Shown here: in pieces, positions 1 to 64,000 of the stretch | How positions within the stretch are numbered: the first letter of the stretch is position 1 | Layout: every line of letters starts with the position of its first letter | DNA from: an uncultured Thermoanaerobaculia bacterium | GTDB taxonomy: Bacteria > Acidobacteriota > Thermoanaerobaculia > Multivoradales > J023 | Reading direction: 5' to 3' | DNA length: 64,000 bases | Assembly (NCBI GenBank): GCA_964565225.1 | Contig: CAZMEL010000007.1 | Location: 439-64,438 of the forward strand | Program-made: the position numbers and the translations under genes | The notes under the pieces: generated by a model | Database searches by the model: none | The model's input: only the letters and a program-made list of their open reading frames with translations | What the model was told of the DNA's origin: nothing

Positions 1-2253
1 CGACAGGCTGGAGACCAGGGCCGTGGCCATGGTGATCCCGGCCGAGGGCCCGTCCTTGGGAATCGCCCCTGCCGGCACGTGAATGTGCAGCTCGCGCTCG
101 AAGCGGTCTTCCTTGATGTGCAACGCCTCGGCATTGGAGCGAGCGTAGGACCACGCCGCACGAGCCGATTCCTTCATCACGTCGCCGAGCTGCCCGGTGA
201 GCACCAAGTCCCCCTTGCCGGGCATGGTGGTCGCCTCGACGAACATGATGTCGCCACCGGTCGGGGTGTAGTACATGCCGGTGGCGATCCCGATCTGGTC
301 GCGGAGAAATTTCTTCTCCGGGTGCACCTTGGGGCGACCCAGGAGCTCGGAGACCCGAGCGGGCACGATCTCCATGGTCTCGCACTCGCGGGCCGCAATC
401 TTTCTCGCCACCTTGCGTGACAGACGCCCGATCTCCCGCTCCAGCTGGCGTACGCCGGCCTCGCGGGTGTATTCGGAGACGACCCGACCCACGCCCTCGT
501 CCGACCAGGTCAGCTGCTCCGGCTCCAGGCCGTTGCGCTCCACCTGGCGCGGAATGAGGTAGTGCCGAGCGATCTCCAGCTTCTCGCCCTCGGTGTAGCC
601 GCCGAACTCGATCATCTCCATGCGGTCGAGCAGCGGCACCGGGATGTTCTGCAGGAAGTTGGCCGTACAGATGAAGAACACCTCGCTGAGGTCGTAGGGA
701 ATGCCGAGGTAGTGATCGGTGAACGAATCGTTCTGGGCCGGATCGAGCACCTCCAGCAAGGCACTCGCCGGATCTCCCTGGAACGACTGCCCGAGCTTGT
801 CGATCTCGTCGAGAAGGAACACCGGGTTCTTGGTGCCCGCCTGCTTCATACCCTTGATGATGCGGCCGGGCATGGCGCCGACGTAGGTCCGCCGATGACC
901 ACGGATATCGGCCTCGTCCCGGGCACCCCCGAGAGAGATCCGCACGTACTTGCGGCCCATGGCGCGGGCGATCGATTTCGCCAGCGAGGTCTTGCCGACG
1001 CCCGGCGGTCCCACGAAGAGAAGAATCGGCGCCTTGTTCACCTCTTCGCCCTTCGTCGCCTTCTCCTCACCGGACGAATGGTCCTCCGTGGGCGCGGAGC
1101 CCGTGGCCGGAGCCTCCGCGGCGGTCTCCTCCACTTTCTCGGAGACTTCCTCTACGGCCTCGGAGCCTGCGGCTTCCGGGGCGCGACCCTGCTGCAGCTG
1201 GCGGACCGCAAGGAACTCCAGGATCCGGTCTTTCACCTCGGCCAGGCCGTAGTGGTCTTCGTCGAGAATCTCCGCTGCCTGCGACTGATCGAGCCGATCT
1301 TCGCTGCGCTCGGACCAGGGGAGCTCGACGACGGTTTCGAGGAAGGTACGGATCACCTGACCTTCCATGGCTTCGCGACCGAGCCGGCTGAGCCGTCGCA
1401 GCTCGCGATCGACCTCCTTGCGCCCCTCGGCCGGCAGGTCGAGAGCGGCCAGCTGCTCGCTCAGCTCTTCGAGCTCGTCTCCTTCTCCGTCTTCACCCAG
1501 CTCCTTCTGGATCGCCTTCATCTGCTCGCGCAGAAACATCTCCTTCTGACGATCCCCGAGCTCTTCCTGCACTTTGCTCTTCAGATCTTCCTGGGCGTCC
1601 AGGACGTCGATCTGGCGCTGCACGTGGATCAGGACCCGGCGCAACCGCTCCTCGACCGAAAGGGTCTCCAGCAGGGTCTGCCGGTCGACATGGGGAATCT
1701 CCAGATAACCGGCCACCATGTCGGCGAGGCGCCCTGGCTCTTCGATCCCGCCCAGCACCTGGCGCACGGTTTCCTCCGCCAGACCCGATTTCTGCCCGAG
1801 CTCGGCCGCCCGAATTCGGGCCTCGCGATGGAGCGCAAGGTAGGCCGGGTCGTCGAGAGCTCCCGGCGGCATTTCCTCGACCTCGCGGACGGAGGCCTGG
1901 AGGAAACCATCCTCTGCCTTCTCGAAACGCACGGCGAGCCCTCGCATCTGGCCGTGCAGCAATACCTGGTAGCCGGCGAGGGAACGTTGCACCTGCTCGA
2001 CCCGAGCAATGGTGCCCATGGTGTAGAGCTCGTTGTCGTTCACTTCCCGAGTGTTCTGACGCTGAGCAACCGTCAGCACCAGCTGCTCGGGCTGATTCAT
2101 CACCGATTCCAGGGCCCGCAAGGTACCGGGCCGGCCCGCGGCGATGGTCTTGGTAACCCCCGGGAACAGAACCAGATCCCGGAGGGGAATGACCGGAAGC
2201 ACTAATAGATCTGACATGAGCTTTGAATCCTCGTCATGGGGCACACGGCTCAT
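1..2253 (-). CDS. lon: Lon (La) ATP-dependent protease, 3' end beyond the window
   Basis: Hand-translated, not in the ORF track: N-domain [14 protein letters not shown], Walker [23 protein letters not shown], Walker B FLLDEIDK, catalytic PKDGPSAG. Alternative in-frame ATG at 2217. Confidence 0.97.
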
Positions 2254-2419
2254 CGGTGATCCGCCGCCTATGTTCTTGAGAACGTCCGAGAGCGCATTCA
2301 TATTCCGGAGCCTCCCCCGCCAGCCGAGAGGGCCGTGGGAATCGGCAGAACGGCGTGGTAGATTGCGCTGCATTTTCGTACCCGTAGCACCACCACGCCG
2401 ACCCACCGGAGACCAGCCC

Positions 2420-3421
2420 ATGGCCTTCAATCTGCGACACCGGAATTTCCTCAAGCTCGAAGACTTCACCTCCCAGGAAATCCGTTTCCTGCTCGACCTC
2501 TCCAGGGACCTCAAACGGGCCAAATACAGTGGAACGGAACAGCCCAGGTTGCGGGGTAAGAACATCGCCCTGATCTTCGAGAAGACCTCGACCCGAACCC
2601 GCTGCGCCTTCGAGGTCGCCGCCTACGACCAGGGCGCCCACGTCACCTACCTCGGACCCGGTGGCTCGCAGATCGGGCACAAGGAGTCGATGAAGGACAC
2701 CGCGCGGGTGCTGGGACGAATGTACGACGGCATCGAGTATCGCGGCTTCGCCCAATCGGTGGTCGAAGAGCTGGGAGCCCACGCCGGAGTGCCGGTGTGG
2801 AACGGCCTGACCGACGAATTCCACCCCACCCAGATCCTGGCCGATGTGTTGACCATGATCGAGCACTGCGACAAGCCGCTCGACCAGATCTCCTTCGCCT
2901 ACCTCGGCGACGCCCGCAACAACATGGGCAACTCGCTGATGGTCGGCGGCACCAAGCTCGGTATGGACGTACGTCTGGTGGCGCCCGATGCCTGCTGGCC
3001 GGAAGAAGAGCTCACGGCTCGTTGCCGCGGATACGCCGAGGCGTCCGGCGCCCGCCTCACCATTACCGACGACGTGGCGCGCGGCGTCGAGGGTTGCGAC
3101 TTCGTCTACACCGATGTCTGGGTCTCCATGGGCGAGCCGGAATCGAAGTGGGCAGAGCGCATCGAGCTCCTGCGCCCGTACCAGGTGAACCGCCGGGTCA
3201 TGGAGCTCACCGGCCAGCCGAAGGCCAAGTTCCTTCACTGCCTGCCGGCCTTTCACGATCGCCACACCACCGTTGGCGAGAAGATGTTCGAGCAACACGG
3301 GCTCGACGGCATGGAGGTGACCGACGAGGTCTTCGAATCGCCCGCTTCCGTGGTCTTCGACCAGGCGGAGAACCGAGTCCACACCATCAAGGCCGTTTTG
3401 GTCGCAACGCTCGGCGACTGA
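2420..3421 (+). CDS. arcB: Ornithine carbamoyltransferase, catabolic ArcB type
   Basis: [11 protein letters not shown] start, STRTR carbamoyl-phosphate motif, HPTQ, SMG and HCLP motifs; adjacent to carbamate kinase. Confidence 0.95.
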
Positions 3422-3449
3422 ACGCCGACTCCGCAGGAGACTCTGCAAA

Positions 3450-4376
3450 ATGCGTATCGTAGTCGCGCTCGGCGGCAATGCCCTCCTGCAGAGAGGGCAA
3501 GCCATGACCGCCTCCAACCAGCGGAAGAACGTTCGAATCGCAGCACGGTCTCTGGCGCCTCTGGCCGAGAAACACGAGCTGGTCATCTCCCATGGCAACG
3601 GCCCTCAGGTCGGTCTGCTGGCGCTGCAGGCCGCGGCTTTCAGCGATGTCGAGCCCTACCCGCTGGACGTCCTCGGAGCACAGACCGAAGGCATGATCGG
3701 CTACATGATCGAACAGGAGCTCGGCAACCTCATGCCGGTGGAGCAACCCTTCGCTACCATCCTCACGATGGTGGAGGTCGACCCCGAAGATCCCGCTTTC
3801 GACAAACCGAGCAAGCCGATCGGCCCGGTGTACACGAAGGAAGAGGCCGAGAAGCTGTCCAGGGAACGGGGGTGGGACATCGCTCCCGACGGCACCCACT
3901 TCCGGCGGGTGGTGCCTTCCCCGCAGCCGCGGCGGATCTTCGAGCTCCGTCCCGTGCAATGGCTGCTCGAAAAAGGAGTGATCGTCATTTGTACCGGTGG
4001 AGGCGGGATTCCTACGAAATTCCAGCCGGACGGCACCTTGGCAGGTGTCGAGGTGGTGATCGACAAAGATCGGGCCAGCGCTCTGCTCGCCCGTGAGCTC
4101 GGCGCCGATCTCCTGATCATGGCGACCGATGCCGATGGGGTCTACGTGGACTGGGGCCGCATCACCGCTCGCAAGATCGACCGGACCACACCCGAGGAGC
4201 TGATGCGCTACGATTTCGCCAGCGGCACCATGGCTCCGAAGGTCGAAGCCGCCTGTACATTCGTGAGCGAAACCGGGAAGAGGGCTGCCATCGGCGCTCT
4301 CGAAGATCTCGAAGCAATCGTCGACCGGGCGGCCGGAACCAACATCGAGAGCCCAGACGAGAAGGATGAGCGATGA
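3450..4376 (+). CDS. arcC: Carbamate kinase
   Basis: [31 protein letters not shown] and GTMAPKVEA motifs. Confidence 0.96.
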
Positions 4377-4825
4377 ACGTCGACCAGATCATGTCCGCTC
4401 CCGTGATCACGCTTTCGCCCGAGAGCACGGTTCGCGAAATCGCGGCCGTCTTCGCCGAGAATCGGATCAGCGGAGCGCCGGTGGTCGGCGAAGCGGGGGA
4501 GCTGCTCGGCATCATCAGCGAATCCGACCTCTTGCCGAAGAGCAAGAGGCTCCCCTTTTCTCGGATCCGGATTCCCACGCTATTCGAGGGCTTGCCAGAT
4601 GGTGAGACCCTGGACGAGATGTTCGCCAAGGCCGCCGGCAAGACCGCCGATTCGGTGATGACGGAGCATCTCGTGACGATCCCTCCGAGCACCCCTGTCG
4701 CCGAAGCGGCACTGCTGATGCGAGACGAAGGGATCAAGCGAATCCCGGTGGTGGATGCCGGGAAACTGGTGGGGATCCTCACCCGCTCCGACCTGGTGCA
4801 GGCGATCTACAAGATGACTCGATGA
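4373..4825 (+). CDS. CBS-pair domain protein
   Basis: Two CBS repeats ([16 protein letters not shown]; [15 protein letters not shown]); ATGA overlap with arcC. Confidence 0.9.
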
Positions 4826-4864
4826 TTCATCCGCAGGGTGGTAGAGGATCTCCGGGGATCTCCG

Positions 4865-7081
4865 TCAGAAGGTCCGGCCCATCACCAGGAAGTACCGCTC
4901 GCGCCCACCTTCTCCCCGACTGAAACCCATCGTCAGCGGCCCCAGCAGAGTTTCCGCACCCACGAAGATCGAGCCGCCCCACAAGAGATCTTCACCCACC
5001 TGAGACGACCTCTGCCAGACATTGCCGATCTCCCACCATCCGCCGAAGAACACACCTTCTCCCAGCGCGCTCGGAAGCTCGGCGATCCGGTACGAGTAGA
5101 GCCATCCCACGTAGCCGAGCTCCTGCCCGCGGAGCTCGTCGACCCCCAGGAAGCCCAGTCGGAACGGGCCTCCTAGCCGAAGCTGCTCTTCGAACAGCAG
5201 GTCGCTGCCCAGGGAGCTCTCCACCAGCAGCCGAAGACCCACGGTGTGACGCCCGCGAGAGGTGAACCCGCCCAGATCCAGACGCCCCCGCTCATACTCG
5301 CGGTCTGCGCCCAGAGAATCCAGGGAAGAGAGGAGATCGAAGCGCAGGAAGAACCCGCGACCGGGGAAGGAGGGTCGGTCCAGGGTGTCGAGCCGAAGTA
5401 GCGCTCGGAAACCCCCGAGGTCGTAGGATCTCCCGGAGACTCCTGGAAAGAGATCCGAGATCTCGGGATCCGGAGACGGGTCACGCCGGCCGCCGAACAC
5501 CCCGGCCCGCAGCTCGCCATGGGCCCCCAGCTCGAGCCCCAGGTCGACCTGCCAGAAGAGCTCTTCGAGCTCCAGATCCTCCGAGCGCCTTCCTTCGCTC
5601 CAGACCCCCTGGTGCCACCGCTGCCAGCCCACCGCGGGCGCGACGAAGAGGCGGCGAGAGAACATCAAGGGCTGGTACAGCTCGCTCCGGAGGCCGAAAT
5701 CGGTACCGAGCTGCAGGTCGTTGCGCCACTCCCCGCCACGAGGATTGAGCCGCCGAGTGGTCAGGCCGAAAGACGCCGCGGCGGCCGTGCGCGATTCCAG
5801 GTCACTCTCGACGCCTAGACCCAGGCGCAGAGTCGTCCGCTCCCGCTCCTTCTCTGCGACCCGCAGGGCCAGGCCTCGTTCGCCCGATTCTTCGATCAGC
5901 TCGAAGGTCACGGCTCGAAACTCTTCGAGCGCATAGATCCTCTGCAGATCGGCATCCAACACGTCGAGGTCCAGCGGCTCCCCTGCCCTCGTACGCAGCA
6001 GAGACCGCACCACCCGCTCGTCGACCCGAGCACAACCTTCGATGCGCAGAAAGGCCAGCGCGTCTCCCGGCAACTCGAGAGAACGGGGGGCGGTGGCGCT
6101 CCTGCGATTCGGGCCGAGCAGGCGTGAGAGATCCGCCCTTCGGGCATCGGCGGCGGCGTATCCGGCGTCGACCAGGCTGCGTGCCTGACGAAAGCTCAGG
6201 ACCCCGAAGCCTTCGAGATCGGGCACGATCACCAGGTCGGCCGATTCGAGCTGCGGCTCCATGTTGTTGCGGGTCAGGAAGCTCACGGTCTGCGCCAGGA
6301 TGCCGAAGGCGGTCTGGAGGTCTTCCCGCCCCAGCAAAGGCTCGCTGATGTCGACCGCGATCACCAGATCCGCCCCCATCTCGCGCACCACGTCGACCGG
6401 GAGATTGTTGGCGATCCCCCCGTCGGCCAGGAGCCGGCCGCCCAGCTCCACGGGTGTGAACATGCCCGGAATCGCCAGGCTGGCACGGATCGACTCGGCG
6501 AGATCGCCTTCCGCCAACACCACCTGTTCCCCGGTTTCGAGATCGGCGGCGACCGCTCGGAACGGAATCGGCAAGCGCGAGAAGTCGGTGACCCCAGCGG
6601 CCGGTGCCAGCAGCAGGCGCAGCATGGACTCGAGCTTCTGCCCCGAGAGCAATCCTCCCCGCAACGCGAGACCGTCCTCACCAATGCCGAGCCGCAGGGC
6701 GGTGCGGTAGAAGTCCTGCTCTTCTTTTCGGCGAAACGGGAGCTGGCGATACCGCACCTGGTCTCTGAGGGCATCTCGCCAGTCGAGCTCCACCGCCAGG
6801 CTCTCGATCTCGTCGAGCGGCACGCCGGCCGCGTAGAGTCCACCCACCACCGACCCCATGCTGGTGCCGGCGATGTAGTCGATCGCCACTCCTTCCTCTT
6901 CCAGCACCCGCAACACTCCGACATGAGCCAGGCCTCGGGCGCCTCCACCACTGAGCGCCAGACCTACTCTCTTTGCAATGTCGGAAGGTCGGGCCGCCTC
7001 GGCGCCGGCTGCACCAGCCACGAGCAGGAGACCGAGAAACAGGCTCCCGAACCGGCATGAAAGACGACGAACAATCGACAT
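4865..7081 (-). CDS. PlpD-like patatin phospholipase with POTRA and outer-membrane beta-barrel (type Vd autotransporter)
   Basis: Signal-peptide-like N-terminus, LSGGGARG, GTSMG (GxSxG), DGG, then a POTRA-like segment and a barrel ending in Phe (GRTF). Start chosen at MSIVRR. Confidence 0.85.
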   Translation of the reverse strand: MSIVRRLSCRFGSLFLGLLLVAGAAGAEAARPSDIAKRVGLALSGGGARGLAHVGVLRVLEEEGVAIDYIAGTSMGSVVGGLYAAGVPLDEIESLAVELDWRDALRDQVRYRQLPFRRKEEQDFYRTALRLGIGEDGLALRGGLLSGQKLESMLRLLLAPAAGVTDFSRLPIPFRAVAADLETGEQVVLAEGDLAESIRASLAIPGMFTPVELGGRLLADGGIANNLPVDVVREMGADLVIAVDISEPLLGREDLQTAFGILAQTVSFLTRNNMEPQLESADLVIVPDLEGFGVLSFRQARSLVDAGYAAADARRADLSRLLGPNRRSATAPRSLELPGDALAFLRIEGCARVDERVVRSLLRTRAGEPLDLDVLDADLQRIYALEEFRAVTFELIEESGERGLALRVAEKERERTTLRLGLGVESDLESRTAAAASFGLTTRRLNPRGGEWRNDLQLGTDFGLRSELYQPLMFSRRLFVAPAVGWQRWHQGVWSEGRRSEDLELEELFWQVDLGLELGAHGELRAGVFGGRRDPSPDPEISDLFPGVSGRSYDLGGFRALLRLDTLDRPSFPGRGFFLRFDLLSSLDSLGADREYERGRLDLGGFTSRGRHTVGLRLLVESSLGSDLLFEEQLRLGGPFRLGFLGVDELRGQELGYVGWLYSYRIAELPSALGEGVFFGGWWEIGNVWQRSSQVGEDLLWGGSIFVGAETLLGPLTMGFSRGEGGRERYFLVMGRTF

Positions 7082-7179
7082 CGGGCTCTCGCTCTCTCCT
7101 GCAGAATCCGTGGAAAGTCGTGACATCATATCGGCGCTCGAATCGCCCGACCCTCGAGAGACCGAGAGAACCGAGACAT

Positions 7180-7725
7180 ATGCTGTTGGAAAAAGCCAGA
7201 TCCTGCCTGTTGGTCGTCGATATCCAGGAACGACTCCTGCCCGCCATTCATGAAGCCGAGCGAGTGGTCGAGAACACCGGCTGGCTGCTGGACATCGCAA
7301 GCGAGCTGCAAGCTCCGATCGTGGCCTCGGAACAATACCCCAAGGGCCTCGGCCACACGGCGCCGGTTCTGCGGGAGCGGATTCCCGAGGGCGCCCTGGC
7401 CGAGAAGGTCCACTTCTCCTGCGCCGAATCGCCCGAATGCCGCAAGCTCCTCGAGGGACGTGGGATCTCGCAGGTAGTGATCACCGGCATGGAGGCCCAT
7501 GTCTGCGTGCTGCAGAGCGCGATCGGCCTGACCCGGCGCGGCTTCGAGGTCTACGTGGTCGCCGACGCGGTCTCGTCGCGGCGAGCCTCGGACGCAGAGC
7601 TCGGGCTGGCGCGCATGCGCTCGGCCGGGGTGCACATCGTAAGTCGCGAGATGGTGGCCTTCGAGTGGCTGCACCGCGCCGGAACCGAGACCTTCCGCGC
7701 CATCAGCAAGCGGTTTCTCCGCTGA
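7180..7725 (+). CDS. Isochorismatase-family (YcaC-like) cysteine hydrolase
   Basis: LLVVDIQERL, SEQYPKGLGHT, K..FSC and GMEAHVCV motifs. Confidence 0.9.
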   Translation: MLLEKARSCLLVVDIQERLLPAIHEAERVVENTGWLLDIASELQAPIVASEQYPKGLGHTAPVLRERIPEGALAEKVHFSCAESPECRKLLEGRGISQVVITGMEAHVCVLQSAIGLTRRGFEVYVVADAVSSRRASDAELGLARMRSAGVHIVSREMVAFEWLHRAGTETFRAISKRFLR

Positions 7726-7743
7726 TCCCGAGCCGGTCTCGAA

Positions 7744-8904
7744 ATGAGCTTCCGACAGCCGTTCCTCAGCTCCCGGCTACAGGGCTTCGGCACCAACGTC
7801 TTTACCGAGATCACCCTGCTGGCCCAGCGCCACGACGCGGTGAATCTCGGCCAGGGATTTCCCAACTTCGACGGCCCGGATGGCATCAAAGAAGCCGCCG
7901 TTCGTGCGATCCGCGGCGGGCACAACCAGTACTGCCGAATGTTCGGGACCCCCGAGCTCAACCGCGCCATCGCCGCCCATCAAGAACGTTTCTACGGCCT
8001 CACCTTCGATCCCGAGCGGGAGATCACTGTCTACAACGGGGCCACCGAGGCGATCTTCGCCACGCTCCAGGCACTTCTCGAGGTCGGCGACGAGGTGATC
8101 TTCTTCGAGCCCTATTACGACTCCTACCGGGCGAGCGTTGCGATGGCGGGCGCCGTCGAGAAGGTCGTCACCCTCGAGGCGCCGCATTTCCGCTACGACC
8201 CGGCAGCCCTCGAACGAGCCATCGGCCCCAAGACGCGGCTGATTCTGCTCAACACACCCCACAACCCCACGGGCAAGGTGTTCACGGCTCCGGAGCTGAA
8301 GCACATCGCCGGCCTGGCGAAGCAGCACGATCTGCTGGTAGTGACCGACGAGGTCTACGAGCACCTGGTCTACGACGGTGAGCACCTGCCCCTGGCCGGT
8401 CTCGAAGGAATGCGGGAACGCACCATCACTCTCTCGTCGACCGGCAAGACCTTCAGCTTCACCGGCTGGAAGATCGGCTACTCCTGCGCCCCGCCGGAGA
8501 TCACCGCGGCCCTGCGGACCGCGCACCAGTTCATCACCTTCTGCAACAGCGCACCCTTCCAGCCCGCTCTGGCCGAGGCTCTCGCCGCGGAAGACGAGTT
8601 CTACGAGCAGCTGCTCGCCGAGTATCGAGAGCGCCGGGATCTGCTCTGCCAGGGTCTCGAGGCGGTGGGCTTCGGTGTCGAAGCCCCCGCCGGCACCTAC
8701 TTCGTGCTCGCCGACATCCGCCCTCTCGGCTACGACGACGACGTGGAGTTCTGCCGCATGTTGCCTCGGAAGGTGGGGGTCGCGGCGATACCTCCGACCG
8801 CGTTCTACACCAACAAGGAAGCCGGCCGGCACCTCGTGCGGTTCGCGTTCTGCAAGACCCACGACGTGCTGGCCGAAGCCGTCGAACGGCTCGGCAGGTT
8901 GTGA
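7744..8904 (+). CDS. PLP-dependent class I aminotransferase (YbdL / glutamine transaminase K-like)
   Basis: NLGQGFPNF, NTPHNPTGK, DEVYEH and STGKTFSFTGWKIG (PLP lysine). Confidence 0.92.
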   Translation: MSFRQPFLSSRLQGFGTNVFTEITLLAQRHDAVNLGQGFPNFDGPDGIKEAAVRAIRGGHNQYCRMFGTPELNRAIAAHQERFYGLTFDPEREITVYNGATEAIFATLQALLEVGDEVIFFEPYYDSYRASVAMAGAVEKVVTLEAPHFRYDPAALERAIGPKTRLILLNTPHNPTGKVFTAPELKHIAGLAKQHDLLVVTDEVYEHLVYDGEHLPLAGLEGMRERTITLSSTGKTFSFTGWKIGYSCAPPEITAALRTAHQFITFCNSAPFQPALAEALAAEDEFYEQLLAEYRERRDLLCQGLEAVGFGVEAPAGTYFVLADIRPLGYDDDVEFCRMLPRKVGVAAIPPTAFYTNKEAGRHLVRFAFCKTHDVLAEAVERLGRL

Positions 8905-8934
8905 TCTCGAAGAGAGATCCGGAAGGAGAGCCCC

Positions 8935-9702
8935 GTGAGAATCGCCGCCCTTCAGAGCGACATCGTCTGGGAAGACCCACCCGCCAATTTCGCCCGCCTG
9001 CGCCCCTGGATTCGGGCCGCCGCGGCGGCAAAAGCCCGCATGCTCTTGCTGCCGGAGATGTACGCCTGTGGCTTCTCCATGGCCACCGAAAAGATCCGTG
9101 AGCCGGTCGACGGGCCGAGCACCCGGTTCCTCTGCGAGCAGGCGGCCGAGCACGGCTTGTGGATCGGCGGCTCCCTCCCCGAGACCCCAGCCGGCGCCGA
9201 ACGCCCCACCAACACGTTCTTGCTGGCCGGGCCGGAGGGAGAGACGGTCCGCTACCGTAAGATCCACCCTTTCACGTATGCCGGGGAAGATCGCCACTAC
9301 GAAGCCGGGACCGACTTCGTGACGGTGGAGATCGAAGGCCTCCGCTGCACGCTTTTCGTGTGCTACGACCTGCGCTTCGCCGACGAGTTCTGGGCCACGG
9401 CGCCAGGGACCGACGCCTACTTCGTGGTGGCCAACTGGCCCGAGACCCGCCGCCACCACTGGACTTCCCTGCTCACCGCACGGGCGATCGAGAACCAGGC
9501 CTATGTCGTGGGAGTAAACCGTGTGGGCCGGGGCGGTAAGCTCGACTACACCGGCGACAGCCGGATCCTCGATCCCATGGGCCGCACTCTCGCGGCCGGA
9601 GCCGAGCAAGAGACCCTCCTGCTCGCCGACCTCGATTCCGAGCTCGTCCGCGAGACTCGCGAGAGCCTGCCATTCCTACCCGACCGGCGAGGGTCCGGGT
9701 AG
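8935..9702 (+). CDS. Nitrilase / omega-amidase family carbon-nitrogen hydrolase
   Basis: E-K-C triad in LPEMY, YRKIHPF and VCYDLRF; ARAIENQAYV motif. Confidence 0.9.
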   Translation: MRIAALQSDIVWEDPPANFARLRPWIRAAAAAKARMLLLPEMYACGFSMATEKIREPVDGPSTRFLCEQAAEHGLWIGGSLPETPAGAERPTNTFLLAGPEGETVRYRKIHPFTYAGEDRHYEAGTDFVTVEIEGLRCTLFVCYDLRFADEFWATAPGTDAYFVVANWPETRRHHWTSLLTARAIENQAYVVGVNRVGRGGKLDYTGDSRILDPMGRTLAAGAEQETLLLADLDSELVRETRESLPFLPDRRGSG

Positions 9703-9753
9703 AGCTGAAGGGCGTCAGCTCAACCCTGTCGGATTGGGCCTCCGGTTCCGAAA

Positions 9754-9894
9754 GAGTCGGTGTTCCTGGAGCCAGGTCGAGCGGGTCAGAGAGGGCCGTG
9801 CCGAAGGAGCCTCCGGAACACAGCGCCAGGAGAGGCCTCGAAGCCACACGCGGCGTCGCGACCCTTCGAGACCTGGAGGAAGGAACGCCGACTC
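9754..9894. repeat. 141-bp imperfect palindrome between convergent genes
   Basis: GAGTCGGTGTTCCT/AGGAACGCCGACTC (14 bp, one G-U on +), then CCAGGTC/GACCTGG and GGGTC/GACCC nested. Confidence 0.65.
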
Positions 9895-9923
9895 GCCCCC
9901 GAGATCGAACCCTACGACGTGAA

Positions 9924-10412
9924 TCAGGAGGAACGAGCGCGCTGCAGGTTCCGCTCCAGTGTGCGACGACTGACCAGCCCGTGGTGAATGCTGACCACCT
10001 CGAGCGATGCGTCGAGCACCAGGGTGTAGGGAATGGCCCAACCTTCGAATTTCTCGAAGACCTCCGAGCCGTCGAGCAGCACCGTGTAGTCGATCCCGTG
10101 GCGCTCGACGAAGGAGCGCACGACCTCTTCCCCCTGCTCGTCGAGGGAAATCGCAACGACCTCGGCCTCACCGCTGCGATCGACTTCCTTGAGGGCCGGT
10201 ATCTCCTTGGTACAAGGCCCACACCAGGTGGCCCAGAAGTTGATTACCACCGGTTTGCCCTCGAGGCTGTCGCGATCCACCGACTGGCCATCGAGGCCGA
10301 CAAGCTCGAAATCGGGAACGGTATGCCCTTTCCGGACGGTACCTGGCTCGCCACAACCGAGCATTGCCAGCAGTAGAAACACGGGGAGGAGCACGGGTCG
10401 AAGCTTGGGCAT
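9924..10412 (-). CDS. TlpA/ResA-like thiol-disulfide oxidoreductase, lipoprotein
   Basis: Lipobox MLGC; INFWATWCGPC thioredoxin motif. Confidence 0.92.
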   Translation of the reverse strand: MPKLRPVLLPVFLLLAMLGCGEPGTVRKGHTVPDFELVGLDGQSVDRDSLEGKPVVINFWATWCGPCTKEIPALKEVDRSGEAEVVAISLDEQGEEVVRSFVERHGIDYTVLLDGSEVFEKFEGWAIPYTLVLDASLEVVSIHHGLVSRRTLERNLQRARSS

Positions 10413-10549
10413 GAATTTCGGCTTTCGGTGAGGCGGCGCGGGATGGATCGACGTCTTGCGCCTTTTCCGAAATCTTACCACCGCCTCGGAAACCGCTACC
10501 GAAGCTGCTCTTCGAATCCTGCACGGGATCGAAATCCGACCACGTAGAG

Positions 10550-11524
10550 CTACTCCTTCTCGAGCTCGTTCTTCTCCGCCTCCCGCTCTCGCTCGGCCAT
10601 TTCCGCCGCTCGTGCTTTTTCGGCTCGCTCGCGCTCGAGCGCTCGGGCCTCGGCCACGCGCTCCCGTTCCGCCATCCGGCGCTCCATGGCTCCTCTTCGA
10701 GCCTCTTCCGCGACCCGGGCCCTTTCCTCGACCATTCGGGCCCGCTCCGCCACCTCGATCTCCCTCTCGACCCGGCGACGCTCGACCTCCAGGTGCGACA
10801 TCTCTTTCTCGAGCCGCTGCTCGAGCTCCTTCTCGAGATCCTGCAGACGCTCGTTGACCCTTTCGAGCCGTTCCTCGAGCCCTTCGAGGTCGATTTCCTG
10901 GAGCTCTTTGAAATGTTCTTCCCACTTCACACCTTCGAAGGCACTGCGCACACTCTCGAGGGCTTCTTGCACCACCTCCTGGCTGATCTCGGAGCCCACG
11001 GCCTCGAGCTGGCTCCAATCGACCTCGCTCAGCGCGGAGCCGATATCGAAGGCGCATCGCTCGTCTCCCTGGAGCGTGGCCGCGGCCTGGCGCCTGGAGC
11101 CGTCTCGCCAGTACTCGATCTCGGCAGTATCTCCCTTCTCCTTGTTGCGGACAGCACGACCGAGATCACCGGTGCTGGCGATGTTGTGGCTACCCACCCG
11201 GGTGACGATATCGCCCACCTCGAGGCCGGCAGAGGCGGCGGCGCTGCCTTCGATCACCTTGCCCACCAGGACCCCCGAGTCTTCCGGCACCCCGAAATGA
11301 GACCGCAGCTCGGGTGTCAGCCGCGACGCCTCGATCCCCAGGAAGCCACGATTCGAAAGGCCGAGCCAGTGCACGTTCTCGCCGTCGCCGAGGACGATCT
11401 CGGGGCAGGCGACCTCGCGGATCACCACTCGCGCTCCTTCCTCGTCTTCGGCCAGGAGGGTTCCGGTCAGGCAGAGGGACAGGTAGATACCGAGCCACGC
11501 GGCTCTCGTCTTGGGTGTTCTCAT
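10550..11524 (-). CDS. Secreted PDZ-domain protein with coiled-coil, E/R-rich tail; no protease domain
   Basis: Signal peptide; PDZ signature GFLGI..GVLVGKVIEGSAAASAGLEVGDIV; charged helical C-terminus. Confidence 0.8.
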   Translation of the reverse strand: MRTPKTRAAWLGIYLSLCLTGTLLAEDEEGARVVIREVACPEIVLGDGENVHWLGLSNRGFLGIEASRLTPELRSHFGVPEDSGVLVGKVIEGSAAASAGLEVGDIVTRVGSHNIASTGDLGRAVRNKEKGDTAEIEYWRDGSRRQAAATLQGDERCAFDIGSALSEVDWSQLEAVGSEISQEVVQEALESVRSAFEGVKWEEHFKELQEIDLEGLEERLERVNERLQDLEKELEQRLEKEMSHLEVERRRVEREIEVAERARMVEERARVAEEARRGAMERRMAERERVAEARALERERAEKARAAEMAEREREAEKNELEKE

Positions 11525-11551
11525 CGGATTCCTCGCTTTCGAGAGGTTGGT

Positions 11552-12046
11552 TCAATAGATCTGTCGAGCTTCGGTTCGCCGCAGGAGCAGCTCTTTCAGG
11601 ACCCGCTGGGAGCCTTCGGTGCTCAGCGCCTCACCGGAGACCTCACCTTCTTCGGTCCGCAGAGCCGGGCCCCGGGCCGGCCGCACCGCCGGCAGGCGGC
11701 TCAGATCGACCATCAGGTCCACCTCGCTGTCCCCTCCCAGGACCACCACCGGCCGCGCGGAGACGGCCAGGCGCCGAAGTCTCCGGACCTCGTTCTGCAG
11801 CGCCTCGTACTCGGCCTGCAGGGCCGCGAAACGCTCGACCTCCTGCTGGTGCTCTCGGCGGTACCAGGCCTCGCGCCCACCGACCAGAAGGGCCAGGAGG
11901 ATCGCTGCGGCCGTCGCCAGCCGCCAGGCACGTGCCCGGGCTCTCGGCCTCTCGGCGATCCGGCCGAGCACTGCGGCGGTGAAGTCGGCGCTCACTTCCT
12001 GCCGCGGGAGTGAAGCCAGCGCTCGTTGCAGCTCTTCCTCTCGCAC
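11552..12046 (-). CDS. Putative membrane anti-sigma factor
   Basis: GTG start 2 nt after the ECF stop; short N-domain (LASLPRQEVSADFTAAVL), one TM helix, coiled coil. Confidence 0.75.
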   Translation of the reverse strand: MREEELQRALASLPRQEVSADFTAAVLGRIAERPRARARAWRLATAAAILLALLVGGREAWYRREHQQEVERFAALQAEYEALQNEVRRLRRLAVSARPVVVLGGDSEVDLMVDLSRLPAVRPARGPALRTEEGEVSGEALSTEGSQRVLKELLLRRTEARQIY

Positions 12047-12048
12047 AG

Positions 12049-12630
12049 CTAGTCTCCTCCGTTCCAGTAGGGGGCCAGGCGTTCCTTCAGCAGCTGCCGG
12101 CCACGGTGCAGCCGCGACTTCACCGTGCCTTCCTGGCAGTCCAGGGTCTCGGCGATTTCCTGATACGAGCAACCTTCGATCTCCCGCAGCACCAGGGGCG
12201 CGCGATAGAGAAGATCCAGCGAAGCCAGCGCACGGGTGACCTGCTGCTGCTCCTCGCTGGCCAGCAGCTCTTCTTCCTGGTCGTTCGCGGGTGAGCCGGC
12301 CACGACCCGGGTAAACGGCGAGATCGCTCCCGCGGTGAGCACCGGCCGCAGGCTCCGCCATCTCTTCTTGCGCCGCTCCTCGCTGCGCACCAGGTTGGTG
12401 GCGATCCGCAGGAGGTAGGCCGTGAGGGTCCCTTCGTCGCGGTAGCGATCGAGGGTCTGGTAGAACCGCACGAAGGTCTCCTGGGCGATTTCCTCGGCCC
12501 GATCCCGCGATCCCGTCATCCGGGCCAGGTAGTTCACCACCAGATCCTTGTGGCGGTCGACCAGGAGCCCGAAGGCTTCGGTGTCGTTGCTCCGGGAGCG
12601 TCGTAGTAGGTCGGTCGTGCTCGAATCCAT
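12049..12630 (-). CDS. ECF sigma-70 factor (SigE/SigW-like)
   Basis: Region 2 AEEIAQETF..YLLRIATN; region 4 YQEIAETLDCQEGTVKSRLHRGR. Confidence 0.93.
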   Translation of the reverse strand: MDSSTTDLLRRSRSNDTEAFGLLVDRHKDLVVNYLARMTGSRDRAEEIAQETFVRFYQTLDRYRDEGTLTAYLLRIATNLVRSEERRKKRWRSLRPVLTAGAISPFTRVVAGSPANDQEEELLASEEQQQVTRALASLDLLYRAPLVLREIEGCSYQEIAETLDCQEGTVKSRLHRGRQLLKERLAPYWNGGD

Positions 12631-12650
12631 CGCCTGTCTCCGTCCACCAT

Positions 12651-12675
12651 AACGCCCGTTGCCGCGAAAGGTTCC
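12651..12675 (-). promoter_or_regulatory. Candidate autoregulatory ECF promoter GGAAC-N16-CGTT
   Basis: Exact GGAAC (12675-12671) and CGTT (12654-12651) with a 16-nt spacer, 21 nt upstream of the ECF start. Confidence 0.6.
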
Positions 12676-12828
12676 CGGGAATCCTGCTTTCGCCCGGATC
12701 ACCCCTTGGACGACGCCCGGAAACCTGCCAGGATAGTCGTTCTCCGGTCGCCCGAGCGCCGGCCTTCATCTCTCCCGGATCGCGGAACCCGGTCCTTTCG
12801 AAGCCCATTTCTCAGGAGATTGCTGTTC

Positions 12829-15198
12829 ATGGCCACGGCTGTTGCCCTCGAAGAACGTTTCGTCCGTCAGATCGCCCAGGAAGTCGGCTGCAGGCCCCAG
12901 CAGGTCGCCGCGGCCTCGGATCTCTTCGCAGAAAAGGCCACCGTGCCCTTCGTGGCCCGCTACCGCAAAGAAGCCACCGGAGGGCTGATCGACGAGCAGC
13001 TGGAAACCATCTTCAAGCGCAGGGAGTACTTCCTGGAGCTGAGCGAGCGGCGCGACGCGATCCTCGCCTCCATCGAAGAGCAGGGCAAGCTCACCGACGA
13101 GCTGGAGAAGGCCATTCGCTCCACGATCAGCAAACAGGAGCTCGAAGACCTCTACCTGCCCTACAAGCCCAAGCGCAGGACCCGCGCCCAGATCGCCCGG
13201 GAGAAAGGGCTCGAGCCGCTGGCCGAACGGATTCTCGAGGTTGCCGGCACCTCCCAGAGCCCCGAGGCGCTCGCCGAGGGTTTCGTCGACGCGGAAAAGG
13301 AAGTGCCCGATACCGAAGCCGCCCTGGCCGGAGCGCGCGACATCCTCGCCGAGCAGGCGGCCGAAAACGCCCAGAACCGTGCTCACCTGCGCCAGACCCT
13401 GCACCGCCAAGGCGAGCTGAAGGTGCGAGCCCTGAGCGGCAAGGAAACCGAAGGCAAGGTCTACAAGGACTACTTCGACCACAACGAGCCGGCGCAGTCG
13501 ATTCCCTCGCACCGCCTGCTGGCGATCCTGCGCGGCGAACGGGAAGGATTCCTGCTCTCGGATCTCGCCATCGACGACGAGCAGGCGGCCGACGATCTCG
13601 CCCGCTCCTTCGAGCTGCCCCTCGATACCCCCTGCGGACGCCAGATCGCGGCGGCGGCGGCCGATGGCTACAAACGCCTCCTGCGGCCCTCGATCACCAA
13701 CGAGGTCCGCAATCAGCTGCGGGAGCGGGCGGAGCAGGAAGCGATCACCGTGTTTCGCGCCAATCTCGAGGCCCTGCTGCTGCAGTCGCCGCTCGGCCAG
13801 GTCTCGGTGATGGGGCTCGATCCCGGCTACCGCACGGGCTGCAAGCTCGCCGTGGTCGACAACATCGGCCGGGTGGTGGCCACCCGCGTGATCTACCCTG
13901 TGGCCGAAGCCACCAGCCAGGCGAAGATCGAAGAAGCCGCGAGCACCCTGTCCGAGCTGATCCGCAAACACGGCATCCACGCCGTGGCCATCGGCAACGG
14001 CACCGGCAGCCGCGAGACCGAGATCTTCACTCGCCGGGTGGTTCGAGACGCCGGGATGGAGAAGGTGATCGTCGCCATCGTGCCCGAGACCGGGGCCTCC
14101 GTGTACTCCGCCTCGGCCGCCGCCCGCGAGGAGCTTCCCGATCTCGACGTCGCCCTGCGCGGCGCGGTCTCCATCGCTCGCCGGCTGCAGGATCCCCTGG
14201 CGGAGCTGGTCAAGATCGATCCCAAGTCCCTCGGCGTCGGCCAGTACCAGCACGATGTGGATCAGAAATCTCTCTCCACCGAGCTCGACACCGCGGTGGA
14301 AGGAGCGGTGAACCGGGTCGGCGTGGAGCTCAACACGGCCTCCCCGGCTTTGTTGCGCCGGGTCTCCGGCCTCTCGGAGCGCCTCGCCCGCAACATCGTC
14401 CGGCATCGCGACGCCGAGGGGCCCTACTCCAATCGCGACGGGCTGCTCCGGGTCACCGGCTTCGGGCCCAAGACCTTCGAGCTCGCCGCGGGATTTCTGC
14501 GCATCGCCGGTGGCGATCACCCCCTCGACCGCACGGCCGTGCACCCCGAGCGGTACCCGGTGGTGCAACGCATGGCCGAGAGCCTCGGGGTCGAGCTGGA
14601 GAAGCTGGTGGGCAACCCCAACCTGGTGGCCAACGTCGAATTCGACCAGTTTCTCGACAGCGACGAAGGCGTCGGCCGCTTCACCCTCGGCGATATTCGC
14701 GAGGAGCTGGAGAAACCCGGGCGCGACCCGCGGCCCCAGTTCGAGGTTCCCGAGTGGCGCGACGACGTGCAGAGCTTCGAAGACGTGCAGGTCGGAATGG
14801 TGCTCGAAGGGCGGGTCTCCAACGTCACCAACTTCGGCGCGTTCGTCGATATCGGCGTCAAACGGGACGGCCTCGTGCACCTCTCCGAGCTGTCGGATCG
14901 CTGGATCGAAGACCCGCGGCAGGCGGTGCAGGTGGGTAAGATCGTCAAGGTCAAGGTGATCGAAATCGACCGCGAACGCCAGCGCATCGGCCTTTCGATC
15001 CGCCAGCTGACGGCCGCACCGTCGAGCGAGCCGCGGCGGCCCGCAGGAAGACGAGCCGGCGGCGACCGACCAGCGGACGGGCGACCGGCCGGCGGACGCA
15101 AGGCCGCTCCGGCCAACCGCCGCCAGCAGCCGTCGAAGCCTGCGACCCTGGAGGATCTGCGGCAGAAGTTCAGTCGCCGCCTGCCGCCGAAGCTCTGA
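12829..15198 (+). CDS. tex: Tex-family RNA-binding transcriptional accessory protein (YqgF, HhH, S1)
   Basis: TVPFVARYRKEATG, GLDPGYRTGCK, IDPKSLGVGQYQHDV, and C-terminal S1 domain (NVTNFGAFVDIG). Confidence 0.95.
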   Translation: MATAVALEERFVRQIAQEVGCRPQQVAAASDLFAEKATVPFVARYRKEATGGLIDEQLETIFKRREYFLELSERRDAILASIEEQGKLTDELEKAIRSTISKQELEDLYLPYKPKRRTRAQIAREKGLEPLAERILEVAGTSQSPEALAEGFVDAEKEVPDTEAALAGARDILAEQAAENAQNRAHLRQTLHRQGELKVRALSGKETEGKVYKDYFDHNEPAQSIPSHRLLAILRGEREGFLLSDLAIDDEQAADDLARSFELPLDTPCGRQIAAAAADGYKRLLRPSITNEVRNQLRERAEQEAITVFRANLEALLLQSPLGQVSVMGLDPGYRTGCKLAVVDNIGRVVATRVIYPVAEATSQAKIEEAASTLSELIRKHGIHAVAIGNGTGSRETEIFTRRVVRDAGMEKVIVAIVPETGASVYSASAAAREELPDLDVALRGAVSIARRLQDPLAELVKIDPKSLGVGQYQHDVDQKSLSTELDTAVEGAVNRVGVELNTASPALLRRVSGLSERLARNIVRHRDAEGPYSNRDGLLRVTGFGPKTFELAAGFLRIAGGDHPLDRTAVHPERYPVVQRMAESLGVELEKLVGNPNLVANVEFDQFLDSDEGVGRFTLGDIREELEKPGRDPRPQFEVPEWRDDVQSFEDVQVGMVLEGRVSNVTNFGAFVDIGVKRDGLVHLSELSDRWIEDPRQAVQVGKIVKVKVIEIDRERQRIGLSIRQLTAAPSSEPRRPAGRRAGGDRPADGRPAGGRKAAPANRRQQPSKPATLEDLRQKFSRRLPPKL

Positions 15199-15218
15199 CC
15201 AGAACACCGGGAGGCTCC

Positions 15219-16760
15219 ATGGCCCGCTCGCGCCGCATTCGAACGCTCTGCTCGGGGCTCCTCGCCCTGGCGGGCCTGCTCTGGCCTCCTTCGACCCTGG
15301 CCGGAGGGCAGATTCTGCACGAAGACGATCTGGAGACCGAGAGTCTCGAGATCGAGCTCTACTCCGCCGAGGTGAAGATCTACTTCGAAACCTCCGCGGC
15401 GGGGTATCTCCAGGTCACCGCCCCCGACGAGACGACTCGGGTCCGAGCCCCCGTCGACTGGCAGGCGCAGGGCGCCCATGGTGTGCTCCGACGCCTGCCG
15501 ATTCCCGAGACGAGCTCCGGCGATGCGACGCGACCCCAGGATCTGACGGTCGATCTCATTCTGCCGCCGGAGACCCGGATCAAGCTCTCGGGGCAGGATC
15601 TTCGGGTCACGATCGAACGGGTAGATCCCGAGCCGGTAGACGACTTTGGAGAATCCGCTGCCGGCCTCGAGCTCGACGAAGACACCACCTCTGCCAGACC
15701 CAATCCTCTCTCCATGCCCCAGCCCGTGGAGCCGCTCGAGCACGCCCTCGAGATCGATGTCGAAGGTTCTTCGGTCGACCTCTGGGGCCTGGGGCAACTC
15801 TCGCTCACGGCTCGCCAGAGCGAAGTGCGACTCGAGGGGATCCACGGCACGGCTCACCTCGATCTGTACGACTCGAGCGGCGAGATCCAATCTCACCACG
15901 GAGACCTGAGGCTGACCGGCGAGGGCTCGAATCTCGATCTCCTCGCTGCCGATGGAGGCGTCCAGATCCAGTGGGTTTCCGGAGATCTGGTGATCCAAGA
16001 GGGGAGCGGCCCCTTGGGCGGTCAGGTTCGCAATGCGTTGGTACGGATCGAACGGCGCCATGGCCCGGTGACCTTGAAAGGTGCGAATTCCACCCTCTCC
16101 TGCCGGGAGTCCCAGGACCCTTCCGGTGCCTTCGATCTCCAGGGTGAAGATCTCGTAGTCGTTCTCGACGACTGGAAAGGAGGGGTCGCCGCTCGCTTGA
16201 TCCGTGGCTCTCTGCGGGGCAATGGATGGCGCGGCAAAGGCAATCTGAGCCTGGCCGGTGGCGCCAGTCTCGATGTCCGGGATCTCCGAGGAGAATACTC
16301 TCTGCGCATCCAGAGCGACTCGGAGGGCCGGATCGGGGAGGTTCTCGGCCAGTTGAAGGCCGTGGTCCAACAATCCAGCTTGCAGATCGAAGAGGTCGAG
16401 CGCCTCGACCTCTCGGCGCGCGACGCCCAGGTCACGGTATCCGGCATCGAGCGGCTCTTGAAATTCTCGGCCAGCCAGTCGACTCTCGATCTCGACTTCT
16501 CGGCGACCCGTGATCGCCGACCCAAGATCGAGCTCCTGGGGGAGAACGAGGTCGAGGTTCTCCTGGCCTCGCCCTGTATCGTGGAGCTGACCAGCGGCCG
16601 GGCGGTGGATGATTCCGGCATCGATATCTCCGGCTGCGAGCTGATGCGCCAGGGCACCGGTCGGCGGCGCAATGCCCCTTTGCGGGTCGACGGGCAGCCC
16701 ATGACCCACCTCCTGGTCACCACGAGCCCGGAGACCAGCCTGCGGGTCGAGGGACGCTGA
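15219..16760 (+). CDS. Secreted hypothetical protein with beta-strand repeats (DUF4097/adhesin-like)
   Basis: Signal peptide; repeated short G-x-hydrophobic beta motifs; codon-plausible ORF filling the gap between tex and vapBC. Confidence 0.6.
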   Translation: MARSRRIRTLCSGLLALAGLLWPPSTLAGGQILHEDDLETESLEIELYSAEVKIYFETSAAGYLQVTAPDETTRVRAPVDWQAQGAHGVLRRLPIPETSSGDATRPQDLTVDLILPPETRIKLSGQDLRVTIERVDPEPVDDFGESAAGLELDEDTTSARPNPLSMPQPVEPLEHALEIDVEGSSVDLWGLGQLSLTARQSEVRLEGIHGTAHLDLYDSSGEIQSHHGDLRLTGEGSNLDLLAADGGVQIQWVSGDLVIQEGSGPLGGQVRNALVRIERRHGPVTLKGANSTLSCRESQDPSGAFDLQGEDLVVVLDDWKGGVAARLIRGSLRGNGWRGKGNLSLAGGASLDVRDLRGEYSLRIQSDSEGRIGEVLGQLKAVVQQSSLQIEEVERLDLSARDAQVTVSGIERLLKFSASQSTLDLDFSATRDRRPKIELLGENEVEVLLASPCIVELTSGRAVDDSGIDISGCELMRQGTGRRRNAPLRVDGQPMTHLLVTTSPETSLRVEGR

Positions 16761-16765
16761 AGTGC

Positions 16766-16800
16766 TTGACAGGACCCGGTAGAAGCATCATGATGCTTCT
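16766..16800 (+). promoter_or_regulatory. vapBC promoter TTGACA-N17-CATGAT overlapped by a perfect 20-bp palindrome (putative VapB operator)
   Basis: TTGACA 16766-16771, CATGAT 16789-16794, AGAAGCATCATGATGCTTCT 16781-16800; an extra GCATCA half-site lies just downstream. Confidence 0.75.
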
Positions 16801-16863
16801 GTGAACGCATCACGGTGTGGATTTTGAGGAAACCGGCACGATGGAGATTGCGAGGAGGCCGAT

Positions 16864-17112
16864 ATGTCCCGCACAACCCTGACTCTCGACGACGACGTCG
16901 CCGGGCGCCTCAAGGAAGAAATGCAGAAGAGTGGAGCGTCCTTCAAAGAGACCGTGAACCAGTTGCTCCGCCTGGGGCTCGATGCGAGCCGCCAGCCCCG
17001 GATGCCTCGGCGATTCGAGGTTCGTCCCCGTGACCTGAAGCCTCGCCCCGGTATTTCCTACGACAACGTCGAGGAGCTCCTCGAGCGGACCGAAGACCCG
17101 ACGTATCGATGA
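16864..17112 (+). CDS. vapB: VapB-like antitoxin (ribbon-helix-helix)
   Basis: RTTLTLDDDV beta-strand plus helices; ATGA overlap with the PIN gene. Confidence 0.85.
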   Translation: MSRTTLTLDDDVAGRLKEEMQKSGASFKETVNQLLRLGLDASRQPRMPRRFEVRPRDLKPRPGISYDNVEELLERTEDPTYR

Positions 17113-17570
17113 TCCTGATCGATGCCAATCTCCTGATCTACGCCTACGAAAGCTCCAGCCTGCAGCATCCCAAGGCGAAACGCTGGCTCGAGGAGAGGCT
17201 CTCGCAGCCGGAGCCGGTCCGGCTCGCCTGGAGCTCGATCCTCGCTTTCCTGCGGATCACCACCCATTCGCGGATCTTCGCCCAGCCGTTTTCCCTGGAA
17301 GAAGCTCAGGAGATCGTCGACTCCTGGCTGACCCAACCCCAGGTCGAGATCCTGACCCCCGGCCCACGGCACTGGAGCATTCTTCGTACTCTGCTCGCCT
17401 CGGCCCAGGCCCGAGGCCCGCTGGTGCCGGACACGCACCTCGCGGCCCTGGCCGTGGAGTACGGTGCCACCGTCTGCTCGACCGACCGCGACTTCGCCCG
17501 CTTCGAGCGCCTGCGCTGGGAGAATCCGCTGGAAACACCGCAACCCGGTTGGGTGCACGAGAGCCGATGA
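17109..17570 (+). CDS. vapC: VapC PIN-domain ribonuclease toxin
   Basis: ILIDANLLIYA, PDTHLAALA and STDRDF acidic PIN residues. Confidence 0.92.
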   Translation: MILIDANLLIYAYESSSLQHPKAKRWLEERLSQPEPVRLAWSSILAFLRITTHSRIFAQPFSLEEAQEIVDSWLTQPQVEILTPGPRHWSILRTLLASAQARGPLVPDTHLAALAVEYGATVCSTDRDFARFERLRWENPLETPQPGWVHESR

Positions 17571-17998
17571 GCACGGGCCAGTGGCTGCGGTGGGCCTGGG
17601 CCGGACCGACCTCGGCCCTGGGCCTGGTGGTCGGGCTCGGCGCTCTTTGTACCGGCGGTAGAGTCCGGCGCCAGGGTCACACTCTCGAGTTCTGGGGTGG
17701 CCTCTGCTCCGGCCTTCTCTCCCTCGGTCCCGTCCGCGCCTCGGCCATGACCCTCGGCCATGTGATTCTCGGGCGCAGCGGAGGGGACCTCGATCGCTGC
17801 CGGCTCCACGAGCGGGTCCACGTCGACCAGGCCGAACGCTGGGGCCCTTTCTTCCTGCCGGCTTACCTGCTCGCCAGCCTGTGGGCCCACCTCCAGGGCC
17901 GCCATTTCTACCGCGACAACCCCTTCGAAGAAGAGGCCTACCGTCTCGCACCGGTCTCCGGCGTGGCCTCGCTACGTCGCGAAGAACGGGACCGCTGA
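17567..17998 (+). CDS. Small membrane-associated HExxH (zincin-like) protein
   Basis: ATGA overlap with vapC; AMTLGHVIL, HERVH and DNPFEEEAY motifs. Confidence 0.65.
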   Translation: MSTGQWLRWAWAGPTSALGLVVGLGALCTGGRVRRQGHTLEFWGGLCSGLLSLGPVRASAMTLGHVILGRSGGDLDRCRLHERVHVDQAERWGPFFLPAYLLASLWAHLQGRHFYRDNPFEEEAYRLAPVSGVASLRREERDR

Positions 17999-18023
17999 CG
18001 GCCCTGGCCGCCCGGGTCGTGAG

Positions 18024-20276
18024 TCAGAGCCCGGAGCCGCGCTCCCGGATCTCCGCCGCCCGGCCGGCGAGGTCCACCAGCTCCGCTACGTCGCGATCGC
18101 CGGCAAAGGAGCCGGACAACACCTGCAGGCGGCGAAAGACGTCGCCCAGGTCGCCATCGCGAGCCCAGTAGCTCTGGCGCAGGATTTCTCCCAGCTCCGC
18201 TACCAGCGAGGCCAGTCGCAGAGCCGGTGACGCCGACTCCCAGGTCGCGGCGAGATGCCTTCCCCGGAGCTGCCGGCTCAGCTCGACCGTCCGTCCCTCT
18301 TCGGTCGAGCGGTACCGGGCTCGCAAGGTGGCCAGGAGCTCGGAAGGAGCCACGGGCCTCTCGAGCTTGATCTCGTAGAGCACGGTCACCGCATGGCCGG
18401 CCCCCACCTCTCCGGCGTCGACCGTCTCGTCGCGAAAGCGCTCGTCGGCAATCTCCCGATTCTCGTATCCGATGAGCCGGTACAGCGCCACCGTCCGTGG
18501 ATTCCATTGCACCTGGGCCCGTGCTTCGGCAGCGATCGTCTCCAGGGTGCCGCTCAACCTCTCGACGAAGACTCGATAAGCCTCGTCGAGGGAGTCCACA
18601 TAGCTGTACCGGCCGTCTCCCTGGTTGGCGAGCTGCTCCATCAGCTCGTCGTTGAAGCTCTCGAGGCCAAACCCCACGGTGCTCAGCTCGATCCCCTCGT
18701 CGGCTTCCCGACGCGCTCGCTCCAGAAGGCCCTGGGCCGTGGTCCGGCCGCGATTGGCCAGTCCATCGGAGCAGAGGAGGATCCGGCTGGGCTCGTGGGG
18801 CCGGCGAAACCGGCGGGCCAGCTCGTAGGCGAGGGCAAGGCCGTCTTCCAGGTGGGTCGAGCCCTCGGCCTGCAGACCACGGATCGCCTGGAGCAGGCGG
18901 TGCCGATCGGAGGTCGGCTCGAGCAGCACCCGACCTCTCGACCCATACGTCACGAGAGCCACCCGATCACCTTCCTGCAGCCTTTCGACCAACGCCTCCA
19001 GGCTCCTGCGGACCCAGTCCAGGCGGCCGGGTCGAGCCATGGAGCCCGAGGTGTCGACCAGGAAGGTCAGCAGGGCCGGCCGGCGGTCGGCGAGCTCGAT
19101 CTCTCGCCCGGTCAGGGCGAAGCGCACCAGGTAGTACCGGGAGCCGGAGGCATACAAGGAAGGAGCCCCCTCACCGACCAGGGAAAAATCCTCCTCCTCG
19201 GGGCCGGGATCTCCGTAGTCGAAGTAGTTGATCATCTCTTCGGTCCGCACGGCGTCGCGATCCGGGAGCCGGCCGGCGCGGAGGAATCTCCGAACTGCCG
19301 CGTAGGAGCCCGTATCGACATCGAGACCGAAGGTCGAGAGCGGGTCGTCTTCGGGGTCGAGGAAGGGACTGGCTTCCTGGCGACCCGTGATCCAGCGCGG
19401 CCCTGGGTCGGGAATCGGAGGAGGCGGAGGTGGGGGCATCGGCGCGTGGATAGCGGCGGCTTCTTCTTCCAGCCTCCGCGAGCGACTGCCGAACCTCTCT
19501 GCATCCATGGGGATCGGCTCCGCTGGAGGCGTGGCCTGCAGGGACACCATCGGCGGAGGTGCGGGGGGATCGGGAGCCGCGCTCCGGCGCTGTCTCGTCG
19601 GCTCGCTCTCTCGAGTGAAGGAGCGTTCGTCTCGTTGCTTCGCCGCGGCTGGAGAGTCCTGGAAACCGGGCCGAGGTGCTTCCTCGGATTCGATCGAGAG
19701 GCTCGATCCCAGGGCTCGAGCCGGAGGATCTCTGGGATTCGGGAGAGCCTCTTCGATCGGCTCCGAGGCCGGAGCCTCCGCATTCGTGCCACTCCCCCGG
19801 GCCGTGGGCCGCTCCGGCGCCGACGCTGCTGGTGCCGGCAGCGTTTCCCGGAATGGCTCCGGTGGAGAGGTGTCCGGAGGCTCCGAACGAGACCGCTCGC
19901 CGCTGGTCTCGACCGGGTCGGGTGCGACGGCCATCGGTGCCGTCGACGTGGCCGGAGCCTCACCGGCCGGCGATTCCGCCACCCGGGGCGGTGCCGGGGC
20001 ATCGGAGGTCTCGATGGTCTGCGGCGGCGTGCCGGGTACCTCTTCCTGCTGCAGCCGGGTCGTGAGCAACACACCTGCAACGAGCACGAAGAGGATGGCG
20101 GCGATTCGCTGCCATTGCCACCCGGTGTCGGGGCTCGTCGTTTCCGGTCCTGCCGGAGCCACAGCCACCGTCTCGGGAATTTCCGCCTTGATCCGTTCGG
20201 CGAGATCCCGGGGCGCCTCGACCCGCGGAGGATTCTCGAGGTCTTCCAACAGGTTACGCTCTGGGCTCGGTTTCAT
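18024..20276 (-). CDS. Anti-sigma-like N-terminus, TM helix, Pro-rich linker and YfbK-type vWA (vWF_A, MIDAS, DUF3520)
   Basis: ATGA overlap with the ECF stop; TFGLDVDTGSY..EEMINYFDY, MIDAS DTSGS, YRLIGYENR..DAGEVGAGH. Confidence 0.85.
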   Translation of the reverse strand: MKPSPERNLLEDLENPPRVEAPRDLAERIKAEIPETVAVAPAGPETTSPDTGWQWQRIAAILFVLVAGVLLTTRLQQEEVPGTPPQTIETSDAPAPPRVAESPAGEAPATSTAPMAVAPDPVETSGERSRSEPPDTSPPEPFRETLPAPAASAPERPTARGSGTNAEAPASEPIEEALPNPRDPPARALGSSLSIESEEAPRPGFQDSPAAAKQRDERSFTRESEPTRQRRSAAPDPPAPPPMVSLQATPPAEPIPMDAERFGSRSRRLEEEAAAIHAPMPPPPPPPIPDPGPRWITGRQEASPFLDPEDDPLSTFGLDVDTGSYAAVRRFLRAGRLPDRDAVRTEEMINYFDYGDPGPEEEDFSLVGEGAPSLYASGSRYYLVRFALTGREIELADRRPALLTFLVDTSGSMARPGRLDWVRRSLEALVERLQEGDRVALVTYGSRGRVLLEPTSDRHRLLQAIRGLQAEGSTHLEDGLALAYELARRFRRPHEPSRILLCSDGLANRGRTTAQGLLERARREADEGIELSTVGFGLESFNDELMEQLANQGDGRYSYVDSLDEAYRVFVERLSGTLETIAAEARAQVQWNPRTVALYRLIGYENREIADERFRDETVDAGEVGAGHAVTVLYEIKLERPVAPSELLATLRARYRSTEEGRTVELSRQLRGRHLAATWESASPALRLASLVAELGEILRQSYWARDGDLGDVFRRLQVLSGSFAGDRDVAELVDLAGRAAEIRERGSGL

Positions 20277-20839
20277 CGTCCTTCCTCCACGAGCATTTCC
20301 CGAAGCATTCGTCTCGCCTTCTTCAGCCGTTTGCGAATCGCGGCTCCCGATACCTGTTCCGAGCGAGCGATCTCTTCGACCGACCTCTCCGCCCAGAACC
20401 GTGCCGTCACGGTGAACCGCAGGGTCTCGGGAAGCTCGAGAATCGCTCGCCGCAATCGGGCGGCCGATTCGCGCCGATCGGCGAGCTCCTCGGGCCCGGG
20501 AGAGGGATCCCGGGTCTCGCGCTCGGAACCGTCGACCGGCACGAGGCGCACCGGCCGGCGGATGTGGTTCAAGAAGGTGTTGTAGGCGATCCGGTAGAGC
20601 CAGGTGGAGAATCGGGCTCGGTGGTCGAAGCTGGCCAGGGCCTTCCAGGCCTTGCGGTACGTTTCCTGCGTCAGGTCGGCAGCGAGCTCGGCCTGGCCGC
20701 CGCAGAGCCGGAACAGGGCCCCGTAGATCGAGGAGTAGGTCGCATCGACCAGTTGCTCGGCGGCGGCGCGATTTCCCGCCGCCAAGGACGCGAGCATCTC
20801 TTCTTCCGTTGCCGCTCGTTGGGAAGGGTTGCCGGACAT
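20273..20839 (-). CDS. ECF sigma-70 factor
   Basis: AADLTQETY..FSTWLYRIAYN; region 4 VEEIARSEQVSGAAIRKRLKKAR. Alternative start at 20875. Confidence 0.9.
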   Translation of the reverse strand: MSGNPSQRAATEEEMLASLAAGNRAAAEQLVDATYSSIYGALFRLCGGQAELAADLTQETYRKAWKALASFDHRARFSTWLYRIAYNTFLNHIRRPVRLVPVDGSERETRDPSPGPEELADRRESAARLRRAILELPETLRFTVTARFWAERSVEEIARSEQVSGAAIRKRLKKARRMLREMLVEEGR

Positions 20840-20956
20840 GGCGGTCAGGAGCCGAAGATCGGGTTGCGCTTGCATGACATTTCTTTGGACCCTCCTCCGG
20901 TCGATTCCGCAACCCGTTTCTCGAAATCATTCCACCAGCTGATAGATTCCGCGGCC

Positions 20957-21973
20957 ATGATCGAGCCCGACACTCTCCTGATCGATCTCCACCGGCACCT
21001 GGAAGGAACGGTGGAGCTGGAAACGATTCTAGAGCTCGCGGACCTTCACGATATCCCGATCCCCGCCCGGTCGGTGGAGGAGCTGCGGCCGCTGGTGCAG
21101 GTGGAAGGAGCGGAGGACGATCTGCGGGCGTTCCTGGCCCGCTTTCGCTGGATCATGGCGGTGCTGGCCGATCTCGATGCCTGCCGCCGACTCGCCCACG
21201 AGAACGTACGCCGCGGCGCGGAGGAGGGCCTGGACTACCTGGAGCTTCGATTCAGCCCCTGGTTCATGGCCGAAGCCCACGCCCTCGAGCCCGCCGCGGT
21301 GGTGGAGGCGGTGGTCGACGGCGTCATCGCCGGGCGGCGTGATTTCGGTCTCGAGGTCTCTCTGATCGGGATCCTGAGCCGTACCTACGGACCCGAGACC
21401 TGCTCCCGGGAGCTCGACGCTCTGCTCGCCAGCAGCGAGCACCTGGCAGCGATCGACCTGGCGGGAGACGAGGTGGGATTCCCGGCACCGATGTTTCGCG
21501 AGCACTTTCGCCGAGCGCGCGAGCTCGGCCTGGGGATCACGGTGCATGCCGGGGAGGCGGCCGGCGCCCACAGCGTGTGGGCGGCGATCGAGGAGCTGGG
21601 AGCCCAGCGCATCGGACACTGTGTCCGGGCGATGGACGATCCGGCGCTGCTCGACCGCCTCGCGGAGCGGAGAATCGGCCTGGAGGTGAACCTCACCAGC
21701 AACGTCCAGACCCGAGCGGTCGATGGCTACGAATCCCACCCGATGGCCATGTTTCTCGAGCGCGGCCTTCTCGCCAGCCTCAATACCGACGACCCGACCC
21801 TGAGCGGAATCGACCTCCGTCACGAGCTCGAGGTCGCGGCGCCGAGGGCCAGGCTCGGCCCGGAGCAGATCCGGCAAGCCGGCCAGAACGCCCTCGAGAT
21901 GGCGTTCCTACCCCCGGAGACCAAGCGCAAGATCTCCGAACGCGCGGCCCGGAGAGCCGCGGCGGGCGGCTGA
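20957..21973 (+). CDS. add: Adenosine/adenine deaminase
   Basis: DLHRHLEG, TVHAGE, RIGHC, E in LEVNLTSN, and NTDDP metal ligands. Confidence 0.92.
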   Translation: MIEPDTLLIDLHRHLEGTVELETILELADLHDIPIPARSVEELRPLVQVEGAEDDLRAFLARFRWIMAVLADLDACRRLAHENVRRGAEEGLDYLELRFSPWFMAEAHALEPAAVVEAVVDGVIAGRRDFGLEVSLIGILSRTYGPETCSRELDALLASSEHLAAIDLAGDEVGFPAPMFREHFRRARELGLGITVHAGEAAGAHSVWAAIEELGAQRIGHCVRAMDDPALLDRLAERRIGLEVNLTSNVQTRAVDGYESHPMAMFLERGLLASLNTDDPTLSGIDLRHELEVAAPRARLGPEQIRQAGQNALEMAFLPPETKRKISERAARRAAAGG

Positions 21974-21975
21974 GC

Positions 21976-22956
21976 TCAACCCGCGACCACCGGCTCCGGC
22001 GTCGCTGCCGCGGAAACCACTCTTTCCCGGGTGTCGCTCTCCCACATGCCCGTGGAGCCATACCGCTCGCCGGTGTCGCTCAGGACCGTGACCGCCACCG
22101 CTGCCCGGGTCTCTTCGAGCACTCGCAGCGCGGCGTACACGTAGGCTCCGGAGGACGGACCGACGAAGAGGCCGCAGCGGGCCAGCTGGTGGCACACGGC
22201 CACGGAGTGGTCGATGGTGACGTCGATTCGCTGATCGATCAGGGAAGAATCGAGGATCTCCGGAACCAGATCTCCTGGGTGGCCCAGGGGTTTGAGCCCC
22301 TCGATTCCCGGAAAGATCTCGGGAATCACCGAGGCGATGTAGATCTTCGGATTCTCCTGCCGCAGGCGTCGACCCACCCCGGTGATGGTGCCCCCGGTGC
22401 CGACCCCGGCCACGAAGACGTCGGGCAGCTGGCCGGCGGCTTCCCGTACCTGCTCGGCGATCTCCTTGCCGGTGGTCTCGAAATGGGCCCGCCAGTTGTC
22501 TTCGTTGCTGTACTGGTTGCTGTACCAGTAGGTCTCGGGCTGCTCCTCCGCCATTCTCCGGGCGGTATGAACGGCGAAGTCGTATCCCTCGTTGGGGTCG
22601 GTCAACACCAGCTCGGCACCGTAGGCGCGTATTCTCTCCAATCGCTCGCGACTGGCATTGCCGGGTACCACCAGGGTAACGCCGACTCCGAGCGCTGCCC
22701 CGAACTGGGCGTAGGCGATGCCGGCGTTGCCCGAAGAGGAATCCAGCAGACGGCGTCCGTCGAGATCGCCGCGGGCCAGGGCCTGGGTGATCATGCGAGC
22801 GACCGGCCGATCCTTGATCGAGGCGCCGGGGTTACAGCTCTCGAGCTTCGCGAAGAGCCGGCTGCCCGGGGGCAGCGCGTCGTGGAGCGGAAGCTCGACG
22901 AGAGGAGTATTGCCTACGGATCGTAGAAGGTCTTCGGCTTGGATGGTTGGAGCCAT
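21976..22956 (-). CDS. cysM: PLP-dependent cysteine synthase (CysM type, probably sulfur-carrier dependent)
   Basis: KLESCNPGASIKDR (PLP lysine), SSGNAG, GVGTGGT; operonic with MoeZ and a ubiquitin-like carrier. Confidence 0.9.
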   Translation of the reverse strand: MAPTIQAEDLLRSVGNTPLVELPLHDALPPGSRLFAKLESCNPGASIKDRPVARMITQALARGDLDGRRLLDSSSGNAGIAYAQFGAALGVGVTLVVPGNASRERLERIRAYGAELVLTDPNEGYDFAVHTARRMAEEQPETYWYSNQYSNEDNWRAHFETTGKEIAEQVREAAGQLPDVFVAGVGTGGTITGVGRRLRQENPKIYIASVIPEIFPGIEGLKPLGHPGDLVPEILDSSLIDQRIDVTIDHSVAVCHQLARCGLFVGPSSGAYVYAALRVLEETRAAVAVTVLSDTGERYGSTGMWESDTRERVVSAAATPEPVVAG

Positions 22957-23010
22957 GGGTTCCCCCTCGGATGCACTTGGAATTGTCTCGATACGGCGGC
23001 AGGTGCTCGT

Positions 23011-24180
23011 TCAGATCGCCAGCGCGCAGGACGCAGCGTAGTCCACGTATTCGATGGGCTTGGCGTCGTCGCCGCAGCACGGGCACTCGGGATTGCGATC
23101 GATCTTGAGCTCGGTGAACTTCTGCTCCAGAGCATCGTAGACCACGAGACGCCCGACCAGCGGATCGCCGAGACCTAGCAATACCTTCACCGTCTCCACC
23201 GCCTCCAGGGTTCCGATGACGCCGGGCAAGATTCCAAGGACGCCGGCCTCGGCACAGGAGGGAGCCAGCTCCGGCGGCGGCGGCTCGGGGAAGAGGCAGC
23301 GGTAGCAGGGCCCCTGGCGGCCTTCGTAGGCCGGCCAGAACACGCTCAGCTGTCCATCGAAACGAAAGATCGAGCCGTGCACATTGGCGATGCCGTGTTT
23401 GACGCAGGCATCATTCACCAGGTAGCGGGTCGAGAAGTTGTCCGAGCCGTCGACCACGACGTCGACCCCGGCGATCAGGCGGTCGATGTTGGAGCTGTCC
23501 AGCCGCTCCTGGTGCGTGAGGATCCGGAGATCCGGATTCATCCCCAGCAGCGTCGCTTTGGCTGATTCGACCTTGGGTTTGCCGACGTTTTCGTCGGTGT
23601 GCAGGATCTGCCGCTGGAGGTTGCTGCGGTCCACCACATCGTCGTCGATCAGGACCAGAGTTCCGACTCCCGCGGCGGCGAGATAGAAAGCCGCCGGGGA
23701 GCCGAGCCCGCCGGCACCGACCATCAGAACCTTGCTGTCGAGCAGCCGAGCCTGCCCCTCCTCTCCGACCTCGGGAATCAGGAGGTGGCGTCCGTACCGC
23801 TCGCGTTCCCGATCGTTCAGGACCCGGGGAACCTCCACCGGCAGGCCCTCGTTCTTCCAGCCGTTGAAACCTCCGTCCATCGAGCGGACGTCCCGGTAAC
23901 CGAGCTCCTGGAGATCTCTACCCGCGAAGAGGGAGCGCGAGCCTCCGGCACACATCACCACGACGGGGGTGTCGAGATCGGCGACGCTGTCTTCGATCTT
24001 CAGCTCCAGGAAACCGCGAACGATACGCTCGGCTCCCGCCGGGCTCCCTGCGGCCACCTCGTCGGGCTCCCGGATATCGATCAGGGCGGCACCCCGGCTC
24101 TGGAGCTCGAAGGCCTCCATCGGGGAGACCTCGGGAACCGTCTCCTTCAGCTGTTGCAGGCGGCGTTGACGAGCGATCAT
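23011..24180 (-). CDS. moeB: Rhodanese-ThiF/MoeB fusion (MoeZ-like sulfur-carrier adenylyltransferase/sulfurtransferase)
   Basis: N-terminal rhodanese with CAGGSRS; RYGRHL, GAGGLGSP, DRSNLQRQ, CYRC and CPCC zinc sites. Confidence 0.93.
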   Translation of the reverse strand: MIARQRRLQQLKETVPEVSPMEAFELQSRGAALIDIREPDEVAAGSPAGAERIVRGFLELKIEDSVADLDTPVVVMCAGGSRSLFAGRDLQELGYRDVRSMDGGFNGWKNEGLPVEVPRVLNDRERERYGRHLLIPEVGEEGQARLLDSKVLMVGAGGLGSPAAFYLAAAGVGTLVLIDDDVVDRSNLQRQILHTDENVGKPKVESAKATLLGMNPDLRILTHQERLDSSNIDRLIAGVDVVVDGSDNFSTRYLVNDACVKHGIANVHGSIFRFDGQLSVFWPAYEGRQGPCYRCLFPEPPPPELAPSCAEAGVLGILPGVIGTLEAVETVKVLLGLGDPLVGRLVVYDALEQKFTELKIDRNPECPCCGDDAKPIEYVDYAASCALAI

Positions 24181-24461
24181 CGCCCACCTCCAGCCACCGC
24201 CGGCACGATGTGCAGGGTCGCTCCATCGGTCACGGCGGATCCGAGGCCGTCCAGCGAGCGCACGTTCTTGTCGTCGAGGTAGAGATTAACGAAGGCTCTG
24301 GGCTGCCCCTCGGCATCGAGAATCCGATCGAGGAGACCAGGATGGGCGGAACCGAGAGCCTGGAGAGCCTCTCCAACGGTTTTGCCTTCTGAGGCGACTT
24401 CGGCCGCCCCTCCCACCATCGGTCGCAGCGGGGCAGGAATACGAACATTCACTTGGCTCAT
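24177..24461 (-). CDS. MoaD/ThiS/CysO-like ubiquitin-fold sulfur carrier with extended C-terminus AVAGG-GR
   Basis: VRIPAPLR, FVNLYLDDKNVRSLDGL, IVPAVAGGGR then TGA, confirmed in the DNA; ATGA overlap with moeB. Confidence 0.92.
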   Translation of the reverse strand: MSQVNVRIPAPLRPMVGGAAEVASEGKTVGEALQALGSAHPGLLDRILDAEGQPRAFVNLYLDDKNVRSLDGLGSAVTDGATLHIVPAVAGGGR

Positions 24462-24533
24462 GAGGACGAAGCTCCTTTGTTTCGTTCGGGTTCCTCGAGC
24501 ATTGGCTCGATTTTCATTTCAATGACTCTTCTC

Positions 24534-25016
24534 TCAATGCAATGACTCTTCGATCAGAGCGCCTCCGACCCGGCGCCAGGAGCGAAAACGGGCGCTTCCC
24601 AGGGCGGGTACGGAAACCCTCAGGTAGGAAATCTCCTCCGGCACGTCCTGCGCTCGTACGTCTTCGGCCTCAGTGCAGCAGGACACGGCTCGCCAGACGC
24701 CGATCACCTCGAGACCCGCTGGTCCCAGGCTGTCCCGCGCTGCCTGCACGGCTTCGGGGCCCGGGAGCTGGCGTCCCTCCGGGAGGTCGGATGGGTCGAG
24801 GTAGGTCACTTGCTCGATCAGGTTTCGCTCACCGTCCCGATGCCCGATCAAGAAACCCGTGGATTCGAAAGGATACGAGATCTCCGCGAGGCTGGCGAGC
24901 TGGCGAGCGAGATGGCTGGGCAGTATCGACTCGGCCGAAGACCGGCCCAGAGCCTTGGACAGCTGGTCGCTGGCCGAGGCCATGAGCGGCTGAGACTCAC
25001 TGGATGGTACGCTCAT
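24534..25016 (-). CDS. JAB/MPN (Mec-like) domain protein lacking the JAMM zinc ligands
   Basis: YPFESTGFLIG, GLEVIGVW, SY and RSW..EE match the Mec/JAB scaffold, but HSH..S..D is replaced by RAVSCC. Confidence 0.75.
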   Translation of the reverse strand: MSVPSSESQPLMASASDQLSKALGRSSAESILPSHLARQLASLAEISYPFESTGFLIGHRDGERNLIEQVTYLDPSDLPEGRQLPGPEAVQAARDSLGPAGLEVIGVWRAVSCCTEAEDVRAQDVPEEISYLRVSVPALGSARFRSWRRVGGALIEESLH

Positions 25017-25054
25017 TTCAATCCCCTCTTCCAGATCTGAGACACGCAGGAACG

Positions 25055-25083
25055 AAAAAGGCCGCCGGATCTACCCGGCGGCC
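25055..25083 (-). terminator. Intrinsic terminator (attenuator) in the cysteine operon leader
   Basis: Minus strand GGCCGCCGG-GTAGAT-CCGGCGGCC followed by TTTTT, 38 nt upstream of the first operon ATG. Confidence 0.85.
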
Positions 25084-25144
25084 CTGGAAACAACCGCCGG
25101 GCTCAGGGCCCGGCGGTCGGTATCGTCGTTCTTCGGTCAGCGAA

Positions 25145-25246
25145 TCAACGTCCACACCTCGGCCAGGCCATAGTGCTCGCACAAGGACAACACGCACAGA
25201 GGCAGGCCAGAAGAAAACACGTAGGTTTGAAGGTTCGGTGAAGCAT
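25145..25246 (-). CDS. Cys-rich leader peptide (33 aa, 7 Cys)
   Basis: MLHRTFKPTCFLLACLCACCPCASTMAWPRCGR; GGGGA RBS; lies between a sigma70 promoter and the attenuator hairpins. Confidence 0.8.
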   Translation of the reverse strand: MLHRTFKPTCFLLACLCACCPCASTMAWPRCGR

Positions 25247-25264
25247 GGTCGTATCCCCGACTGA

Positions 25265-25294
25265 GTTATACGCCGACCCCGGGGGACCTGTCAA
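25265..25294 (-). promoter_or_regulatory. Sigma70 promoter TTGACA-N18-TATAAC
   Basis: Near-consensus -35 (25294-25289) and -10 (25270-25265), 18 nt upstream of the leader ATG. Confidence 0.85.
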
Positions 25295-25316
25295 CGGTTC
25301 GTTGCCGGCTTTCCTC

Positions 25317-26849
25317 TCACGCCGCCTTCTCTGCTCCACGGTTCAGAGACCATTTCAGGGCCAGCGGGGTCACCAGGGTCGTGACCATCACCATGATCAC
25401 GACCGCGGAGAAAATGCCTTCGGTTACCACGCCGAGGCCTTTGCCGATACTGGCGAAGATCAGCCCGACCTCTCCCCGGGGCGTCATGCCGAATCCGATC
25501 GACAGGCGGTCGAGGTCTTTACCTGCCGGCAGACCCGACACGACCTTGCCGATGACCGCCACGACCACGAACGCCGTGGCGAGGCCCAGGGTGCCTGGTT
25601 CCAGGAACGTGGCGAGGTTCACCTGCATGCCCATGAGCACGAAAAAGATGGGTGCAAAGATCGCTTCCAGAGGATCGACCATCTCTTCGATCGGATGCCG
25701 CCGATCTTTGAAGTGCTCCTCTTTGAGCAGCAACCCGGCGGCAAAGGCACCGACGATCGCCGCCAGCTCGATCTTGTTGGCCGCCCAGGACATGAAGAAC
25801 GCCAGCAGGAGCGGTAGCAGGAGCTTGCCATGGGGCCTCTGGAGCACGTCGACCGCCCTCGCCGTCCACCGCGAGAGCCGGTTGCCGAAGAGCAGGACGG
25901 CACCGAGGAAGGCGAAGGAGAGCCCGATGATGCGCAACACATGGAAGAGCTGGACATCCCCCGTCGACACGATTCCGACCACCACGGCGAGGATGATCAG
26001 ACCGAGGATGTCGTCGATCACGGCGGCACCCAGAATGATCTTTGCCTCCGGCGTGTGGAGACGGTGGAAATCCTTGAAGACCCGCGCCGTGATCCCGACG
26101 CTGGTGGCGGTCAACGTGGCGGCCAGGAAGAGATGGACCGCCTGCCCTTGATCGGGCAGGAGCCACAACGCGCTGAGGTACCCGAGGCCGAAGGGCGCGA
26201 AGATACCGACCAGGGCCACGGCGAGCGCGCGCTTGCCGACGCCGATCATCTCGTCGATGCTGGACTCGAGGCCGACCATGAACAGCAGCAGGATCACGCC
26301 GAGGTTCGAGAAGATCCAGATCGAGAAGGTCACGATCACGAAGATCGAGCCGTGAGGGCCGATCACCACCTCGAGAAGCCGGTCGCCGGCCTCCCCGGCG
26401 CTCAGCTGCTCCGCGCTCAGAACCCTTCGGGCCGCCTCGGAGACCGAGATGTTCTCGGCCCAGATGACCTGGAACATCTTCGACACCCAGTCCAGGTGCA
26501 TGATCAGAACCGCCAGAGGCTCGCGCAGGGCATACCCGATATTGCCCAGCACCACACCCACCACCAGCTCCCCGAGCACCGTCGGCTGGTCGAGGCGAGC
26601 CGCCAGGACTCGCCCGATGAGGGCCGCGAGCACCAGGACGGCGAGGCCGAAGAGGATCTCTACGAAGGGGTCGCTGTGGCCGCCCTCACCGCCGCCCGCG
26701 GCGGTTGCGGTCACCGGCCACAGGAACGCCGTAGCGAACGCGAAGAGACAGGCCACGAGCACCATCGGAACCGGCCTCGGAGCCGCTTCGCGGCGAGGCA
26801 TCCAGGTTCTTCCAGACTTTTTTTCGACGTTCCGGGAAGGCGTGAGCAT
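25317..26849 (-). CDS. CPA2-family cation:proton antiporter (NapA/Kef-like)
   Basis: VLGELVVGVVLG, LLLFMVGLES, ATSVGITARV, AAVIDDILG, GMTPRGEVGL; about 13 TM helices. Start uncertain. Confidence 0.9.
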   Translation of the reverse strand: MLTPSRNVEKKSGRTWMPRREAAPRPVPMVLVACLFAFATAFLWPVTATAAGGGEGGHSDPFVEILFGLAVLVLAALIGRVLAARLDQPTVLGELVVGVVLGNIGYALREPLAVLIMHLDWVSKMFQVIWAENISVSEAARRVLSAEQLSAGEAGDRLLEVVIGPHGSIFVIVTFSIWIFSNLGVILLLFMVGLESSIDEMIGVGKRALAVALVGIFAPFGLGYLSALWLLPDQGQAVHLFLAATLTATSVGITARVFKDFHRLHTPEAKIILGAAVIDDILGLIILAVVVGIVSTGDVQLFHVLRIIGLSFAFLGAVLLFGNRLSRWTARAVDVLQRPHGKLLLPLLLAFFMSWAANKIELAAIVGAFAAGLLLKEEHFKDRRHPIEEMVDPLEAIFAPIFFVLMGMQVNLATFLEPGTLGLATAFVVVAVIGKVVSGLPAGKDLDRLSIGFGMTPRGEVGLIFASIGKGLGVVTEGIFSAVVIMVMVTTLVTPLALKWSLNRGAEKAA

Positions 26850-26992
26850 TGGTGCCAGGATATCAGAAGAGCCGGCCGCTCCACCCGATCTCACTTGCTC
26901 CAGGGCTCGACCGGCCAGCTTCCGGGGCCGAATCCGCACTTCTCGGCCACCTGGCAGATTGCACGCGACCCGGAGACACGGGGAGGGCCAGC

Positions 26993-27604
26993 CTATTCGT
27001 CCCGGGCCGACCGGTAGTCGTCGAGGGCCTTCTCCACCATTCGCCGGGCCTCTTCGGCCCCGGCCCAACCCTTGATCTCGATCACCTTGCCGCTCTTGAG
27101 CTGCTTGTAGACGCGGAAGAACGCCTCGAGGCGTTTCTTGTCGTACTCGGGCAGATCACCGATGTCCCGGATCTCGTCGTAGCTCGGGTCGATCTTCGAC
27201 GCCGGAACGGCCACGATCTTGTCGTCCACCTCGCCGCCGTCGAGCATCTTCAGGATCGCCACCGGCCGAACCGCAACGATCACCCCGGGGTGTAGGGGCT
27301 CGCGGGTGTAGATCAAGACATCGAGAGGGTCTTCGTCGCCTCCCAGGCTCTGGGTGATGGAGCCGTAGTTGGCCGGATACGCCACCGGCATCCGAACGAA
27401 CCGATCGACCATCACATGACCCGTATCGGCGTCGATCTCGTACTTCGTGAAGCCACCGGCCGGAATCTCGTTGACCGCGTAGAATTCTTCGGGAGCCTTG
27501 TCGCTCTGGGGATAGTCGAAGGGATGGACCCAACCCGTCGCGTTGGCGTCCTTCGGAGCCAGAAGGCAGAGCAGTGCGAGACCCAGCAGACTTTTCATTT
27601 TCAT
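26993..27604 (-). CDS. ppa: Family I inorganic pyrophosphatase with N-terminal signal peptide
   Basis: EIPAGGFTKYE, YPANYG, DEDPLDV and DGGEVDDKIVAVP; preceded by MKMKSLLGLALLCLLAPKDANA and a GAGGAG RBS. Confidence 0.9.
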   Translation of the reverse strand: MKMKSLLGLALLCLLAPKDANATGWVHPFDYPQSDKAPEEFYAVNEIPAGGFTKYEIDADTGHVMVDRFVRMPVAYPANYGSITQSLGGDEDPLDVLIYTREPLHPGVIVAVRPVAILKMLDGGEVDDKIVAVPASKIDPSYDEIRDIGDLPEYDKKRLEAFFRVYKQLKSGKVIEIKGWAGAEEARRMVEKALDDYRSARDE

Positions 27605-27701
27605 TTCTCCTCGGGAAATCGTAGTAGCACGGGAAGCCACGGGCACGGATACCAGCCTGCCCGAGGCGCATCAAGATTCGATGAAGGAGCCGTGAAGGAG
27701 G

Positions 27702-28775
27702 TCAGATCCGGCCGGAGCCCACAGCCTCGGCACCCACCCGGCCCAGCAGAGCGACCATCTGGTCGAGATGGGCGAACCGCGGGTCGCGGGTGAATCCCTT
27801 GGCATAACGGAAGTAGATCTGCTGCACGATCACGGCCAGCTTGAAGAGGCCGAAGGCGAAGTAGAAGGTGAGGTGACCGGAAGGAGGCTCGTGACCGGTG
27901 GCCTCGAAGTATCGGTCCGCCAGCTGCTGACGGGTCCAGGAGCCGGGGATGGCGGTCGGGCCGAACGCGGCCTGGCGAAAGGCCGGGGGGTCCTCGGCCT
28001 CGACCCAGTAGGCGAGGGTGGTGCCGAGGTCCAGCAGCGGATCTCCGATCGTACACATCTCCCAGTCGAGCAGGCCGACGATTCGCGTAGGATCGGCGGG
28101 ATCCAGCACCAGGTTGTCGTATTTGTAGTCGTTGTGAACGAGCCCGGCGCCGGAATCCGGAGGCCGGTTCTCCAGCAACCAGGCGGCCACCGACTCCAGC
28201 TCGGGCCATTCGTGGGTCCTGGCCTTGCCATATCGGGAAGTCCAGCCCTCGACCTGGCGCTCCACGTAGCCTTCCGGGCGTCCCAGGTCTCCGAGTCCCG
28301 CCCCTTCGTAATCGAGGCCGTGCAGAGCCGCCAGGTTGTCGATCAACGCCCGGCACAACGCCCCGACCCGAGCCGGCTCCAGGTCCAGGCCCGGGGGCAG
28401 CTTCTTGCGCAGAATGATGCCGCGCCGCCGCTCCATGACATAGAAGGGCGCCCCGATCACTTTCTCGTCCTCACAGTAGAGATAGGGCCTCGGTGCCTGT
28501 GCGTAGACCCCCTGGAGCGCCGAGAGCACCTTGAACTCACGCCCCATGTCGTGGGCGCTCTTGACCCGATTCCCGAACGGCGGACGTCGCAGGACCAGCT
28601 CCAGATCTCCCGAACGCAAGAGGTAGGTCAGGTTCGAGTATCCGCCGGGAAACTGCTCGAGCACCAGCGGCCCGCGCAGCTCGGAAATCTCTCGTCGCAG
28701 ATACGGCTCCAGGCTCTCCAGGTCCAGGGTTTCCCCTTCGCGGGGCTCCCCGGCACGATCGGCCACATCACTCAT
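27702..28775 (-). CDS. Aminoglycoside-phosphotransferase-like kinase (ACAD10/11 N-domain type)
   Basis: QFPGGYSNLTY, VLRRPP, AHDMGRE, LVHNDYKYDN, LDWEMCTIGDPLLDL. Confidence 0.88.
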   Translation of the reverse strand: MSDVADRAGEPREGETLDLESLEPYLRREISELRGPLVLEQFPGGYSNLTYLLRSGDLELVLRRPPFGNRVKSAHDMGREFKVLSALQGVYAQAPRPYLYCEDEKVIGAPFYVMERRRGIILRKKLPPGLDLEPARVGALCRALIDNLAALHGLDYEGAGLGDLGRPEGYVERQVEGWTSRYGKARTHEWPELESVAAWLLENRPPDSGAGLVHNDYKYDNLVLDPADPTRIVGLLDWEMCTIGDPLLDLGTTLAYWVEAEDPPAFRQAAFGPTAIPGSWTRQQLADRYFEATGHEPPSGHLTFYFAFGLFKLAVIVQQIYFRYAKGFTRDPRFAHLDQMVALLGRVGAEAVGSGRI

Positions 28776-28879
28776 CGGCTTCCTCCTTCAAGTAGTCTAC
28801 CCGCACCTGCGATACCCTAGTGGGGTCGATCCACCGAACCAGCGGCTCCCGACTGCCATCGAGAGCCAGGCGAGGAATC

Positions 28880-30208
28880 ATGCTGCTCGAAGCCAAGGCA
28901 TCTTCCAGTCCTCCAACCGGCGAGTTCCGCCCATCGCTGATCTCCTGGAACCTCACCCAGCTGTGCAACCTCCGCTGCCCGCACTGCTACCTGTCGGCCG
29001 GCAAGAAGGCGGAGCGGGAGCTGAGCACCGAGGAGTGCCTGCGGCTGCTGCCGGAAATGCAGAGCCTCGGCACCGAGATGGTGATTCTCACCGGTGGCGA
29101 GCCGCTGCTGCGGAAGGACATCTACGAGCTGGCGAGTGCCGCTTCCGAGCTGGGCCTGTGGGTCGTGATGGGGACCAACGGAGTGCTGGTGAACGACGCC
29201 GTGGCCCGGAGGATGCTGGAGTGCGGCGTCAAGGGTGTGGGCATCAGCATCGATTCCATCGATCCCGAAAAACACAATCGGTTCCGCGGTGGTCCCAACG
29301 CCTGGGAGCACTCGGTGAGAGCCCTGGAGGTCTGCAAGGCCAATGGCCTCGAGGTTCTGGTGCAGACCACCGTCATGGACATGAACCGGCAAGAGATTCC
29401 GCAGCTCATCGACTTCGCGCGGCAGAAGGGGGCCTGGTCGTTCAACCTCTACTACCTCGTCCAGACAGGCCGCGGACAGCTCCTGAACGATCTGGACCCG
29501 GAGCAGACCGAGAGCTCCCTCCGCGATCTGGTGGACATCCAGGAACAGTACCGCCCTATGTTGGTGCGCTCGAAATGTGCGCCCCAGTTCAAACGCATCG
29601 CCTATCAACTGGGCCGCGGTGGCCTCGAGAGCGGCGGATGTATGGCGGGAACGCAGTATTGCCGGATCACGCCGGAAGGCAACGTCACCCCGTGCCCCTA
29701 CATGACGGTGGTCGCCGGCAACGTCCTGGAGCAGAGCTTTACGGAGATCTGGAACGAGTCTCCCGTGCTCACCGCCCTGCGCGATCCGTCGAGGCTCAAG
29801 GGCCGATGCGGCGCCTGCGAGTACAAGGAGCTCTGCGGAGGCTGCCGCTGCCGCGCCTACGCCGGCTTCGACGACTACCTGGCAGAAGATCCTGCCTGCC
29901 CGCACGAACCCACCGGAATTCCCATCGAGCAAGCCTCCGTGCTCTGGGACCCCGAGGCACGCGCGCGCCTGGAGCGCATTCCGATCGCCTTCATCCGCAA
30001 CAAAGTCGAGCAGGGCCTGGAGGCCTACGCCCGCAGCCAGGGTGTGGGCCGAATCACTCCTCAGATCATGAAAGAAGGCTTGCAGGGAGAAGGCCGCGGA
30101 TCCGTGTTCGCCAACATGCCCTCTTTCGTCAAGGGTATGCGCCCGGCGCCCGACCCCTCCTCCAGGGACGAGGACACGGGTTCCTCGACCGGCGACGAGC
30201 CCCGGTGA
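28880..30208 (+). CDS. Radical SAM/SPASM protein of the AhbD/NirJ family with C-terminal PCP_red-like domain
   Basis: CNLRCPHC, TGGEPL, SPASM GCMAG..C.ITPEGNVTPC and CGACEYKELCGGCRCRA; tail WDPEARARLERIP..FIR.KV. Confidence 0.8.
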   Translation: MLLEAKASSSPPTGEFRPSLISWNLTQLCNLRCPHCYLSAGKKAERELSTEECLRLLPEMQSLGTEMVILTGGEPLLRKDIYELASAASELGLWVVMGTNGVLVNDAVARRMLECGVKGVGISIDSIDPEKHNRFRGGPNAWEHSVRALEVCKANGLEVLVQTTVMDMNRQEIPQLIDFARQKGAWSFNLYYLVQTGRGQLLNDLDPEQTESSLRDLVDIQEQYRPMLVRSKCAPQFKRIAYQLGRGGLESGGCMAGTQYCRITPEGNVTPCPYMTVVAGNVLEQSFTEIWNESPVLTALRDPSRLKGRCGACEYKELCGGCRCRAYAGFDDYLAEDPACPHEPTGIPIEQASVLWDPEARARLERIPIAFIRNKVEQGLEAYARSQGVGRITPQIMKEGLQGEGRGSVFANMPSFVKGMRPAPDPSSRDEDTGSSTGDEPR

Positions 30209-30225
30209 GCGCCGGCTGATCACAC

Positions 30226-31629
30226 ATGCTCGACGTCGTCGTCATCGGTGGCGGGATCGCCGGTCTCGCGGCGGCCCATCACCTGCAGGAGATGGGCCGC
30301 CAGCAGGAACGACCCCTGCAGATCCGGCTCGTGGAGTCCTCCGGGCGCCTGGGCGGCAAGGTCTCGACGATCCGGCGCGACGGATTCCTGCTCGAAGGTG
30401 GCCCCGATTCGTTCATTCCGCAGAAGCCCTGGGCTCTCGAGCTGACCCGCTCTCTCGGCCTCAGCGACCAGCTCCTCGCCAGCAACGACCACCAGCGAGG
30501 AGCCTTCATCGTCAGGAACGGTGCGCTGCTCTCCTTGCCGGAGGGTATGAGCCTGCTGGTACCGAGGAGCTGGGGAGCCTTCCTCCGCTCGCCGCTGCTG
30601 TCCTGGCGCGGCAAGCTGCGAGTCGCCGGAGAACGCTGGATCTCGGCTCGGAGAGAAGCCGGAGACGAGAGCCTGGCGAGCTTCGTGCGGCGGCGACTGG
30701 GCGAGGAAGCCCTGGAGAGACTCGCGGAGCCGTTGCTGGCGCACATCCACGTCGCCGACATCGAGAAGATGAGCCTCGCCGCCACCTACCCGCGGCTGGC
30801 CGAGCTGGAACGCCGCCACGGGAGCCTGGCGCGTGGAATCGGCAAGATTCCGCGACCGCCCGAAGGCGACGCGCCACCTCTCTTCTGGACCCTCCGCGGA
30901 GGCATGGGGCAGCTGATCGACACCCTGGCAGACCGACTCCATCCCGAGTCGAAGATCGTCGGCACCAGGGCCCTGCGTCTGACCCCGAACGGCGACGCAG
31001 GATTTCGCGTCGAGCTCGAGGGCGAGGACGACCTGCTCACGCGTGGCTTGATCCTGGCCGTTCCGGCCTTCGCCGCTGCCGACCTGCTGCGAGACCTGGA
31101 CCCATCGGCCGCCCGAGAGCTGGCCGAGATCCGCTATGTCTCCATGGCCACGCTCTCCCTCGGTTTCCGCTGCAGCGACCTGCAGGACACCCTCGGTGGA
31201 TTCGGATTCTTCGTGCCGCGCAAGGAACAACGCCACATCCTCGCCTGCACCTGGACCTCGACGAAGTTCGCCCACAGGGCGCCCGAGGACCAGGTGCTGC
31301 TGCGGGCCTTCCTGGGTGGCGCCTTTCACGAGCACACACTGGCCCTCGACGACGAAGCGTTGGTCGCCGCGGTTCTCGAGGATCTCGAACGATTGATGAA
31401 AATTCGCGCCCGGCCCACGCTCACCCATCTGCAGCGCTGGAATCGCGGATATCCCCAGTACGACGTATTCCATACCGATCGAGTGCGTTCGCTACAAAGC
31501 TCACTAAGAAAAGGACTTACTGTCGCAGGAAGCGCGTTTCACGGGGTCGGTATGCCGGATTGTATCCACAGCGGACAGTCGGCGGCCGAGGAGGTTCTGC
31601 GGCAGCTTTCGGAGTCGGCCGCAGGTTGA
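30226..31629 (+). CDS. hemY: HemY-type (copro/proto)porphyrinogen oxidase
   Basis: GGGIAGLAAA FAD motif, RLGGK, EGGPDSF, YPQY, GVGMPDCI. Confidence 0.92.
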   Translation: MLDVVVIGGGIAGLAAAHHLQEMGRQQERPLQIRLVESSGRLGGKVSTIRRDGFLLEGGPDSFIPQKPWALELTRSLGLSDQLLASNDHQRGAFIVRNGALLSLPEGMSLLVPRSWGAFLRSPLLSWRGKLRVAGERWISARREAGDESLASFVRRRLGEEALERLAEPLLAHIHVADIEKMSLAATYPRLAELERRHGSLARGIGKIPRPPEGDAPPLFWTLRGGMGQLIDTLADRLHPESKIVGTRALRLTPNGDAGFRVELEGEDDLLTRGLILAVPAFAAADLLRDLDPSAARELAEIRYVSMATLSLGFRCSDLQDTLGGFGFFVPRKEQRHILACTWTSTKFAHRAPEDQVLLRAFLGGAFHEHTLALDDEALVAAVLEDLERLMKIRARPTLTHLQRWNRGYPQYDVFHTDRVRSLQSSLRKGLTVAGSAFHGVGMPDCIHSGQSAAEEVLRQLSESAAG

Positions 31630-31705
31630 CCCCGAGCGCCCGGCCATGCTAAATACCGTGCCTGACCTCAAAATTTGTAACTTCCCCTGAAAGGCCTAGC
31701 CGAAG

Positions 31706-33091
31706 ATGGCGCATGCCGTAGCAGCCGATATTGATCCCATCCATGGACGTCCGGCTCTCATCGAAGGGGAGCCGGACTTCCATCAGATTACCGAAGTCGT
31801 ATCGGCTCCCATGGAGTGGAAGCCACCGCTCGGCTGGTACATCTTCCTCGGCATTTCTCTCGCCTTCCTCGGCCTTCTCGGCGTCAGCATCGGCTGGCTG
31901 TTCTGGGAAGGTACGGGAATCTGGGGCAACAACATTCCGATCGCCTGGGCCTGGCCGATCGTCAACTTCGTGTTCTGGGTCGGTATCGGCCATGCGGGAA
32001 CCCTGATCTCCGCGGTCTTGTTCCTCTTCCGCATGCGCTGGCGAACCTCGATCAACCGGGCCGCCGAGGCGATGACCCTTTTCGCCGTGGCCTGTGCCCT
32101 GATCTTCCCGGGAATCCATATCGGCCGGCCCTGGTTGCCCTACTGGATGTTGCCGATTCCCAACCAGATGGACATGTGGCCCCAGTTCCGCAGCCCGCTG
32201 ATGTGGGACGTCTTCGCGGTCTCGATCTACGGCACGGTCTCGCTGCTCTTCTGGTACGTGGGGCTGATCCCCGATCTCGCCACCATGCGAGACCGCTCGA
32301 CCACCAAGATCCGGCGCATGGCCTATGGGATCTTCGCCCTCGGCTGGCGCGGCTCTTTCCGGCAGTGGCTCCACTACGAGAAGGCCTACCTGCTGCTGGC
32401 CGGCCTCGCCACGCCCCTGGTGCTCTCGGTGCACTCGGTGGTTTCCTTCGACTTTGCCACCTCGCAGCTCCCCGGCTGGCACACGACCATCTTCCCCCCC
32501 TACTTCGTGGCCGGCGCCATCTTCTCGGGCCTCGCCATGGTGATCACCCTGATGGTGATCTGCCGCGTGGTGTTCAAGCTCGAGCACATCATCAACCTCC
32601 TGCATTTCGACCGCATGGCGAAGCTGATCCTCTTCACCGGCTCGCTGGTGGGCTTCGCCTATAGCCTCGAGTTCTTCATCGCCTGGTACAGCGGAGTCGA
32701 GGTCGAGCTCTTCGCCTTCACCAATCGTGCCACCGGCCCCTACGCCTGGGCCTACTGGACGATGATCTTCTGCAACGTGGTCGTGCCGCAGATCTTCTGG
32801 AGCGCAAGGGCCCGAACGAGCATTCCGGTGCTCTTCGTCGCTTCGATCTTCATCAACATCGGCATGTGGTTCGAGCGATTCGTGATCGTCGTGACCTCGC
32901 TGCACGCCGATTTTCTTCCCGCGAACTGGGACTACTTCACGCCCACGTTCTGGGACGTTGCAACGTTCGCCGGAAGCTTCGGGCTCTTCTTCACCTTGTT
33001 CACCCTATTCGTTCGATTCCTGCCGATGGTCGCCATCGCCGAGGTGAAGAGCGTGCTGCCCCAGGCACACGTCCATCACCGGCCGGAATGA
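31706..33091 (+). CDS. actC: Alternative complex III subunit ActC (NrfD family)
   Basis: [67 protein letters not shown]. Confidence 0.92.
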
Positions 33092-33164
33092 CCGCGCAGC
33101 CGAGCACTTCTCGCGGCCCCGGGGCCGAGTGTGCTCGATCCGAAGATCCAGTCGAGGAGCGTAC

Positions 33165-33722
33165 ATGCAAGACGACACAGGGAAAGACACGGGCTCTGAT
33201 TACGGAATTCTGGCAGAGTTCCCCTCCCCCGAGGGCCTGATGCACGCCTGCGCCAAGGTGCGGGACGCCGGTTTCTCCGCCTGGGACGCACACACTCCGT
33301 TCCCGATCCATGGCCTCGACAAGGCCATGGGCCTCGAGCGCTCCATGGTTTCCGCGTTCGTCCTGGTCATGGGCCTGGCGGGCGCCGCCGCCGGGATGTT
33401 CCTGCAGTACTGGACCAGCGCCATCGACTATCCGCTGGTCATCAGCGGCAAGCCGTTCTTCAGCTGGCCCGCCTTCGTTCCCATCATGTTCGAATGTGGT
33501 GTTCTCGGAGGCGCCACCGGGGCCATTCTCGGCATGCTGGTAATGGGCCGCCTACCCCAGCACCACCATCCCCTGTTCGAATCCGAGGCCTTTGCCCGGG
33601 TAACCGATGATGCCTTCTTCATCTCGATCGAGGCCAAAGACCCCAAGTATCGACGGCAAGAGACCATGGGATTCCTCGAAGAGATCGGAGCCACCCACGT
33701 GGAGCTGGTCGCCGAGACCTGA
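33165..33722 (+). CDS. actD: Alternative complex III subunit ActD (DUF3341)
   Basis: DAHTPFPIHGLD, DYPLVISGKP, PAFVPIMFE motifs. Confidence 0.88.
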   Translation: MQDDTGKDTGSDYGILAEFPSPEGLMHACAKVRDAGFSAWDAHTPFPIHGLDKAMGLERSMVSAFVLVMGLAGAAAGMFLQYWTSAIDYPLVISGKPFFSWPAFVPIMFECGVLGGATGAILGMLVMGRLPQHHHPLFESEAFARVTDDAFFISIEAKDPKYRRQETMGFLEEIGATHVELVAET

Positions 33723-33800
33723 CCTCGACCGAACCGACACCCAGGACCGGGTCGACATCGGCTCGGATACCATCCAACACACGCTCCGACGGGTAGGACT

Positions 33801-35009
33801 ATGGAACACCAAGACGTCACATTGCGCCCCGACCAGATCACTCTCCCGGAGAGCGGCCTGTGGACCAAGCTTCCGCTCATCGGTGGCGTTCTCGGGGTCA
33901 TCGGGCTCGGCGCGTCCTTTGCCCTGGGATCCGGTGAGCACTCGGGGCAGCTCGCCTTTTCCTACCTGACGGGCTTCTTCTACTGGCTGACCATCGCTCT
34001 CGGCGGCCTGTTCTTCGTTCTCTTGCACTTTCTCTGCCGCTCGGGTTGGAGCGTGGTGATTCGCCGCCTGGCCGAGAACGTGATGGGTACTCTCCCGGTC
34101 TTCGCCGTGCTCTCCTTGCCGCTGTGGCTCTTCTGGATGCACGATCTCTACCATTGGACCCACGCAGACGCCGTGGCCCATGATCCTCTCCTGCAGCACA
34201 AGGCTCCCTATCTGAACGTGGGATTCTTCTGGGTCCGCCTGGCGATCTACTTCTCGATCTGGACCCTGCTGGCGGTCTTCTACTGGCGGCAGTCGCGCCG
34301 GCAGGACGAATCCGGGTCGATCGAGATCACGGATCTCCTGCAGCGCCGCAGCGCTCCGGGCATGATCCTCTTCGCCCTGACTCTGAATTTTGCGGCCATG
34401 GACTGGCTGATGTCCCTCGACCCTCACTGGTACTCCACGATCTTCGGTGTGTACACCTTCGCCGGCTCCGTGGTGGCGATTCTGGCGTTCCTGATTCTCG
34501 TAACGATCTCGCTCCAGAGAGCCGGCGCCCTGGCAGACGTGGTGACCGGAGAGCATTTCCACGACCTGGGCAAGCTGCTCTTCGGTTTCGTGGTCTTCTG
34601 GGCGTACATCGGCTTCTCCCAGTTCATGCTCATCTGGTACGCCAACATTCCCGAGGAAACCGCCTGGTTCGACCACCGCTGGCACCACGGCTGGGAGAAT
34701 CTCTCGATCTTTCTCGCCGCTGGTCATTTCGTGGTTCCCTTCTTCTTCCTCATCTCCCAACCGGTGAAACGCAACCAGCTGATGATGATCCTCGCCACCC
34801 TCTGGCTGCTCTTCATGCACTATGTGGACATCTACTGGCTGGTGATGCCCACTCACAGCGAATCGCTGCACTTCAGTATCCTCGACCTGACCTGCTGGCT
34901 GGGAATCGGTGGAGTGTTCCTGGCCACCTTCGGCCTGTTGATGCAGAAGGGAAGCCTGGTGCCGCGACAGGATCCGCGCCTGGCCGAATCCCTCGCCTTC
35001 GAGAACTGA
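33801..35009 (+). CDS. actF: Alternative complex III subunit ActF
   Basis: WSVVIRRLAE, DWLMSLDPHWYSTIFG, HFHDLGKLLFGF, QFMLIWYANIPEE. Confidence 0.9.
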   Translation: MEHQDVTLRPDQITLPESGLWTKLPLIGGVLGVIGLGASFALGSGEHSGQLAFSYLTGFFYWLTIALGGLFFVLLHFLCRSGWSVVIRRLAENVMGTLPVFAVLSLPLWLFWMHDLYHWTHADAVAHDPLLQHKAPYLNVGFFWVRLAIYFSIWTLLAVFYWRQSRRQDESGSIEITDLLQRRSAPGMILFALTLNFAAMDWLMSLDPHWYSTIFGVYTFAGSVVAILAFLILVTISLQRAGALADVVTGEHFHDLGKLLFGFVVFWAYIGFSQFMLIWYANIPEETAWFDHRWHHGWENLSIFLAAGHFVVPFFFLISQPVKRNQLMMILATLWLLFMHYVDIYWLVMPTHSESLHFSILDLTCWLGIGGVFLATFGLLMQKGSLVPRQDPRLAESLAFEN

Positions 35010-35152
35010 GATCCATCTCCCTGCCCGCTGCCGTAGCCTCCGCAGAAGTGTGTTGGCCGCAGCGATGTCGGTAGCGCCCGCCCGGCTCCACACTCGGGCG
35101 GGAACGAATTACAATTGGCACACATCATCCACACCCTCAGGGAGACGTTCGT

Positions 35153-36673
35153 TTGGCCAAAGTGTTGATTCTCGAGAGTGATCCGGTCCGCGCCGCGGTG
35201 CTCGAAGACCGCCTGCACGTGAACGGACACCGGGCGGAGATCTTCGCCGCCGCCGAGAAGGCCATCGACCGTGCCTGTGAAGGTGAAGCCGCGCTGATCA
35301 TCCTGGAAATGGAGAATCCAGGCCAACCTGGTCTCGAGATCATCCAGGCACTGCGCGGGCGCGACGAAACCCGCACTCTGCCGATCCTCGCCCTCTCCTC
35401 GAAAAACGACAGCCAGGAACGGGTCGCCGCTCTTCGCGCCGGCGCCGACGAGCTCCTCACCCGGCCGATCGACCTCGAAGAGCTGTTGATCCGGGCCGAG
35501 CGGCTCCTCGGCCAGCGCGGCACCTTTCCGGCGGTCATGCAGGGCGACCTCTCCAATCACCCCGCCTGGGGATTGATCCAGTACATCCAGCAGGCGGAGA
35601 AGAGCTGCCTGCTGATCGTCCGAGGGCAGCGGGGCTCGGGCCAGCTCCAGACCCGCAACGGTCAGGTGGTCTCGGCTCGTTTCGGCTCCTTGCGCAGCCA
35701 CGACGCTCTGCTCGCCCTGCTCGAGCTCAAAGAAGGCCATTTCCGGCTGACCACCGGCAACACCCCGGAGGAAGACGACGACGAGACCGAAATCCCGCCG
35801 TTCTCGATTCCCGAGGTGCTGATGCACGGCGCCTGGCTCGACGATCAGCTGCGTCGGCGGGCGGATTTCCTGCCGGCGACGGGGCTGGCCCTCGAGGCCA
35901 CCGACGGGGAGATACCGGAGATCGAAGACGAGATGGCCTCGGTGCCCATCGTCGAGGTGCTGGAGCAGATTCGTGCCGACCCCGGGATTCGTCTCTTCGA
36001 CCTCATTTCCCGGAGCCACCACGCCCCGGCCAGGGTTCGGCTGGCCGCCGCCTGGCTCGCCGAGCACGACCTCGCCGGACCTTCGGAATCGGCCAAGCAC
36101 CAGACCCTGCTGTCGACGGGCGAGATCTCTTCCTCGATGGTCCTGGAGATCGCCATTCACAATCTCCTCGCGGCCGCTCGGGAGCATGGTTTCGGCGACG
36201 GAGAGCTCCCGTATCTCGTGCTGATCGGTCGCTCTCGCTGGCCCCAGCTCCGCGAGCTGTTGGAGAACGTTCCCGGGTTCAAACGAATCGAGGCGTTACG
36301 CAGCCTGGTGAGCCAGGTCGATCGCCGCGGCGGGGGCAGCGCCTCCTTCGAAACCGACTATGGAACCCTGACGCTCCATCTCCAGATCTTCGAGCCCGAG
36401 GTGGGCCGCCAGATCTCGGCCATCGTTTCGGTTTGTGCGGGAGTTCTCCTCTGGCTGGGGCCCGATCTCGAACCGGCTTCGGTCCAGCAGATCTTCCAAC
36501 GCCTGCAGACCCAGCATTCCTCGACTCTAGGTGTCCTGGTTGCGCCCCGCGCCGAAGACCAGGATCTGGCCCGCAGCCTGGCGGCCGATTCCTTCCGCTG
36601 GCGGGTCAGCAACCACGAGCCCCAGAGCTTGATCGGAATCCTGCGACTCCTCCATCCCCGCGATACCGGCTGA
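35153..36673 (+). CDS. Atypical receiver domain, DUF4388 and unknown C-terminal domain
   Basis: Receiver fold with LIILEMENPG and LTRP; QGDLS..LIQYI..KSCLL..G.L...G.VVSA is DUF4388-like. Confidence 0.75.
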   Translation: MAKVLILESDPVRAAVLEDRLHVNGHRAEIFAAAEKAIDRACEGEAALIILEMENPGQPGLEIIQALRGRDETRTLPILALSSKNDSQERVAALRAGADELLTRPIDLEELLIRAERLLGQRGTFPAVMQGDLSNHPAWGLIQYIQQAEKSCLLIVRGQRGSGQLQTRNGQVVSARFGSLRSHDALLALLELKEGHFRLTTGNTPEEDDDETEIPPFSIPEVLMHGAWLDDQLRRRADFLPATGLALEATDGEIPEIEDEMASVPIVEVLEQIRADPGIRLFDLISRSHHAPARVRLAAAWLAEHDLAGPSESAKHQTLLSTGEISSSMVLEIAIHNLLAAAREHGFGDGELPYLVLIGRSRWPQLRELLENVPGFKRIEALRSLVSQVDRRGGGSASFETDYGTLTLHLQIFEPEVGRQISAIVSVCAGVLLWLGPDLEPASVQQIFQRLQTQHSSTLGVLVAPRAEDQDLARSLAADSFRWRVSNHEPQSLIGILRLLHPRDTG

Positions 36674-36687
36674 GGCGAGCGCCGGAT

Positions 36688-38319
36688 TCAGCCCTTCCTG
36701 CTCGCCTTGAAGAGGTTGCGATAGAGGGCGCGGTTCTCGACCGAATCGAAGCTCTCGAAATGAGCTTCGAACTTCCGCTTCTCCTCCATCTTGCCCTCGT
36801 CCAGATGATGGGTCAGGCGACCCATGGCGAGAAAGGTCTCCACCGGAGTCTTGCCCTCTTCGAAGAGCTCCCGGGCGAATTCCCCGAGTCGGAGCGACTG
36901 GACCTCATAGTCGTTGAGGTCGCCGAGGTTGTCCTGCAGGCTTTTCAGCGCCTTGATCGGCGCCGCGATCTCACCGCCGGGGAAAAAACCGCTGAAGAAC
37001 TCGAGAAGGTACCGTAGCTTCTTGCCGTCGATCCGGATCTCGTGCAGAACCTCCACCGGCGTGTCGGCATGTACGGTGCGGCCCTTCTTGACGATCCTCC
37101 GATAGATCTTCCAGATCCTCTCGCGGGCCACTTCCATGGCCGGGCGGCTCGCGTTGGGGCAGAGCTCGGAGCTACAAGCAGGTGGATGGGTCAGGAAGCG
37201 GTGCCAGGACTGGATCAGGGCTCGGTACCGTTCGGATCCCAGCACCTCCACCAGCCGCTTCTGCTCCAGCTTCTGGGTCGCTTCGAGGAAGCTCCTCAAG
37301 GGCTCGAGATCGCGAGCCGCGGCCTCCGGTAGAGCTGCTTGCAGGCGATCGAATTTGAGCAGGTAGACGTCGAGATCGCGGGTCGGTCCGGTACAACTTC
37401 CGAGCCAGGACAGCTCCCCGCGAAAGTGCTCGAGCTCCGCGGGAGGAAAGACCCCCTTGATCTGGGTCAATGCCGACCGGGTCCGGCGAACGGCCACTCG
37501 AAAATCGTGCAGGAACTCGGAGTCCAGATCGAGGCGAGTGCCGGTTTCGTTGGCCTGCATGGCCCGCAACAGGGAGAGGTGGATCGAACGGGCAGCCTCC
37601 GCGGCCGTCTGAGACGGTCGCAGGGGAATGCGCACCTTCGAGGAGTAGTCGCGCGGCTCTCGCCCGGCAAGGCTCAGGGCTTCCTCGAGCGGGCTCTTCT
37701 CGATCCGTTTCCAGCCGAGCTCCTTTTCGACATGGCTTCGCACCCGCTCGTACGCACTGCCGTAGCCGACCACGGAACGGACCACCAGCCGAGCGGAGAG
37801 GCGACCCAGAGGATGGCCACCGGCTCCACCGGTGGCCGCTTCGCCGGGAACCACCTCCGCCTGCTCGAACCGAGCCCGAACCACTGTCTTGCCATCGGGG
37901 TCGAGCACCCGCGCTCCGAGAACCTGGCTTCGCAGCCCGAGAATCGGCAGCAGGCGCCGCATCGACATCGGCTTCGCCAGCACCTCGCGCATCGCCTCGG
38001 GAAGCTCGTCGGAGAACCCCGGCAGGGAAGCTACCGACGCCCGGGTCGGGCGTTCGCTGTTCCCATGGGCCAGGAACAGCTCGAAGCCACCTTCGGCCCG
38101 GCGAGCTGCCGAGAGCGTGAGCTCGACCCGGTGCAGGCGCCAGTCGAACGTCTCGAGAAAGAAGGTCTCCTGCTGGCGCCGTTCCCCTTCCTGCAGCTCG
38201 AAGGGGCCTCTCAGAGCGTCGAGAGCGACAGAGGCTGCTCGTTCGAAATCGTCGAGCTCCACGGCTCCGCTCACCCGTGGCAGCTCGAACGTCGATTCCA
38301 TTTCTTCGATCAAGACCAA
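36688..38319 (-). CDS. CHAD-domain (polyphosphate-binding, phosin-like) protein
   Basis: LHDFRVAVRRTRS, GPTRDLDV, LHEIRIDGKKLRYLLE and LQDNLGDLND; N-terminal TFDWRL segment. Confidence 0.92.
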   Translation of the reverse strand: MVLIEEMESTFELPRVSGAVELDDFERAASVALDALRGPFELQEGERRQQETFFLETFDWRLHRVELTLSAARRAEGGFELFLAHGNSERPTRASVASLPGFSDELPEAMREVLAKPMSMRRLLPILGLRSQVLGARVLDPDGKTVVRARFEQAEVVPGEAATGGAGGHPLGRLSARLVVRSVVGYGSAYERVRSHVEKELGWKRIEKSPLEEALSLAGREPRDYSSKVRIPLRPSQTAAEAARSIHLSLLRAMQANETGTRLDLDSEFLHDFRVAVRRTRSALTQIKGVFPPAELEHFRGELSWLGSCTGPTRDLDVYLLKFDRLQAALPEAAARDLEPLRSFLEATQKLEQKRLVEVLGSERYRALIQSWHRFLTHPPACSSELCPNASRPAMEVARERIWKIYRRIVKKGRTVHADTPVEVLHEIRIDGKKLRYLLEFFSGFFPGGEIAAPIKALKSLQDNLGDLNDYEVQSLRLGEFARELFEEGKTPVETFLAMGRLTHHLDEGKMEEKRKFEAHFESFDSVENRALYRNLFKASRKG

Positions 38320-38358
38320 GACCGTATCTCCCGGACAGGAGCACCCCGCTCGGGATGC

Positions 38359-38856
38359 CTATTGTTTCTTGGCCTTCTTCTTGTCATCCTTCTTCTTCCC
38401 GCTCTTCTCTTTCTTGCCAGCCTTCTTCTTGCCAGCCTTCTTCTTGGCCACGTCCTTCTTCTTGCGGGCCGCCTTCTTCTTGTCGGCAGCTTTCTCCTTG
38501 CCGGTAGCTTTCTTCTTGCCGGCTGACTTGGTGCTCTTCGCCTTCTTCACTTTCTCGGGCTTCTTGCTCGCCTTTTTCTTCGAGGTGGATCGGGCCGCCT
38601 TTTCTGGCTTGGCCGCTGCCGGCGGCTCTGCTCTTCCCGGCTCGGGAGAGACCTCGGGCTTCGGCGCTGCGGTCTCTGCCTGGAGCTCCCGGGCAGCCTG
38701 CTGGATCGTTGCCGCTCGCGAAAGCCCGAATCCGGTGATCTGGGCCAGAGCTCCGACCCTGGCCTCGACAACGGCCGACAACGTTGCGAGTCCGGCAGCT
38801 GCCAGCTTTTCTGCCGTGATCTTCCCAATTCCACGGACTTTCATCAACTCGTGCAT
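38359..38856 (-). CDS. Helix-hairpin-helix protein with histone-H1-like Lys/Ala-rich tail
   Basis: VRGIGKITAEKL and ITGFGLSRA HhH motifs; the last ~75 aa are dominated by KKKA/KKK runs. Confidence 0.85.
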   Translation of the reverse strand: MHELMKVRGIGKITAEKLAAAGLATLSAVVEARVGALAQITGFGLSRAATIQQAARELQAETAAPKPEVSPEPGRAEPPAAAKPEKAARSTSKKKASKKPEKVKKAKSTKSAGKKKATGKEKAADKKKAARKKKDVAKKKAGKKKAGKKEKSGKKKDDKKKAKKQ

Positions 38857-39041
38857 GTTCGTTCTCCAACCATCGATTCTAGGATCTGATGAATGATCGC
38901 AGGCTCGTTCAGCGAGTAGCAGGAAGGGGCGAGGAAGGAGTCGAGGGGACTCGAATCCACCGAAACGAGACTCACTCGGACCCGAATTCGAGACCAGTGA
39001 GTGGTAAGCTCTCGACTAGCTTATACGATCAAAATCTCGAA

Positions 39042-40604
39042 ATGGAGCCATCAACTTCTCAGCCCCGACCGATGGGGACCATGTCCAGGCCCTCGGCAGC
39101 TCCATCGTCGAACCTGGCGGCCGTCGACCTGGGATCGAACAGCTTCCGTATGGTGATCGCTCGCCGGGTCAAGGACGAGCTGCGCCTGGTCGATCGGTTG
39201 CGCGAAGGCGTTCGCCTCGCAGAATGCCTCGACTCGAAGCAGAACCTGACCTGGGAGGGTATCGAGCGGGGCGTCCGCTGCCTGCGGAAGTTCGGCCAGA
39301 GGTTGCGGGATTTTCCCCGAGGCAACGTGCGGGCGGTGGGCACGAACACGTTGCGCAAGGCGAAGAACGGCGAAGACTTTCTCGCCGCCGCGGAAGAGGC
39401 CCTTGGATTTCCCATCGAGATCATCTCCGGCCAGGAAGAAGCACGGCTGATCTTTCTCGGTGTTTCTCACAGCCTGCCCGCGCTTCCCGGCCGTCGTCTC
39501 GTGGTCGACATCGGGGGCGGTAGCACCGAGTGCATCGTCGGCGAGGCCTTCGAGCCCCGCCGGGCGGAGAGCCTCTACATGGGCTGCGTGGGCTACACCC
39601 TGCGGTATTTCCCCAAGGGAAAGATCACTCCCAAACGGATGCAGAAAGCGGAGATCGCCGCCCGCCTCGAGATGCGACCGATCAAGGCCATGTTCCGCGA
39701 CCTGGGCTGGAGCCATGCGGTCGGCGCCTCGGGCACGATCCACGCTGTCGCCGAAATCCTCCAGGCCAACGGCTGGAGCGAGCGCGGGATCACGGCCGAT
39801 GGCCTGGCTCGTTTGCGGGCCGAGATCCTGCATCAAGGCCATGTCGACCTGCTGAGCCTCAAAGGGCTGCGTCGAGATCGGGCCAAGGTGCTGCCCGGTG
39901 GCGTCGCCGTTTTGTCCGGAGTCTTCGAAAGCCTCCGGGTCGAGAGCATGGCGGTCTCCAAGGGGGCGCTGCGCGAAGGTGTGCTCTACGATCTTCTGGG
40001 CCGGATCCGCCACGAAGACGTCCGCGACCGCACGATCCACCGCTTCGTGGAGCAATACAATGTCGACCTCGCCCAGGCGCAACGGGTCGAAGCCACGGCT
40101 CTACTTTGTTTCGAGCAGGTGGCCGAATCGTGGAAGCTCCAGGGCCCCAACGACAAGCTGCTCCTGAGCTGGGCCGCCCGGCTGCACGAGATCGGCCTCG
40201 CCATCGCACACGGCGCGTTCCACAAACACAGCGCCTATCTGATCGACTTTTCCGACATGCCGGGTTTCTCGCGCCAGGATCAACGAATCCTCTCGCTCCT
40301 GGTGCGCGGAGTCCGCCGAAAGTTTCCGCGGCAGCTCTTCCAGGCGCTCCCGACCTCCCAAGCTCGACGCACCGTTCGACTCTGCTGCCTGATCCGGCTC
40401 GCGGTGCTGCTCAACCGCAGTCGCACGGGACGACCGCTCCCTCCCTTCACACTCGAAGGCAAGGGCAAGAATCTTCGGCTCTCTCTTCCCGAGAACTGGT
40501 TGCGGGAGAATCCGCTGACCCGAGCCGATCTCGGGCAGGAGGCCTCGTATCTGAAGGCCGCGGGGATCAAGCTCCGGTTGCAGGACTCTTCGGAAGAATC
40601 TTGA
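39042..40604 (+). CDS. ppx: Exopolyphosphatase Ppx/GppA
   Basis: DLGSNSF, GTNTLR, ISGQEEARL, DIGGGSTE, GALREG and C-terminal HD-like domain. Start uncertain (39042/39072/39081). Confidence 0.94.
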   Translation: MEPSTSQPRPMGTMSRPSAAPSSNLAAVDLGSNSFRMVIARRVKDELRLVDRLREGVRLAECLDSKQNLTWEGIERGVRCLRKFGQRLRDFPRGNVRAVGTNTLRKAKNGEDFLAAAEEALGFPIEIISGQEEARLIFLGVSHSLPALPGRRLVVDIGGGSTECIVGEAFEPRRAESLYMGCVGYTLRYFPKGKITPKRMQKAEIAARLEMRPIKAMFRDLGWSHAVGASGTIHAVAEILQANGWSERGITADGLARLRAEILHQGHVDLLSLKGLRRDRAKVLPGGVAVLSGVFESLRVESMAVSKGALREGVLYDLLGRIRHEDVRDRTIHRFVEQYNVDLAQAQRVEATALLCFEQVAESWKLQGPNDKLLLSWAARLHEIGLAIAHGAFHKHSAYLIDFSDMPGFSRQDQRILSLLVRGVRRKFPRQLFQALPTSQARRTVRLCCLIRLAVLLNRSRTGRPLPPFTLEGKGKNLRLSLPENWLRENPLTRADLGQEASYLKAAGIKLRLQDSSEES

Positions 40605-40633
40605 GCCCACCCGTCGCGAAGCGCCGTCGTCGG

Positions 40634-41143
40634 TCAGCTGGTGGGCCAGAGCCTTTCGAGCATTCGCGGGCGCAGCATCCAGACCAGCTCGCCCGAGCCC
40701 TTCTCCAGCTCTTGCCACCGGGAGACGTCGAAGTCGATCCGAGCCATTGCCGCGGTGACCATGCGAATCGACGCTCGCCCGATCAGCTCCCCACCCAGGG
40801 CCGACCAGGTGGGCTCGTGCCCCGCCACCAGGAGACTTCGGAATCGGTCGTCACAACCCCGAATCTTCTCCAGCACCCCCACCACAGTCGCCTCGTAGAG
40901 CTCCGAGCTCGCCTCGATCTCGCAGCCCCAGCCTCCGGCCGCCTTCGCTTCTTCCACCGTGGTCCGGGCCCGGACGGCGGTGGAGGTCAAGATCTTCTCG
41001 GGCACCTCTCCGATCGCCGCCAGGAAACGGCCGACCACCACCGCAGATCGATGCCCGCGCCGGTTCAAGGGCCGTTCGTGATCGCGGCCGTACTCTACGT
41101 TCCAATCGGATTTCGCGTGGCGCAGCAAGATCAAGGTCTTCAT
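40634..41143 (-). CDS. sixA: SixA-like histidine phosphatase
   Basis: LLRHAKS, RPLNRRG, STAVRARTT, GHEPT. Confidence 0.9.
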   Translation of the reverse strand: MKTLILLRHAKSDWNVEYGRDHERPLNRRGHRSAVVVGRFLAAIGEVPEKILTSTAVRARTTVEEAKAAGGWGCEIEASSELYEATVVGVLEKIRGCDDRFRSLLVAGHEPTWSALGGELIGRASIRMVTAAMARIDFDVSRWQELEKGSGELVWMLRPRMLERLWPTS

Positions 41144-41240
41144 CGTTTCTTCTCGTGGGTCGGCTAGAGTCTTGTGACATGGTCGCCAATGGTAGGCTTT
41201 CAGATCCGAATCCACTCATTCAGAATCTCGAGTCAGAGGC

Positions 41241-43259
41241 ATGACCACGACGAAGTCCAAGTCACCACAAAGCAAAACGACGAAAAAGCTCGACGCGCCG
41301 GAGCATTTCATCAACCGGGAGCTGAGCTGGCTCGAGTTCAACCGCCGAGTTCTCGAAGAAGCCTTCGACGAATCGAACCCGCTGCTCGAGCGTGTGAAGT
41401 TCCTCTCGATCTTCTCCAGCAATCTCGACGAGTTCTTCATGATCCGAGTCTCCGGACTGCGCCGTCAGCTGGTTTCGGGAGTGGTCTCGTCTCCACCCGA
41501 CGGCTTGACCCCCGCCGAGCAGCTGAACGTCCTGCAGGAACGCCTGGAGCCCATGCTCGGCCAGGTCGCCCAGCTTTGGACCGAGGATCTCCAACCACGC
41601 CTGAACGGCGCCGGCATCCGCATTCTCAGCTATGACCAGCTGAAGAGCAAACAACGGAAGCTACTCCGCCGCCACTTCCAGAGAGAGATCTTCCCGGCCC
41701 TCACTCCCCTGGCCTTCGACCCCAGCCATCCGTTCCCCCACATCTCCAATCTCAGCATCAACCTGGCAGTGGTTGTCTCTCATACCGGCCAGGGTCCCAC
41801 TTTTGCCCGACTGAAGGTGCCACCCATCTTCCCTCGCCTGCTGCGAATTCCGGCCGAAGACAAGGCGGGAAGCTACGAGCGGCTGGGGCTGAGAGAAGTG
41901 GTGGCCAACAACTTCGTGTGGCTCGAGGAGGTGGTGGTCGCCAATCTCGACCTGCTCTTCCCCGAGATCGACATCGTCGACGCCTTTCCTTTCCGAGTCA
42001 CCCGCGACGCCGATTTCGAAATCGAGGAAGACGAGGCCGCCGACCTCCTGCTGGCGATGGAGGAAGTGGTGGAGCAACGTCACTTCGGCTTCGCGGTCCG
42101 CCTGGAGGTCGACAATCGGATCCCTGCTTCCATCCTCGACATGTTGGTGAGGAACCTGGAGCTCGCCCCGTACCAGGTCCACTCGACCGAGGGCCCGATC
42201 GGGCTCTCCGACGTGATGGAGCTCACCAAGCTCGACCGCCCGGAGCTCAAAGATCCTCCCTTCCAACCACACCAGGCTCTCGCGTCCGATGCCGAGATCT
42301 TCGCCGCCCTGCGCAAGAAAGACCTGCTCCTCTACCATCCCTACGACAGTTTTTCGACCGTCGTCGACTTCGTGCAGCAGGCGGCGCGCGATCCCGATGT
42401 CCTGACCATCAAACAGACCCTCTATCGGGTCGGCACCGACTCGCCCATCGTGCAGGCCCTGATGGAGGCCCGGGAAAACGGCAAGCAGGTGGCCGTGCTC
42501 GTAGAGCTCAAGGCCCGGTTCGACGAGAGGAACAACATCGTCTGGGCCAAGGCTCTCGAGCGTGCCGGGGTGCATGTGGTCTACGGGGTGCTCGGGCTCA
42601 AGACCTACCTCACCTGCGACCCGGAGATTGCTTCCGACGTCTCCGATCTCTTCAACTCTCTCACCGGGTACTCCCGCAAGGTGGTCTACAGCCACCTGCT
42701 GGTCGCCCCGGGCAGCATGCGGAAAGAGATCCTGCGGCGGATCGAGCGAGAAATCCAGAAACACTCGGAGAACGGCGGCGGGCACCTCGTGTTCAAGCTC
42801 AACTCCCTGGTCGACAAGGCCTGCATCCTCGCGCTCTATCGAGCCTCGATCGCTGGCGTCCGTGTCGACCTGCAGATTCGAGGAATCTGCTGCCTGAGGC
42901 CGAGTGTGCCGGGAATTTCCGAGAACATCCACGTGACCTCGATCGTCGGCAGGTTCCTCGAGCACTCGAGGATTCTCTACTTCCGCAACGGCGGGGACGA
43001 GGAGATCTTCATCGGCAGCGCAGACCTCATGCCGCGGAACCTCGGTGGGCGGGTGGAGCTACTGGTGCCGATCGTCGATCCGGAGATTCGCGACACCCTG
43101 CGCGATTCCATCCTCTTCGCCCACCTCCAGGACGAGCACTGCTCCCAGAAGCTCCTCGCCGACGGATCCTATGAGCCACTCCGACCGACCGAGGGTCGAG
43201 GACGGAACACACAGCAGGAGATGCTCGAGCTACGGGCGAGCCGCAGCACTCTGCATTGA
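41241..43259 (+). CDS. ppk1: Polyphosphate kinase 1 with an internal in-frame deletion spanning the catalytic His; possibly inactive
   Basis: NRELSWLEFN, NLDEFFMIRV, YHPYDSF, ELKARFDE, GRFLEHSRI and SADLMPRN are present, but GLKT is joined directly to YLTCDPE. Confidence 0.93.
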   Translation: MTTTKSKSPQSKTTKKLDAPEHFINRELSWLEFNRRVLEEAFDESNPLLERVKFLSIFSSNLDEFFMIRVSGLRRQLVSGVVSSPPDGLTPAEQLNVLQERLEPMLGQVAQLWTEDLQPRLNGAGIRILSYDQLKSKQRKLLRRHFQREIFPALTPLAFDPSHPFPHISNLSINLAVVVSHTGQGPTFARLKVPPIFPRLLRIPAEDKAGSYERLGLREVVANNFVWLEEVVVANLDLLFPEIDIVDAFPFRVTRDADFEIEEDEAADLLLAMEEVVEQRHFGFAVRLEVDNRIPASILDMLVRNLELAPYQVHSTEGPIGLSDVMELTKLDRPELKDPPFQPHQALASDAEIFAALRKKDLLLYHPYDSFSTVVDFVQQAARDPDVLTIKQTLYRVGTDSPIVQALMEARENGKQVAVLVELKARFDERNNIVWAKALERAGVHVVYGVLGLKTYLTCDPEIASDVSDLFNSLTGYSRKVVYSHLLVAPGSMRKEILRRIEREIQKHSENGGGHLVFKLNSLVDKACILALYRASIAGVRVDLQIRGICCLRPSVPGISENIHVTSIVGRFLEHSRILYFRNGGDEEIFIGSADLMPRNLGGRVELLVPIVDPEIRDTLRDSILFAHLQDEHCSQKLLADGSYEPLRPTEGRGRNTQQEMLELRASRSTLH

Positions 43260-43269
43260 CCCGGAAGAC

Positions 43270-43734
43270 TCACCAGGTCGAATAGGGGCGTCGCACCAGG
43301 TTGGAATTCAGGTAGCGGGGGTCGTCGGACACCTCGTCTCCGAGCCATGGCGGCCTCTCGAAGGCCTGTTCTTCGCTCGCCAGCTCGACCTCTGCCACGA
43401 CCAACCCGTCGTTCTCACCCCGGAACTCGTCGATCTCCCAGACGAAGCCTCCGAATTCCACCTCGTAGCGGGTCTTCTCGATCAACGGCCGCTCGCAGAG
43501 GCTGTCGAGCAGGCGGTTGGCATCGTCCATCGGAACCTCGTATTCGAATTCCAGGCGGGTGATTCCTTCGGCACGTCCCTTGATGGTCAGGAACGCGCGA
43601 TCTCCCTTCGTACGCACTCGCACATTCCGATCGGGATCGGTGGAGAGATAGCCCTGGCGAAACTCCGTACCGGATCCCAGACCCCTCCAGCTCTCGTCCG
43701 CGAGCAGAAACTTTCGTTCGATCTCTTTTCCCAC
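43270..43734 (-). CDS. CYTH-domain (triphosphate tunnel metalloenzyme) protein
   Basis: EIERKF (ExExK), RVR, TIKG, EFEYE, KTRY, WEIDEF, AEVEL. Confidence 0.93.
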   Translation of the reverse strand: MGKEIERKFLLADESWRGLGSGTEFRQGYLSTDPDRNVRVRTKGDRAFLTIKGRAEGITRLEFEYEVPMDDANRLLDSLCERPLIEKTRYEVEFGGFVWEIDEFRGENDGLVVAEVELASEEQAFERPPWLGDEVSDDPRYLNSNLVRRPYSTW

Positions 43735-43740
43735 GATTCC

Positions 43741-44523
43741 TCACTCGGGGTCGGGCGCACCGACCCGCACCTCGACGTCCCGCCAGAGAGACTCGAACGC
43801 GAGGGTCGGCTCGCGGCGCGGAGCAAAGGCTCCCAGGGGCATGCGATGGACTCCCATCTGCTCGACGAGACTCGAGTAGGGAATCCGGGTCGGCAGGAAC
43901 TCTTCCGCGAGGCGGAAGTCGAAACCCTCGAGGCTCGCCAGCTCTCCGATCGCTCGATGCATCTGCTTCCGCCGATCCACCATCGAGAGGAACGGCAGCA
44001 AACGCAGGCGGGAGATACCCCGGCGATCGAGGTGATGGTCGATCTGCTCCAGGGTCCGCAGCGAGAGTGGTGTGGGTATCGTGGGTACCAGCAGGGCGTC
44101 CGCGGCCTCGAAGACATTTTCCGAGACCACCGAGAGGCTCGGTGGGCAGTCGAGGATCACCCGCTCGTAGGCGGCCTCGAGCAAAGAGAGCCAGCGGCCG
44201 AGACGTTTCCTCGACTTCTTGGCCGCATCGAGCGCCAGATCGAGCTTGCGCAGGGAAAAATCCGCCGGCAGGACGTCGAGATCCTCGAAATCGGTGCCAC
44301 GAATCCGGCTCGCCAGCTCCGCCGATCGCGGCGAGGCCGCCAGAGCCTTGCGCCCTCCGGCGAGCTCCGGCTTGATCCGGAAGTAGTAGCTGGTCGCTCC
44401 CTGGGGATCGAGATCCCAGACCAGCGTCCGCAGCCCGTCCTGGGCGGCGAACCATCCCAGATTCACGGCGCTGGCCGTCTTTCCGACCCCACCCTTCAAG
44501 TTGAACAGTGCGTAGACTTTCAC
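43741..44523 (-). CDS. Orphan ParA/Soj-family ATPase
   Basis: Deviant Walker A KGGVGKT, DLDPQG, ILDCPP; no parB nearby. Confidence 0.92.
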   Translation of the reverse strand: MKVYALFNLKGGVGKTASAVNLGWFAAQDGLRTLVWDLDPQGATSYYFRIKPELAGGRKALAASPRSAELASRIRGTDFEDLDVLPADFSLRKLDLALDAAKKSRKRLGRWLSLLEAAYERVILDCPPSLSVVSENVFEAADALLVPTIPTPLSLRTLEQIDHHLDRRGISRLRLLPFLSMVDRRKQMHRAIGELASLEGFDFRLAEEFLPTRIPYSSLVEQMGVHRMPLGAFAPRREPTLAFESLWRDVEVRVGAPDPE

Positions 44524-45392
44524 GGCACGCCAAGCCTATCGCGATTCTCGGAGATTTCGCGTGTTCCGTCTCCAGTCGACGTTCGATTGAGGCTCCAGTC
44601 GTAGGTGTATTCGACCTCACCACGAAAAGTTTCGAGGCGATCGGCGAGCTCTTCGTCGGCAAATTCGGCCAGGTGCTCGAGCACCCCCGGCAGACCTTCG
44701 CCGAAATCGGACGCGTACCAGAGGTAGAGGCTCGAGAGCACGAGCTTCTCCCCGGCGAATCGTACGGCTCGTTCGTGGTTCACGAACGCCTCGGCTCCTC
44801 GATCGAGCAGATCCTCGAGATTCTCGGCCGTGAAAGGCTCCAGGGCCAGGTTCGGGCAGCCGTAGCTGGCGCAGTTGACCCCGTAGTGGATTCGAGGATC
44901 GTTCCAGATCGGCCGCAGAATCCGATTCTCGATGTCGTTCAGCGACAATCCCCGACCCTCGACCCGCAGCAGCTCCGCATTCCAGGGGCCCTCTCCGCCG
45001 TCGATGTGAATCTCGGTTATGGACTCCACGGGCCAGTGGTCGAGAACCACCCGCACCGTAGCCGCGTTGTAGAGATTCATCCAGTACGCCATCTGCTCGT
45101 CCCGAGAGAGGGCCGAGACTCGCGTTGCCTGGAGATCGGCCAGGTAGTCGTCGAGGTGGGCCCGGTCTTCGGAACCCACTCGTGAGTAGGCCACGACGTG
45201 GAGACCGTCCGCTCGAGCCGTCACGAACCGGTCGAGGAAATCGGCCCAGGGGCCGTGGTCGACCCGGGTCTGGCTCGCGGGATCGAAACGGGACCAGGCC
45301 CCGAACGCGCTCGTTGCACCCGCCGCCGAAACGAGGGCCAGCAACGAGACGAGAGCCAGCGCGGGGAAGAGAGCCAGAACCTTCGATCTCAT
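44520..45392 (-). CDS. Secreted DUF547 protein
   Basis: Signal peptide; AYWMNLYNAATV, SLNDIENRILR, DPRIHYGVNCASYGCP; GTGA overlap with parA. Confidence 0.88.
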   Translation of the reverse strand: MRSKVLALFPALALVSLLALVSAAGATSAFGAWSRFDPASQTRVDHGPWADFLDRFVTARADGLHVVAYSRVGSEDRAHLDDYLADLQATRVSALSRDEQMAYWMNLYNAATVRVVLDHWPVESITEIHIDGGEGPWNAELLRVEGRGLSLNDIENRILRPIWNDPRIHYGVNCASYGCPNLALEPFTAENLEDLLDRGAEAFVNHERAVRFAGEKLVLSSLYLWYASDFGEGLPGVLEHLAEFADEELADRLETFRGEVEYTYDWSLNRTSTGDGTREISENRDRLGVP

Positions 45393-45495
45393 GGGTCGAT
45401 CTCCTTGGCAAAAAGGGGCGCCTACGATTCGGAGGCGCATCGTGACTCGCCAGGCGTCCGTCGAATTGCACCCCGAGGAGTCTACGGCGGGTAAG

Positions 45496-46248
45496 ATGCC
45501 GCGGATGCCCGAGCTCCACTCTCCCCTGGGATTCCTGATCCTCGCCGGCACCGGCTTCGTGGCCGGAACCCTCAACGTGCTGGCCGGAGGCGGATCGTTC
45601 CTGACCCTGCCGGTGTTGATCTTTCTCGGTCTCCCGCCCGGCGTGGCCAACGGCACCAATCGGGTCGGGATCCTGCTGCAGAACGTGAGCGCCGTATGGA
45701 GCTTTCGGCGCCTCGGAATCTCCGAGCCCCAGACCCTCCTCTGGGCGGCCCTCCCCGCCACCCTGGGCGGCGCCTGTGGCGCGATTCTCGCCGTGCGCAT
45801 CAGCGACCAGGACTTCCAGCAGACCCTCGCCTTCCTCATGGTCGCCATCAGCCTCGCCAGCTTCTGGAAACCGGCCCGCGACGAGAGCCGCCGGATCTCA
45901 TCGGCATGGCTGGCCCTGGGATTCTTCGTCGTCGGCATCTACGGAGGTTTCGTGCAGGCCGGAGTCGGCTTCCTGATCCTGGCCGTCACCTCTCTTGCCG
46001 GTTTCGATCTGGTACGGGGCAACGCGGTGAAAGTGCTGGCGATCCTCTGTCTCACCGGCCTGTCTCTCGCGATCTTCGTCTGGCAGAATCGTGTCGATTG
46101 GATCCCCGGATCGTTCCTCGCCGTCGGTACGATCGGCGGAGGTGCGCTCGGAGCGCGCCTGACCGTGCTCAAGGGAGACCGGTGGATCCGGCGATTGGTC
46201 ACTCTGCTGGTGTTGCTCTTCGCCGTTCGTCTGTGGATCTCCGCCTGA
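45496..46248 (+). CDS. TauE/SafE sulfite-exporter family membrane protein
   Basis: AGTLNVLAGGG, ANGTNR, GIYGGFVQAGVG; about 8 TM helices. Confidence 0.88.
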   Translation: MPRMPELHSPLGFLILAGTGFVAGTLNVLAGGGSFLTLPVLIFLGLPPGVANGTNRVGILLQNVSAVWSFRRLGISEPQTLLWAALPATLGGACGAILAVRISDQDFQQTLAFLMVAISLASFWKPARDESRRISSAWLALGFFVVGIYGGFVQAGVGFLILAVTSLAGFDLVRGNAVKVLAILCLTGLSLAIFVWQNRVDWIPGSFLAVGTIGGGALGARLTVLKGDRWIRRLVTLLVLLFAVRLWISA

Positions 46249-46261
46249 GAAGGATCGAGGC

Positions 46262-46777
46262 ATGACATTTTCCGAAGATTCCATCACCCCTTCTCGCGAG
46301 ACCCTCTATCTCCGGGCCGGCTGGGTGTACCTCGGTCTCGGCTCGGCGATCCTGCTGGTCACCGCCGCCAGCCCGGGCCTGCTGGCCGCGGAACGACGCG
46401 CGGACCTGATCCACCTCCTCGTGGGGCTGCCCTTCTTCGTCCTCTTCGCTCTGATGATCGGCCGCGGGGATCGCCTGTTCTCCTGGCCCCTGCGGCCCTT
46501 CGCCGGGCCCGAGAAGGCCCGCTCGATCGGCCGCTGGTGCCAGGAGAAGCTGACCATGCTACTGAGCGTCTCGGCCCTGGGACGAACCCTCGTCTTCTTC
46601 GCCAACGCCGCCGGCTGGCGCCCGAGGTGGAGACCTGCGCTGCGTTTCGAGCCGGCGGAGCCCGATCTGCGAATGTTGATCAACGCCCTGCTGATGGCGG
46701 TGATCTTCGTCTTTCTCGTGCGTGCATCCTGGATTCCGTGGTGGCGCCGGGTCACCGGGGGGTCGAAGGCTCGTTGA
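46262..46777 (+). CDS. Hypothetical membrane protein
   Basis: Four hydrophobic segments; follows tauE after 13 nt. Confidence 0.6.
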   Translation: MTFSEDSITPSRETLYLRAGWVYLGLGSAILLVTAASPGLLAAERRADLIHLLVGLPFFVLFALMIGRGDRLFSWPLRPFAGPEKARSIGRWCQEKLTMLLSVSALGRTLVFFANAAGWRPRWRPALRFEPAEPDLRMLINALLMAVIFVFLVRASWIPWWRRVTGGSKAR

Positions 46778-46938
46778 ATCGAGGCCGTCTCCACCCGAAA
46801 CCGTGGCAGCCCTTGGCCCGAGCCCGGGTAGGTGCTAGACTTATATACTCGAATCGCTATCGATAGGAGACCTCGTCTCGCTATCGAGCCACGACCCTGA
46901 TCGGATGGTCCGAGGGCAACAAGGTACCTGGAGAAATC

Positions 46939-47385
46939 ATGGTTAGACGAACCCTCTTCCTGATCGTTCTCGGCCTCACGGTGGCCACCACGGCCAGCGC
47001 CGGAACGTTTACCGTGATCCTCAACAACGGAACCAGCTTCTTGACCCGGTATCGCCCGGCTCCGGCAGATTGGGACGAAAACATCATCCTGTTCAGCACC
47101 GACCAGGGCAATCAGATCGCGCTCCAGCGCGAGGACATCGCCGACATCACCTCGTCGGTCGAGGAAACCGGTTTCGGCTACCAGGTCGACACCACCACCC
47201 TCTTCGTCGGGTGGAGCCCCAACGAGGCATTCGATGTCGAAGACGGTGAAGGTGGCGACGGCGGAGGCTCGGAAGCGCTGGCGGCTCCGGCAGCCTCCTC
47301 GGGCGGCGGCTTCTCCCTCGAGCAATTCGTCGATGTTCCGGGGTCCGGAAGTGGGATCAGCACACAGCCGGTTCGCGGCTACTGA
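46939..47385 (+). CDS. Hypothetical secreted protein
   Basis: GGAGA RBS, signal peptide (TTASA cleavage), beta-rich core, acidic/Gly tail. Confidence 0.7.
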   Translation: MVRRTLFLIVLGLTVATTASAGTFTVILNNGTSFLTRYRPAPADWDENIILFSTDQGNQIALQREDIADITSSVEETGFGYQVDTTTLFVGWSPNEAFDVEDGEGGDGGGSEALAAPAASSGGGFSLEQFVDVPGSGSGISTQPVRGY

Positions 47386-47413
47386 TCGAAACTCGCCCGA
47401 CATCCCTCACCAA

Positions 47414-47442
47414 CGGCCAGCCGACCGTTTCCCGGCTGGCCG
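47414..47442 (+). terminator. GC-rich hairpin after the 46939-47385 gene
   Basis: CGGCCAGCCG / CGGCTGGCCG 10-bp stem; no clear U-tract. Confidence 0.45.
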
Positions 47443-47517
47443 AAACAAGATTTCCGGACATTTTCAGATGGTCGGAACACCTCTTCATGAGGCTCATCCG
47501 ACTCACCAGGGGGCGGC

Positions 47518-47739
47518 GTGATCCGCTGGCTCGGGCTACCGGTCCTGGCATTGATCGTCTCCTCCCTCGTGTTCCGCTACCAGATGGAGTGGCCGTGGCC
47601 TCTGGTCGCCCTGATCGCGCTGTCCATCGCCGCTCTCGCCTACTCGACCCAACGGGCCGTGGAACGAATGCTCGCGATCGTGATCTCCGAGGAAGAAGGC
47701 AGCTCGAGCCCGACCGCGCCAGGGGGCGATCACCAGTGA
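47518..47739 (+). CDS. Small two-TM membrane protein
   Basis: AGGGGG RBS, GTG start, two hydrophobic helices. Confidence 0.5.
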   Translation: MIRWLGLPVLALIVSSLVFRYQMEWPWPLVALIALSIAALAYSTQRAVERMLAIVISEEEGSSSPTAPGGDHQ

Positions 47740-47850
47740 CGCGACCAGGAAGAGGTGGGAAAAGCCCGGGGGCAACCATCCTGTCAGGAGCAGGAGCATC
47801 CAGGACGAAAACAGAACACATGCGACCACCAATCGAGCCTCGCCTGTCAT
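47536..47850 (-). CDS. Small membrane protein (lmo0937-like pattern), overlapping the + strand ORF
   Basis: GGAAGGT RBS; MTGEARLVVACVLFSSWMLLLLTGWLPPGFSHLFLVASLVIAPWR. Confidence 0.45.
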   Translation of the reverse strand: MTGEARLVVACVLFSSWMLLLLTGWLPPGFSHLFLVASLVIAPWRGRARAAFFLGDHDREHSFHGPLGRVGESGDGQRDQGDQRPRPLHLVAEHEGGDDQCQDR

Positions 47851-47880
47851 GAACCCACCTTCCGTCGATCTCGAGCGCCG

Positions 47881-48660
47881 ATGAAACGCTGGCAGCATAA
47901 CAAACCCAAGAATGGCGTCCCGGTGCTGCGGGCCGTTACTTTCGATGTGACCCACACGCTGATCCATGCTCCCAGAACGGCGGAGATCTACGTCGAGGCT
48001 TTCGGTCGCCACGGCGTCAAGGCCAGCGTTCGGCAGGTTCGCAAGGAGATCCCCTGGGTCTGGAAGGAATTCTCCTGCCAGGCGCATCCCATGGCAGATC
48101 GCTTTTCTCGACATCCCAAGGGAGCCAAGGGCTGGTGGCACGACTTCGCCGCTCGACTCTGCCGCCGCCTCGATCTCCCCGCGCCTTCACGCTTCGCCAG
48201 CGCCGAGCTCTTCGCGCGGTTCTCCCGCACCGATGCCTGGGAAGTGTTTGCCGACGTCGGCCCGGCTCTCACACAGCTCCGGGCGCTGGGGTTGAAGCTC
48301 GGGGTGGTGAGCAACTGGGACCCGAGGCTCCCCGACCTGCTCGCCGCTCTCGGGCTCGAGGATTCCTTCGAAGCGATCACCTATTCCGCGGCGGAGGGAA
48401 TCGAGAAGCCCAACCCGAAGATCTTCCTCTCCTGCCTGTCGAGGCTCGAGGTCGCTCCGGAGGAGGCGCTGCACGTGGGAGATCATCCGATCGATGATTT
48501 CGAAGGGGCCCAGGCAGCGGGCATGACCTCGGTGCTGATCGACCGCAAGAACGACGAGGGCCCCGACCTCTGCCGTCTGCTCGAGACTTTCTACCAGGAC
48601 CGGCTCCCGCTCCGAGCCTCGGCCAGCGACCGTTTCGGAGGCCGCCATGTTCGGACCTGA
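47881..48660 (+). CDS. HAD-IA (REG-2-like) hydrolase
   Basis: TFDVTHTL, VVSNWDPRL, EKPNPKIF, HVGDHPIDDFEGA. Confidence 0.88.
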   Translation: MKRWQHNKPKNGVPVLRAVTFDVTHTLIHAPRTAEIYVEAFGRHGVKASVRQVRKEIPWVWKEFSCQAHPMADRFSRHPKGAKGWWHDFAARLCRRLDLPAPSRFASAELFARFSRTDAWEVFADVGPALTQLRALGLKLGVVSNWDPRLPDLLAALGLEDSFEAITYSAAEGIEKPNPKIFLSCLSRLEVAPEEALHVGDHPIDDFEGAQAAGMTSVLIDRKNDEGPDLCRLLETFYQDRLPLRASASDRFGGRHVRT

Positions 48661-49126
48661 AGTCTCCGGACCACCCGCTCGACGAGCCTCCGCGCGGCTC
48701 GGGCTCGTTCTGCTCCTGGTGGCCGCCCTGGCGATGCCGGGCTGTTTCGGCGGGCACGGAGAGTCCTCGGACGTCAAGGAGATCATCGACGTCCGCGACC
48801 TGCCCCAGGTCGACACCTCCCAGGATCCCCAGGCCGAAGCCCGAAAACCGAGCCTGGTCGGCATCCTACCCTCCGACTTTCCGAGTGATCTTCCCCTCTA
48901 CCTGCCCGCGAGCCTGGTCGACTTCGGAGCCAACCCCCGTTCGGTCGACCTGCTCTCTCCCGACGCCCCGGGGCGAGTGCGCCCCGAGCTCTTTCGCTTG
49001 ATCCGGGGCAGCGGCTGGATCGTGCAAGAGTCCGGCGGCAGCGCCAGCCTCAGCAAGGGATCGCGGCAGGTCCGGCTGATCGTGCGCGAGGAACAACCCG
49101 GCACCCTCTATCGATTCGAATACTAG
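48647..49126 (+). CDS. Hypothetical lipoprotein
   Basis: Hydrophobic stretch ending in AMPGC lipobox; overlaps the HAD stop. Confidence 0.6.
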   Translation: MFGPEVSGPPARRASARLGLVLLLVAALAMPGCFGGHGESSDVKEIIDVRDLPQVDTSQDPQAEARKPSLVGILPSDFPSDLPLYLPASLVDFGANPRSVDLLSPDAPGRVRPELFRLIRGSGWIVQESGGSASLSKGSRQVRLIVREEQPGTLYRFEY

Positions 49127-49202
49127 CCCTGGTGGCTGCCTCTGGCGGAAGGAAGGCCGACTCGCCTCGAGAGCTCTGGCCAAGTCGACAGCCAGAGCTT
49201 CG

Positions 49203-49847
49203 TCAAAGAGTCAGGGTCTTCGAGTCGCTCATCCGATCCGACAACGAGCGGCCTCCGAGGGCGAGCAGAATCGGCAGGCCGGCGAAGGCGATGGTGGTCA
49301 GCGCTCCGACCCAGCGCAACACCGCCTGGCCGAAGGAGAGGGGCTCGTCGTCGACGCTGCGGGAGCTGTTCCCGATCCAGGCCATGCCCGGAGTCTGTCC
49401 CCAGAAGGCCAAGGGTACCGTCCAGTAGAGGAAGGAGAGGACGAAACCCAGCACCGCGAACGGAGGCCACAGCTCGAGCCGTAGCGGCACTCCGAGGGCT
49501 ACGGTGGCACCGGCCGCCACACCGAGCAGGACGGCGTGGACCATCAGGTCGGCGAACCCGGCCAGCAATCGATCGAACAGCGGGGCGGGCTCTTCGCCCG
49601 CAACCTCTTCGATCTCCGTCTCCTCCGCCTCGAAGTCCTCGGTGGTCTCTTCTTCGCCTCCCACGTCGAACAAGCTGGTCTGCTTCACCCTCGGTGCCTC
49701 GGCAGACTCCGCGGTCCCGAGCTCTTCGGGAGAGCCCGAAGGTGCCGGCTCCGTGGCGGGAGCCGCTCCGGCCTCCGCGTCTTCCTCTTGCTGCAAGGGT
49801 AGATCGAAGAGCGGGAGCGATTCCTTCTTCTTGCTTCGCTTCGCCAT
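49203..49847 (-). CDS. RDD-family membrane protein with acidic N-terminal extension
   Basis: RLLAGFADL, GQTPGM and LSDRMSDS RDD motifs. Confidence 0.85.
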   Translation of the reverse strand: MAKRSKKKESLPLFDLPLQQEEDAEAGAAPATEPAPSGSPEELGTAESAEAPRVKQTSLFDVGGEEETTEDFEAEETEIEEVAGEEPAPLFDRLLAGFADLMVHAVLLGVAAGATVALGVPLRLELWPPFAVLGFVLSFLYWTVPLAFWGQTPGMAWIGNSSRSVDDEPLSFGQAVLRWVGALTTIAFAGLPILLALGGRSLSDRMSDSKTLTL

Positions 49848-49851
49848 GTCC

Positions 49852-51930
49852 TCAGTTTCGGGGCGGGAGATACTTCACGTAGATCCGAAACAGGAGGTCG
49901 TGGGGACGATCCATATAGGTCCGCGAGAAGAGCAGGAGCCGGCGCAGGTCGGTGTTGTTGGGTGCCACCTCCAGAACCTCCTGCATCTTGTCGGCGGCGC
50001 TCAGGGCGTCGCCTCGCTGCAGGTCGGTCAGCGCCAGGTTGTAGTAGGAGTCGATGATCAGCGACTCCACGTCCTTGTTCTCGGGCTCGGACTCCCGCAG
50101 GCGCCAGAGAGACGGCAGGATCTCTGCGTACTCCCCGGCGCGAAAACGCTCGAGCTGGGACTTCAGAGGCAGGAGATTGGTCGCGCTCTCGATCTTCAGA
50201 GCCTGATCGCTGGCCTCCAGCGGCAGGATCTTGGCCGCACGATCGAATAGCTTCTGGGCCCGGATGAACCGACGCTGGCCATGGGCATCGCGCGCCGCGT
50301 CGAGCAGCACCTGCCAGCGCGCGACCTGCTCCTGCGATGGCCCGGAGGCGGTATCGTCCGCCGGAGCCTCCACCAGAGCCTTCCACTGAGCCACCAACGC
50401 CTGCGCATTCTCGTAGTTGGGATCTCCCGGCTGAATCCGCTCCAAGAGGTTGATCGCGTTCTCCGTCTGGCCGCCCTCGTGCATGGTCGTCGCCTTCTCG
50501 ATCGGGTCGACCTGGCGCAGACCCGGGGCCGGAGGGGCTTCGGCCTGGTTGGGGAAGAGATTGTCCCACTGGCTCGCCAGGAACGCACCGCCACCGATGA
50601 CCAGCACCGAGACCAGAGCCCCTAGCAGCACCAGCTTGCGATCGGTCCGTTTGACCACGACCACCCGGTCGCGCTCCACCGCCGCTTCCATCGATGGGCT
50701 CTCTTCACCACCCGCTGCGAGGCCCAGATCTCCGAGGTCGGTATCGTCGGCACCTTCACTGGTGCTGGACGAAACCGAAGGAACCTTGCCCGCTTCGAGC
50801 TGCTGCAGGTAGTCCCTGGCGATGGAGTGGCTCTCTTGCAGCTCCAGAACCCGCCGCAGGCTTTCCTTGGCCTCCTCGAGCGATTGGCTCTCGATATGGC
50901 CCACCGCCTCGTGGAAGACCTCTTCCGCCTGGCGCTCGATCTCCGCCTTCTTGCTCCGCGCCTCTTCGATCAACCCCGAGGCTTCGGCATTGTCGATATC
51001 GATCAGGAAGATCCGCGACCAGACGTCGATCGCCGACTGGTACTCGCCGCGATCGAAGACCTCCTTGCCTTCCGCCAGGAGCTGGGCGATCCGATCGCCG
51101 CCCTCTTCTTCGCCACCGGCATCCACGGGTGCCGGCGGCGGTTCCTCGGCCACCGGTGGCGGTGGTGCTGCCGCCGGCTCTTGGGACTCTTCGAGCGAGA
51201 AATCGTCGAGCAGGAAGTCGTCGGGATCGTCGGCGATGGGTTCTTCGGCCGGCTCCTCGTCTGCCAGCTCCCCACCGATCTCGTCCCGGAGATCGAGCGG
51301 CTCTTCGTCTCCGAAGGTCAGAGGTGTCTCCCCCGTGTCGAACGACAAGATGTCGGGGGCGGAGTCCGCAGGCGGCGGGGGCGCGGCAGCCGGAGCCGGG
51401 GGTGGCGGAGCCGCCGGAGGCGGAGCAGCAGCCGCCTGAGGAGGCGCCGCGGCGACCTGCGCAGAGGTCTGGGAGAGCAGCTGGGTGAAACGCAAGACCT
51501 CCGGGTGCTCGGGGTCGAGAGACCTCGCCTTCTTCAGGTTCGCGTTCATCTCTTCGAGCTGTCCGGCCTCCCAGGCCTGGCTCGCAGCCTTCAAGAAGGC
51601 TTTGATGTAGGACTCCGATTCGAGCTTGGTCTGCGCCGCCTGGACGATGGCCAGGGCTCCCGCGTCGCTGCGAATCGCGTCTTGTTGCGTCTGAGCGATC
51701 TGCAGAATCTGCTGAAAATTGCGCTTCTCGAACAGATCCTTCAGCATCGCCCCGAGGCCGCTGGCAGCCGCCGCGGCAGCAGGCGGTGCTGAGGCCCCTT
51801 GGGCCGGCGATCCGGCGGTGGCTACGGGCTGTGGATCGTCGAATCCCAGATCGTCGAGATCCTCGAGCCCTTCCAGGTCGTCGAGGGCATCCAGATCGTC
51901 GAGATCATCGAAATCGTCCAGCTCGGCCAT
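49852..51930 (-). CDS. Large TPR/helical-repeat membrane protein with acidic and Pro-rich linkers
   Basis: TPR-like units (GKEVFDRGEYQSAIDVWSRIF; YYNLALTDLQRGDA); one TM near aa 490; DDL-repeat N-terminus. Confidence 0.75.
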   Translation of the reverse strand: MAELDDFDDLDDLDALDDLEGLEDLDDLGFDDPQPVATAGSPAQGASAPPAAAAAASGLGAMLKDLFEKRNFQQILQIAQTQQDAIRSDAGALAIVQAAQTKLESESYIKAFLKAASQAWEAGQLEEMNANLKKARSLDPEHPEVLRFTQLLSQTSAQVAAAPPQAAAAPPPAAPPPPAPAAAPPPPADSAPDILSFDTGETPLTFGDEEPLDLRDEIGGELADEEPAEEPIADDPDDFLLDDFSLEESQEPAAAPPPPVAEEPPPAPVDAGGEEEGGDRIAQLLAEGKEVFDRGEYQSAIDVWSRIFLIDIDNAEASGLIEEARSKKAEIERQAEEVFHEAVGHIESQSLEEAKESLRRVLELQESHSIARDYLQQLEAGKVPSVSSSTSEGADDTDLGDLGLAAGGEESPSMEAAVERDRVVVVKRTDRKLVLLGALVSVLVIGGGAFLASQWDNLFPNQAEAPPAPGLRQVDPIEKATTMHEGGQTENAINLLERIQPGDPNYENAQALVAQWKALVEAPADDTASGPSQEQVARWQVLLDAARDAHGQRRFIRAQKLFDRAAKILPLEASDQALKIESATNLLPLKSQLERFRAGEYAEILPSLWRLRESEPENKDVESLIIDSYYNLALTDLQRGDALSAADKMQEVLEVAPNNTDLRRLLLFSRTYMDRPHDLLFRIYVKYLPPRN

Positions 51931-52049
51931 TCTCTTGTGTCCTCTCGGAAAGGGTCCCGTTCATCGACTGCGCTCGGTCCGAAAGATGGCTCGACCCGAA
52001 GTCGAAGGGCTCACGAAACGCCTGCTCGGGGTCGGCGAGGTGTGCCTAG

Positions 52050-52207
52050 TGTAGTGCGTCACGAATCTGGCGCCTTGTCTTCGGGCCCTCTCGCGCTCTG
52101 TCGGCGTTGCTCCTCCTCGAAAGATCCCCGATCTTCCTGTGTCGGAGCGCCTGGACAGGACACGAGATGACCTCGAATCCAAGGCACCATCTGCGGGACG
52201 CACTACC
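52050..52207 (-). mobile_element. 158-bp palindromic MITE/REP-like element flanked by CTAG direct repeats
   Basis: GTAGTGCGTC/GACGCACTAC terminal stem plus further nested stems; G-U pairs on the minus strand; CTAG at 52046-52049 and 52208-52211. Confidence 0.65.
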
Positions 52208-52279
52208 CTAGTCTAGCAAGATTTCGGGCGCCGATGGTCGCAAGGCGGGAGCGAGCCACGCTTCGTGGATACGGGGTTT

Positions 52280-53728
52280 TCACGGATCGAGATCTCGTGT
52301 CCGCCCGGATCGGCCGCTGGCGAAACCTTCGAGCAGGCGGCGGGGCAGGCCTTCGAAGGATCCCGAGGACATGGTGACCACCACATCTCCCGGACGGCCT
52401 TCGGCGAGGATGGTCTCGAGGGTCTCTTCGGTGCTGCCGGTGGTCCGAGCTTCGACCCCTCGCTCGCCGAGCGCCTTCGACAGGGCATCGAGATCGAGCC
52501 GCTCTTCGTCCGCGAGGCGACCGGCGTGGAAGATCGGAGCCAAGAACACGGCATCGGCTTGCGCGAAACCCCGGAGGTAGGCCTCGAAGAACATGTCGCG
52601 ACCGCCGGTGAGACTGCGCGGCTCGAACGCCACCACCAGCCTTCGATCCGGATAGGCCTGGCGCAGACCCTGGAGCGACTTCTCCACCGCCGTGGGGTGG
52701 TGAGCGAAGTCGTCGACGACGGTGACGCCGTTCGCGGTCCCGAGGGTCTCCAGCCGCCGCTTGACTCCCCGGAAGCTTCCCAGGGCCGCCGCCAGGTCCC
52801 CTGCCGGCAAGAGGTCGTGACGCCCCGCGGCCCACACCGCCAGCGCGTTCGTCAGGTTGTGCTCCCCCGGCACCTTCAGCAATACCTCTACGTCTCCGGC
52901 CTCCGGATCGGCGAGCACGAAACGAGAGCCGTCGGTACCGGCCCGGAGGTCCCTGGGAAACACATCGTTGTGGTCACCCAGGCCATAGAAACACACCCTG
53001 CACCTCGCTCCCTGCGCCACCTCTCGCACCTCCGGCGCATCCCCGAAGGCCACGAGCAAGCCGTCGGACGGCAACAATGCCACCAGCTGGCGATAGGCGC
53101 TCAGCAGCGCCTCGGGGGTCGGATAAAGATCGGCATGGTCGTATTCGACACTGGTGAGAATCAGGGTGTGGGGCAGGTAGTGCAGGAACTTGGGCCCACG
53201 GTCGAAATACGCCGCGTTGTACTCGTCGCCCTCGATCACGAAGCGCTCTCCGCCACCCACCCGGAAGCTCTGGTCCAGGTCTTGCGGCACACCGCCGATC
53301 AGGTACCCGGGGTCGGCCCCGCACCGCGAGTAGACCCAGGCGGCCATGGCCGTGGTAGTGGTCTTGCCGTGGGTGCCGGCCACCACCAGGGGTTTGCGGT
53401 CGGACAACAGGAACCGGGCCAGGGCCTGGGGCATCGACACCTGGGGCAGCTCCTTCTCGCGGGCCGCCGCGGCCTCGCGATTGGTCCGCGGAACCGCATT
53501 GCCGATCACCACCAGGTCGGGATGGGGCTCGAGATGGCTCGGGTCGTACCCCACCATGGGCTCGATCCCGGCCGCCTCCAGCAGAGTGCTCATCGGTGGG
53601 TAGAGAGGGCCGTCGGAGCCTCGGACACGGTGTCCGAGAGCCCGCAGCAGGCAGGCCAAAGGAGCCATTCCCGTACCGCCGATCGCGACGAGATGGATGT
53701 CCAAGCGAGAGTCCGAATCCGGAGACAT
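52280..53728 (-). CDS. mpl: Mur ligase, Mpl/MurC family (murein peptide ligase)
   Basis: IGGTGMAPLA, GSDGPLYPPMS, VAGTHGKTTT, EGDEY, DHADLY, DDFAHHPTA. Confidence 0.88.
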   Translation of the reverse strand: MSPDSDSRLDIHLVAIGGTGMAPLACLLRALGHRVRGSDGPLYPPMSTLLEAAGIEPMVGYDPSHLEPHPDLVVIGNAVPRTNREAAAAREKELPQVSMPQALARFLLSDRKPLVVAGTHGKTTTTAMAAWVYSRCGADPGYLIGGVPQDLDQSFRVGGGERFVIEGDEYNAAYFDRGPKFLHYLPHTLILTSVEYDHADLYPTPEALLSAYRQLVALLPSDGLLVAFGDAPEVREVAQGARCRVCFYGLGDHNDVFPRDLRAGTDGSRFVLADPEAGDVEVLLKVPGEHNLTNALAVWAAGRHDLLPAGDLAAALGSFRGVKRRLETLGTANGVTVVDDFAHHPTAVEKSLQGLRQAYPDRRLVVAFEPRSLTGGRDMFFEAYLRGFAQADAVFLAPIFHAGRLADEERLDLDALSKALGERGVEARTTGSTEETLETILAEGRPGDVVVTMSSGSFEGLPRRLLEGFASGRSGRTRDLDP

Positions 53729-53964
53729 GACCGTCTCTATCTCCTGCTGATTTCTGCCCGAGAGAGGAGGTCCGAAGCGGTGCTCGAATGGCTGGGCAAG
53801 GGGGTTTTACGGGGAATTTACGGCTGGCGCTTTGCAAGCCTGGAGGTCGAGTATAGCATTCCCGTTGCTCGGTCGATCGCACACCCCGTCGAGACCGAGA
53901 GCGCCCCAAAATCAACTTTCTCTCGACACCTGATCGATTCGAAGGCAGGTAAGGAGCTCACGGT

Positions 53965-54984
53965 ATGAGACTTTCGTCGCGTCATCTCCTCTTCCTCTCG
54001 CTGGCCCTCTCCCTGGCCGTGGCGGCGTTCGCCCAGAGCGGTGGCCCCCGGGCGATGCCCGTCGAGCCCATCAAGGACTTCGACATCGTGCCCAAGGGTG
54101 ACGTGATCCAGCACGAGTTCCTGATCAAGAACGAGGGGGATGCCCCGCTCGAGATCACCGACGTGAAACCCGCCTGCGGCTGCACTGTCGCCCGCTACGA
54201 CAAGACCATCGCTCCCGGCGCCACCGGCAAGGTGAGCGCCAAGGTCAAGACCTCCGACTTCGCCGGCCCGATCAGCAAGTCGATCGCCGTCTTCACCAAC
54301 GACAACAACAACCCCAAGCTGCAGCTGGTGGTGCGGGCCAAGATCCAGCCCTACATCTCGATCTACCCCGGCTACGCGCGCTACAACTACGTGCAGGGCG
54401 AGGATCCCGGCAGGGTGCCCCAGGTCGTGTGGGCGGCCGACGACGAGCCCATGAAAGTGCTCGACATCAAGTCGCCCTACGACTATCTCGAAGTCTCCTA
54501 CCGTCTCCTCGACAAGGAAGAGCACATCGCCAAGGGTGGTGACACCCAGTACCGGGTAGAGGTCACCCTCAAGCCCGATGCTCCGGTCGGTCCGCTGCGG
54601 GCCCACGTCGAGCTGGAGATCGACCATCCCAAGCAGAAGTCGGTGCAGATCCCCATCTCCGGTTTCGTGCGCCCCCGCCAGCACATCACCCCCGATGCCC
54701 TCGACTTCGGCCCCCTCCAGGGCGACTCGCTGCCCATGGGCCGCACCCTGAACTTCACCAACTTCGCCACCCAGGGGATCGAGGTCACCGGAATCGACAC
54801 CGGCATCGAGGCTCTCACCGCCGAGGTCGAGCCTAAGAAAGACCAGGAAGGCCACCGCTTCAAGCTCAAGCTCACCCTCGGCTCCGAAATGCCCAAGGGC
54901 GCGTTCGACACCGTGGTCACCATCCACACCAGCGACGCCAAGAAACCCACCATCGAGCTGCCGGTCAAGGGCTCCATTCTCTGA
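53965..54984 (+). CDS. Secreted DUF1573-domain protein
   Basis: Signal peptide; DFDIV..HEFLIKNEGDAPLEI..V.PACGCT..IAPG.TG signature. Confidence 0.88.
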   Translation: MRLSSRHLLFLSLALSLAVAAFAQSGGPRAMPVEPIKDFDIVPKGDVIQHEFLIKNEGDAPLEITDVKPACGCTVARYDKTIAPGATGKVSAKVKTSDFAGPISKSIAVFTNDNNNPKLQLVVRAKIQPYISIYPGYARYNYVQGEDPGRVPQVVWAADDEPMKVLDIKSPYDYLEVSYRLLDKEEHIAKGGDTQYRVEVTLKPDAPVGPLRAHVELEIDHPKQKSVQIPISGFVRPRQHITPDALDFGPLQGDSLPMGRTLNFTNFATQGIEVTGIDTGIEALTAEVEPKKDQEGHRFKLKLTLGSEMPKGAFDTVVTIHTSDAKKPTIELPVKGSIL

Positions 54985-55014
54985 CGCTCTCTCCTCAACC
55001 ATCCCATGCCCAAG

Positions 55015-55039
55015 GCCCGCCGATCCGGCGGGCTTTTTT
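55015..55039 (+). terminator. Intrinsic terminator
   Basis: GCCCGCCG-ATC-CGGCGGGC followed by TTTTTT, 30 nt after the stop. Confidence 0.85.
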
Positions 55040-55129
55040 CATGTTCGGCGGGTGCTAGAGTTCCGGTAAATGGATTGATCGGCCATGTAGATGATGGAGA
55101 TGCTTCGAAGAAGAGAAGAAGATCTGCTG

Positions 55130-55795
55130 ATGCCCAATCGATCGAAGAGCCGATGCCGAGCGTTCTTTGCCTTTGCCCTGATTGTGATCCTGTGTGGTGG
55201 CTGTGCCAGCGTTCGGGGTCCGTATACGACCGATCGCGACAAGACGAAGAAGGGCGCGGGCATCGGTGCCGCCGCGGGGGCGGTTGCCGCAATCATCGAC
55301 GGCAAACGAGAGGCCGATGAGCTGCTCGCCGGTGCCGCGATCGGCGCGGCGATCGGCGCGGGTGTGGGCGTTTACATGGATGCCCAGGAAGAGAAGCTGG
55401 CCCGCATACCGGGAACCTGGGTCGAACGAGTCGGCCCGGCGACTTTGCTCGTACACTTCGACTCCGACGTGCTCTTCAACGTTGATTCTTCGAGTCTCGG
55501 AAGTGAGGCGAGAAGCACTCTCGACCAGGCGGCCGGCGTGATCAATGAGTACCGCAAGACCGCGGTGGTGGTGCAGGGGCATACGGATGCGACCGGCAGC
55601 GAAGAGCACAACCTGAGTCTTTCGGAGCGTCGCGCCAAGGCCGTCCAGGGATATCTGATCGGTCGTGGGGTCGAACCGGAGCGGATCGCGGCCATCGGCT
55701 ATGGAGAATCCATGCCCGTCGCCGACAACTCCAGCGCCAGCGGTCGGCAGCAGAATCGCCGGGTCGATCTGCTGCTGCGAGCCAAGGCGAGATAG
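55130..55795 (+). CDS. OmpA-family lipoprotein with glycine zipper (YiaD-like)
   Basis: CGGC lipobox, GAGIGAAAGA zipper, GHTD..G....N..LSERRA and NRRV. Confidence 0.9.
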   Translation: MPNRSKSRCRAFFAFALIVILCGGCASVRGPYTTDRDKTKKGAGIGAAAGAVAAIIDGKREADELLAGAAIGAAIGAGVGVYMDAQEEKLARIPGTWVERVGPATLLVHFDSDVLFNVDSSSLGSEARSTLDQAAGVINEYRKTAVVVQGHTDATGSEEHNLSLSERRAKAVQGYLIGRGVEPERIAAIGYGESMPVADNSSASGRQQNRRVDLLLRAKAR

Positions 55796-55859
55796 CGAGC
55801 AAGGCTAGCGCTCCGGCATTCGTCCGACGCTTCGTCGGAGAGATGACTGGAGAACCTGT

Positions 55860-57074
55860 TCAGACTCTTCGTGCCCGCAGCACCTCGCCCAACACCTCCA
55901 CCGCTCCCTTTAACTGCTCGTCGCTGAGGTAGGGCGCCGGGCCAAAGCGCAAGGACTGGCCGCGGAAGTCGGTGGCGACGCCGTGCCGGAGGAGATCGCG
56001 GCTGAGGTCGCTGGCCACGGGGGAGCGGAGGACGAGGAAGGCACCGGTCTGGCCGAGAGGGACGTCGCGGTTTCGGCGCAGGAGGGCCGGGTCGGCGTCG
56101 AGCTGGTCGAACCCTTCGGCGAGCAGGTGGATCTGGTGCTGGCTGACGGTGCGTAGAAACCGGCCGTCGAGGCCGTGCTCCTCGAAGAAGTCGAGCACAT
56201 GGGCGGCCCGGTAGTGGCTCGACGGATCGTAGGTGGCGCCGGCGAAACGGCTGGCACCTTCGCCGTAGGGCACGGTTTCGCCCGGGGCTTCGGTGAGCAG
56301 GTGGAACTCGGCGAACCACCCGGTGATCACCGGGCGCAGCTGGCAGTCGGCCGGCACGCGCAGGAAGCCGTTGCCCTCGCCGAGCTGGCAGTATTTATAA
56401 CCGCCACCCACGGCATAGGCGCCGAGCAGGCCCTCTTCGCGCAGAGAGAAGGGAATCGCACCCAGGGCGTGGTAGACGTCGACCAGCATCTCGGCGCCGT
56501 GGTGGTGGGCTGCTTGTAAGACACGATCGAGCCCGGGCACGATGCGCCCGGAGCCGAAGAGAACCTTCGACACCAGCACCGCGGCGGTGTGATCGTCGAC
56601 CTCGGCGGCGAGGCGCTCGGCGAGGCTAGAAGCGTCGCCCGAATCGACCCGGACGATCTCCACACCTTCTTCTTCCAGGCGGTCGAGCTGGCGACGGATG
56701 GAGTGGAACTCTCCATTCGTCGTCACCAATCGCGGACGTTGCTGCAAGGGCAAGGCCGAGAGGAACCGCACCACGAGCTCGTGGGTGTTCGACGCCAGCG
56801 TGCAGGAGCCTTCGTCGTCGCCGAGCCAGCGGCCCCAGCCCTGCTCCACCCGCCGGGCCTTGGCGAAGGCCCGATCCCACTTCTTGTCGACGAAACGGGC
56901 CGCGTCGTCATAACACTCAAGCAGACCCTCGCGGGCACAGTCGGGCCAGGCCTGGTGCGAGTGGCCGGTAAGCAGCAGGTGGCCTTCGCCGGGCCAGCGA
57001 TCGACCCCGAACCGCGAGTAGAGGGGTGCCAGCCGATTCGGGGACCGGTAGAGATCTTCGGGTGGAAAGGGCAT
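55860..57074 (-). CDS. kynU: Kynureninase-like PLP enzyme
   Basis: GHSHQAWP, NTHELV, DVYH, GGYKYCQLGEG (PLP lysine), GWFA, D.RG..LRFGPAPY; coupled to TDO. Confidence 0.82.
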   Translation of the reverse strand: MPFPPEDLYRSPNRLAPLYSRFGVDRWPGEGHLLLTGHSHQAWPDCAREGLLECYDDAARFVDKKWDRAFAKARRVEQGWGRWLGDDEGSCTLASNTHELVVRFLSALPLQQRPRLVTTNGEFHSIRRQLDRLEEEGVEIVRVDSGDASSLAERLAAEVDDHTAAVLVSKVLFGSGRIVPGLDRVLQAAHHHGAEMLVDVYHALGAIPFSLREEGLLGAYAVGGGYKYCQLGEGNGFLRVPADCQLRPVITGWFAEFHLLTEAPGETVPYGEGASRFAGATYDPSSHYRAAHVLDFFEEHGLDGRFLRTVSQHQIHLLAEGFDQLDADPALLRRNRDVPLGQTGAFLVLRSPVASDLSRDLLRHGVATDFRGQSLRFGPAPYLSDEQLKGAVEVLGEVLRARRV

Positions 57075-57076
57075 CC

Positions 57077-57877
57077 TCAGAGCTGGGCGCGGATCGCCCA
57101 GAGGTCGGGAAAGACCGGCTGGAAGAGGGTGGATCGCAGGTAGCTGGCACCGGGCGAGCCGCCGGTGCCCTGCTTGGTGCCGATGGTGCGCTCGACCATC
57201 TTGACGTGGCGGTAGCGCCATTCCTGGAGACCTTCGTCGAGGTCGACCATGCGCTCGCAGATCTGGGTCAGGCGGTCGTCTGCGCGGTAGATGCGGACGA
57301 ACACCTCGCGCACCGCCTCGGACTCCAGCGGCGGGGCATCACCCCGGGGCTCCATGATGTCGGCGGGAATCTCCTCGTAGCCGGCCCGGCGCACGAAATC
57401 GAGAAAGCTCTGGTAGATGGTGGGCGCTTCGAGGCGTTTCTGCAGCCGGGCCACGGCGGGCGGATTGGCACGATGGTGATCGATCATGCGCCGGATGCGG
57501 TGGCCGAGCACGAACTCCACCTCGCGGAACTGCGCCGACTGGAAGCCGCTCGCCTGGTCGAGCCGGGAGCGGAAGGAGGCGAAGGAGATGGGGGTCATGG
57601 TTTCGAGGATGTCGACCTGGGCCACCATGGTCTTGAGGATGGTCAGGGTGCGGCGCAGGGTGTGGCGAATGCGGGGCACGACGTCGCGATCGGCGGGATC
57701 GAGCAGCAGGAGCTCGGCGAGAAAATCGAGCTCGTGCAATACCTGCTTGAACCACAGCTCGTAGACCTGGTGGATGATGATGAAGAGCATCTCGTCGTGC
57801 TCGGGCCCGTCGGACAAAGGCTCTTGGAGCTGCAGCAGCTCTTCGACCTTGAGGTAGTTGGAGTAGGTGAGGGACAC
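57077..57877 (-). CDS. kynA: Tryptophan 2,3-dioxygenase
   Basis: LTYSNYL, HDEMLFIIIHQVYELWF, ASGFQSAQFR, WRYRH..MVER.IG.K.GTGGS.G. Confidence 0.95.
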   Translation of the reverse strand: MSLTYSNYLKVEELLQLQEPLSDGPEHDEMLFIIIHQVYELWFKQVLHELDFLAELLLLDPADRDVVPRIRHTLRRTLTILKTMVAQVDILETMTPISFASFRSRLDQASGFQSAQFREVEFVLGHRIRRMIDHHRANPPAVARLQKRLEAPTIYQSFLDFVRRAGYEEIPADIMEPRGDAPPLESEAVREVFVRIYRADDRLTQICERMVDLDEGLQEWRYRHVKMVERTIGTKQGTGGSPGASYLRSTLFQPVFPDLWAIRAQL

Positions 57878-57916
57878 GGTTCCCTGCCTTTGCTGGGTAA
57901 GAAGTTGAGATGGGCC

Positions 57917-58747
57917 TCAGCGCGACGGCGGGCCCCAGAGGCTGCTCTCGTCTTTCGGCTGGGCGCGCGGCCGGCCGCGCCGACGCACGCTCTCGACCTG
58001 CTCGAGCACGGTTGCAAGCGCCTCGTTCTGGGTTTCGAACAGGCGATCGAGGCCGAGGAATGCGAGATCGAGGAGGGTTTCGAGCTCGCGACGCGAGAAG
58101 GATCTCTGCTCGCCGGTTCCCTGGACCTCGATCAGCTCGCCGTCGGACGTGGCGACCACGTTGAGGTCGACCTCGGCGATGGAGTCTTCGCAATACTCCA
58201 GGTCGAGCAGAGGCACACCTTCCACGAAGCCTACCGACACCGCGGCGACCTGCCGAAACACCGGCCAGCGCGGGATGTCGCCCGCCAGGAACGCCTTGCC
58301 CACGGCTTCCACCATGGCCACGTAGCCGGCGGTGATGGACGCAGTGCGGGTGCCGCCGTCGGCCTGCAGCACGTCGCAGTCGACGGTAATCGTATGCTCG
58401 CCGAGCGCCGGAAAATCCATGGCCGCCCGCAGGCTCCGGCCGATCAGGCGCTGGATCTCCATGGTGCGCCCGCCGGGGCGGCCCTGCTTGACCTCGCGAG
58501 AGATCCGGCGAAACGTCGACCGCGGCAACATGGAGTATTCGGCGGTCAGCCAGCCCTCGCCACTGTCTTGGCGGAATCGCGGAACCTTGGGCTCGAGGGT
58601 CGCGGCGGTCAGGACCCGGGTATCGCCGAGGTCGATCTGGGCCGATCCCTCGGCAAATTTCAGCACCGTGGGCGCAATGCTCAGGGGGCGCAGGGCATCG
58701 GGTCTTCGGCCCTCTGGGCGTTTGGACGACGTTTCGGTTTTCGACAT
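57917..58747 (-). CDS. rph: Ribonuclease PH
   Basis: GWLTAEYSMLPRST, GRTMEIQRLIGRSLR, DCDVLQADGGTRTASI, DLEYCEDS, EVQGTGE. Confidence 0.96.
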   Translation of the reverse strand: MSKTETSSKRPEGRRPDALRPLSIAPTVLKFAEGSAQIDLGDTRVLTAATLEPKVPRFRQDSGEGWLTAEYSMLPRSTFRRISREVKQGRPGGRTMEIQRLIGRSLRAAMDFPALGEHTITVDCDVLQADGGTRTASITAGYVAMVEAVGKAFLAGDIPRWPVFRQVAAVSVGFVEGVPLLDLEYCEDSIAEVDLNVVATSDGELIEVQGTGEQRSFSRRELETLLDLAFLGLDRLFETQNEALATVLEQVESVRRRGRPRAQPKDESSLWGPPSR

Positions 58748-58842
58748 GTCTGGAGCTCCGAACGATGGGAAAACGGGTCTTCGAGCGTATCAGACGGAAG
58801 CTCTTCTCCGGCCGGAAACTCCGGCGTCCGACACGCCGCGGC

Positions 58843-59655
58843 TCAAACCTCGACCCACTCGAGAGAGAGCGACTGGCCCGCCGCGTGCTCACCGAGCAGA
58901 TGCGCACCGATGCGGCGGAAGCGCTCGCCGTTGTCGGTCACGCAGCAGTGCAGCTCGCCCGGTCCCTCGGCGTCCGTTGGTTGCAGCTCCGCCGTGACCC
59001 GCCGAGCAACGCTCTCGGCGGAGTCCACCAGGACCACCTCGGGTCCGCTGATCTGCCGCACGACCTCGGCCAGCACCGGGTAGTGGGTACAGCCGAGCAC
59101 CAGGGTGTCGACTCCCTGCTCCAGCACCGGTCGCAGGTAGCGCTCCGCGATCTGCACGGTGATCGGGTCGTCGCTCCAGCCCTCTTCCACCAGCGGCACG
59201 AAGAGGGGACACGCCTGGGAGACGATCTCGACCTCACCACGGCTCCGCGCACGGATCGCCCGCCCGTAGGCGTCGGAGTCGATGGTGGATTCCGTGCCCA
59301 GCACCCCGATCTTGCCGCGGCTGACGGCCACCGCCGCCTCGGCGCCCGGCCCGACGACTCCCCACACCGGCACACCGGCCGCTCGCAATCCCTGCAGGCC
59401 GAGGGCCGACGCGGTATTGCAGGCCACCACCACACCCTTGACCCCTCGACGCAGCAGGAAATCGACATTCTGCTGCGTGTAGCGGGCCACCGTATCGGGG
59501 CTCTTGGTGCCGTAGGGCAGCCGTGCCGTGTCGCCGAGGTAGAGAATCGACTCCCCCGGAAGGTGGCGCAACAGGGCCGAAACCACTGTCAGGCCGCCGA
59601 CGCCGGAATCGAACACGCCGATCGGTTGCTGCACACGATGCATCGTTCGTTGCAA
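58843..59655 (-). CDS. murI: Glutamate racemase
   Basis: GVFDSGVGG, DTARLPYG, ACNTA and LGCTHY catalytic cysteines. Confidence 0.96.
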   Translation of the reverse strand: MQRTMHRVQQPIGVFDSGVGGLTVVSALLRHLPGESILYLGDTARLPYGTKSPDTVARYTQQNVDFLLRRGVKGVVVACNTASALGLQGLRAAGVPVWGVVGPGAEAAVAVSRGKIGVLGTESTIDSDAYGRAIRARSRGEVEIVSQACPLFVPLVEEGWSDDPITVQIAERYLRPVLEQGVDTLVLGCTHYPVLAEVVRQISGPEVVLVDSAESVARRVTAELQPTDAEGPGELHCCVTDNGERFRRIGAHLLGEHAAGQSLSLEWVEV

Positions 59656-59687
59656 TCTCGCCGTGGGAAGAGAGCCGAGGGCCCGGG

Positions 59688-60281
59688 CTACTGGGCGGAG
59701 ACCGCCAGCAGGCCCGGATTCGGCAACAGGGGTCGAGAGGTATCGATATGGCCGGCGAAGGTGATCGGCTGGCGTCCATCCCAGAGAATCTGCAGGCGCT
59801 CGACCTCGGGAAAGGTCGAGGTCACAGTGTTGACCAGGCTGTAGACCGCGAGCATTTCCCGCGTCGAGCCGGTGACCATCGGGCCCTCACCCTCCGGCGG
59901 TCCGAGATCGAGCACCAGGGTTCCCTGCTCTTCGAGGAGATGTACCGCCTGGACCCGCACTCCGCCGGGCAGGGGCGGGCGCAGGCCATCGGTGGTGGGG
60001 CCGGCCAGGAGCGCCTCGACCACGGTCCGGACCCGCCCTTCCAGGGCACCTTCGGCGGGGATCTCCCGCATCTCCGGGTAGAGGCGATCTCCTTCTCCGG
60101 GGAAGAGGAGCGAGATCTGTTCGGTCTCGCGGTCTTCGGAGAGGGGGAGCGGCTGCTCCTTCTCGGTATCCGTAGCCGGGTTCGTCGAGCTGTCTTCGGA
60201 TGTCTTGCAGGCGACCAGCCAGGAGGAGACGAGACCCAGGGACAGAAGGCCGAGCGCCGTCCATGGGGCGCGGCGCCTCAA
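59688..60281 (-). CDS. GerMN-domain lipoprotein
   Basis: TTG start overlapping the amidase stop; LVAC lipobox; EALLAGP, VYSLVNT, GHID. Confidence 0.85.
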   Translation of the reverse strand: MRRRAPWTALGLLSLGLVSSWLVACKTSEDSSTNPATDTEKEQPLPLSEDRETEQISLLFPGEGDRLYPEMREIPAEGALEGRVRTVVEALLAGPTTDGLRPPLPGGVRVQAVHLLEEQGTLVLDLGPPEGEGPMVTGSTREMLAVYSLVNTVTSTFPEVERLQILWDGRQPITFAGHIDTSRPLLPNPGLLAVSAQ

Positions 60282-61837
60282 AGGTCTTCCTCCGGGGGCT
60301 CGGGCTGCGATTCGATCTGGCGCTTGAAGCGGACGATCGCCCGTACGAGAGAATCCACCAGCTCCGAACGATATTGCGGCCGCTGCAGCTTGCTCTCCTC
60401 GTCCGGATTGCTGAGAAAACCCAGCTCCACCAGCACGGCGGGCATGTTCGCTCCCATCAAGACCCGGAAGGGCGCCTGTTTCACCCCCCGGTCTCGCAGC
60501 CCGAGGGTCTGGTTGAGCTCCTCCTGCACCAGACGGGCGAAACGCTGGCTCTCGGCCAGGTGATACGACTGGGCGAGGTCCCACAAGATCATCTGCAGGT
60601 CGAGCTCGGGGCTCGCCTCACCCGCCGCCTCGTTCTCCGCTTCGGCGGCCGCGGCGGCCAGCTGGTCGCTCGCCTCGCGGCTCAGGAAGTAGGTTTCCGC
60701 GCCGTGGGCCCGGGGGCCGAAAGACGCATTGAAATGCAGCGAGATGAAGAGGTCGGCCTTGTTCTGGTTGGCGATGGAGGTACGGGTCTCGAAGGCCACG
60801 TCGACATCGGTCTCACGGGTCATCACCACCCGCACGGCCAGGCGCCGCTCCAACGCCGCCTTCAGTGACCGGCCCACCTGGAGCGCCAGGTCTTTCTCGG
60901 CGGTGCCGCTCGGGCCGACGGCACCACTCTCCTCGCCACCGTGGCCGGGGTCGAGCACGATGGTCCGGAGCCCGCCGCGAGGCTGCGGTGTTGTCCGGGC
61001 CGCCGACTCGGCCTCGTCGCCGGTCTCGACCCGGGGAAAGATCTCGACGATGAGCCGAATCGCCGGGGACTCCAGCAGGCGAGGCTCGGCCGCCGCAGAT
61101 CCTTCTTTCAGCTGGATCCGGATCCGGTCCGGAGACACGACGATTTCGTCGATCAGGGGATCGGGCTTCGTCGGGCTCCGCGACGGAGCGAGGAGCCGAT
61201 CGCCGGTGAAACGGATCTCCACCGCCCCGGGCAAGACCTCCACTCGGTACCTCGGAACCTGGGAGAGCTCGATCTCCAGGGTGCTGAGCCCGAATTGGTG
61301 AACCAGGTTCAAGGCGATGTCGAGCTGGCGCACGTCCTGGGTCTCGATCTGCAGCTCCAGGAGCCCGGGAATCCACTGGAATCGGAGCCCCAGCTCCTCT
61401 CCGAAAGTCCTCTGGAGGAAATCCAGGGGCACCTTCAGGCCATCGAACCGCTTCAACGGACGCCGGCTCAGGGCGCTGACCGTCTGCTCGCCGCCGGCCC
61501 GAGGCACCCGGACCATCGCCGCTTCGTCCGGCCCGACGATGTACTGGCCGTCTTCGAATTCGAGACTGTTGCTGTCGCCGTAGGGTCCGGTCCGCAACTC
61601 GACGGAGAGCAGGGAAGCGATGGCGGGAAGGTCGAAGAGCGGTCCCTCCGGCGCCATCAGGAATCGCGCCGAGGCGAAGACCTGGCCACCGTAGCGGAGC
61701 CGGGCCGTGCCCGAAGGAAGCACCTCTTCTTCCGCGGTGTCATTCTCGGCCCACACCGAGGAAGGCACATGGCAGAGCGCCAACACCCACAACAAAAGTA
61801 GGCAGGCTGAATGGTGTTTCGCTGTCACTCGCCGCAT
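60278..61837 (-). CDS. N-acetylmuramoyl-L-alanine amidase (Amidase_3)
   Basis: IVLDPGHGG, EK, ISLHFNA, LVELGFLSN; signal peptide. Confidence 0.92.
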   Translation of the reverse strand: MRRVTAKHHSACLLLLWVLALCHVPSSVWAENDTAEEEVLPSGTARLRYGGQVFASARFLMAPEGPLFDLPAIASLLSVELRTGPYGDSNSLEFEDGQYIVGPDEAAMVRVPRAGGEQTVSALSRRPLKRFDGLKVPLDFLQRTFGEELGLRFQWIPGLLELQIETQDVRQLDIALNLVHQFGLSTLEIELSQVPRYRVEVLPGAVEIRFTGDRLLAPSRSPTKPDPLIDEIVVSPDRIRIQLKEGSAAAEPRLLESPAIRLIVEIFPRVETGDEAESAARTTPQPRGGLRTIVLDPGHGGEESGAVGPSGTAEKDLALQVGRSLKAALERRLAVRVVMTRETDVDVAFETRTSIANQNKADLFISLHFNASFGPRAHGAETYFLSREASDQLAAAAAEAENEAAGEASPELDLQMILWDLAQSYHLAESQRFARLVQEELNQTLGLRDRGVKQAPFRVLMGANMPAVLVELGFLSNPDEESKLQRPQYRSELVDSLVRAIVRFKRQIESQPEPPEEDL

Positions 61838-61937
61838 CTGCTCTCCGCATGTACGCCGAGGCTCGGCGTCCGTTCGCTCTCCGGGGGCGCAATCTATCAC
61901 GGGCCCGGTGGAGGACGGAGGAAGGCACAAAAGGGGG

Positions 61938-61966
61938 TTGATTGTCCACCGTACCGCAATTACAAT
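61938..61966 (+). promoter_or_regulatory. Sigma70 promoter for tRNA-Glu, TTGATT-N17-TACAAT
   Basis: Correct spacing, about 40 nt upstream of the tRNA. Confidence 0.7.
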
Positions 61967-62005
61967 AACCGTCCCCAAGGGGGCCGCATCAGCGGTCAGG
62001 TCCGT

Positions 62006-62081
62006 GGCGCATTCGTCTAGGGGTCCAGGACGCCGGCCTCTCACGCCGGTAACACGGGTTCGAATCCCGTATGCGCTACCA
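62006..62081 (+). tRNA. tRNA-Glu (anticodon CTC)
   Basis: 76-nt cloverleaf: GGCGCAT/ATGCGCT acceptor, CCGGC-CTCTCAC-GCCGG anticodon arm, TTCGAAT T-loop, encoded CCA. Confidence 0.97.
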
Positions 62082-62182
62082 CCTCCCCCCCTTCTTCCAA
62101 GGCTCCAAGATCCCGCTGCAGCCTGAACGTTTCAAAATCTGGCATTGCCATGGGCAGAATTCCGTGCTCCTGCATCCGCTTA

Positions 62183-62339
62183 GGGCTCGGAACGGAATAA
62201 GTGTCTCGCCGAGGGTGCTGAGGCGCTCTGCTCGCAAGGCGCGCGACCGAGGCAGACTTGAAGTCTGTCGCAGGGAGCGCAACGCAGCGAGCGGAGATGC
62301 ATCAACGCCCGCAGGAGACACTTGTTTCGTGACGAGCCC
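62183..62339 (+). mobile_element. 157-bp palindromic MITE/REP-like element, TTA (or CTTAG) direct repeats at both ends
   Basis: GGGCTC/GAGCCC ends, 16-bp ACGGAATAAGTGTCTC/GAGACACTTGTTTCGT stem with two G-U pairs, further nested stems. Confidence 0.7.
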
Positions 62340-62565
62340 TTAGGGTCGGCGTAACGCTGTAGCTTCATGAAGATACGGTCTCGCAACAGGAGCCTGGTGC
62401 ATTTTCCAGGTTAGGCATTGCTTTTGAAATCACTCCGAAGAATCCTGCGTCCTTTCCTCCCGAGTCGCGACTACATCTCCGGGAGAGGCGGCACGCGCTC
62501 CGTTGCCGGGCCGGCGGCGGGGTGACGTGCTGCTACCATCGATGGCTGCCGAAGAGACTCGAAAG

Positions 62566-63183
62566 ATGCCGAGAAGAACCATGCCACGATCCGCCGAGGC
62601 CTCGAGCGATTCCGAGCCGCGGGACGGGCTCTCCTGGGAGCCGTTCCTCGACGGCCTCCGGGCCTTCGTCGCCCGCCGGGTTCCTCGCCAGGACTCCGAC
62701 GACGTGACGCAGGAGGTCTTGCTGCGCCTTCACCAGGGCCGGTCCTCCCTGCGTCAGCCCGCCAGAGCGGAAGCCTGGATCTACGGCATCGCTCGCCGCA
62801 CGATCGCCGACTTCTACCGCCGCCGACCGGCGCTCGAAGCCACCGGTTCCGAGACCCCGGAGCCGCCCGCCGAGGCCACCGAAGCTCGCGGCTTCGCCAC
62901 GTTCGCGGGGGACCACGGGCCCCACGAAGAAGTTTTGTCCTGGCTGCGCCCGATGGTCGACGAGCTTCCAGACCTCTATCGAGAGGCTCTCCTGGCCGCC
63001 GATTTCGAGGGCAAGACCCAGCGCCAGATCGCCGAAGAGCTGGGGATGTCGCTCTCCGGGGTCAAGTCGCGAGTGCAACGGGCACGAGCGATGCTCGGCG
63101 AGAATCTGCACCGCTGCTGCGAGGTCGCCCTGGGAGACGATGGCCGGGTGGTCGACTTCTACCGGCGATCCTGCGACTGTTGA
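62566..63183 (+). CDS. sigZ: SigZ-like ECF sigma factor with Cys-rich C-terminus
   Basis: DDVTQEVLLRL, AWIYGIARRTIADFYR, SLSGVKSRVQRAR, tail RCCE..RSCDC. Alternative start at 62581. Confidence 0.82.
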   Translation: MPRRTMPRSAEASSDSEPRDGLSWEPFLDGLRAFVARRVPRQDSDDVTQEVLLRLHQGRSSLRQPARAEAWIYGIARRTIADFYRRRPALEATGSETPEPPAEATEARGFATFAGDHGPHEEVLSWLRPMVDELPDLYREALLAADFEGKTQRQIAEELGMSLSGVKSRVQRARAMLGENLHRCCEVALGDDGRVVDFYRRSCDC

Positions 63184-63234
63184 AAAACATCAGCTCGACA
63201 AAACGAATTCCGGATTCGGCACGTAGGTTCTGGT

Positions 63235-63266
63235 ACAGCTCGGCTCCTTCGGTCGAGCTGTCTTTT
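63235..63266 (+). terminator. Probable intrinsic terminator after sigZ
   Basis: ACAGCTCG / CGAGCTGT stem followed by CTTTT. Confidence 0.6.
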
Positions 63267-63422
63267 CATGCGCTCGTCCATGGGGCCGGCTGCATTCGGC
63301 GGAAGGCCGGCCCCGGCAGCCCGAGGTGACGTCCATCGCCGCGGGCCGCTACATCGCGATCTGTTACCCTCCACCGACTCGGCCGGCAGTGGCGCCGGAA
63401 ACCTCGCCTCGGACTCCCATCG

Positions 63423-64000
63423 ATGAGCACCCATTCTCCAGCGAAACGTCGACGAACAGGCGGCCTGTCGAGGCTTTCTTGCGATCTCTGGATGCTGCCC
63501 CTGGTGGCGTTTCTCGCCAACTTCGGTGAAAACGCCCGGGCCAGCGAATCTTCGAACGACGGGCCCGTGCGTGGCAGGGTCGTCTCCTCCGGTGGGCTGG
63601 CGATCGAGAAGGCCCGGATCACCGCCGTATACGAAGAACGTTCCGTTTTCAGCGACGGCCACGGCCTCTTCCGGCTCGAGAGCTGCGCCCTGCCCTGCCT
63701 CCTGCTCGTCGAGCACCCGCGGTTCCAGCAAGCAGCGATCGAGCTGACCACGGCTCCCGGCGACGGCCTCGAGCTGACCCTCACACCCAAGCAGGCGCTC
63801 TTCGAGCAGATCGACGTGACGGCATCGCGCGGCGGCAACCGAGACACTCTCGCGCCCCTGAGCATCGCATCGACCTCGGTCGAGCCCGAGAGCCTGGCGG
63901 CGGCACCGGCCACCCTCACCGAGCTGGTGGAGAACGCCGCCGGAGTGGCGGAAAACGGCCAGGGCGGACTGTTCCAGGTCTTCTCGATCCGCGGCGTCTC
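63423..64000 (+). CDS. TonB-dependent receptor, N-terminal part (continues beyond the window)
   Basis: Hand-translated open frame to the window edge: signal-like leader, VRGRV carboxypeptidase-regulatory-like domain, IDVTASR, plug-like GVAENGQGGLFQVFSIRG. Confidence 0.8.
   Translation, partial: MSTHSPAKRRRTGGLSRLSCDLWMLPLVAFLANFGENARASESSNDGPVRGRVVSSGGLAIEKARITAVYEERSVFSDGHGLFRLESCALPCLLLVEHPRFQQAAIELTTAPGDGLELTLTPKQALFEQIDVTASRGGNRDTLAPLSIASTSVEPESLAAAPATLTELVENAAGVAENGQGGLFQVFSIRGV

Follow-up and report, generated by a model that had tools for sequence, protein, structure and literature searches.

The question raised by this locus is what an MPN-fold protein devoid of its zinc site does in an operon whose sulfur carrier still bears residues beyond its di-glycine. 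The locus was analyzed within a window of 64,000 nucleotides from an uncultured Thermoanaerobaculia bacterium. Four structural genes lie together, all on the minus strand, and the reading frames and sequence strings given in an earlier sequence-only reading proved exact:

24534 to 25016, minus strand: 160-aa MPN-fold protein that lacks the JAMM zinc site
24177 to 24461, minus strand: CysO-like ThiS/MoaD sulfur carrier (94 aa, C-terminus AVAGG-GR*)
23011 to 24180, minus strand: E1-like adenylyltransferase/sulfurtransferase with an N-terminal rhodanese domain and a ThiF domain (Pfam, NCBIfam)
21976 to 22956, minus strand: CysM/CysK-family PLP-dependent cysteine synthase (Pfam PALP, matches to solved structures)

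The carrier stop and the E1 start overlap as ATGA, and the four-gene synteny is kept in the related loci L001, L004, L006 and L007. The E1 matched the Pfam domains ThiF (1e-81) and Rhodanese (6e-14) and, above the cut-off, NCBIfam PRK08762 (595 bits); its best match in GTDB, in an Acidobacteriota MAG, is 67% identical. The E1 of L018, the closest operon in which the JAMM is intact, is 67% identical. The PLP enzyme matched Pfam PALP (1e-61), its closest solved structures are CysM (OASS-B) 2JC3/2BHS, and M. tuberculosis CysM 3DWG_A matches it at E 5e-40. The product of the operon is cysteine, since the carrier is nearest to M. tuberculosis CysO, the PLP enzyme is of the CysM/CysK type and a Cys-codon attenuator (see below) is conserved ahead of the genes. 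The arrangement 'ThiS/MoaD + JAB + rhodanese-E1 + cysteine synthase' has been classified as operon type 4c (Iyer, Burroughs & Aravind 2006, PMC1779556). Here, one operon holds a GG-bearing carrier, an E1 that includes a rhodanese domain, and a PLP enzyme of the CysM/CysK type, but it has no JAB peptidase with an intact catalytic motif, only the Glu being left; the MPN-minus version is a variant within this already known operon type.

The carrier itself is a clear member of its family (Pfam ThiS, E 7e-13; NCBIfam SAMP1, 62 bits). That it ends in AVAGGGR*, so that its di-glycine is masked, had been read in the DNA, and tails are also present in its orthologs: AVAGG is constant and is followed by GR, VGR, RR, VS, QK or QDR. 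The carriers of sister lineages all bear a variable tail of 2-3 residues past GG as well. Among solved carriers, the best match is M. tuberculosis CysO (3DWG_C, E 2e-16), whose C-terminus lies exactly at GG. To judge from these termini, the two extra residues are a true masking tail, because M. tuberculosis CysO stops at GG and the ortholog tails vary after a constant AVAGG.

The fold proposed for the first structural gene product was borne out. Its AlphaFold2 model (pLDDT 88.7, pTM 0.79) retrieved only JAMM/MPN structures among the best 50 Foldseek matches in the PDB (E about 1e-7), with PfJAMM1 giving the highest TM score (up to 0.73), and hhalign aligned it to intact relatives with 99.8% probability (E 7e-28). 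The C-terminal family core SYL..SV..ALG..RSWR is retained. Family profiles respond far less: Prok-JAB PF14464 spans residues 34-108 only and scores 19.6 bits for a cut-off of 25, no NCBIfam model matched, and the orthologs P0002, P0003 and P0005 had no Pfam match. The Prok-JAB score drops in steps, from 87-89 bits in intact relatives through 54, 47 and 30 to the 19.6 of the window protein. A weak match to 2KKS in a sequence search of the PDB (E 0.13) gave an alignment with a 3-residue gap, which was replaced by ungapped family and profile alignments. Descent of the MPN protein from the Mec+/JAMM peptidase that usually stands beside CysO, the rhodanese-E1 and CysM is well supported.

The MPN protein contains the YPFE motif (residues 48-51) and the segment GVWRAVSCCTEAEDVRAQD (residues 106-124). 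The codons of interest are:

24864 to 24866, minus strand: E51
24690 to 24692, minus strand: R109
24678 to 24680, minus strand: C113
24675 to 24677, minus strand: C114

The general-base Glu51 is retained. By alignment and profile, the first His of the JAMM motif is replaced by R109, the Ser by A110, the second His by V111, the catalytic Ser by E118 and the Asp ligand by R121, leaving E51 as the sole residue of the E...HxH...S..D motif. The sequence-only reading had thus seen correctly that the N-terminal Glu of YPFE is kept and that the HSH is lost. Its further suggestion, that AEDVRAQD is a conserved remnant of PS..D, did not hold: no other stretch of the core varies as much as this segment, which has an indel and the lowest core pLDDT. 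Positions 115-124 vary and contain the indel, acidic residues being frequent at 116-124. Among the relatives, 117 of 134 have E-H[ST]H-S-D, and the losses in the window clade all fall within the active site, the structural core having been preserved. The pair C113-C114 stands at +1/+2 past the former HSHP in the profile alignment, a position which would place it near the old metal site, at the active-site mouth.

The same state is seen in four independent orthologs from metagenomes, at 49-81% identity. All of them retain YPFES, WRA and CC and read R-A-V/E followed by CC, none having an intact HSH. Down to 49% identity, no ortholog departs from E51, R109, A110, C113 or C114, and the codons of R109, A110 and C113 show synonymous differences among the orthologs. 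The MPN core evolves with a dN/dS (omega) of 0.13-0.22 and the 28 N-terminal residues are nearly neutral (0.4-0.85); corresponding values are about 0.04 for the E1 and about 0.07 for the CysM-like enzyme. The MPN protein is constrained, yet far less so than a typical enzyme of the same operon. An MPN fold without metal ligands held under purifying selection is the mark of an MPN-minus protein, and this is what was found. No GTDB representative genome has this MPN protein, and when GTDB genomes and JGI metagenome contigs were scanned with the family alignment, no relative came up. The rarity of the gene, its intact state and the purifying selection on it are well supported.

Sister lineages that carry the same operon, and whose E1 has 80% identity or more, show other, non-equivalent lesions of the JAMM motif: E-RSR-T-E in L006, D-RSH-N-D in L007 and E-HSH-L-T with a 5-aa insertion in L014. 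The CC pair is absent from all three, and an intact JAMM is found in more distant relatives. The odd S..D region of P0008 was considered as a frameshift and this was ruled out, the change being an in-frame insertion. From these comparisons it looks like catalytic constraint was lost at the base of the clade and that drift followed; the stages of motif erosion would form a natural series for the change from enzyme to pseudoenzyme.

The MPN gene had been taken to be the first of the operon. It is the first structural gene, but a Cys-rich leader reading frame of 33 codons lies upstream. This frame and the attenuator around it were absent from the earlier reading. The elements of the leader region are:

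25265 to 25294, minus strand: sigma-70-like promoter, TTGACA, 18-nt spacer, TATAAC (read from alignments)
25145 to 25246, minus strand: Cys-rich leader ORF MLHRTFKPTCFLLACLCACCPCASTMAWPRCGR* (7 Cys codons in 33)
25150 to 25170, minus strand: segment 0, proposed antiterminator, at the 3' end of the leader ORF, its sequence complementary to that of the terminator 1 5' arm
25091 to 25118, minus strand: hairpin/terminator 1 (GACCGCCGGGCCC...GCCCGGCGGUUG)
25048 to 25085, minus strand: terminator 2, with a G+C stem of 12 bp and then UUUUUCGUU, lying 32 nt before the MPN start codon

The promoter is identical in the window, L001 and L004; it was missed by the scanner because its -10 hexamer ends in C. 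Cys-rich leader ORFs were also found in L001, L004, L007/L008, L014 and L018. Terminator 2 is conserved in the window, L001, L004, L005 and L002, and the counterpart of hairpin 1 in L007 and L014 has a full U-tract and was called as a terminator. Pairing of segment 0 with terminator 1 has duplex energies of -22 to -30 kcal/mol at 6 loci, similar to the terminator stem, and was matched by only 0-10 of 300 shuffles; 88.6% of cells were paired, compared to 30-49% in slid controls, and 4 pairs were changed on both sides (covariation). A Cys-codon leader, a terminator and an exclusive antiterminator over the ORF end, which together define an amino-acid attenuator, are therefore all predicted at this locus. 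RNAfold with hard-constraint ribosome footprints did not reproduce the switch at equilibrium, since both terminators stay favoured, and at Rfam gathering thresholds the leader had no match (one tRNA was the only hit in the window). Most likely, cysteine starvation switches the operon on, given the conserved Cys-codon leader ORF with its predicted terminator/antiterminator pairing ahead of the gene.

A carrier with a masked di-glycine calls for a peptidase, and the window was searched for one. A strict H.H..S..D expression applied to all six frames gave spurious matches only (antisense or unrelated ORFs), and a purpose-built MPN profile run with hmmsearch against all window ORFs matched solely the MPN gene itself; no second MPN was found in the 64-kb window or on the ortholog contigs. 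About 45 other ORFs of the window were compared with Pfam, and no dedicated peptidase was found near the operon; the following genes were recorded elsewhere in the window:

1 to 2622: partial Lon gene
8905 to 9702: CN_hydrolase

We favor, at a little under even chances, an MPN pseudoenzyme that has no zinc but has kept its binding to the carrier tail, while hydrolysis is provided by an enzyme encoded elsewhere. The MPN protein would no longer be a zinc isopeptidase and would act as an MPN-minus subunit: its former active-site groove would dock the CysO beta-grasp fold and C-terminal tail, placing the invariant C113-C114 and R109 beside the GG terminus, and it would hold CysO (tail-masked, thiocarboxylated or Cys-loaded) or pass it to the E1 and CysM. 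Two amide bonds would have to be hydrolysed, one to take off the 2-residue tail and one to free the Cys of CysO-Cys, and both steps would be performed by an enzyme encoded outside the window, as in the MPN-minus/MPN-plus pairs of eukaryotes. In the M. tuberculosis pathway, Mec+ is required at each turnover and frees Cys from CysO-Cys. Three observations count against the pseudoenzyme: the logic of the operon needs a hydrolase, every carrier of the clade keeping a tail past GG; the 64 kb hold no second MPN or obvious peptidase partner; and the invariance of E51, R109, A110, C113 and C114 exceeds what a passive scaffold needs.

The main alternative, which we consider possible but less likely, is that the protein is a metal-free hydrolase or transthioesterase with C113 and/or C114 as nucleophile, E51 as base and R109 as oxyanion stabiliser. 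CysO-Gly-Cys has a chemical tendency towards an N-to-S acyl shift; the shifted thioester would be caught by a protein thiol with release of free cysteine, and attack of water, sulfide or persulfide on the resulting CysO~S-enzyme would give CysO or CysO thiocarboxylate. The invariance of CC, R109 and E51 across orthologs of 49-81% identity despite synonymous codon changes, the probable location of CC at the old active-site mouth, directly after the former HSHP, the masking of all carriers and the presence of a probably cysteine-regulated operon without another hydrolase are consistent with such chemistry. However, no conserved His or other classical partner of a Cys protease was found, the variable loop past CC has a low-confidence model, and L006, L007 and L014 have the operon and masked carriers without CC. 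Furthermore, the scheme covers the release of Cys and not the removal of thiol-free tails such as GR, RR or QK. The specific proposal of a zinc isopeptidase converted into a metal-free thiol enzyme, in which CC, E51 and R109 resolve CysO-Gly-Cys or relay persulfide to the carrier, seems to us somewhat more doubtful still. If true, it would represent a new catalytic route for recycling a ubiquitin-like sulfur carrier and the first metal-independent catalytic MPN domain.

A metallohydrolase with new ligands, in which C113 and/or C114 together with acidic residues would bind a metal and E51 would activate water, appears improbable. Cytidine deaminases, of related fold, have a catalytic zinc with Cys ligands, and the retention of E51, the two invariant Cys adjoining the old site and the acidic residues common at 116-124 would suit this scheme. 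On the other hand, an adjacent Cys pair is a poor bidentate ligand, no third ligand is conserved since 115-124 vary with an indel, R109 puts a positive charge at the former metal position and CC is absent in sister lineages. Finally, the reading as a pseudogene in decay, as an error of sequencing or assembly or as a miscalled ORF, for which an omega above that of the neighbouring genes, a near-neutral N-terminus of 28 residues and a Pfam score under the gathering threshold could be invoked, is effectively refuted, as four orthologs share the state with a core dN/dS of 0.13-0.22, the full-length ORF is intact in independent assemblies at 49-81% identity, its start, ribosome-binding site and synteny are conserved and the fold is confidently predicted.

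Compared with known systems, the locus has the same four components as Mec+ (Rv1334)/CysO/CysM/MoeZ of M. tuberculosis, here in one operon. It differs in that both His, the Ser and the Asp of the JAMM motif are missing from the JAB homolog, the carrier extends two residues past GG, where M. tuberculosis CysO stops, the E1 has its rhodanese domain at the N-terminus (PRK08762 type) and not at the C-terminus as in MoeZ, and control by a Cys-codon transcription attenuator is predicted. In Actinobacteria, short Cys-codon-rich upstream ORFs precede cysteine-metabolism genes (Seliverstov 2005, PMC1262725; Canestrari 2020, doi 10.1101/834739); for these leaders no terminators were found, and control was described as translational, via sequestration of the ribosome-binding site (same sources). 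In contrast, one or two intrinsic terminators are present here, with an antiterminator overlapping the ORF end, a design of the trp/his type. The leader is a clear candidate for classical Cys-codon transcription attenuation, and has the terminators that were sought but not found in Actinobacteria.

QbsD/QbsE and HvJAMM1/SAMP are systems in which a ThiS/MoaD-like carrier depends on a JAMM protease for unmasking or recycling. As here, a carrier with residues past GG is found beside an MPN-fold protein, and PfJAMM1 bound to SAMP2 (5LDA) is a structural neighbour of the MPN protein (TM 0.73). However, proteases of the QbsD and HvJAMM1 type have a full zinc site, whereas no zinc-site His or Asp ligands are left in the MPN protein. 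To our knowledge, JAMM/MPN+ proteases are regarded as obligatory partners of masked, fused or product-loaded ThiS/MoaD carriers, and we know of MPN-minus pseudoenzymes essentially from eukaryotic complexes. Our search of about 8.3 million papers found no description of a bacterial inactive JAB/MPN-minus protein in a sulfur-carrier operon. The eukaryotic MPN-minus proteins (Rpn8, CSN6, Abraxas/KIAA0157, eIF3f/h) likewise have a zinc-ligand-free MPN fold kept by selection, and chains of KIAA0157, CSN6 and Rpn8 are among the Foldseek neighbours of the MPN protein. They are, however, obligate partners of MPN-plus subunits in large complexes, whereas the protein described here is bacterial, single-domain and encoded in a metabolic operon. 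A bacterial lineage keeps a selected, zinc-less MPN protein in a probably cysteine-regulated operon though the carrier still needs cleavage: either MPN-minus/MPN-plus partnerships exist in bacteria, or the MPN fold has gained a metal-free chemistry.

The 160-aa protein is encoded by the first of four consecutive window ORFs on the minus strand, preceded by a conserved regulatory region:

25048-25294, minus strand: conserved promoter, leader ORF, one or two intrinsic terminators and a proposed antiterminator overlapping the end of the leader ORF, with promoter TTGACA-N18-TATAAC upstream of the leader ORF
25246..25145, minus strand: leader ORF MLHRTFKPTCFLLACLCACCPCASTMAWPRCGR*, 33 codons including 7 Cys codons; two hairpins rich in G+C come after it, of which the second, 32 nt ahead of the MPN start, is a textbook terminator
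25016..24534, minus strand: MPN-fold ORF, 160 aa
24461..24177, minus strand: carrier ORF, 94 aa, ending AVAGGGR*, ThiS/MoaD family (Pfam ThiS, E 7e-13; NCBIfam SAMP1, 62 bits)
24180..23011, minus strand: E1 ORF, 389 aa, N-terminal rhodanese domain and ThiF domain (NCBIfam PRK08762, 595 bits)
22956..21976, minus strand: CysM/CysK-type PLP enzyme, 326 aa (Pfam PALP, 1e-61)

The ATG of E1 shares ATGA with the carrier stop codon. The best match of solved structure for the carrier is M. tuberculosis CysO (3DWG_C, E 2e-16), and the PLP enzyme matches CysM structures, that of M. tuberculosis among them (E 5e-40). The order MPN, carrier, rhodanese-E1, CysM is kept wherever an ortholog contig is long enough. 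MPN and carrier genes are separated by 72 nt (24462-24533, minus strand) in which a small hairpin occurs (UCGAGCCAAUGCUCGA). This spacer also holds TTGAGA-16-GAAAAT, a weak promoter-like site where transcription of carrier, E1 and CysM may possibly start internally. Elsewhere, the plus strand of the window encodes a radical SAM/SPASM protein whose C-terminal domain is PCP_red-like (28820-30208) and, after it, proteins of Alternative Complex III (NrfD-like ActC, ActD; 31700-33722). The segment 36688-46248 holds a cluster for polyphosphate (CHAD, Ppx/GppA, histidine phosphatase, PPK1 and CYTH) together with a TauE/SafE sulfite-exporter-family gene (45190-46248), and a tRNA lies at 62006-62078.

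Pfam Prok-JAB matched only the N-terminal half of the 160-aa protein, at 19.6 bits (cut-off 25), and an NCBIfam scan gave no match. Searching 1.84 billion representative proteins with a profile of this protein and its three close full-length orthologs yielded 137 relatives, and profile-profile alignment against 18 intact relatives gave 99.8% probability (E 7e-28). AlphaFold2 models reached a pLDDT of 75.6 from 4 sequences and 88.7 (pTM 0.79) from 50; in each of two Foldseek searches the top 50 PDB matches were all MPN/JAMM proteins (E ~1e-7, TM up to 0.73), including BRCC36, DSY2949 (2KKS), PfJAMM1 with SAMP2, Rpn11 homologs, CSN5/6 and Cap3. The protein is an MPN fold descended from JAMM proteins, and the JAB fold proposed in the sequence-only reading is upheld by model, structure search and profile alignment alike.

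The motif E-H[S/T]H-S-D is present in 117 of the 134 aligned relatives. Mapping of residues from the family and profile alignments confirmed that the N-terminal Glu had been kept (E51, in YPFE) and both His lost, as had been read from the DNA: His1 corresponds to R109, the Ser of HSH to A110, His2 to V111, and the following Pro, still found in two orthologs, to S112. An invariant C113-C114 pair comes directly after, and the catalytic Ser and Asp ligand positions are occupied by E118 and R121. All zinc ligands are absent. The earlier view of AEDVRAQD as a remnant of PS..D was not borne out, as this is the most variable core stretch, with an indel and the lowest core pLDDT.

Only four close relatives were found in a 5.8-billion-cluster database, all from other metagenomes, and the family had no member in GTDB representative genomes or JGI metagenome contigs. 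Identity to the three full-length relatives is 49-81%, the fourth being N-terminally garbled. The orthologs share the same His loss under purifying selection: YPFES, WRA and CC are common to all four, with synonymous codon differences at R109, A110 and C113, and for residues 29-160, the core, pairwise dN/dS lies at 0.13-0.22. The zinc-less state is conserved and reflects neither decay nor error. Compared with E1 (~0.04) and CysM (~0.07), these values indicate a functional protein under constraint far below that of the adjacent enzymes; the carrier gave 0.1-0.2. Residues 1-28 (24933-25016) are predicted disordered and almost neutral (omega 0.4-0.85), with the start codon and ribosome-binding site nevertheless conserved.

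All lineages with an E1 at least 80% identical to that of the window share its operon, and their motifs depart from the canonical one, each differently: E-RSR-T-E in locus L006, D-RSH-N-D in L007/L008, and E-HSH-L-T with a 5-residue in-frame insertion in L014. The CC pair is absent from all of these. Prok-JAB scores step down from 87-89 bits in intact relatives through 54, 47 and 30 to 19.6 or no match. As the next relatives outward have an intact JAMM, the canonical site was lost within one narrow, poorly sampled lineage. Among these relatives, L015 (E1 68% identical) has an intact JAMM gene directly upstream of rhodanese-E1, with no carrier gene between. In L015 (10001-11816), L016 and L017, neither carrier nor CysM separates the two, and some of these contigs share metagenome projects with the eroded L007 locus. 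The Acidobacteriota MAG L018 (E1 67% identical) encodes, in order, a Cys-rich leader ORF, an intact JAMM (WHTHP..PS..D), an in-frame fusion of a CysO-like carrier to E1 (5718-7185; AVAGG-ANARERR...) and CysM. Broken motifs (ERAL.., E->S, HSR, VAR, RSR) also occur in Prok-JAB relatives P0018 (L011, 10001-10417), P0009 (L009, 6023-6595), P0013, P0078 and P0116, in unrelated contexts such as adjoining YaeQ/DUF3549; the full motif is missing in ~11% (15/134) of the family's 50%-identity clusters.

Alignment of the window carrier with CysO stops at the CysO terminal GG, so the carrier has two extra residues, in agreement with the di-glycine having been described as masked. Carriers of the eroded clade all end in AVAGG plus a tail (GR, VGR, RR, VS, QK or QDR). 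A conserved GG followed by a tail varying in sequence and length is the signature of a removable extension. The last tail codon is partly shaped by overlapping the start of E1 in ATGA. Since tails or full carrier-E1 fusions also occur in related operons with intact JAMM, the need for cleavage after GG is ancestral. Such fusions are found in many Gemmatimonadota/Acidobacteriota loci (e.g. L056, L057, L063, L074), and the GG-GR*/ATGA arrangement of the window looks like a split version of them.

The observation itself is confirmed, and the pseudo-JAMM idea was supported as far as computation can test it. The fold, the loss of the ligands, purifying selection, masking of the carriers and the link of the operon to cysteine are established. 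Our preferred, if tentative, reading is a zinc-free MPN-minus subunit that would still bind the tail of CysO and leave hydrolysis to a factor acting in trans, because precisely the catalytic residues have been lost, the helix that once held S..D is drifting and the sister lesions are non-equivalent, without common replacement chemistry. The main rival, which we consider rather unlikely, is thiol-based re-wiring that would draw on E51, R109 and the invariant CC. Its appeal is that a C-terminal Gly-Cys readily undergoes an N-to-S acyl shift, which would let a protein thiol free cysteine without metal, and it accounts for an operon without other hydrolase (no second MPN or dedicated peptidase was found within the 64-kb window), but it leaves unexplained both tail removal and the sisters without CC. 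Less likely than either are a new Cys/acidic metal site, which seems improbable, and decay or artefact, which is hardly credible.

The 300 nt upstream of the MPN gene are conserved better than the gene itself and form a candidate classical cysteine transcription attenuator; no Rfam family matched 25048-25294. The operons of L007/L008, L014 and L018 likewise have a Cys-rich leader ORF in front, and in L007 and L014 hairpin 1 is a full terminator. Segment 0 lies at the 3' end of the leader ORF and complements the 5' arm of terminator 1. Across six loci the duplex energy ranges from -22 to -30 kcal/mol, similar to the terminator stem and equalled by only 0-10 of 300 shuffles; over five sequences 88.6% of cells are paired, with four pairs altered on both sides (slid controls, 30-49%). 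With the ribosome stalled at the upstream Cys cluster, segment 0 would be available to capture the terminator arm and, in the window subclade, the hairpin 1 3' arm would then also pair with the hairpin 2 5' arm (-24 kcal/mol), whereas a ribosome at the leader stop codon would cover segment 0 and allow both terminators to fold. The switch was not reproduced by equilibrium folding in which ribosome footprints were masked, so the model stays inferred. The Cys codons point to cysteine as the operon product, and the MPN protein would be made exactly under cysteine scarcity.

The operon belongs to the 'ThiS/MoaD + JAB + rhodanese-E1 + cysteine synthase' type (row 4c, Table 1, Iyer et al. 2006; PMC1779556), of which it is a new version. 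The conserved candidate Cys-codon attenuator is a useful secondary find: Cys-leader ORFs known from Actinobacteria lack terminators and act by translational control (PMC1262725; doi 10.1101/834739), whereas the window leader is followed by terminators.

Follow-up and report, generated by a model that had tools for sequence, protein, structure and literature searches.

What is a short open reading frame with seven cysteine codons doing in front of the genes for making cysteine? The leader in question lies in a 64,000-nucleotide stretch of DNA (the window), and all of the features described below are on its minus strand. Judged from their sequences, the genes 3' of the leader constitute a CysO-type cysteine pathway. 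The first of them (24534..25016) encodes a 160-amino-acid JAB/MPN-like protein with a degenerate JAMM motif, recognized by alignment; its match to Pfam Prok-JAB (E = 8.6e-4) is below the cutoff. Next come a CysO/ThiS-family sulfur carrier of 94 amino acids that ends in ...AVAGGGR (24177..24461), a rhodanese-ThiF adenylyltransferase/sulfurtransferase of 389 amino acids (MoeB/MoeZ-like; 23011..24180; NF006444, 595 bits), and a 326-amino-acid PLP-dependent cysteine synthase of the CysM/CysK family (21976..22956). The MoeB-like protein shows a 67% match to L007, which at first pointed to Planctomycetota. That placement was rejected because the best named relatives of the PPK1 protein are from Acidobacteriota, Thermoanaerobaculia, and Holophagales and because the leader's homologs (below) are mostly acidobacterial.

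The answer that we favor, at a probability of about 0.8, is that the leader would attenuate transcription in the ribosome-mediated, leader-peptide manner, sensing charged tRNA-Cys and controlling the JAB-CysO-MoeZ-CysM operon. The parts at its 5' end can be read from the sequence. A -35 hexamer, TTGACA (25289..25294), is separated by 18 nt from a -10 hexamer, TATAAC (25265..25270), and a Shine-Dalgarno-like GGGGA (25254..25258) stands 7 nt ahead of the leader ATG (25246-25244); transcription would start about 12 nt 5' of this codon. A consensus promoter scan of the window did not call the promoter because position 6 of the -10 hexamer is C. In homologous loci, TTGACA is kept at the matching distance in L001, L004, L006, L133, L136, and L291 and appears as TTGACG in L313, the -10 counterparts at the matching place are TATAAA, TATGAT, TACCCT, CACAAT, and TACCAT, and the GGGGA site is identical in L001 and L004.

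The leader ORF (MLHRTFKPTCFLLACLCACCPCASTMAWPRCGR; 25145..25246) comprises 33 codons and a TGA (25147-25145). It has a start codon and a ribosome-binding site, sits 3' of the promoter and 5' of the operon, and is predicted to be translated. Cysteine occupies codons 10, 15, 17, 19, 20, 22, and 31 and is encoded by TGT at six of the seven, Cys15 being TGC, whereas across the long ORFs of the window TGT accounts for 23% of Cys codons (60 TGT versus 198 TGC). Nowhere in the window is cysteine denser (7/33 codons versus 0.95% Cys in the window's ORFs), and no 13-residue stretch other than CFLLACLCACCPC, in any of the six frames of the 64 kb, has six Cys. The cluster formed by Cys15, 17, 19, 20, and 22 (25181..25204) contains the predicted stall sites.

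Past the cluster, the RNA offers a chain of competing pairings. Segment -1 (GGCCUGCC; 25201..25208) holds the Cys15 codon and is, in minimum-free-energy (MFE) structures, the partner of segment 0 in untranslated RNA; its conservation was inspected by eye, in L001 and L004 only. Segment 0 (GGCCTGGC; GGCCUGGC; 25162..25169), the 5' strand of the putative antiterminator, lies within leader codons 26-29 and begins 12 nt past the Cys22 codon. Its complement, GCCGGGCC (25114-25107), is part of segment 1 (CGACCGCCGGGCC, 25107..25119, with ACCGCCGGGC at 25117-25108), which can pair with either segment 0 or segment 2. Segment 2 (GCCCGGCGGUUG, 25091..25102, with GCCCGGCGGT at 25102-25093) is followed by the tail UUGUUUCC and can act as the 3' arm of hairpin 1:2 (T1), whose U-tract is weak in the window, or as the 5' arm of 2:3. 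Segment 3 (GGGCCGCCGGG, 25074..25084, with GGCCGCCGG at 25083-25075) pairs with segment 2 or segment 4. Segment 4 (CCGGCGGCC, 25068-25060) and the U5 tract (25059-25055), together 25055..25068, form with segment 3 the intrinsic terminator T2. A terminator scan detects 3:4 and its T-tract as a 12-pair stem at 25085-25058, between the leader ORF and the first gene.

The 216-nt leader folds more stably than its dinucleotide shuffles (z = -4.1). Calculated energies are -30.6 kcal/mol for AT, -25.0 for T1, -20.2 for 2:3, and -23.4 for T2, and energies and pair probabilities agree that 0:1 excludes 1:2 and that 2:3 excludes 3:4. An earlier note on this DNA had proposed the same 1:2 and 3:4 stems with 2:3 as their exclusive alternative, and it had placed the promoter, the ribosome-binding site, the 33-residue, seven-Cys ORF, segments 0 to 4, and U5 exactly where a script that re-derived the positions puts them. 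It had also extended the pairing of segment 0 by GGTGT/ATACC. These strands do pair, but they close a local hairpin, P0 (GGUGU...AUACC; 25122..25158), which has the leader stop codon within it and stacks under 0:1.

How would the leader choose between these folds? When Cys-tRNA is scarce, the ribosome would stall in the Cys15-Cys22 cluster and cover segment -1. Segment 0 would be left free because it lies just past the ribosome's leading edge, and, stacked on P0, it would capture segment 1 as soon as that segment is made. Segment 2, freed in this way, would pair with segment 3; neither 1:2 nor 3:4 would form, and the operon would be read through. When Cys-tRNA is ample, the ribosome would pass segment 0 and P0 and reach the stop codon as segments 1 and 2 emerge. 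Hairpin 1:2 would then form, presumably a weak terminator here, given its UUGUUUCC tail, and the sole one in many relatives; 3:4 with U5 would form next, and transcription would end. If the leader is not translated, segment -1 would sequester segment 0, and termination would again be favored. As modeled, the window's subfamily would have a five-segment relay of the his type with a duplicated terminator.

Ensemble folding with ribosome masks, assuming a footprint of -15 to +12 around the A-site codon, bears on each of these states. With the ribosome masked at Cys15-20, P(0:1) and P(2:3) are 0.88-1.0 at transcript ends 173-180. At Cys22 the outcome is mixed, with P(0:1) at 0.15-0.45; the earlier proposal that stalling at Cys15-22 yields 0:1 and 2:3 is reproduced for Cys15-20. 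Hairpins 1:2 and 3:4 form in ribosome-free RNA and also when the ribosome sits at Cys31 or on the stop codon, much as had been proposed for a ribosome that covers segment 0 when Cys-tRNA is ample, the addition now being that 1:2 is itself the likely ancestral terminator (described below). Cys31 is not conserved, and a pause there is predicted to favor termination. In ribosome-free RNA, P(-1:0) is 0.95-1.0 after segment 2 has been transcribed.

One inherent challenge for such a device is that the terminated state is the more stable one. The energy of the termination conformer is -62.5 kcal/mol versus -54.4 kcal/mol for the read-through conformer, and equilibrium modeling always favors termination after segment 2, and later segment 4, has emerged. 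Read-through would therefore need kinetic persistence of 0:1, over the roughly 17 nt that are transcribed until segment 3 emerges. Going from AT to T1 by the direct path means crossing a barrier of about 15.5 kcal/mol, a findpath value that is only a rough upper bound. In members with a single terminator too, the terminator, when complete, always wins in equilibrium modeling. With a ribosome on the last Cys and segment 2 left out of the fold, the segment 0:segment 1 pairing, predicted earlier for the window (25169-25162 with 25114-25107), is in the MFE structure of 15/15 members. In all 15, segment 0 starts 12-20 nt past the last Cys codon, and across the members tested it ends 4-32 nt ahead of the stop codon. 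In these models, the geometry of stall site and stop codon is coupled to the choice of fold.

Is the arrangement peculiar to this one bacterium? Homologous leaders were recovered from at least 20 loci in Acidobacteriota, Thermoanaerobaculia, and unclassified MAGs, with most members being acidobacterial. All keep a run of cysteines (CCC to CCCCC). Cys codons are what the uORFs have in common, for example in MLHRTFNPACSLMACICACCPCAN.. (L001), MRHEPTTCCCCCPS.. (L006), ..SCGATCCALL.. (L133), ..LLCCTTCW.. (L136), ..GGRLCCCCM.. (L257-L259), ..LLCCCCCH.. (L266), ..HTCCCRS.. (L291), and ..VLCCCCRY.. (L313). All also keep a terminator stem of the form (A/G)CCGCCGG...CCGGCGG, followed by a U-rich stretch. 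Outside the run the peptide, 22-36 amino acids long in all, is variable. Toward the 3' end of the leader the nucleotides are conserved and the frame is not; GAGGTGT, for example, is read as a|gg tgt in the window and as gag gtg t in L006.

Among 80 JAB-led loci in GTDB genomes, 13 contain an (A/G)CC(G/A)CCGG...CCGG(C/U)GG hairpin. Every one of the 13 has a Cys-run uORF ending 24-43 nt upstream of it, and more members turned up besides, which is the pattern that the earlier note had expected of orthologous operons. A terminator-like hairpin with a T-tract lies 3' of the uORF in 12/12 of the hairpin-bearing loci checked and also in L278, L305, and L315. When 80 loci were instead found via the MoeB/MoeZ-like protein, only L006 and L008 had the Cys leader, which therefore tracks the JAB-led operon type, not MoeZ generally. 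The hairpin homologous to 1:2 has a strong U-tract in most relatives and is the sole hairpin in many. Hairpin 1:2 is therefore taken to be the ancestral terminator, and 3:4 is probably a second one that arose as a duplicate. A helix is kept at the P0 site with differing 3' strands (CGACG:CGUCG in L133 and L136; UCGA:UCGA and GCUUCU:AGGAGC in L006), and the stretch separating segments 0 and 1 differs among members in both sequence and length.

Conservation of the stems is a matter of register more than of compensatory change. Across the members, 1:2 is paired at 93% and 0:1 at 79%, the latter versus 20-51% when the register is slid. The 0:1 duplex is stronger than shuffles in 14/15 members, at p <= 0.05 in 7, with p = 0.048 for the window and 0.55 for L136; GC-rich shuffles also give decent duplexes. 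The covarying stems anticipated in the earlier note were thus found conserved in register, but their covariation is weak because the paired cores are nearly invariant, and that of 0:1 is not significant (its score was reached by 61/500 shuffles). A covariance model, R1, built from 11 members that all lie outside the window's subfamily, matches the window at 25191-25083(-) with 45.8 bits (E = 9.5e-12), the only full-length match in the 64 kb. R1 also detects L001, L004, L005, L291, and L313, none of which was in its building set. The leader shares 92% and 84% identity with two relatives, in which the flanking genes reach only 71-82% and 58-79% at their third codon positions; by this comparison the leader is conserved beyond the synonymous sites of neighboring genes.

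The window's own subfamily was found only in ENA and Logan assemblies, and a search of GTDB genomes for close relatives of the JAB protein found none. A pattern search of genomes and JGI metagenomes with GAGGTRT..GAYGTTGA..ACCGCCGG gave one true match, L090, on the same contig as L006; the other 45 were chance matches within genes or, in the case of L122, an unrelated repeated element. The pattern GACGTTGA..CGCCGGGCC..GCCCGG gave at least 119 matches, and among those listed almost all were spurious GC-rich coding sequence. Taken together, the Cys-run leader, the antiterminator enclosing the stop codon, and the (A/G)CCGCCGG/CCGGCGG terminator may define an RNA family that travels with JAB-CysO-MoeZ-CysM across Acidobacteriota and allied uncultured lineages. 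The balance tips toward this broader claim only modestly.

Could the same features serve another function? In mycobacteria, polycysteine sORFs (Ms5788A and others) are leaderless and act at the level of translation: their poly-Cys tract base-pairs with the Shine-Dalgarno site that follows, and Cys does not affect transcription beyond the leader (Canestrari et al., bioRxiv 10.1101/834739). Ms5788A, the dissected Cys-sensing uORF, frees a sequestered Shine-Dalgarno site with no intrinsic termination (bioRxiv 10.1101/834739). By analogy, Cys stalling here might determine whether ribosomes reach the first gene, or whether Rho loads, with the hairpins unswitched, and in L006 a CUCCG...UGGAG pairing could indeed mask the JAB Shine-Dalgarno site. 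In the window, however, that site (GAGGGGA, about 25030-25024) is 25 nt past the U5 tract, outside any strong predicted helix, and unpaired with the Cys tract; the pairing partners of the Cys cluster are local or in segment 0. Intrinsic terminators are present, and across the family the hairpin and U-tract terminators are kept along with their competition with segment 0, leaving translational or Rho-polarity control improbable. The two systems share uORFs with runs of Cys codons 5' of cysteine or sulfur genes, as well as stalling-based sensing, which is experimental there and predicted here. The window differs in its predicted 5' untranslated region of about 12 nt with GGGGA, its intrinsic terminators, and its separate antiterminator segment.

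More improbable still is that the product of the ORF is what matters, a Cys-rich micro-protein that binds metal or redox partners, is a RiPP precursor, or serves as a sulfur-relay substrate, the hairpins simply ending its transcript or that of the exchanger. An ORF is indeed conserved here, preceded by a plausible promoter and ribosome-binding site, and the terminator scan found no terminator between the Na+/H+ exchanger gene upstream (stop 25317) and the leader. Leader peptides can also act in trans, according to what PMC7298713 relates of peTrpL. What argues against a working peptide is the drift of its sequence, length, and 3'-third reading frame outside the Cys run, along with the placement of segment 0 relative to the Cys and stop codons, which is conserved and which a peptide would not need. 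Furthermore, the element goes with the JAB/CysO operon beside unrelated upstream genes, which encode GlgB in L133, a sulfatase in L136, and the exchanger in the window. The least probable of the explanations weighed is a metabolite- or protein-binding riboregulator (a riboswitch, a T-box-like element, or a protein-dependent antiterminator) in which the ORF and its Cys codons are incidental. Alternative terminator and antiterminator folds mark riboswitches and T-boxes too, and many sulfur-metabolism operons elsewhere are under S-box or T-box control (works cited in PMC1262725). Yet the Cys runs are tied perfectly to the hairpin (13/13), no aptamer-like core of several stems is conserved, what lies between segments 0 and 1 is variable, and no Rfam family reaches threshold in the leader region, where the best score (RcsR1) is 22.4 bits versus a gathering score of 60. 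The RcsR1 match is terminator-like and without biological link, and permissive Rfam E-values gave only terminator-like noise; in the window as a whole, only a tRNA passes threshold.

Ribosome-mediated attenuation of transcription thus remains the preferred reading, and its classical examples are the trp and his leader-peptide attenuators of Enterobacteria. With them the leader has in common a promoter-proximal short ORF rich in codons for the end product and mutually exclusive hairpins, the last an intrinsic terminator, with the fold being set by where the ribosome stalls. With the his leader it also shares a chain of alternative pairings, here -1:0, 1:2, and 3:4 versus 0:1 and 2:3. It differs from both in several respects. 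(i) Cysteine would be sensed, and the regulatory codons are 5' of the released segment, not within it. (ii) The leader stop codon is inside the antiterminator stem-loop (P0). (iii) Terminator hairpins come as a tandem pair, of which the first is apparently ancestral. (iv) The host is uncultured and probably Acidobacteriota-like, not enterobacterial. No sequence homology is apparent: His_leader, Trp_leader, and the other leader models in Rfam gave no match to the element.

Cysteine attenuators have been predicted elsewhere. Brewer et al. 2021 (PMC8632094) predicted ribosome-mediated attenuation for the uORFC-8-2 motif, found 5' of cysS in Rhodobacterales, which likewise conserves Cys codons and has an intrinsic terminator with a run of U. 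Judged by its description, it is set apart by its target, a cysteinyl-tRNA synthetase, by its occurrence in Alphaproteobacteria, and by the placement of its two tandem Cys codons within the first stem; in the window, the Cys codons are 5' of the switching segment and the target is JAB-CysO-MoeZ-CysM. Candidate Cys leaders of actinobacteria lack conserved terminator hairpins, and Rho-dependent termination has been proposed for them (Seliverstov et al. 2005, PMC1262725). They too are short ORFs with runs of Cys codons 5' of sulfur genes, there placed near the stop codon and preceding cys or cbs operons, whereas the present family has complete sets of terminators and antiterminators. The earlier note had been aware of no intrinsic-terminator Cys attenuator of this architecture on such an operon in this lineage. 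We found no description of the present family, but the element is less unprecedented than that implied, because cysS attenuators with intrinsic terminators had already been predicted (PMC8632094).

Overall, the kind of regulation is already known from trp and his, and the new part is a Cys-leader family that has neither an Rfam model nor any published description that we could find. To our knowledge, cysteine long had no place among the amino acids with classical attenuators; the dissected Cys cases that we know of are all mycobacterial and translational, and control of the terminator type has been predicted only for cysS. If the mechanism is as proposed, this would add the first cysteine biosynthetic operon to those with a complete, classical attenuator of the intrinsic-terminator type, and the textbook trp/his logic would extend to cysteine synthesis by the CysO (protein thiocarboxylate) route. 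The leader would also be a compact, sequence-defined candidate sensor of Cys-tRNA charging. A bolder version of the proposal would have the released attenuator RNA of about 190 nt, or the poly-Cys peptide, act in trans as well. In Acidobacteriota, a dominant soil phylum, almost no attenuators have been assigned functions (PMC2965389). The seed alignment supplied here for an Rfam-type model would improve the annotation of metagenomes, and, if the family reading is true, the leader would single out JAB-CysO-MoeZ-CysM, in uncultured bacteria, as an operon that is genuinely regulated by cysteine.

The element lies on the minus strand, and every part listed in the earlier note was recovered on reading 24900-25500: a -35 hexamer TTGACA (25294-25289) and, 18 nt after it, a -10 hexamer TATAAC (25270-25265); a ribosome-binding site GGGGA (25258-25254), 7 nt ahead of the ATG; a Cys-rich leader ORF, MLHRTFKPTCFLLACLCACCPCASTMAWPRCGR, from the ATG at 25246 to the TGA at 25147-25145; hairpin 1:2 (T1), with arms ACCGCCGGGC and GCCCGGCGGT; and hairpin 3:4 (T2), with arms GGCCGCCGG and CCGGCGGCC, followed by U5 (25059-25055). 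A simple terminator scan called 3:4 as a terminator. Against dinucleotide shuffles, the fold of the 216-nt leader is more stable by 4.1 SD, and its MFE and centroid structures consist chiefly of 1:2 and 3:4. Its ORF holds the only 13-residue stretch with six Cys in the six frames of the window, and TGT makes up 6 of its 7 Cys codons, versus 23% in the window's long ORFs. The leader matches no family in an Rfam search; the sole above-threshold match in the 64 kb is a tRNA gene (62006-62078, plus). Upstream lies a Na+/H+ exchanger-family gene ending at 25317. No terminator separates its stop from the leader promoter (25317-25294, minus), so upstream read-through transcripts would also meet the attenuator.

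How would a translating ribosome set the outcome? Boltzmann ensembles were computed with a 28-nt ribosome mask. With no ribosome, an upstream segment -1 (25208-25201) binds segment 0, in the last leader codons, and 1:2 and 3:4 form (P of at least 0.93), giving termination. With Cys15, 17, 19, or 20 in the A site, segment 0 pairs instead with segment 1 (P = 0.99) before segment 2 emerges, and 0:1 plus the antiterminator 2:3 hold at P 0.88 to 1.0 with the 3' end at 173-180, giving read-through. A ribosome at Cys31 or the stop codon restores 1:2 and 3:4 (P of at least 0.98) and termination. In these ensembles the proposed stall-dependent switch is predicted for Cys15 to Cys20; at Cys22, pairing is mixed and the outcome uncertain. 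The energies are -30.6 kcal/mol for 0:1 plus P0, a hairpin around the leader stop codon, -25.0 for T1, -20.2 for 2:3, and -23.4 for T2; the read-through conformer (0:1 plus 2:3) reaches -54.4 kcal/mol versus -62.5 for termination (1:2 plus 3:4). At every ribosome position, the equilibrium favors termination as soon as segment 4 has been fully transcribed; read-through would therefore rest on kinetic persistence, as in classical attenuators, and the direct path from 0:1 plus P0 to T1 has a barrier of about 15.5 kcal/mol.

Three metagenomic assemblies among the loci found in database searches (L001, L004, and L005; L002 and L003 come from the same sequence as L001) form a close subfamily with the window. 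Their leaders are 84 to 92% identical to the window's, more than the third-codon positions of the flanking genes (58 to 82%), and they keep the Cys codons, the hairpins, and the U-tracts. Distant relatives were reached through the MoeZ-like protein, which led to L006, and through a profile of JAB proteins. Their leaders are clearly homologous, with otherwise unrelated peptides: MRHEPTTCCCCCPSRIRLAPEVSRR (L006), MPDPPLIFYSCGATCCALLERPARPRSRR (L133), MSYQNTKRLLCCTTCWVVPRLWSRR (L136), ..GGRLCCCCM.. (L257-L259), ..LLCCCCCH.. (L266), ..FICCCCTH.. (L256, L267), ..RTCCCRY.. (L261), ..RHCCCG.. (L300), ..SCACTC.. (L302), MRRTKGSHTCCCRS.. (L291), and MTTHLQNVLCCCCRY.. (L313). Among 80 JAB-led loci in GTDB genomes, 13 carry an upstream (A/G)CC(G/A)CCGG...CCGG(C/U)GG hairpin. 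The Cys-rich uORFs that the earlier note had suggested looking for ahead of orthologous operons are present in all 13, each with a Cys run and ending 24 to 43 nt before the hairpin. A terminator-like hairpin with a T-tract follows the uORF in 12 of 12 examined, as it does in L278, L305, and L315. A covariance model built from 11 members, with the window's subfamily left out, gives one full-length match in the window (25191-25083, minus; 45.8 bits, E = 9.5e-12) and finds L001, L004, L005, and two new members, L291 and L313. Carriers are mostly Acidobacteriota, Thermoanaerobaculia among them, plus unclassified MAGs. In L291 (2318-2360) and L313 (1569-1606), only 9 to 10 nt separate a -10-like hexamer from the leader ATG, so these leader mRNAs may have little or no 5' UTR, resembling the leaderless mRNAs of mycobacteria. 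In L313 (1603-1800), the homologous leader (MTTHLQNVLCCCCRY...) precedes a gene starting MSENLDRLPRIGDPAPDF, situated some 700 nt before the JAB gene, that by eye looks peroxiredoxin-like.

At three further JAB loci, a Cys-rich uORF precedes a terminator of unrelated sequence: MRMFTSIAMACCCMCAASVV in L278 (2340-2480, a Planctomycetaceae MAG), MCCSTCSCSCSH.. in L305 (9-155, a Gemmatimonadota MAG), and MYGTCGRRDFCFRFTCMAFCH.. in L315 (2276-2425, a Planctomycetota MAG). They could have arisen independently or be relatives that have diverged strongly. A JGI metagenome contig, L122 (2120-2300), carries two tandem copies of a ~75-nt element, GACGACATCATTCGCTGATCGGC...ATGGACC(A/G)CCGGG...CCCGG(T/C)GGTGACGGGAG; it was rejected as a chance match to the search pattern and looks like a REP-type repeat.

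Is the 0:1 pairing itself conserved? In all 15 members folded with the run's last Cys codon occupied by a ribosome and with segment 2 withheld, the MFE structure pairs the T1 5' arm with a segment 0 lying within the uORF's 3' part. Segment 0 starts 12 to 20 nt past the last Cys codon, just beyond the leading edge of a stalled ribosome, and ends 4 to 32 nt ahead of the stop codon, which sits inside P0, between segments 0 and 1. The 5' strand of P0 (..UCGACGUUGA) is conserved, and the 3' strand varies by lineage yet still pairs (CGACG in the window, CGUCG in L133 and L136, other arrangements in L006). Between the window and L006, nucleotides here are conserved even where they are read in different frames, which argues for a function of the RNA over one of the peptide. 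Duplex energy between segment 1 and the inter-Cys-to-stop region lies below that of dinucleotide shuffles in 14 of 15 members and reaches p <= 0.05 in 7 (window p = 0.048), the members being non-independent. When 17 members are aligned with MAFFT, standard pairs fill 79% of the cells of 0:1 versus 20 to 51% with the partner slid, and 93% of 1:2 cells are paired. Covariation proper is weak for 0:1 (the observed score is reached by 61/500 shuffles) and modest for 1:2 (21/500). The third G in the GGG after the CCGCC core of segment 1 shows notable consistent changes: it is A in L258, L300, and L319, and its segment 0 partner is U. The segment 2 partner is also U in L258; in L300 and L319, that position falls within the T1 loop.

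U-rich sequence follows the homologous 1:2 in most members (UUUUGUGGUUU, UUUUUUAGUUU, U7 in L136, UUUUGUUUU in L005), and this hairpin is the only one in many; from these sequence features, 1:2 is read as the ancestral terminator. A second, near-identical hairpin, T2, is present in the window, L001, L004, L005, L133, L302, L319, and L328. The window, L001, and L133 have degenerate T1 tails (UUGUUUCC, UCGUUUCC, CUCCGUCUU), which makes T2 their likely principal terminator.

Downstream of the leader, all on the minus strand, are genes for a JAB/MPN-like protein (25016-24534), a ThiS/CysO-family carrier (24461-24177), a rhodanese-ThiF enzyme of the MoeB/MoeZ type (24180-23011), and a CysM/CysK-family synthase (22956-21976), the gene set by which Mycobacterium tuberculosis makes cysteine through the protein-thiocarboxylate (CysO) route. 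The JAB-like protein (24534-25016) has only a sub-threshold Pfam match. In it and in close relatives, the JAMM metal-binding motif is lost, the sequence reading WRAVSCCTE where L006 and other homologues read WHSHPDHP, and the protein may be a pseudo-enzyme or perform different chemistry. The CysO-like carrier (24177-24461) ends in ...AVAGGGR, two residues beyond Gly-Gly that would need removal to expose it; yet the adjoining JAB-like protein is without the catalytic histidines. More distant relatives carry CysO as an in-frame fusion with the rhodanese-ThiF enzyme (479 to 481 aa; L006 2719-4164, L133 3021-4466, L136 3013-4452). The JAB proteins beside these fusions match Pfam Prok-JAB, and the L006 protein has an intact JAMM motif; a role in cleaving the fusion would fit. 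Elsewhere in the window (38889-43259, plus), ppx/gppA (38889-40604) adjoins ppk1 (41241-43259). The ppk1 ORF as called (672 aa) lacks some 50 aa that most homologues (720 to 750 aa) have at one end, so its start may be further upstream. The best named relatives of this PPK1 are from Acidobacteriota, at about 67% identity, which makes the host of the window a probable member of this phylum or of a lineage near it.

The logic is that of the trp and his attenuators, the his relay being closest. Candidate actinobacterial Cys leaders are without terminators (PMC1262725), and the polycysteine leaderless sORFs of mycobacteria were shown to act translationally, explicitly not via termination (10.1101/834739). 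In Rhodobacterales, uORFC-8-2 is a predicted attenuator upstream of cysS (PMC8632094). Full-text searches of literature open without subscription found no account of a Cys attenuator in Acidobacteria or controlling a CysO-type operon. Overall, the interpretation in the earlier note is supported, with refinements. The element is well defined and directly testable, and it is a new family-level representative of a well-known kind of regulator.

Follow-up and report, generated by a model that had tools for sequence, protein, structure and literature searches.

A gap in the polyphosphate kinase gene of one deposited marine Acidobacteriota contig, most likely due to mis-assembly or to a rare variant

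Does a marine bacterium whose deposited polyphosphate kinase lacks the phospho-acceptor histidine live without polyphosphate (polyP) synthesis, or does the deposited record differ from the organism? The question is raised by the ppk1 gene in the window, i.e., the whole stretch of 64,000 nucleotides analysed here, which forms part of a metagenome-assembled genome (MAG). Three readings of this gene were offered in an earlier note made from the sequence alone, namely a dead enzyme kept as a scaffold, a recent loss of polyP synthesis and an assembly artefact; the scaffold has not survived the analysis, and the artefact and the recent loss are both still standing. Most likely, the gap reflects mis-assembly or a rare variant and does not characterise the organism.

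The ppk1 gene and its missing segment

The gene for polyphosphate kinase 1 (PPK1) was taken from the list of open reading frames (ORFs) and occupies positions 41241-43259 on the plus strand, encoding 672 aa as deposited. All four Pfam domains of the PPK1 set (PP_kinase_N, PP_kinase, PP_kinase_C_1 and PP_kinase_C) are found in its product, each above the gathering threshold with E values from 1e-38 to 1e-59, and the PPK1 chains of the PDB match the protein at E 1e-97 to 1e-101. Judged by architecture and sequence, the gene is an ordinary PPK1. Its N-terminal domain (41307-41624, plus strand; residues 23-128; positions 1-106 of the 107 in the PF13089 profile), its middle or head domain (41649-42224, plus strand; residues 137-328; PF02503 profile 1-183 of 183) and its C2 domain (42696-43193, plus strand; residues 486-651; PF13090 profile 1-165 of 172) are complete. 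The C2 domain has the histidine motif FLEHSRI, which the alignment equates with YLEHDRV of the E. coli enzyme (1xdo), the equivalent of E. coli His592, and its H575 is invariant in the 121 sequences aligned. The claim that the remainder of the 672-aa frame is intact, FLEHSRI included, is thus borne out by both Pfam and the alignments.

The exception is the C1 domain (42294-42608, plus strand; residues 352-456), where only positions 1-105 of the 167 in the PF17941 profile are matched; this truncated match ends at residue 456, and the PP_kinase_C match begins at residue 486. Positions 42594-42623 of the window read GGG CTC AAG ACC / TAC CTC ACC TGC GAC CCG, and the junction AAG ACC / TAC CTC lies between 42605 and 42606 on the plus strand, where 114 nt (CACGCCAAGATG...GACCTCGGC) are missing with respect to the intact allele. 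Exactly 38 residues are absent from the protein, between GLKT455 and Y456LTCDP, and the alignment to E. coli PPK (1xdo) breaks at query residue 456, equal to chain residue 434, and restarts at the same query residue, equal to chain residue 472. The phospho-acceptor histidine (GLKxHAK, E. coli His435) is not in the window protein, where Tyr456 stands at the aligned position, and the second conserved histidine with the GTGN(Y)N loop (YxHxGTGNYN) also falls within the 38 missing residues. As read from these alignments, the whole HxK...GTGN motif of the phospholipase D (PLD)-like C1 domain, both histidines included, is gone from the window protein. The in-frame deletion of the autophosphorylated histidine described in the earlier note is therefore real in the deposited sequence, its "about 38 aa" being exactly 38 aa or 114 nt, and the motifs that had been expected between the flanks (GLKxHAK, YxHxGTGNxN and TAxxYTD) agree with the consensus of the relatives. 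In the account given in one preprint, His435 of E. coli Ppk contacts the ATP phosphates, and E. coli no longer accumulates polyP when this residue is mutated (bioRxiv 10.1101/630129, with reference to Kumble 1996 and Zhu 2005). The deposited 672-aa form, if translated, would be catalytically dead.

The intact allele and the gene neighbourhood

The nearest named relatives are MAGs of Acidobacteriota, to which the uncultured marine organism probably belongs as well. When the nine closest database relatives (70-86% identity) were aligned, a gap of 38 columns appeared only in the window protein, and the comparison extended to all other PPK1s aligned found the segment in 120 of 120, each holding exactly 38 residues at the gap and each beginning with His. 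A protein-based scan of genome contigs returned only relatives at no more than 68% identity, all of full length. The exact junction sequence had no match in genome contigs, the exact right-flank sequence had none in genome contigs or metagenome contigs, and a search for the contig record that encodes the window protein itself found none.

The window protein is the representative of a two-member protein cluster, of which the other member, P0121, has 710 aa and is known from both ENA, on a scaffold, and Logan, on a contig, the two belonging to one study. At the shared residues the two proteins are identical (672/672), and P0121 additionally has the 38, among them His456, the other conserved histidine and the loop GTGNYN. 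From the ENA scaffold, which is 69,131 bp long and comes from sample SAMN20336539, 22 kb were taken for comparison (L001). By blastn and a base-by-base comparison, L001 and the window show 35 SNPs across these 22 kb, the sole indel being the 114 nt at 42605/42606; within ppk1 there is one synonymous SNP and no further damage to the gene. The intact population allele of ppk1 is 710 aa long, against 672 aa deposited.

The surroundings of ppk1 are those of an ordinary, compact polyP gene cluster (36688-45392), the neighbours all being intact. Its members are a CHAD-domain protein (36688-38319, minus strand; PF05235, E 4e-63; the same gene is in L001), a small HHH_5 protein listed next, a Ppx/GppA exopolyphosphatase (39072-40604, plus strand; PF02541 and PF21447, both matched by the gene at 7832-9364 of L001), a histidine phosphatase of the His_Phos_1, SixA-like type (40634-41143, minus strand; PF00300 on the L001 gene 9394-9903), and, beyond ppk1, a CYTH-domain or triphosphate tunnel protein (43270-43734, minus strand; PF01928, E 1e-18), a ParA-like ATPase (CbiA/AAA_31; 43741-44523, minus strand) and, as the last listed member, a DUF547 protein. 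The start given for the exopolyphosphatase follows L001, in which the called gene encodes 510 aa; the longest ORF begins at 38889. The second ppk1 or ppk2 that had been suggested as worth searching for did not appear: tblastn found no second ppk1 in the window, and no PPK2 domain was found by Pfam in the 30 window ORFs, the calls of which are crude (GC3-based) and several of which have no Pfam match, or among the Pfam entries of the L001 genes, equivalent to window 31241-53259.

These comparisons bear directly on the proposal that selection has retained a catalytically dead PPK1 in the role of scaffold or regulator, i.e., as a pseudoenzyme. Such a proposal would account for the preserved frame and for the complete N-terminal, head and C2 domains. 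Any deletion, however, has a one-in-three chance of staying in frame, and the lesion is found in 0 of 120 relatives, including P0121, which is intact and yet identical at the 672 shared residues. Identity of this degree to an intact allele leaves no history after the loss, and therefore no time for selection to have acted on a dead form. The loss also hits the HxK...GTGN motif together with conserved C1 residues which, from the alignments, would not make up a separable module, and the window offers neither a second ppk1 nor a PPK2. We regard selection for a dead scaffold as next to impossible, and a conserved pseudoenzyme is excluded by a lesion that no relative shares and by zero divergence since the event.

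Some features of the rest of the window may be recorded here. Directly upstream of the polyP cluster, the stretch 31706-36673 holds NrfD and ActD genes (alternative complex III-like subunits), followed by a gene without a Pfam match and a PatA_N response regulator. The ORFs at 562-2205, 2234-3598, 7777-9609, 10793-12013, 15219-16760 and 57026-59083 match no Pfam family at E <= 1e-5, and some of the long ORFs without Pfam matches may be calls on the wrong strand. An example is the plus-strand ORF at 52265-53968, where the gene calls of L001 place an overlapping Mur ligase gene on the minus strand. The sole tRNA of the window, tRNA-Glu(CTC) at 62006-62081, shares 39 nt with the beginning of the longest reading frame for the Amidase_3 gene (60278-62044, minus strand), and this gene therefore probably starts further in.

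Two strains in three seawater runs

Only three public runs hold the organism (X1, X2 and X3), all of them seawater metagenomes of one study; the locus was not present in the groundwater runs X5-X7 or in run X8. The data examined for the runs are Logan contigs, from which rare variants are lost and in which depth is given solely as the mean of each contig. Of 32 SNP sites within 20 kb, all show the L001 allele in X1 and all show the window allele in X2 and X3, so that X2 and X3 represent the strain of the window and X1 a sister strain. The two strains are about 0.16% apart, mostly by synonymous differences, the sister strain dominating X1 at depth 19 and that of the window (X2, X3) standing at about 4-8x.

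The missing bases are present in both strains. In X1 (depth 19), a 19,642-bp contig has 114 additional bases exactly at 42605, its record positions 10041-10153 being inserted at that point of the window. In X2, a 235-bp contig at depth 5.1, with flanking contigs at 3.8-6.1, reaches 116 nt left of 42605, and its final 30 nt, GGTCACCGCGAAGATCTACACCGACCTCGG, are identical to the last bases of the intact insert. The window's own strain thus has the insert too, at a depth close to that of the flanks. Independent assemblies of the same samples, namely the ENA scaffold and the Logan contigs of X1 and X2, have these bases, so that the ~114 bp, whose presence in reads or PCR the earlier note had tied to mis-assembly, are there at the level of contigs. 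The gap exists in the deposited contig and is unique to it, and the intact allele occurs in the same runs and in the same strain.

Coverage of the region is thin. The X2 contigs cover the insert and the right junction and leave the intact left junction uncovered, and X3 has no contig over 42209-42626. Throughout X2, the contigs are interrupted at intervals of a few hundred bases and overlap by 6-21 nt, a pattern typical of coverage gaps, and a gap at the left junction is therefore unremarkable.

Two further observations concern these runs. At 45966, the end of an X2 contig runs into the Nextera adapter TGTCTCTTATACACATCTCCGA, from which it follows that the libraries are Nextera and that adapters were incompletely trimmed. 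At 52100-52193, a gap between genes by the ORF calls, the cover in X1 consists of five very short contigs with depths of 31-55, compared with 19 elsewhere, and its long contigs break there; the same loose end at 52129 (AGAACGACGGCGGATCAATCC...) is found in X1 and X3. The pattern suggests either a structural variant or a short element that also occurs at a different locus or in a different organism.

The origin of the join

Among the Logan contigs of X1, X2 and X3, none spans the deleted join. One 200-bp contig of X2 ends at 42608 (..AAGACCTAC), 3 nt beyond the join and without a mismatch. Logan retains only k-mers seen at least twice; with this minimum, the 3-nt extension means that at least two reads, possibly mates of one fragment, fit the deleted form, which is therefore not purely computational. 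The ends of the segment lead to the same point. In the intact allele they share a microhomology of 1 nt (C), there is no longer direct repeat at the ends of the 114-nt segment, and no inverted repeat or stable hairpin bridges them (DNA fold z = +2.1). Without a repeat at the ends, a de Bruijn assembler could not invent the join, and some molecules must carry it. Repeat collapse, slipped-strand events and hairpin jumping were also considered as origins of the deletion and are unsupported, there being no repeat or hairpin at the ends.

Another origin of these 3 nt would be that the window's strain has CAC>TAC, i.e., a His-to-Tyr change, at the catalytic codon and that the 114-nt gap is a separate artefact. 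The X2 contig ending in ..ACCTAC would then derive from a gene of intact length, and the X2 contigs would overlap there by 6 nt (ACCTAC), much as at other breaks (6, 14 and 21 nt). This reading nevertheless needs a SNP at one given base that happens to recreate the junction, in strains that diverge by 0.16%, and on top of it an unrelated further lesion in that very codon, and His occupies the position in 120 of 120 relatives. It is very improbable.

A further reading takes the deletion to be real. Segregating inactivating mutations are common in natural populations, and the MAG may derive from a sub-lineage and sample in which a recent loss-of-function allele predominated or had become fixed, PPK1-dependent polyP synthesis having been lost before any further decay of the gene. 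This reading draws on the need for real junction reads where the ends offer no repeat, on the 3 nt for which the X2 contig fits the deleted join, and on the continuity of the deposited contig through the join. It is at odds with the insert standing at about flank depth in the same strain in X2, with the 0 Logan contigs that cross the deleted join in X1, X2 and X3, the sole runs with the organism, and with the intact state of the adjoining polyP genes. We consider a dominant null allele unlikely. A weaker form, in which a real ppk1-null subpopulation lives alongside wild-type members of the same marine strain, so that a loss of polyP synthesis would be under way in situ, is a tentative proposition that we find doubtful.

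The explanation that we favour, with good though not complete confidence, is that the gap is private to one deposited contig, where a few aberrant or rare molecules were followed through a spot of low coverage, and that the population, including the strain of the window, is intact. The join would have arisen in a low-coverage sample of about 4-8x. Coverage of the majority intact path would have failed at the left end, as in X2, where no solid k-mers lie over the left junction, and the few molecules with the join would have been the sole continuous path open to the assembler from the left flank. The 114-nt segment would then have hung from the right flank as a dead end, presumably to be clipped by the assembler. 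The molecules that bear the join could be a library chimera or a deleted fragment, possibly overlapping mates of one fragment, or they could represent a rare real deletion allele. We infer both the choice made by the assembler and the small number of junction-bearing molecules, and the source reads of the deposited contig may lie outside the indexed runs. The organism is expected to retain polyP synthesis.

Taken at face value, the deposited MAG implies an organism without PPK1 activity or with a "dead" PPK1, and a metabolic reconstruction of how this marine lineage stores phosphorus would be wrong if the deposited ppk1 were taken literally. The 710-aa allele (P0121) is the better representative, and the MAG gives no ground for inferring a loss of polyP synthesis; the main value of the case is as a caution. 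Should the deletion be a real minor allele, it would be an ordinary segregating null mutation.

Among known systems, pseudoenzymes, i.e., dead paralogues that serve as scaffolds, resemble the deposited gene solely in having an ORF without the catalytic residue, and they differ from it in that the lesion here is unconserved, no divergence has followed it, and no active paralogue was seen in the vicinity. Consensus errors and minority-path joins in low-coverage MAGs are like it in that a single-copy gene shows one indel against all other assemblies of the samples at a place where coverage is thin; the difference is that no k-mer repeat lies at the ends, so that this is not the usual collapse of a repeat. 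The closest likeness is to PPK1 itself, as known from E. coli Ppk (1XDO/1XDP) and from P. gingivalis (2O8R), with which the gene has in common the four domains (N, head, C1 and C2), the FLEHSRI motif and the position adjacent to ppx. The deposited window protein differs from E. coli Ppk in being without residues ~435-472, His435 among them, and P0121 has them.

Follow-up and report, generated by a model that had tools for sequence, protein, structure and literature searches.

Hairpin-forming MITEs are known as Correia/NEMIS in Neisseria, ERIC/IRU and YPAL in the enterobacteria and Yersinia, Nezha in cyanobacteria, QMITE in Coxiella and MITEPsy1 in Pseudomonas syringae. Their transcripts fold into stable hairpins, and in ERIC the central inverted repeat has also been described as conserved. 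MITEs are usually viewed as decayed insertion sequences, with an interior that is free to drift and a range of about a genus. The elements described here resemble these hairpin MITEs in being short (100–300 bp), non-coding, multicopy and mostly intergenic, and in having terminal inverted repeats and a short, TA-containing target duplication. The known hairpin MITEs are each found within one genus or family and are conserved in sequence, whereas the present family has a module that occurs across at least seven phyla, terminal repeats that are exchanged between lineages, covarying stems, fixed unpaired bases and a bias towards folding on one strand. No sequence similarity to those MITEs was seen. 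MITEPsy1 duplicates CTAG or YTAA (PMC3189936).

Three other groups of structured elements invite comparison. REP/REPIN sequences are likewise short, non-coding, highly repeated and conserved as hairpins, and REPINs are thought to be processed as single-stranded DNA; a REPIN consists of two inverted REP units of 20–25 nt with a GTAG/CGTC-tagged stem, has no target duplication, and is linked to a single-copy RAYT gene. Integron attC sites (60–140 nt, with functional unpaired bases) share with the present family the imperfect palindrome, the conservation of structure over sequence, the better folding of one strand and the unpaired bases; they carry R''/L''-L'/R' boxes (RYYYAAC...GTTRRRY) at the base of the stem, a variable apex, and lie in cassette arrays beside an integrase. 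The hairpins of IS200, IS10 and IS50 are short, family-specific and located upstream of the transposase gene in autonomous elements.

Two hairpin elements in the window

The window (the whole 64,000-nt stretch of DNA analysed here, from an uncultured Thermoanaerobaculia bacterium) contains two long, imperfect hairpins, E62 and E52 (Table 1), and these are its two strongest inverted repeats. The arms are 29–38 nt long and 79–83% complementary. Long palindromes had been reported at both places in the initial annotation, with ends carrying CTTAG/TTA (E62) and CTAG (E52), and both descriptions are borne out. The folding energies of the sense strands listed in Table 1 correspond to z-scores against shuffled sequences of -9.5 for E62 and -10.3 for E52, compared with energies of -91.3 kcal/mol for the minus strand of E62 and -79.4 kcal/mol for the plus strand of E52. 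E62 is preceded on its 5' side by a tRNA-Glu(CUC) gene (62006–62081, +) and followed by an ECF sigma factor gene (+, called product from ~62581); E52 lies between an mpl/murC-type ligase gene (52280–53728, -) and a gene for a TPR protein (49852–51930, -). Both elements are in the sense of their flanking genes. Matches of the encoded proteins assign the contig to Acidobacteriota, class Thermoanaerobaculia, with seawater metagenomes as the source. The open reading frames listed over E62 and E52 are spurious overlaps, and the elements encode nothing.

Table 1. Coordinates of E62, E52 and their parts in the window.
Feature	Position	Strand	Description and basis
E62	62183-62339	sense +	complete MITE-like element, 157 bp; inverted-repeat arms; hairpin -111.5 kcal/mol on +
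E62 left target-site duplication	62180-62182		TTA; sequence reading
E62 right target-site duplication	62340-62342		TTA; sequence reading
E62 left terminal inverted repeat	62183-62207	+	GGGCTCGGAACGGAATAAGTGTCTC; GGG...GAATAA(G) shape common to other class I ends
E62 right terminal inverted repeat	62315-62339	+	inverted-repeat analysis
E62 core hairpin	62226-62296	+	covariance-model match, 59.7 bits; encloses the core first annotated at 62235-62287
E52	52049-52208	sense -	complete MITE-like element, 160 bp; hairpin -102.4 kcal/mol on -; insertion relative to L001 and L002
E52 CTAG, one end	52046-52049		duplicated TA at 52047-52048; filled versus empty site
E52 CTAG, other end	52208-52211		duplicated TA at 52209-52210; filled versus empty site
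E52 core hairpin	52093-52163	-	covariance-model match, 70.1 bits; encloses the core first annotated at 52102-52154
E52 outer arm / terminal inverted repeat	52049-52083		lineage-specific; inverted-repeat analysis
E52 outer arm / terminal inverted repeat	52174-52208		lineage-specific; inverted-repeat analysis

Resemblance of the two cores

A core shared between E62, read on the plus strand, and E52, read on the minus strand, had been proposed in the initial annotation, and a search pattern of 19 specified bases was taken from positions in that core (AGGCGC-N2-3-GAC-NN-AGG-N25-26-GCAACGC). Within the window the pattern occurs only at 62237–62285 (+) and 52104–52152 (-), and it was found in 0 of 100 shuffles. 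A profile made from the sequences of other genomes alone matched the window at E52 (E = 4e-12) and E62 (E = 8e-8), the next match having an E value of 8.8; the best match of the covariance model elsewhere in the window scored 14.7 bits. Aligning the two elements over their full length does not help to judge significance, because identity is about equal in either relative orientation. That equally good alignment in the opposite orientation, and the halving of the number of independent matched positions by complementarity, are what can be said for two unrelated GC-rich palindromes that resemble each other by chance. Against such a coincidence stand the shuffled controls, the more than 100 matches embedded in hairpins of other genomes, and the fact that a profile free of window sequences picks only the E62 and E52 sites; a chance resemblance of the two cores is excluded.

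It had also been stated at the outset that the element could not be assigned to a named family, and this agrees with searches of Rfam 15. In the window the gathering score was reached by tRNA-Glu only; up to E = 10 no match overlapped E52 or E62, and near E62 there were only the tRNA and weak matches within it. Sixteen loci from other taxa gave no Rfam 15 match overlapping the core. No name for the family or description of it was found in the open-access literature, searched in full text by topic and by sequence strings and through MITE reviews, with ISfinder outside the scope.

Structure of the core

A structure of 26 base pairs was drawn by hand and evaluated on 109 distinct sequences. Paired bases filled 84.3% of cells, compared with 25–43% when partners were slid by 1–3 columns, and the covariation score was 0.468 versus 0.138 ± 0.007 after shuffling (reached in 0 of 500 shuffles). 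Both sides change in 18 of the 26 pairs, and RNAalifold broadly agrees with the drawn structure. The change from C-G to A-T at the base of the apical stem, noted earlier between the two window copies, is one instance of this family-wide covariation.

At its base the core has an outer stem of up to 10 bp, followed by an unpaired (C)AA opposite a 3-nt AAC bulge and then by two G-C pairs. The middle is a 5-bp GC-NNN/NNN-GC stem in which the NNN positions covary (GCC/GGC, CGC/GCG, TCC/GGA), leading to an internal loop rich in G.A oppositions (5' GA-C-GCA, 3' GAG-GA). The tip is formed by an apical stem of 7–8 bp, with a G.U at its second position, and a loop that is free in sequence. At the conserved pair 28-45, 61 sequences have G.U and 17 have G-C. 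Because the alignment was collected with a pattern that fixes nineteen positions, those positions are bound to be invariant; beyond these, five columns are at least 90% conserved (C10, C45, A47, G49 and G62 of alignment A6). Copies of the E62 type have an additional conserved asymmetric loop (5' GAGGCGC opposite 3' GGATG(G/C)AT), those of the E52 type have GGyCATy...GAGGGCC in common outside the core, and in a second, diverged module type CAAGGCG...GAGCAACGC is retained and encloses a GAGGAGGAGG/GACGACGAG interior.

Similarity to other genomes covers approximately 62210–62317 of E62 and 52081–52176 of E52, and is limited to the central 96–108 nt; the outer arms of both elements had no match among 120 fetched loci. 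Across the family the outer arms vary by lineage, and a central module of about 70–100 nt is conserved across at least seven phyla. The earlier observation that the arms of E62 and E52 are unrelated in sequence yet both pair agrees with this lineage-specificity. A core that recurs across phyla with compensatory double changes and fixed unpaired bases indicates purifying selection on a fold.

Hosts, ends and forms of the family

The 19-base pattern was run over one genome per bacterial species and gave at least 119 loci. Nearly all matches lie inside hairpins of the same design; about five have no hairpin context and look like chance. Among the matches listed, the hosts are Acidobacteriota (Thermoanaerobaculia, Terriglobia, Vicinamibacterales), Pseudomonadota (alpha, beta and gamma), Desulfobacterota, Myxococcota, Planctomycetota, Gemmatimonadota and Binatia, at least seven phyla in all. 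BLAST against plasmids revealed further MITE copies in Burkholderia, P. aeruginosa, Azotobacter and Halomonas. The family of structure-conserved elements supposed in the initial annotation exists, with lengths of ~157–165 bp, as these loci and the covariation of the core show, and it is mobile and widespread.

Members with recognisable ends measure 156–177 bp and belong to two end classes, the ends being paired in 49 members. Class I ends have the form GGG(C/T)(T/C)CG...GAATAA... and are accompanied by a 3-bp duplication of the TNA type, usually TTA. The arrangement TTA-GGG(C/T)TCG...C(G/A)A(G/C)CCC-TTA is seen in E62 and at loci L023, L044 and L114; the triplet varies among copies and is equal on both sides of any one, being TTT/TTT in L063 and, by eye, apparently TCA/TCA in L011 and L053. 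The 3-nt flanks matched in 5 of 49 elements, versus 2% in a control with mismatched flanks. Class II ends read GTG(T/G)NC(C/T)GT... (TG... if the duplication is taken as 4 bp) and lie in CTAG with the TA repeated, E52 included. A duplicated TA is present in 14 elements, at least 12 of which have CTAG...CTAG at their ends; the CTAG-flanked copies do not distinguish between a duplication of 2 bp (TA) and one of 4 bp (CTAG).

Longer and shorter forms also occur. A two-module form of 265 bp with GGGTCTGTT... ends and TA duplication is found in Stutzerimonas, Pseudomonas, Azotobacter and Halomonas, and Burkholderia has a related two-module form of ~290 bp, also with GGGTCTGTT... ends and TA duplication. 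In all two-module elements (nine loci, probably three lineages) the modules point inward (-> <-). A form of ~115 bp is present in ~60 copies in a Chromobacterium-like assembly.

Insertion sites and transposon class

Unoccupied sites had been suggested as a check on mobility, and such a site was found for E52, but no clean one for E62. Loci L001 and L002 contain the orthologous mpl-TPR interval (Mpl 88–89% identical) with an intergenic region ~150 nt shorter. Both hold the site TTGCTAGACTAGGCACACC, also read as ...GCTAGACTAGGCACACC... and ...AATCTTGCTAGACTAGGCACACCTCG..., which equals the window sequence minus the 160-bp hairpin and one of the two flanking CTAGs. Because these two loci carry its unoccupied site, E52 is an insertion that duplicated TA (or CTAG). 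For E62, locus L006 (sigma factor 88% identical) is without the element yet is missing a larger stretch, 62152–62436, and so does not count as a clean empty site. E62 is present, with one SNP, in strain L004 (99% identical).

E62 and E52 are two copies of a MITE-like transposable element, non-autonomous and ~160 bp long, given their size, terminal repeats, matched but variable duplications, empty site, copy number (see below) and lack of coding capacity. Association with a transposase carrying the same ends or core, which had been put forward as a further check, was not found in the fetched loci or in the PLSDB plasmids. Neither ~0.97 Mb of fetched loci nor the PLSDB plasmids contained an autonomous element with the same ends, and searches with the terminal repeats through the fetched loci returned noise only.

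Three candidates for a parent or partner were set aside. The transposase beside a core in L095 (DDE_Tnp_1/DUF772) comes from a separate IS5 copy, which has ends of its own, GGAAGGTCTGAACAAG, and has duplicated CTAA; no other IS5-like ORF was present in the fetched loci. At L118 two modules lie 1.6 kb apart and proved to be two complete MITEs flanking housekeeping genes. An origin from Tn3 was suggested by ends of the form GGGTCTG...; TIMEs (Tn3-derived miniature elements) have 38-bp GGGG... ends and a 5-bp duplication, and in L023, L044, L034 and L066 the 5-bp flanks are unmatched while the 2–3-bp flanks match.

DDE transposases are normally directed by terminal inverted repeats with a 2–3-bp duplication, and in the present family the terminal inverted repeats and duplications sit in or at the outer arms, which the initial annotation had treated as pairing partners, not in the core. 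Members of the IS5 / PIF-Harbinger superfamily make 2–4-bp duplications at TA, TNA or YTAR. The family resembles IS5 in its 2–4-bp duplications at TA/TNA/CTAG sites, in ends that begin GG or GGG, and in a subterminal ...GAATAA(G) similar to the GGAAGGT(C/G)(T/C)GAA(C/T)AAG of IS5-type ends, as in the IS5 copy of L095; it is unlike IS5 in having no transposase gene, so that membership would be by end shape only. Since an autonomous partner was not found, the transposase family is judged from end shape and duplication length alone, and the 2–3-bp TA/TNA/CTAG duplications and the GG-initiated ends with subterminal GAATAA(G) make the IS5 / PIF-Harbinger superfamily the likeliest source. For the CTAG-flanked class, the source could be IS630 (TA at CTAG), the IS5 group (YTAR) or even an element with IS3-like TG...CA ends. 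IS5 makes a 4-nt YTAR duplication. ISPsy19 (IS5 family, 3-nt duplication) and MITEPsy1 provide a precedent for 3–4-nt duplications at CTAG/YTAA (PMC3189936).

Strand bias and gene context

With the sense strand defined by the core, the sense strand was more stable than its complement in 104 of 116 whole elements (mean -89.3 versus -78.1 kcal/mol), and still in 98 of 116 when the core was replaced by a tetraloop. For the outer 36-nt arms alone, the sense strand folded better in 39 and the other strand in 11 of 51 clusters with unrelated arms (binomial p ~9e-5). The initial annotation had remarked that both window cores read on the strand favoured by G-U pairs; the folding energies concur, and the same holds for the family and for the arms. 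A folding bias of this kind implies that pairing is maintained in one single strand, either RNA or DNA.

Orientation relative to genes was obtained from a crude call of the coding strand on each side by GC3 phase, with which a still cruder ORF method agrees. The arrangements of genes around elements (E) were -E- in 28 cases, +E+ in 16, +E- in 11 and -E+ in 10, which is about random or slightly antisense; the sense orientation of both window copies is therefore not a rule of the family, and a shared orientation with host genes, which would have hinted at an RNA function, was not found. Comparison of all ORFs within 3 kb of the 119 listed cores against each other yielded no recurring neighbour protein, only spurious ORFs on the repeat and generic families. 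Many copies adjoin stop codons, as expected if most TA-containing targets of a GC-rich genome are stop codons or lie between genes.

These results bear on the idea of a structured RNA that serves the host and is repeated incidentally, such as an sRNA gene, a transcription terminator, an insulator, a 3' hairpin that stabilises mRNA, or a site for RNase III. Very stable hairpins, covariation and a G.U bias typical of RNA, many copies directly after stop codons, and the sense orientation of E62 and E52 would all suit such a role. The orientation across the family does not, nor do the lack of a conserved gene association, presence or absence that differs between close relatives, terminal repeats and duplications that show mobility, a hairpin without a following U-tract, and the lack of a match to any Rfam family; we regard a host-serving RNA as unlikely.

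An equally improbable account is that the hairpin is moved as single-stranded DNA by an HUH enzyme (of the IS200/IS605 or REP/RAYT-REPIN type) or a tyrosine enzyme (integron attC or Xer-like) that recognises the folded core, CTAG or TTA being target plus element end. The strong one-strand bias over the whole hairpin would be in keeping with this, as would the conserved unpaired bases and fixed G.U pair and arms that keep pairing and not sequence, and at the palindromic CTAG a duplication is indistinguishable from target plus end. Triplets that vary among copies yet match within a copy (TTA, TTT and, by eye, TCA) are however the pattern of a staggered cut, and the inverted repeats extend right to the termini. 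GTAG/CGTC-tagged REP units and RYYYAAC...GTTRRRY boxes are absent; unlike REPINs the family has a conserved apex, target duplications and no RAYT nearby, and unlike attC, which is conserved at the base of the stem, its ends are GGG... or GTG... with TA or TTA flanks and its neighbours are housekeeping genes. Beside the copies no gene for a RAYT, a TnpA-Y1 or an integrase recurs, although such enzymes act in trans.

The bias might also be a functionless mutational footprint on an ordinary MITE, left, for example, by deamination of C to T, either on the non-template strand of a promoter within the element or on a strand exposed in hairpin extrusion, with the core conserved through recent spread. 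Strand-biased C-to-T change would give the observed excess of G.T over A.C, and MITE copies are young and related, so descent can explain features in common. Such a footprint is hard to reconcile with compensatory double changes across phyla in 18 of 26 pairs and fixed unpaired bases, with a bias in 39 of 50 scorable independent arm lineages, with an orientation that is about random to genes and so probably to replication, and with conservation of the G.U at pair 28-45 itself, and we consider it very unlikely.

Proposed function of the module

The reading we prefer, with a probability of roughly two in three, is of a non-autonomous MITE superfamily that is moved in trans by a DDE transposase and carries a conserved, strand-specific module acting in single-stranded form. 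The transposase would cut and paste the elements by recognising the terminal repeats of 20–35 bp, and these repeats would differ among lineages because the transposases differ. A one-strand bias has no reason under DDE cut-and-paste of double-stranded DNA, and that part is unexplained. The initial annotation had taken the core for the recognition site of a trans-acting transposase, nuclease or RNA-binding protein, a role that is putative. The conserved unpaired bases of the core and the one-strand bias fit a putative site bound in single-stranded form, and the fetched loci yielded no partner protein. The central module may act single-stranded, most likely as an RNA read inward from the end of the element or alternatively as one DNA strand exposed during replication or transposition, and it would be bound or processed by a protein to the benefit of the element rather than the host; service to the element is suggested because the orientation to host genes is random and the module travels with exchangeable ends.

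The two-module members offer a parallel with the left-end stem-loops of IS200 and the protection of IS10 and IS50 from outside transcription, in that their modules read inward from each end. Such an arrangement would be expected where a structure encounters transcripts that arrive from beyond the element. The inward modules suggest that these forms may derive from both ends of a parent element, where a module would meet transcripts or strand opening from outside; unlike the IS200, IS10 and IS50 hairpins, the family has no autonomous parent among the elements found.

MITEs as a kind are known. New, within the scope of Rfam 15 and the open-access literature, is the combination of a strand-specific structured core, deeply conserved over at least seven phyla, with ends that can be exchanged. 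Conservation lies in the interior, the transposase-facing ends are swapped between lineages, and a conserved interior points to a selected function that is carried by the element or needed for it. The module could serve as a site for protein binding or processing, as insulation against transcription from outside, or as a single-stranded transposition substrate. It is possible, although we would not bet on it, that the module represents a new class of functional structured nucleic acid spread by MITEs across phyla, either an RNA (protein-binding, self-processing or regulatory) or a folded DNA strand used as a transposition substrate. If the folded-DNA reading is true, elements with terminal inverted repeats and target-site duplications would move via a strand-specific single-stranded intermediate. 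The cultured hosts (Stutzerimonas stutzeri, Chromobacterium, Burkholderia, Desulfosarcina and Azotobacter) make the question directly testable.

Copy number in assemblies and metagenomes

Many MAGs contain several copies of the family per genome, and in the Chromobacterium-like assembly ~60 contigs carry the element or end in it. Contigs diverge at the terminal repeats, with sharp boundaries in the Stutzerimonas form and also in the Chromobacterium-like assembly. Among RNA runs, none had the window locus; the Stutzerimonas and Chromobacterium forms were found in unstranded contigs, which are informative on copy number and boundaries. The family breaks metagenome assemblies and inflates ORF calls in GC-rich MAGs, and it marks recent insertion polymorphism between close strains. 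In three seawater source metagenomes that hold the locus, the summed contig depth over E62 was 8–13x that of the unique flanks. Other contigs in the seawater metagenomes match only 62231–62301 and then diverge, having the same core with different arms. One metagenome variant combines T62259C with A62262G, a compensatory pair in the apical stem.

The spacer between tRNA-Glu and the sigma factor gene

In a relative with an 88% identical sigma factor (L006:1-400), ~20 unrelated bases stand in place of window 62152-62436, the region 3' of tRNA-Glu that contains both E62, a 157-bp MITE-like hairpin element, and a second repeat. This comparison marks the tRNA-sigma factor spacer as a hot spot for lineage-specific insertions. 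The left flank of the second repeat is the right-hand TTA of E62, which is common to both. The over-representation of the second repeat in metagenomes exceeds that of E62, with summed depths in the source seawater metagenomes X1 and X3 of 86-139 vs 5-8 and 263-475 vs 19, respectively. It is also found, with ~8 differences, internal to metagenome contigs of 0.75-13.8 kb, and it had no match among 120 fetched loci. Its sequence is unrelated to that of E62 and begins GGGTCGGCGTAACG, resembling a class-I end (GGG...-type with a 3-bp duplication); an inverted counterpart of this end was not found within the repeat.

Within the E62 core, a 99%-identical strain (L004:9598-9762) has the substitution G62273A (GCAGGGAG to GCAAGGAG) in the 3' internal loop, an allele also present in metagenome contigs; it brings the core closer to the CAAGGAG form of the Chromobacterium-type copies.

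Coordinates of repeats, reading frames and neighboring elements
Feature	Location	Length	Remarks
Second small repeat	window 62343-62407	~65 nt	directly after E62; TTA at 62340-62342 and 62408-62410
Mechanical ORF through hairpin	window 62071-62343 (+)	80-90 codons	
Mechanical ORF through hairpin	window 62076-62321 (-)	80-90 codons	
Mechanical ORF through hairpin	window 51961-52203 (-)	80-90 codons	
Two-module form	L034:3097-3361		
Two-module form	L130:6001-6265		
Two-module form	L129:2452-2739		
IS5-group element	L095:2803-4076		Chromobacterium amazonense; ends GGAAGGTCTGAACAAG; CTAA duplication; DUF772 and DDE_Tnp_1 transposase

Assembly breaks and spurious reading frames

A Logan contig of the near-identical strain (L005:1) breaks at about window 62382, within the second repeat and ~40 nt past E62, and numerous other contigs likewise terminate at family members; such repeats thus break up assemblies of both metagenomes and transcriptomes. 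In other MAGs, members of the family also yield spurious ORFs, which resemble one another in clustering and ORF comparison, and frames of this kind spanning the hairpins could be mistaken for small conserved hypothetical proteins.

Two-module form and viral contigs

The conserved central core hairpin, or module, occurs twice in a 265-bp form (~290 bp in Burkholderia), in which the two modules are inverted and point inward, the second being a diverged copy that retains GGCAAGGCGCGAG...GAGCAACGC. In Pseudomonas aeruginosa PA83, a conjugative IncP plasmid carries one two-module copy between CoA-transferase and acyl-CoA dehydrogenase genes. The 19-base pattern built from the core common to E62 and E52, its 160-bp relative, had a single exact match in 2.9 million viral contigs (L131:1858-1907; IMGVR_UViG_2565956523_000006); the family is essentially absent from the IMG/VR collection.

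Insertion sites

At many loci (for example L013, L018, L036, L104, L105, L108 and L128), GC3-rich ORFs flanking the elements often stop 56-59 nt from the core, exactly at the terminal CTAG/TTA, a pattern suggesting that family insertions frequently either exploit a stop codon in the neighboring gene or provide it with one. The insertion point of the IS5-group element in L095 lies within a few bases of a family member's terminus, and the site is a mobile-element pile-up at TA-rich targets. An IS3-type OrfA frame at this locus, recognized by eye only, is apparently truncated by the family member.
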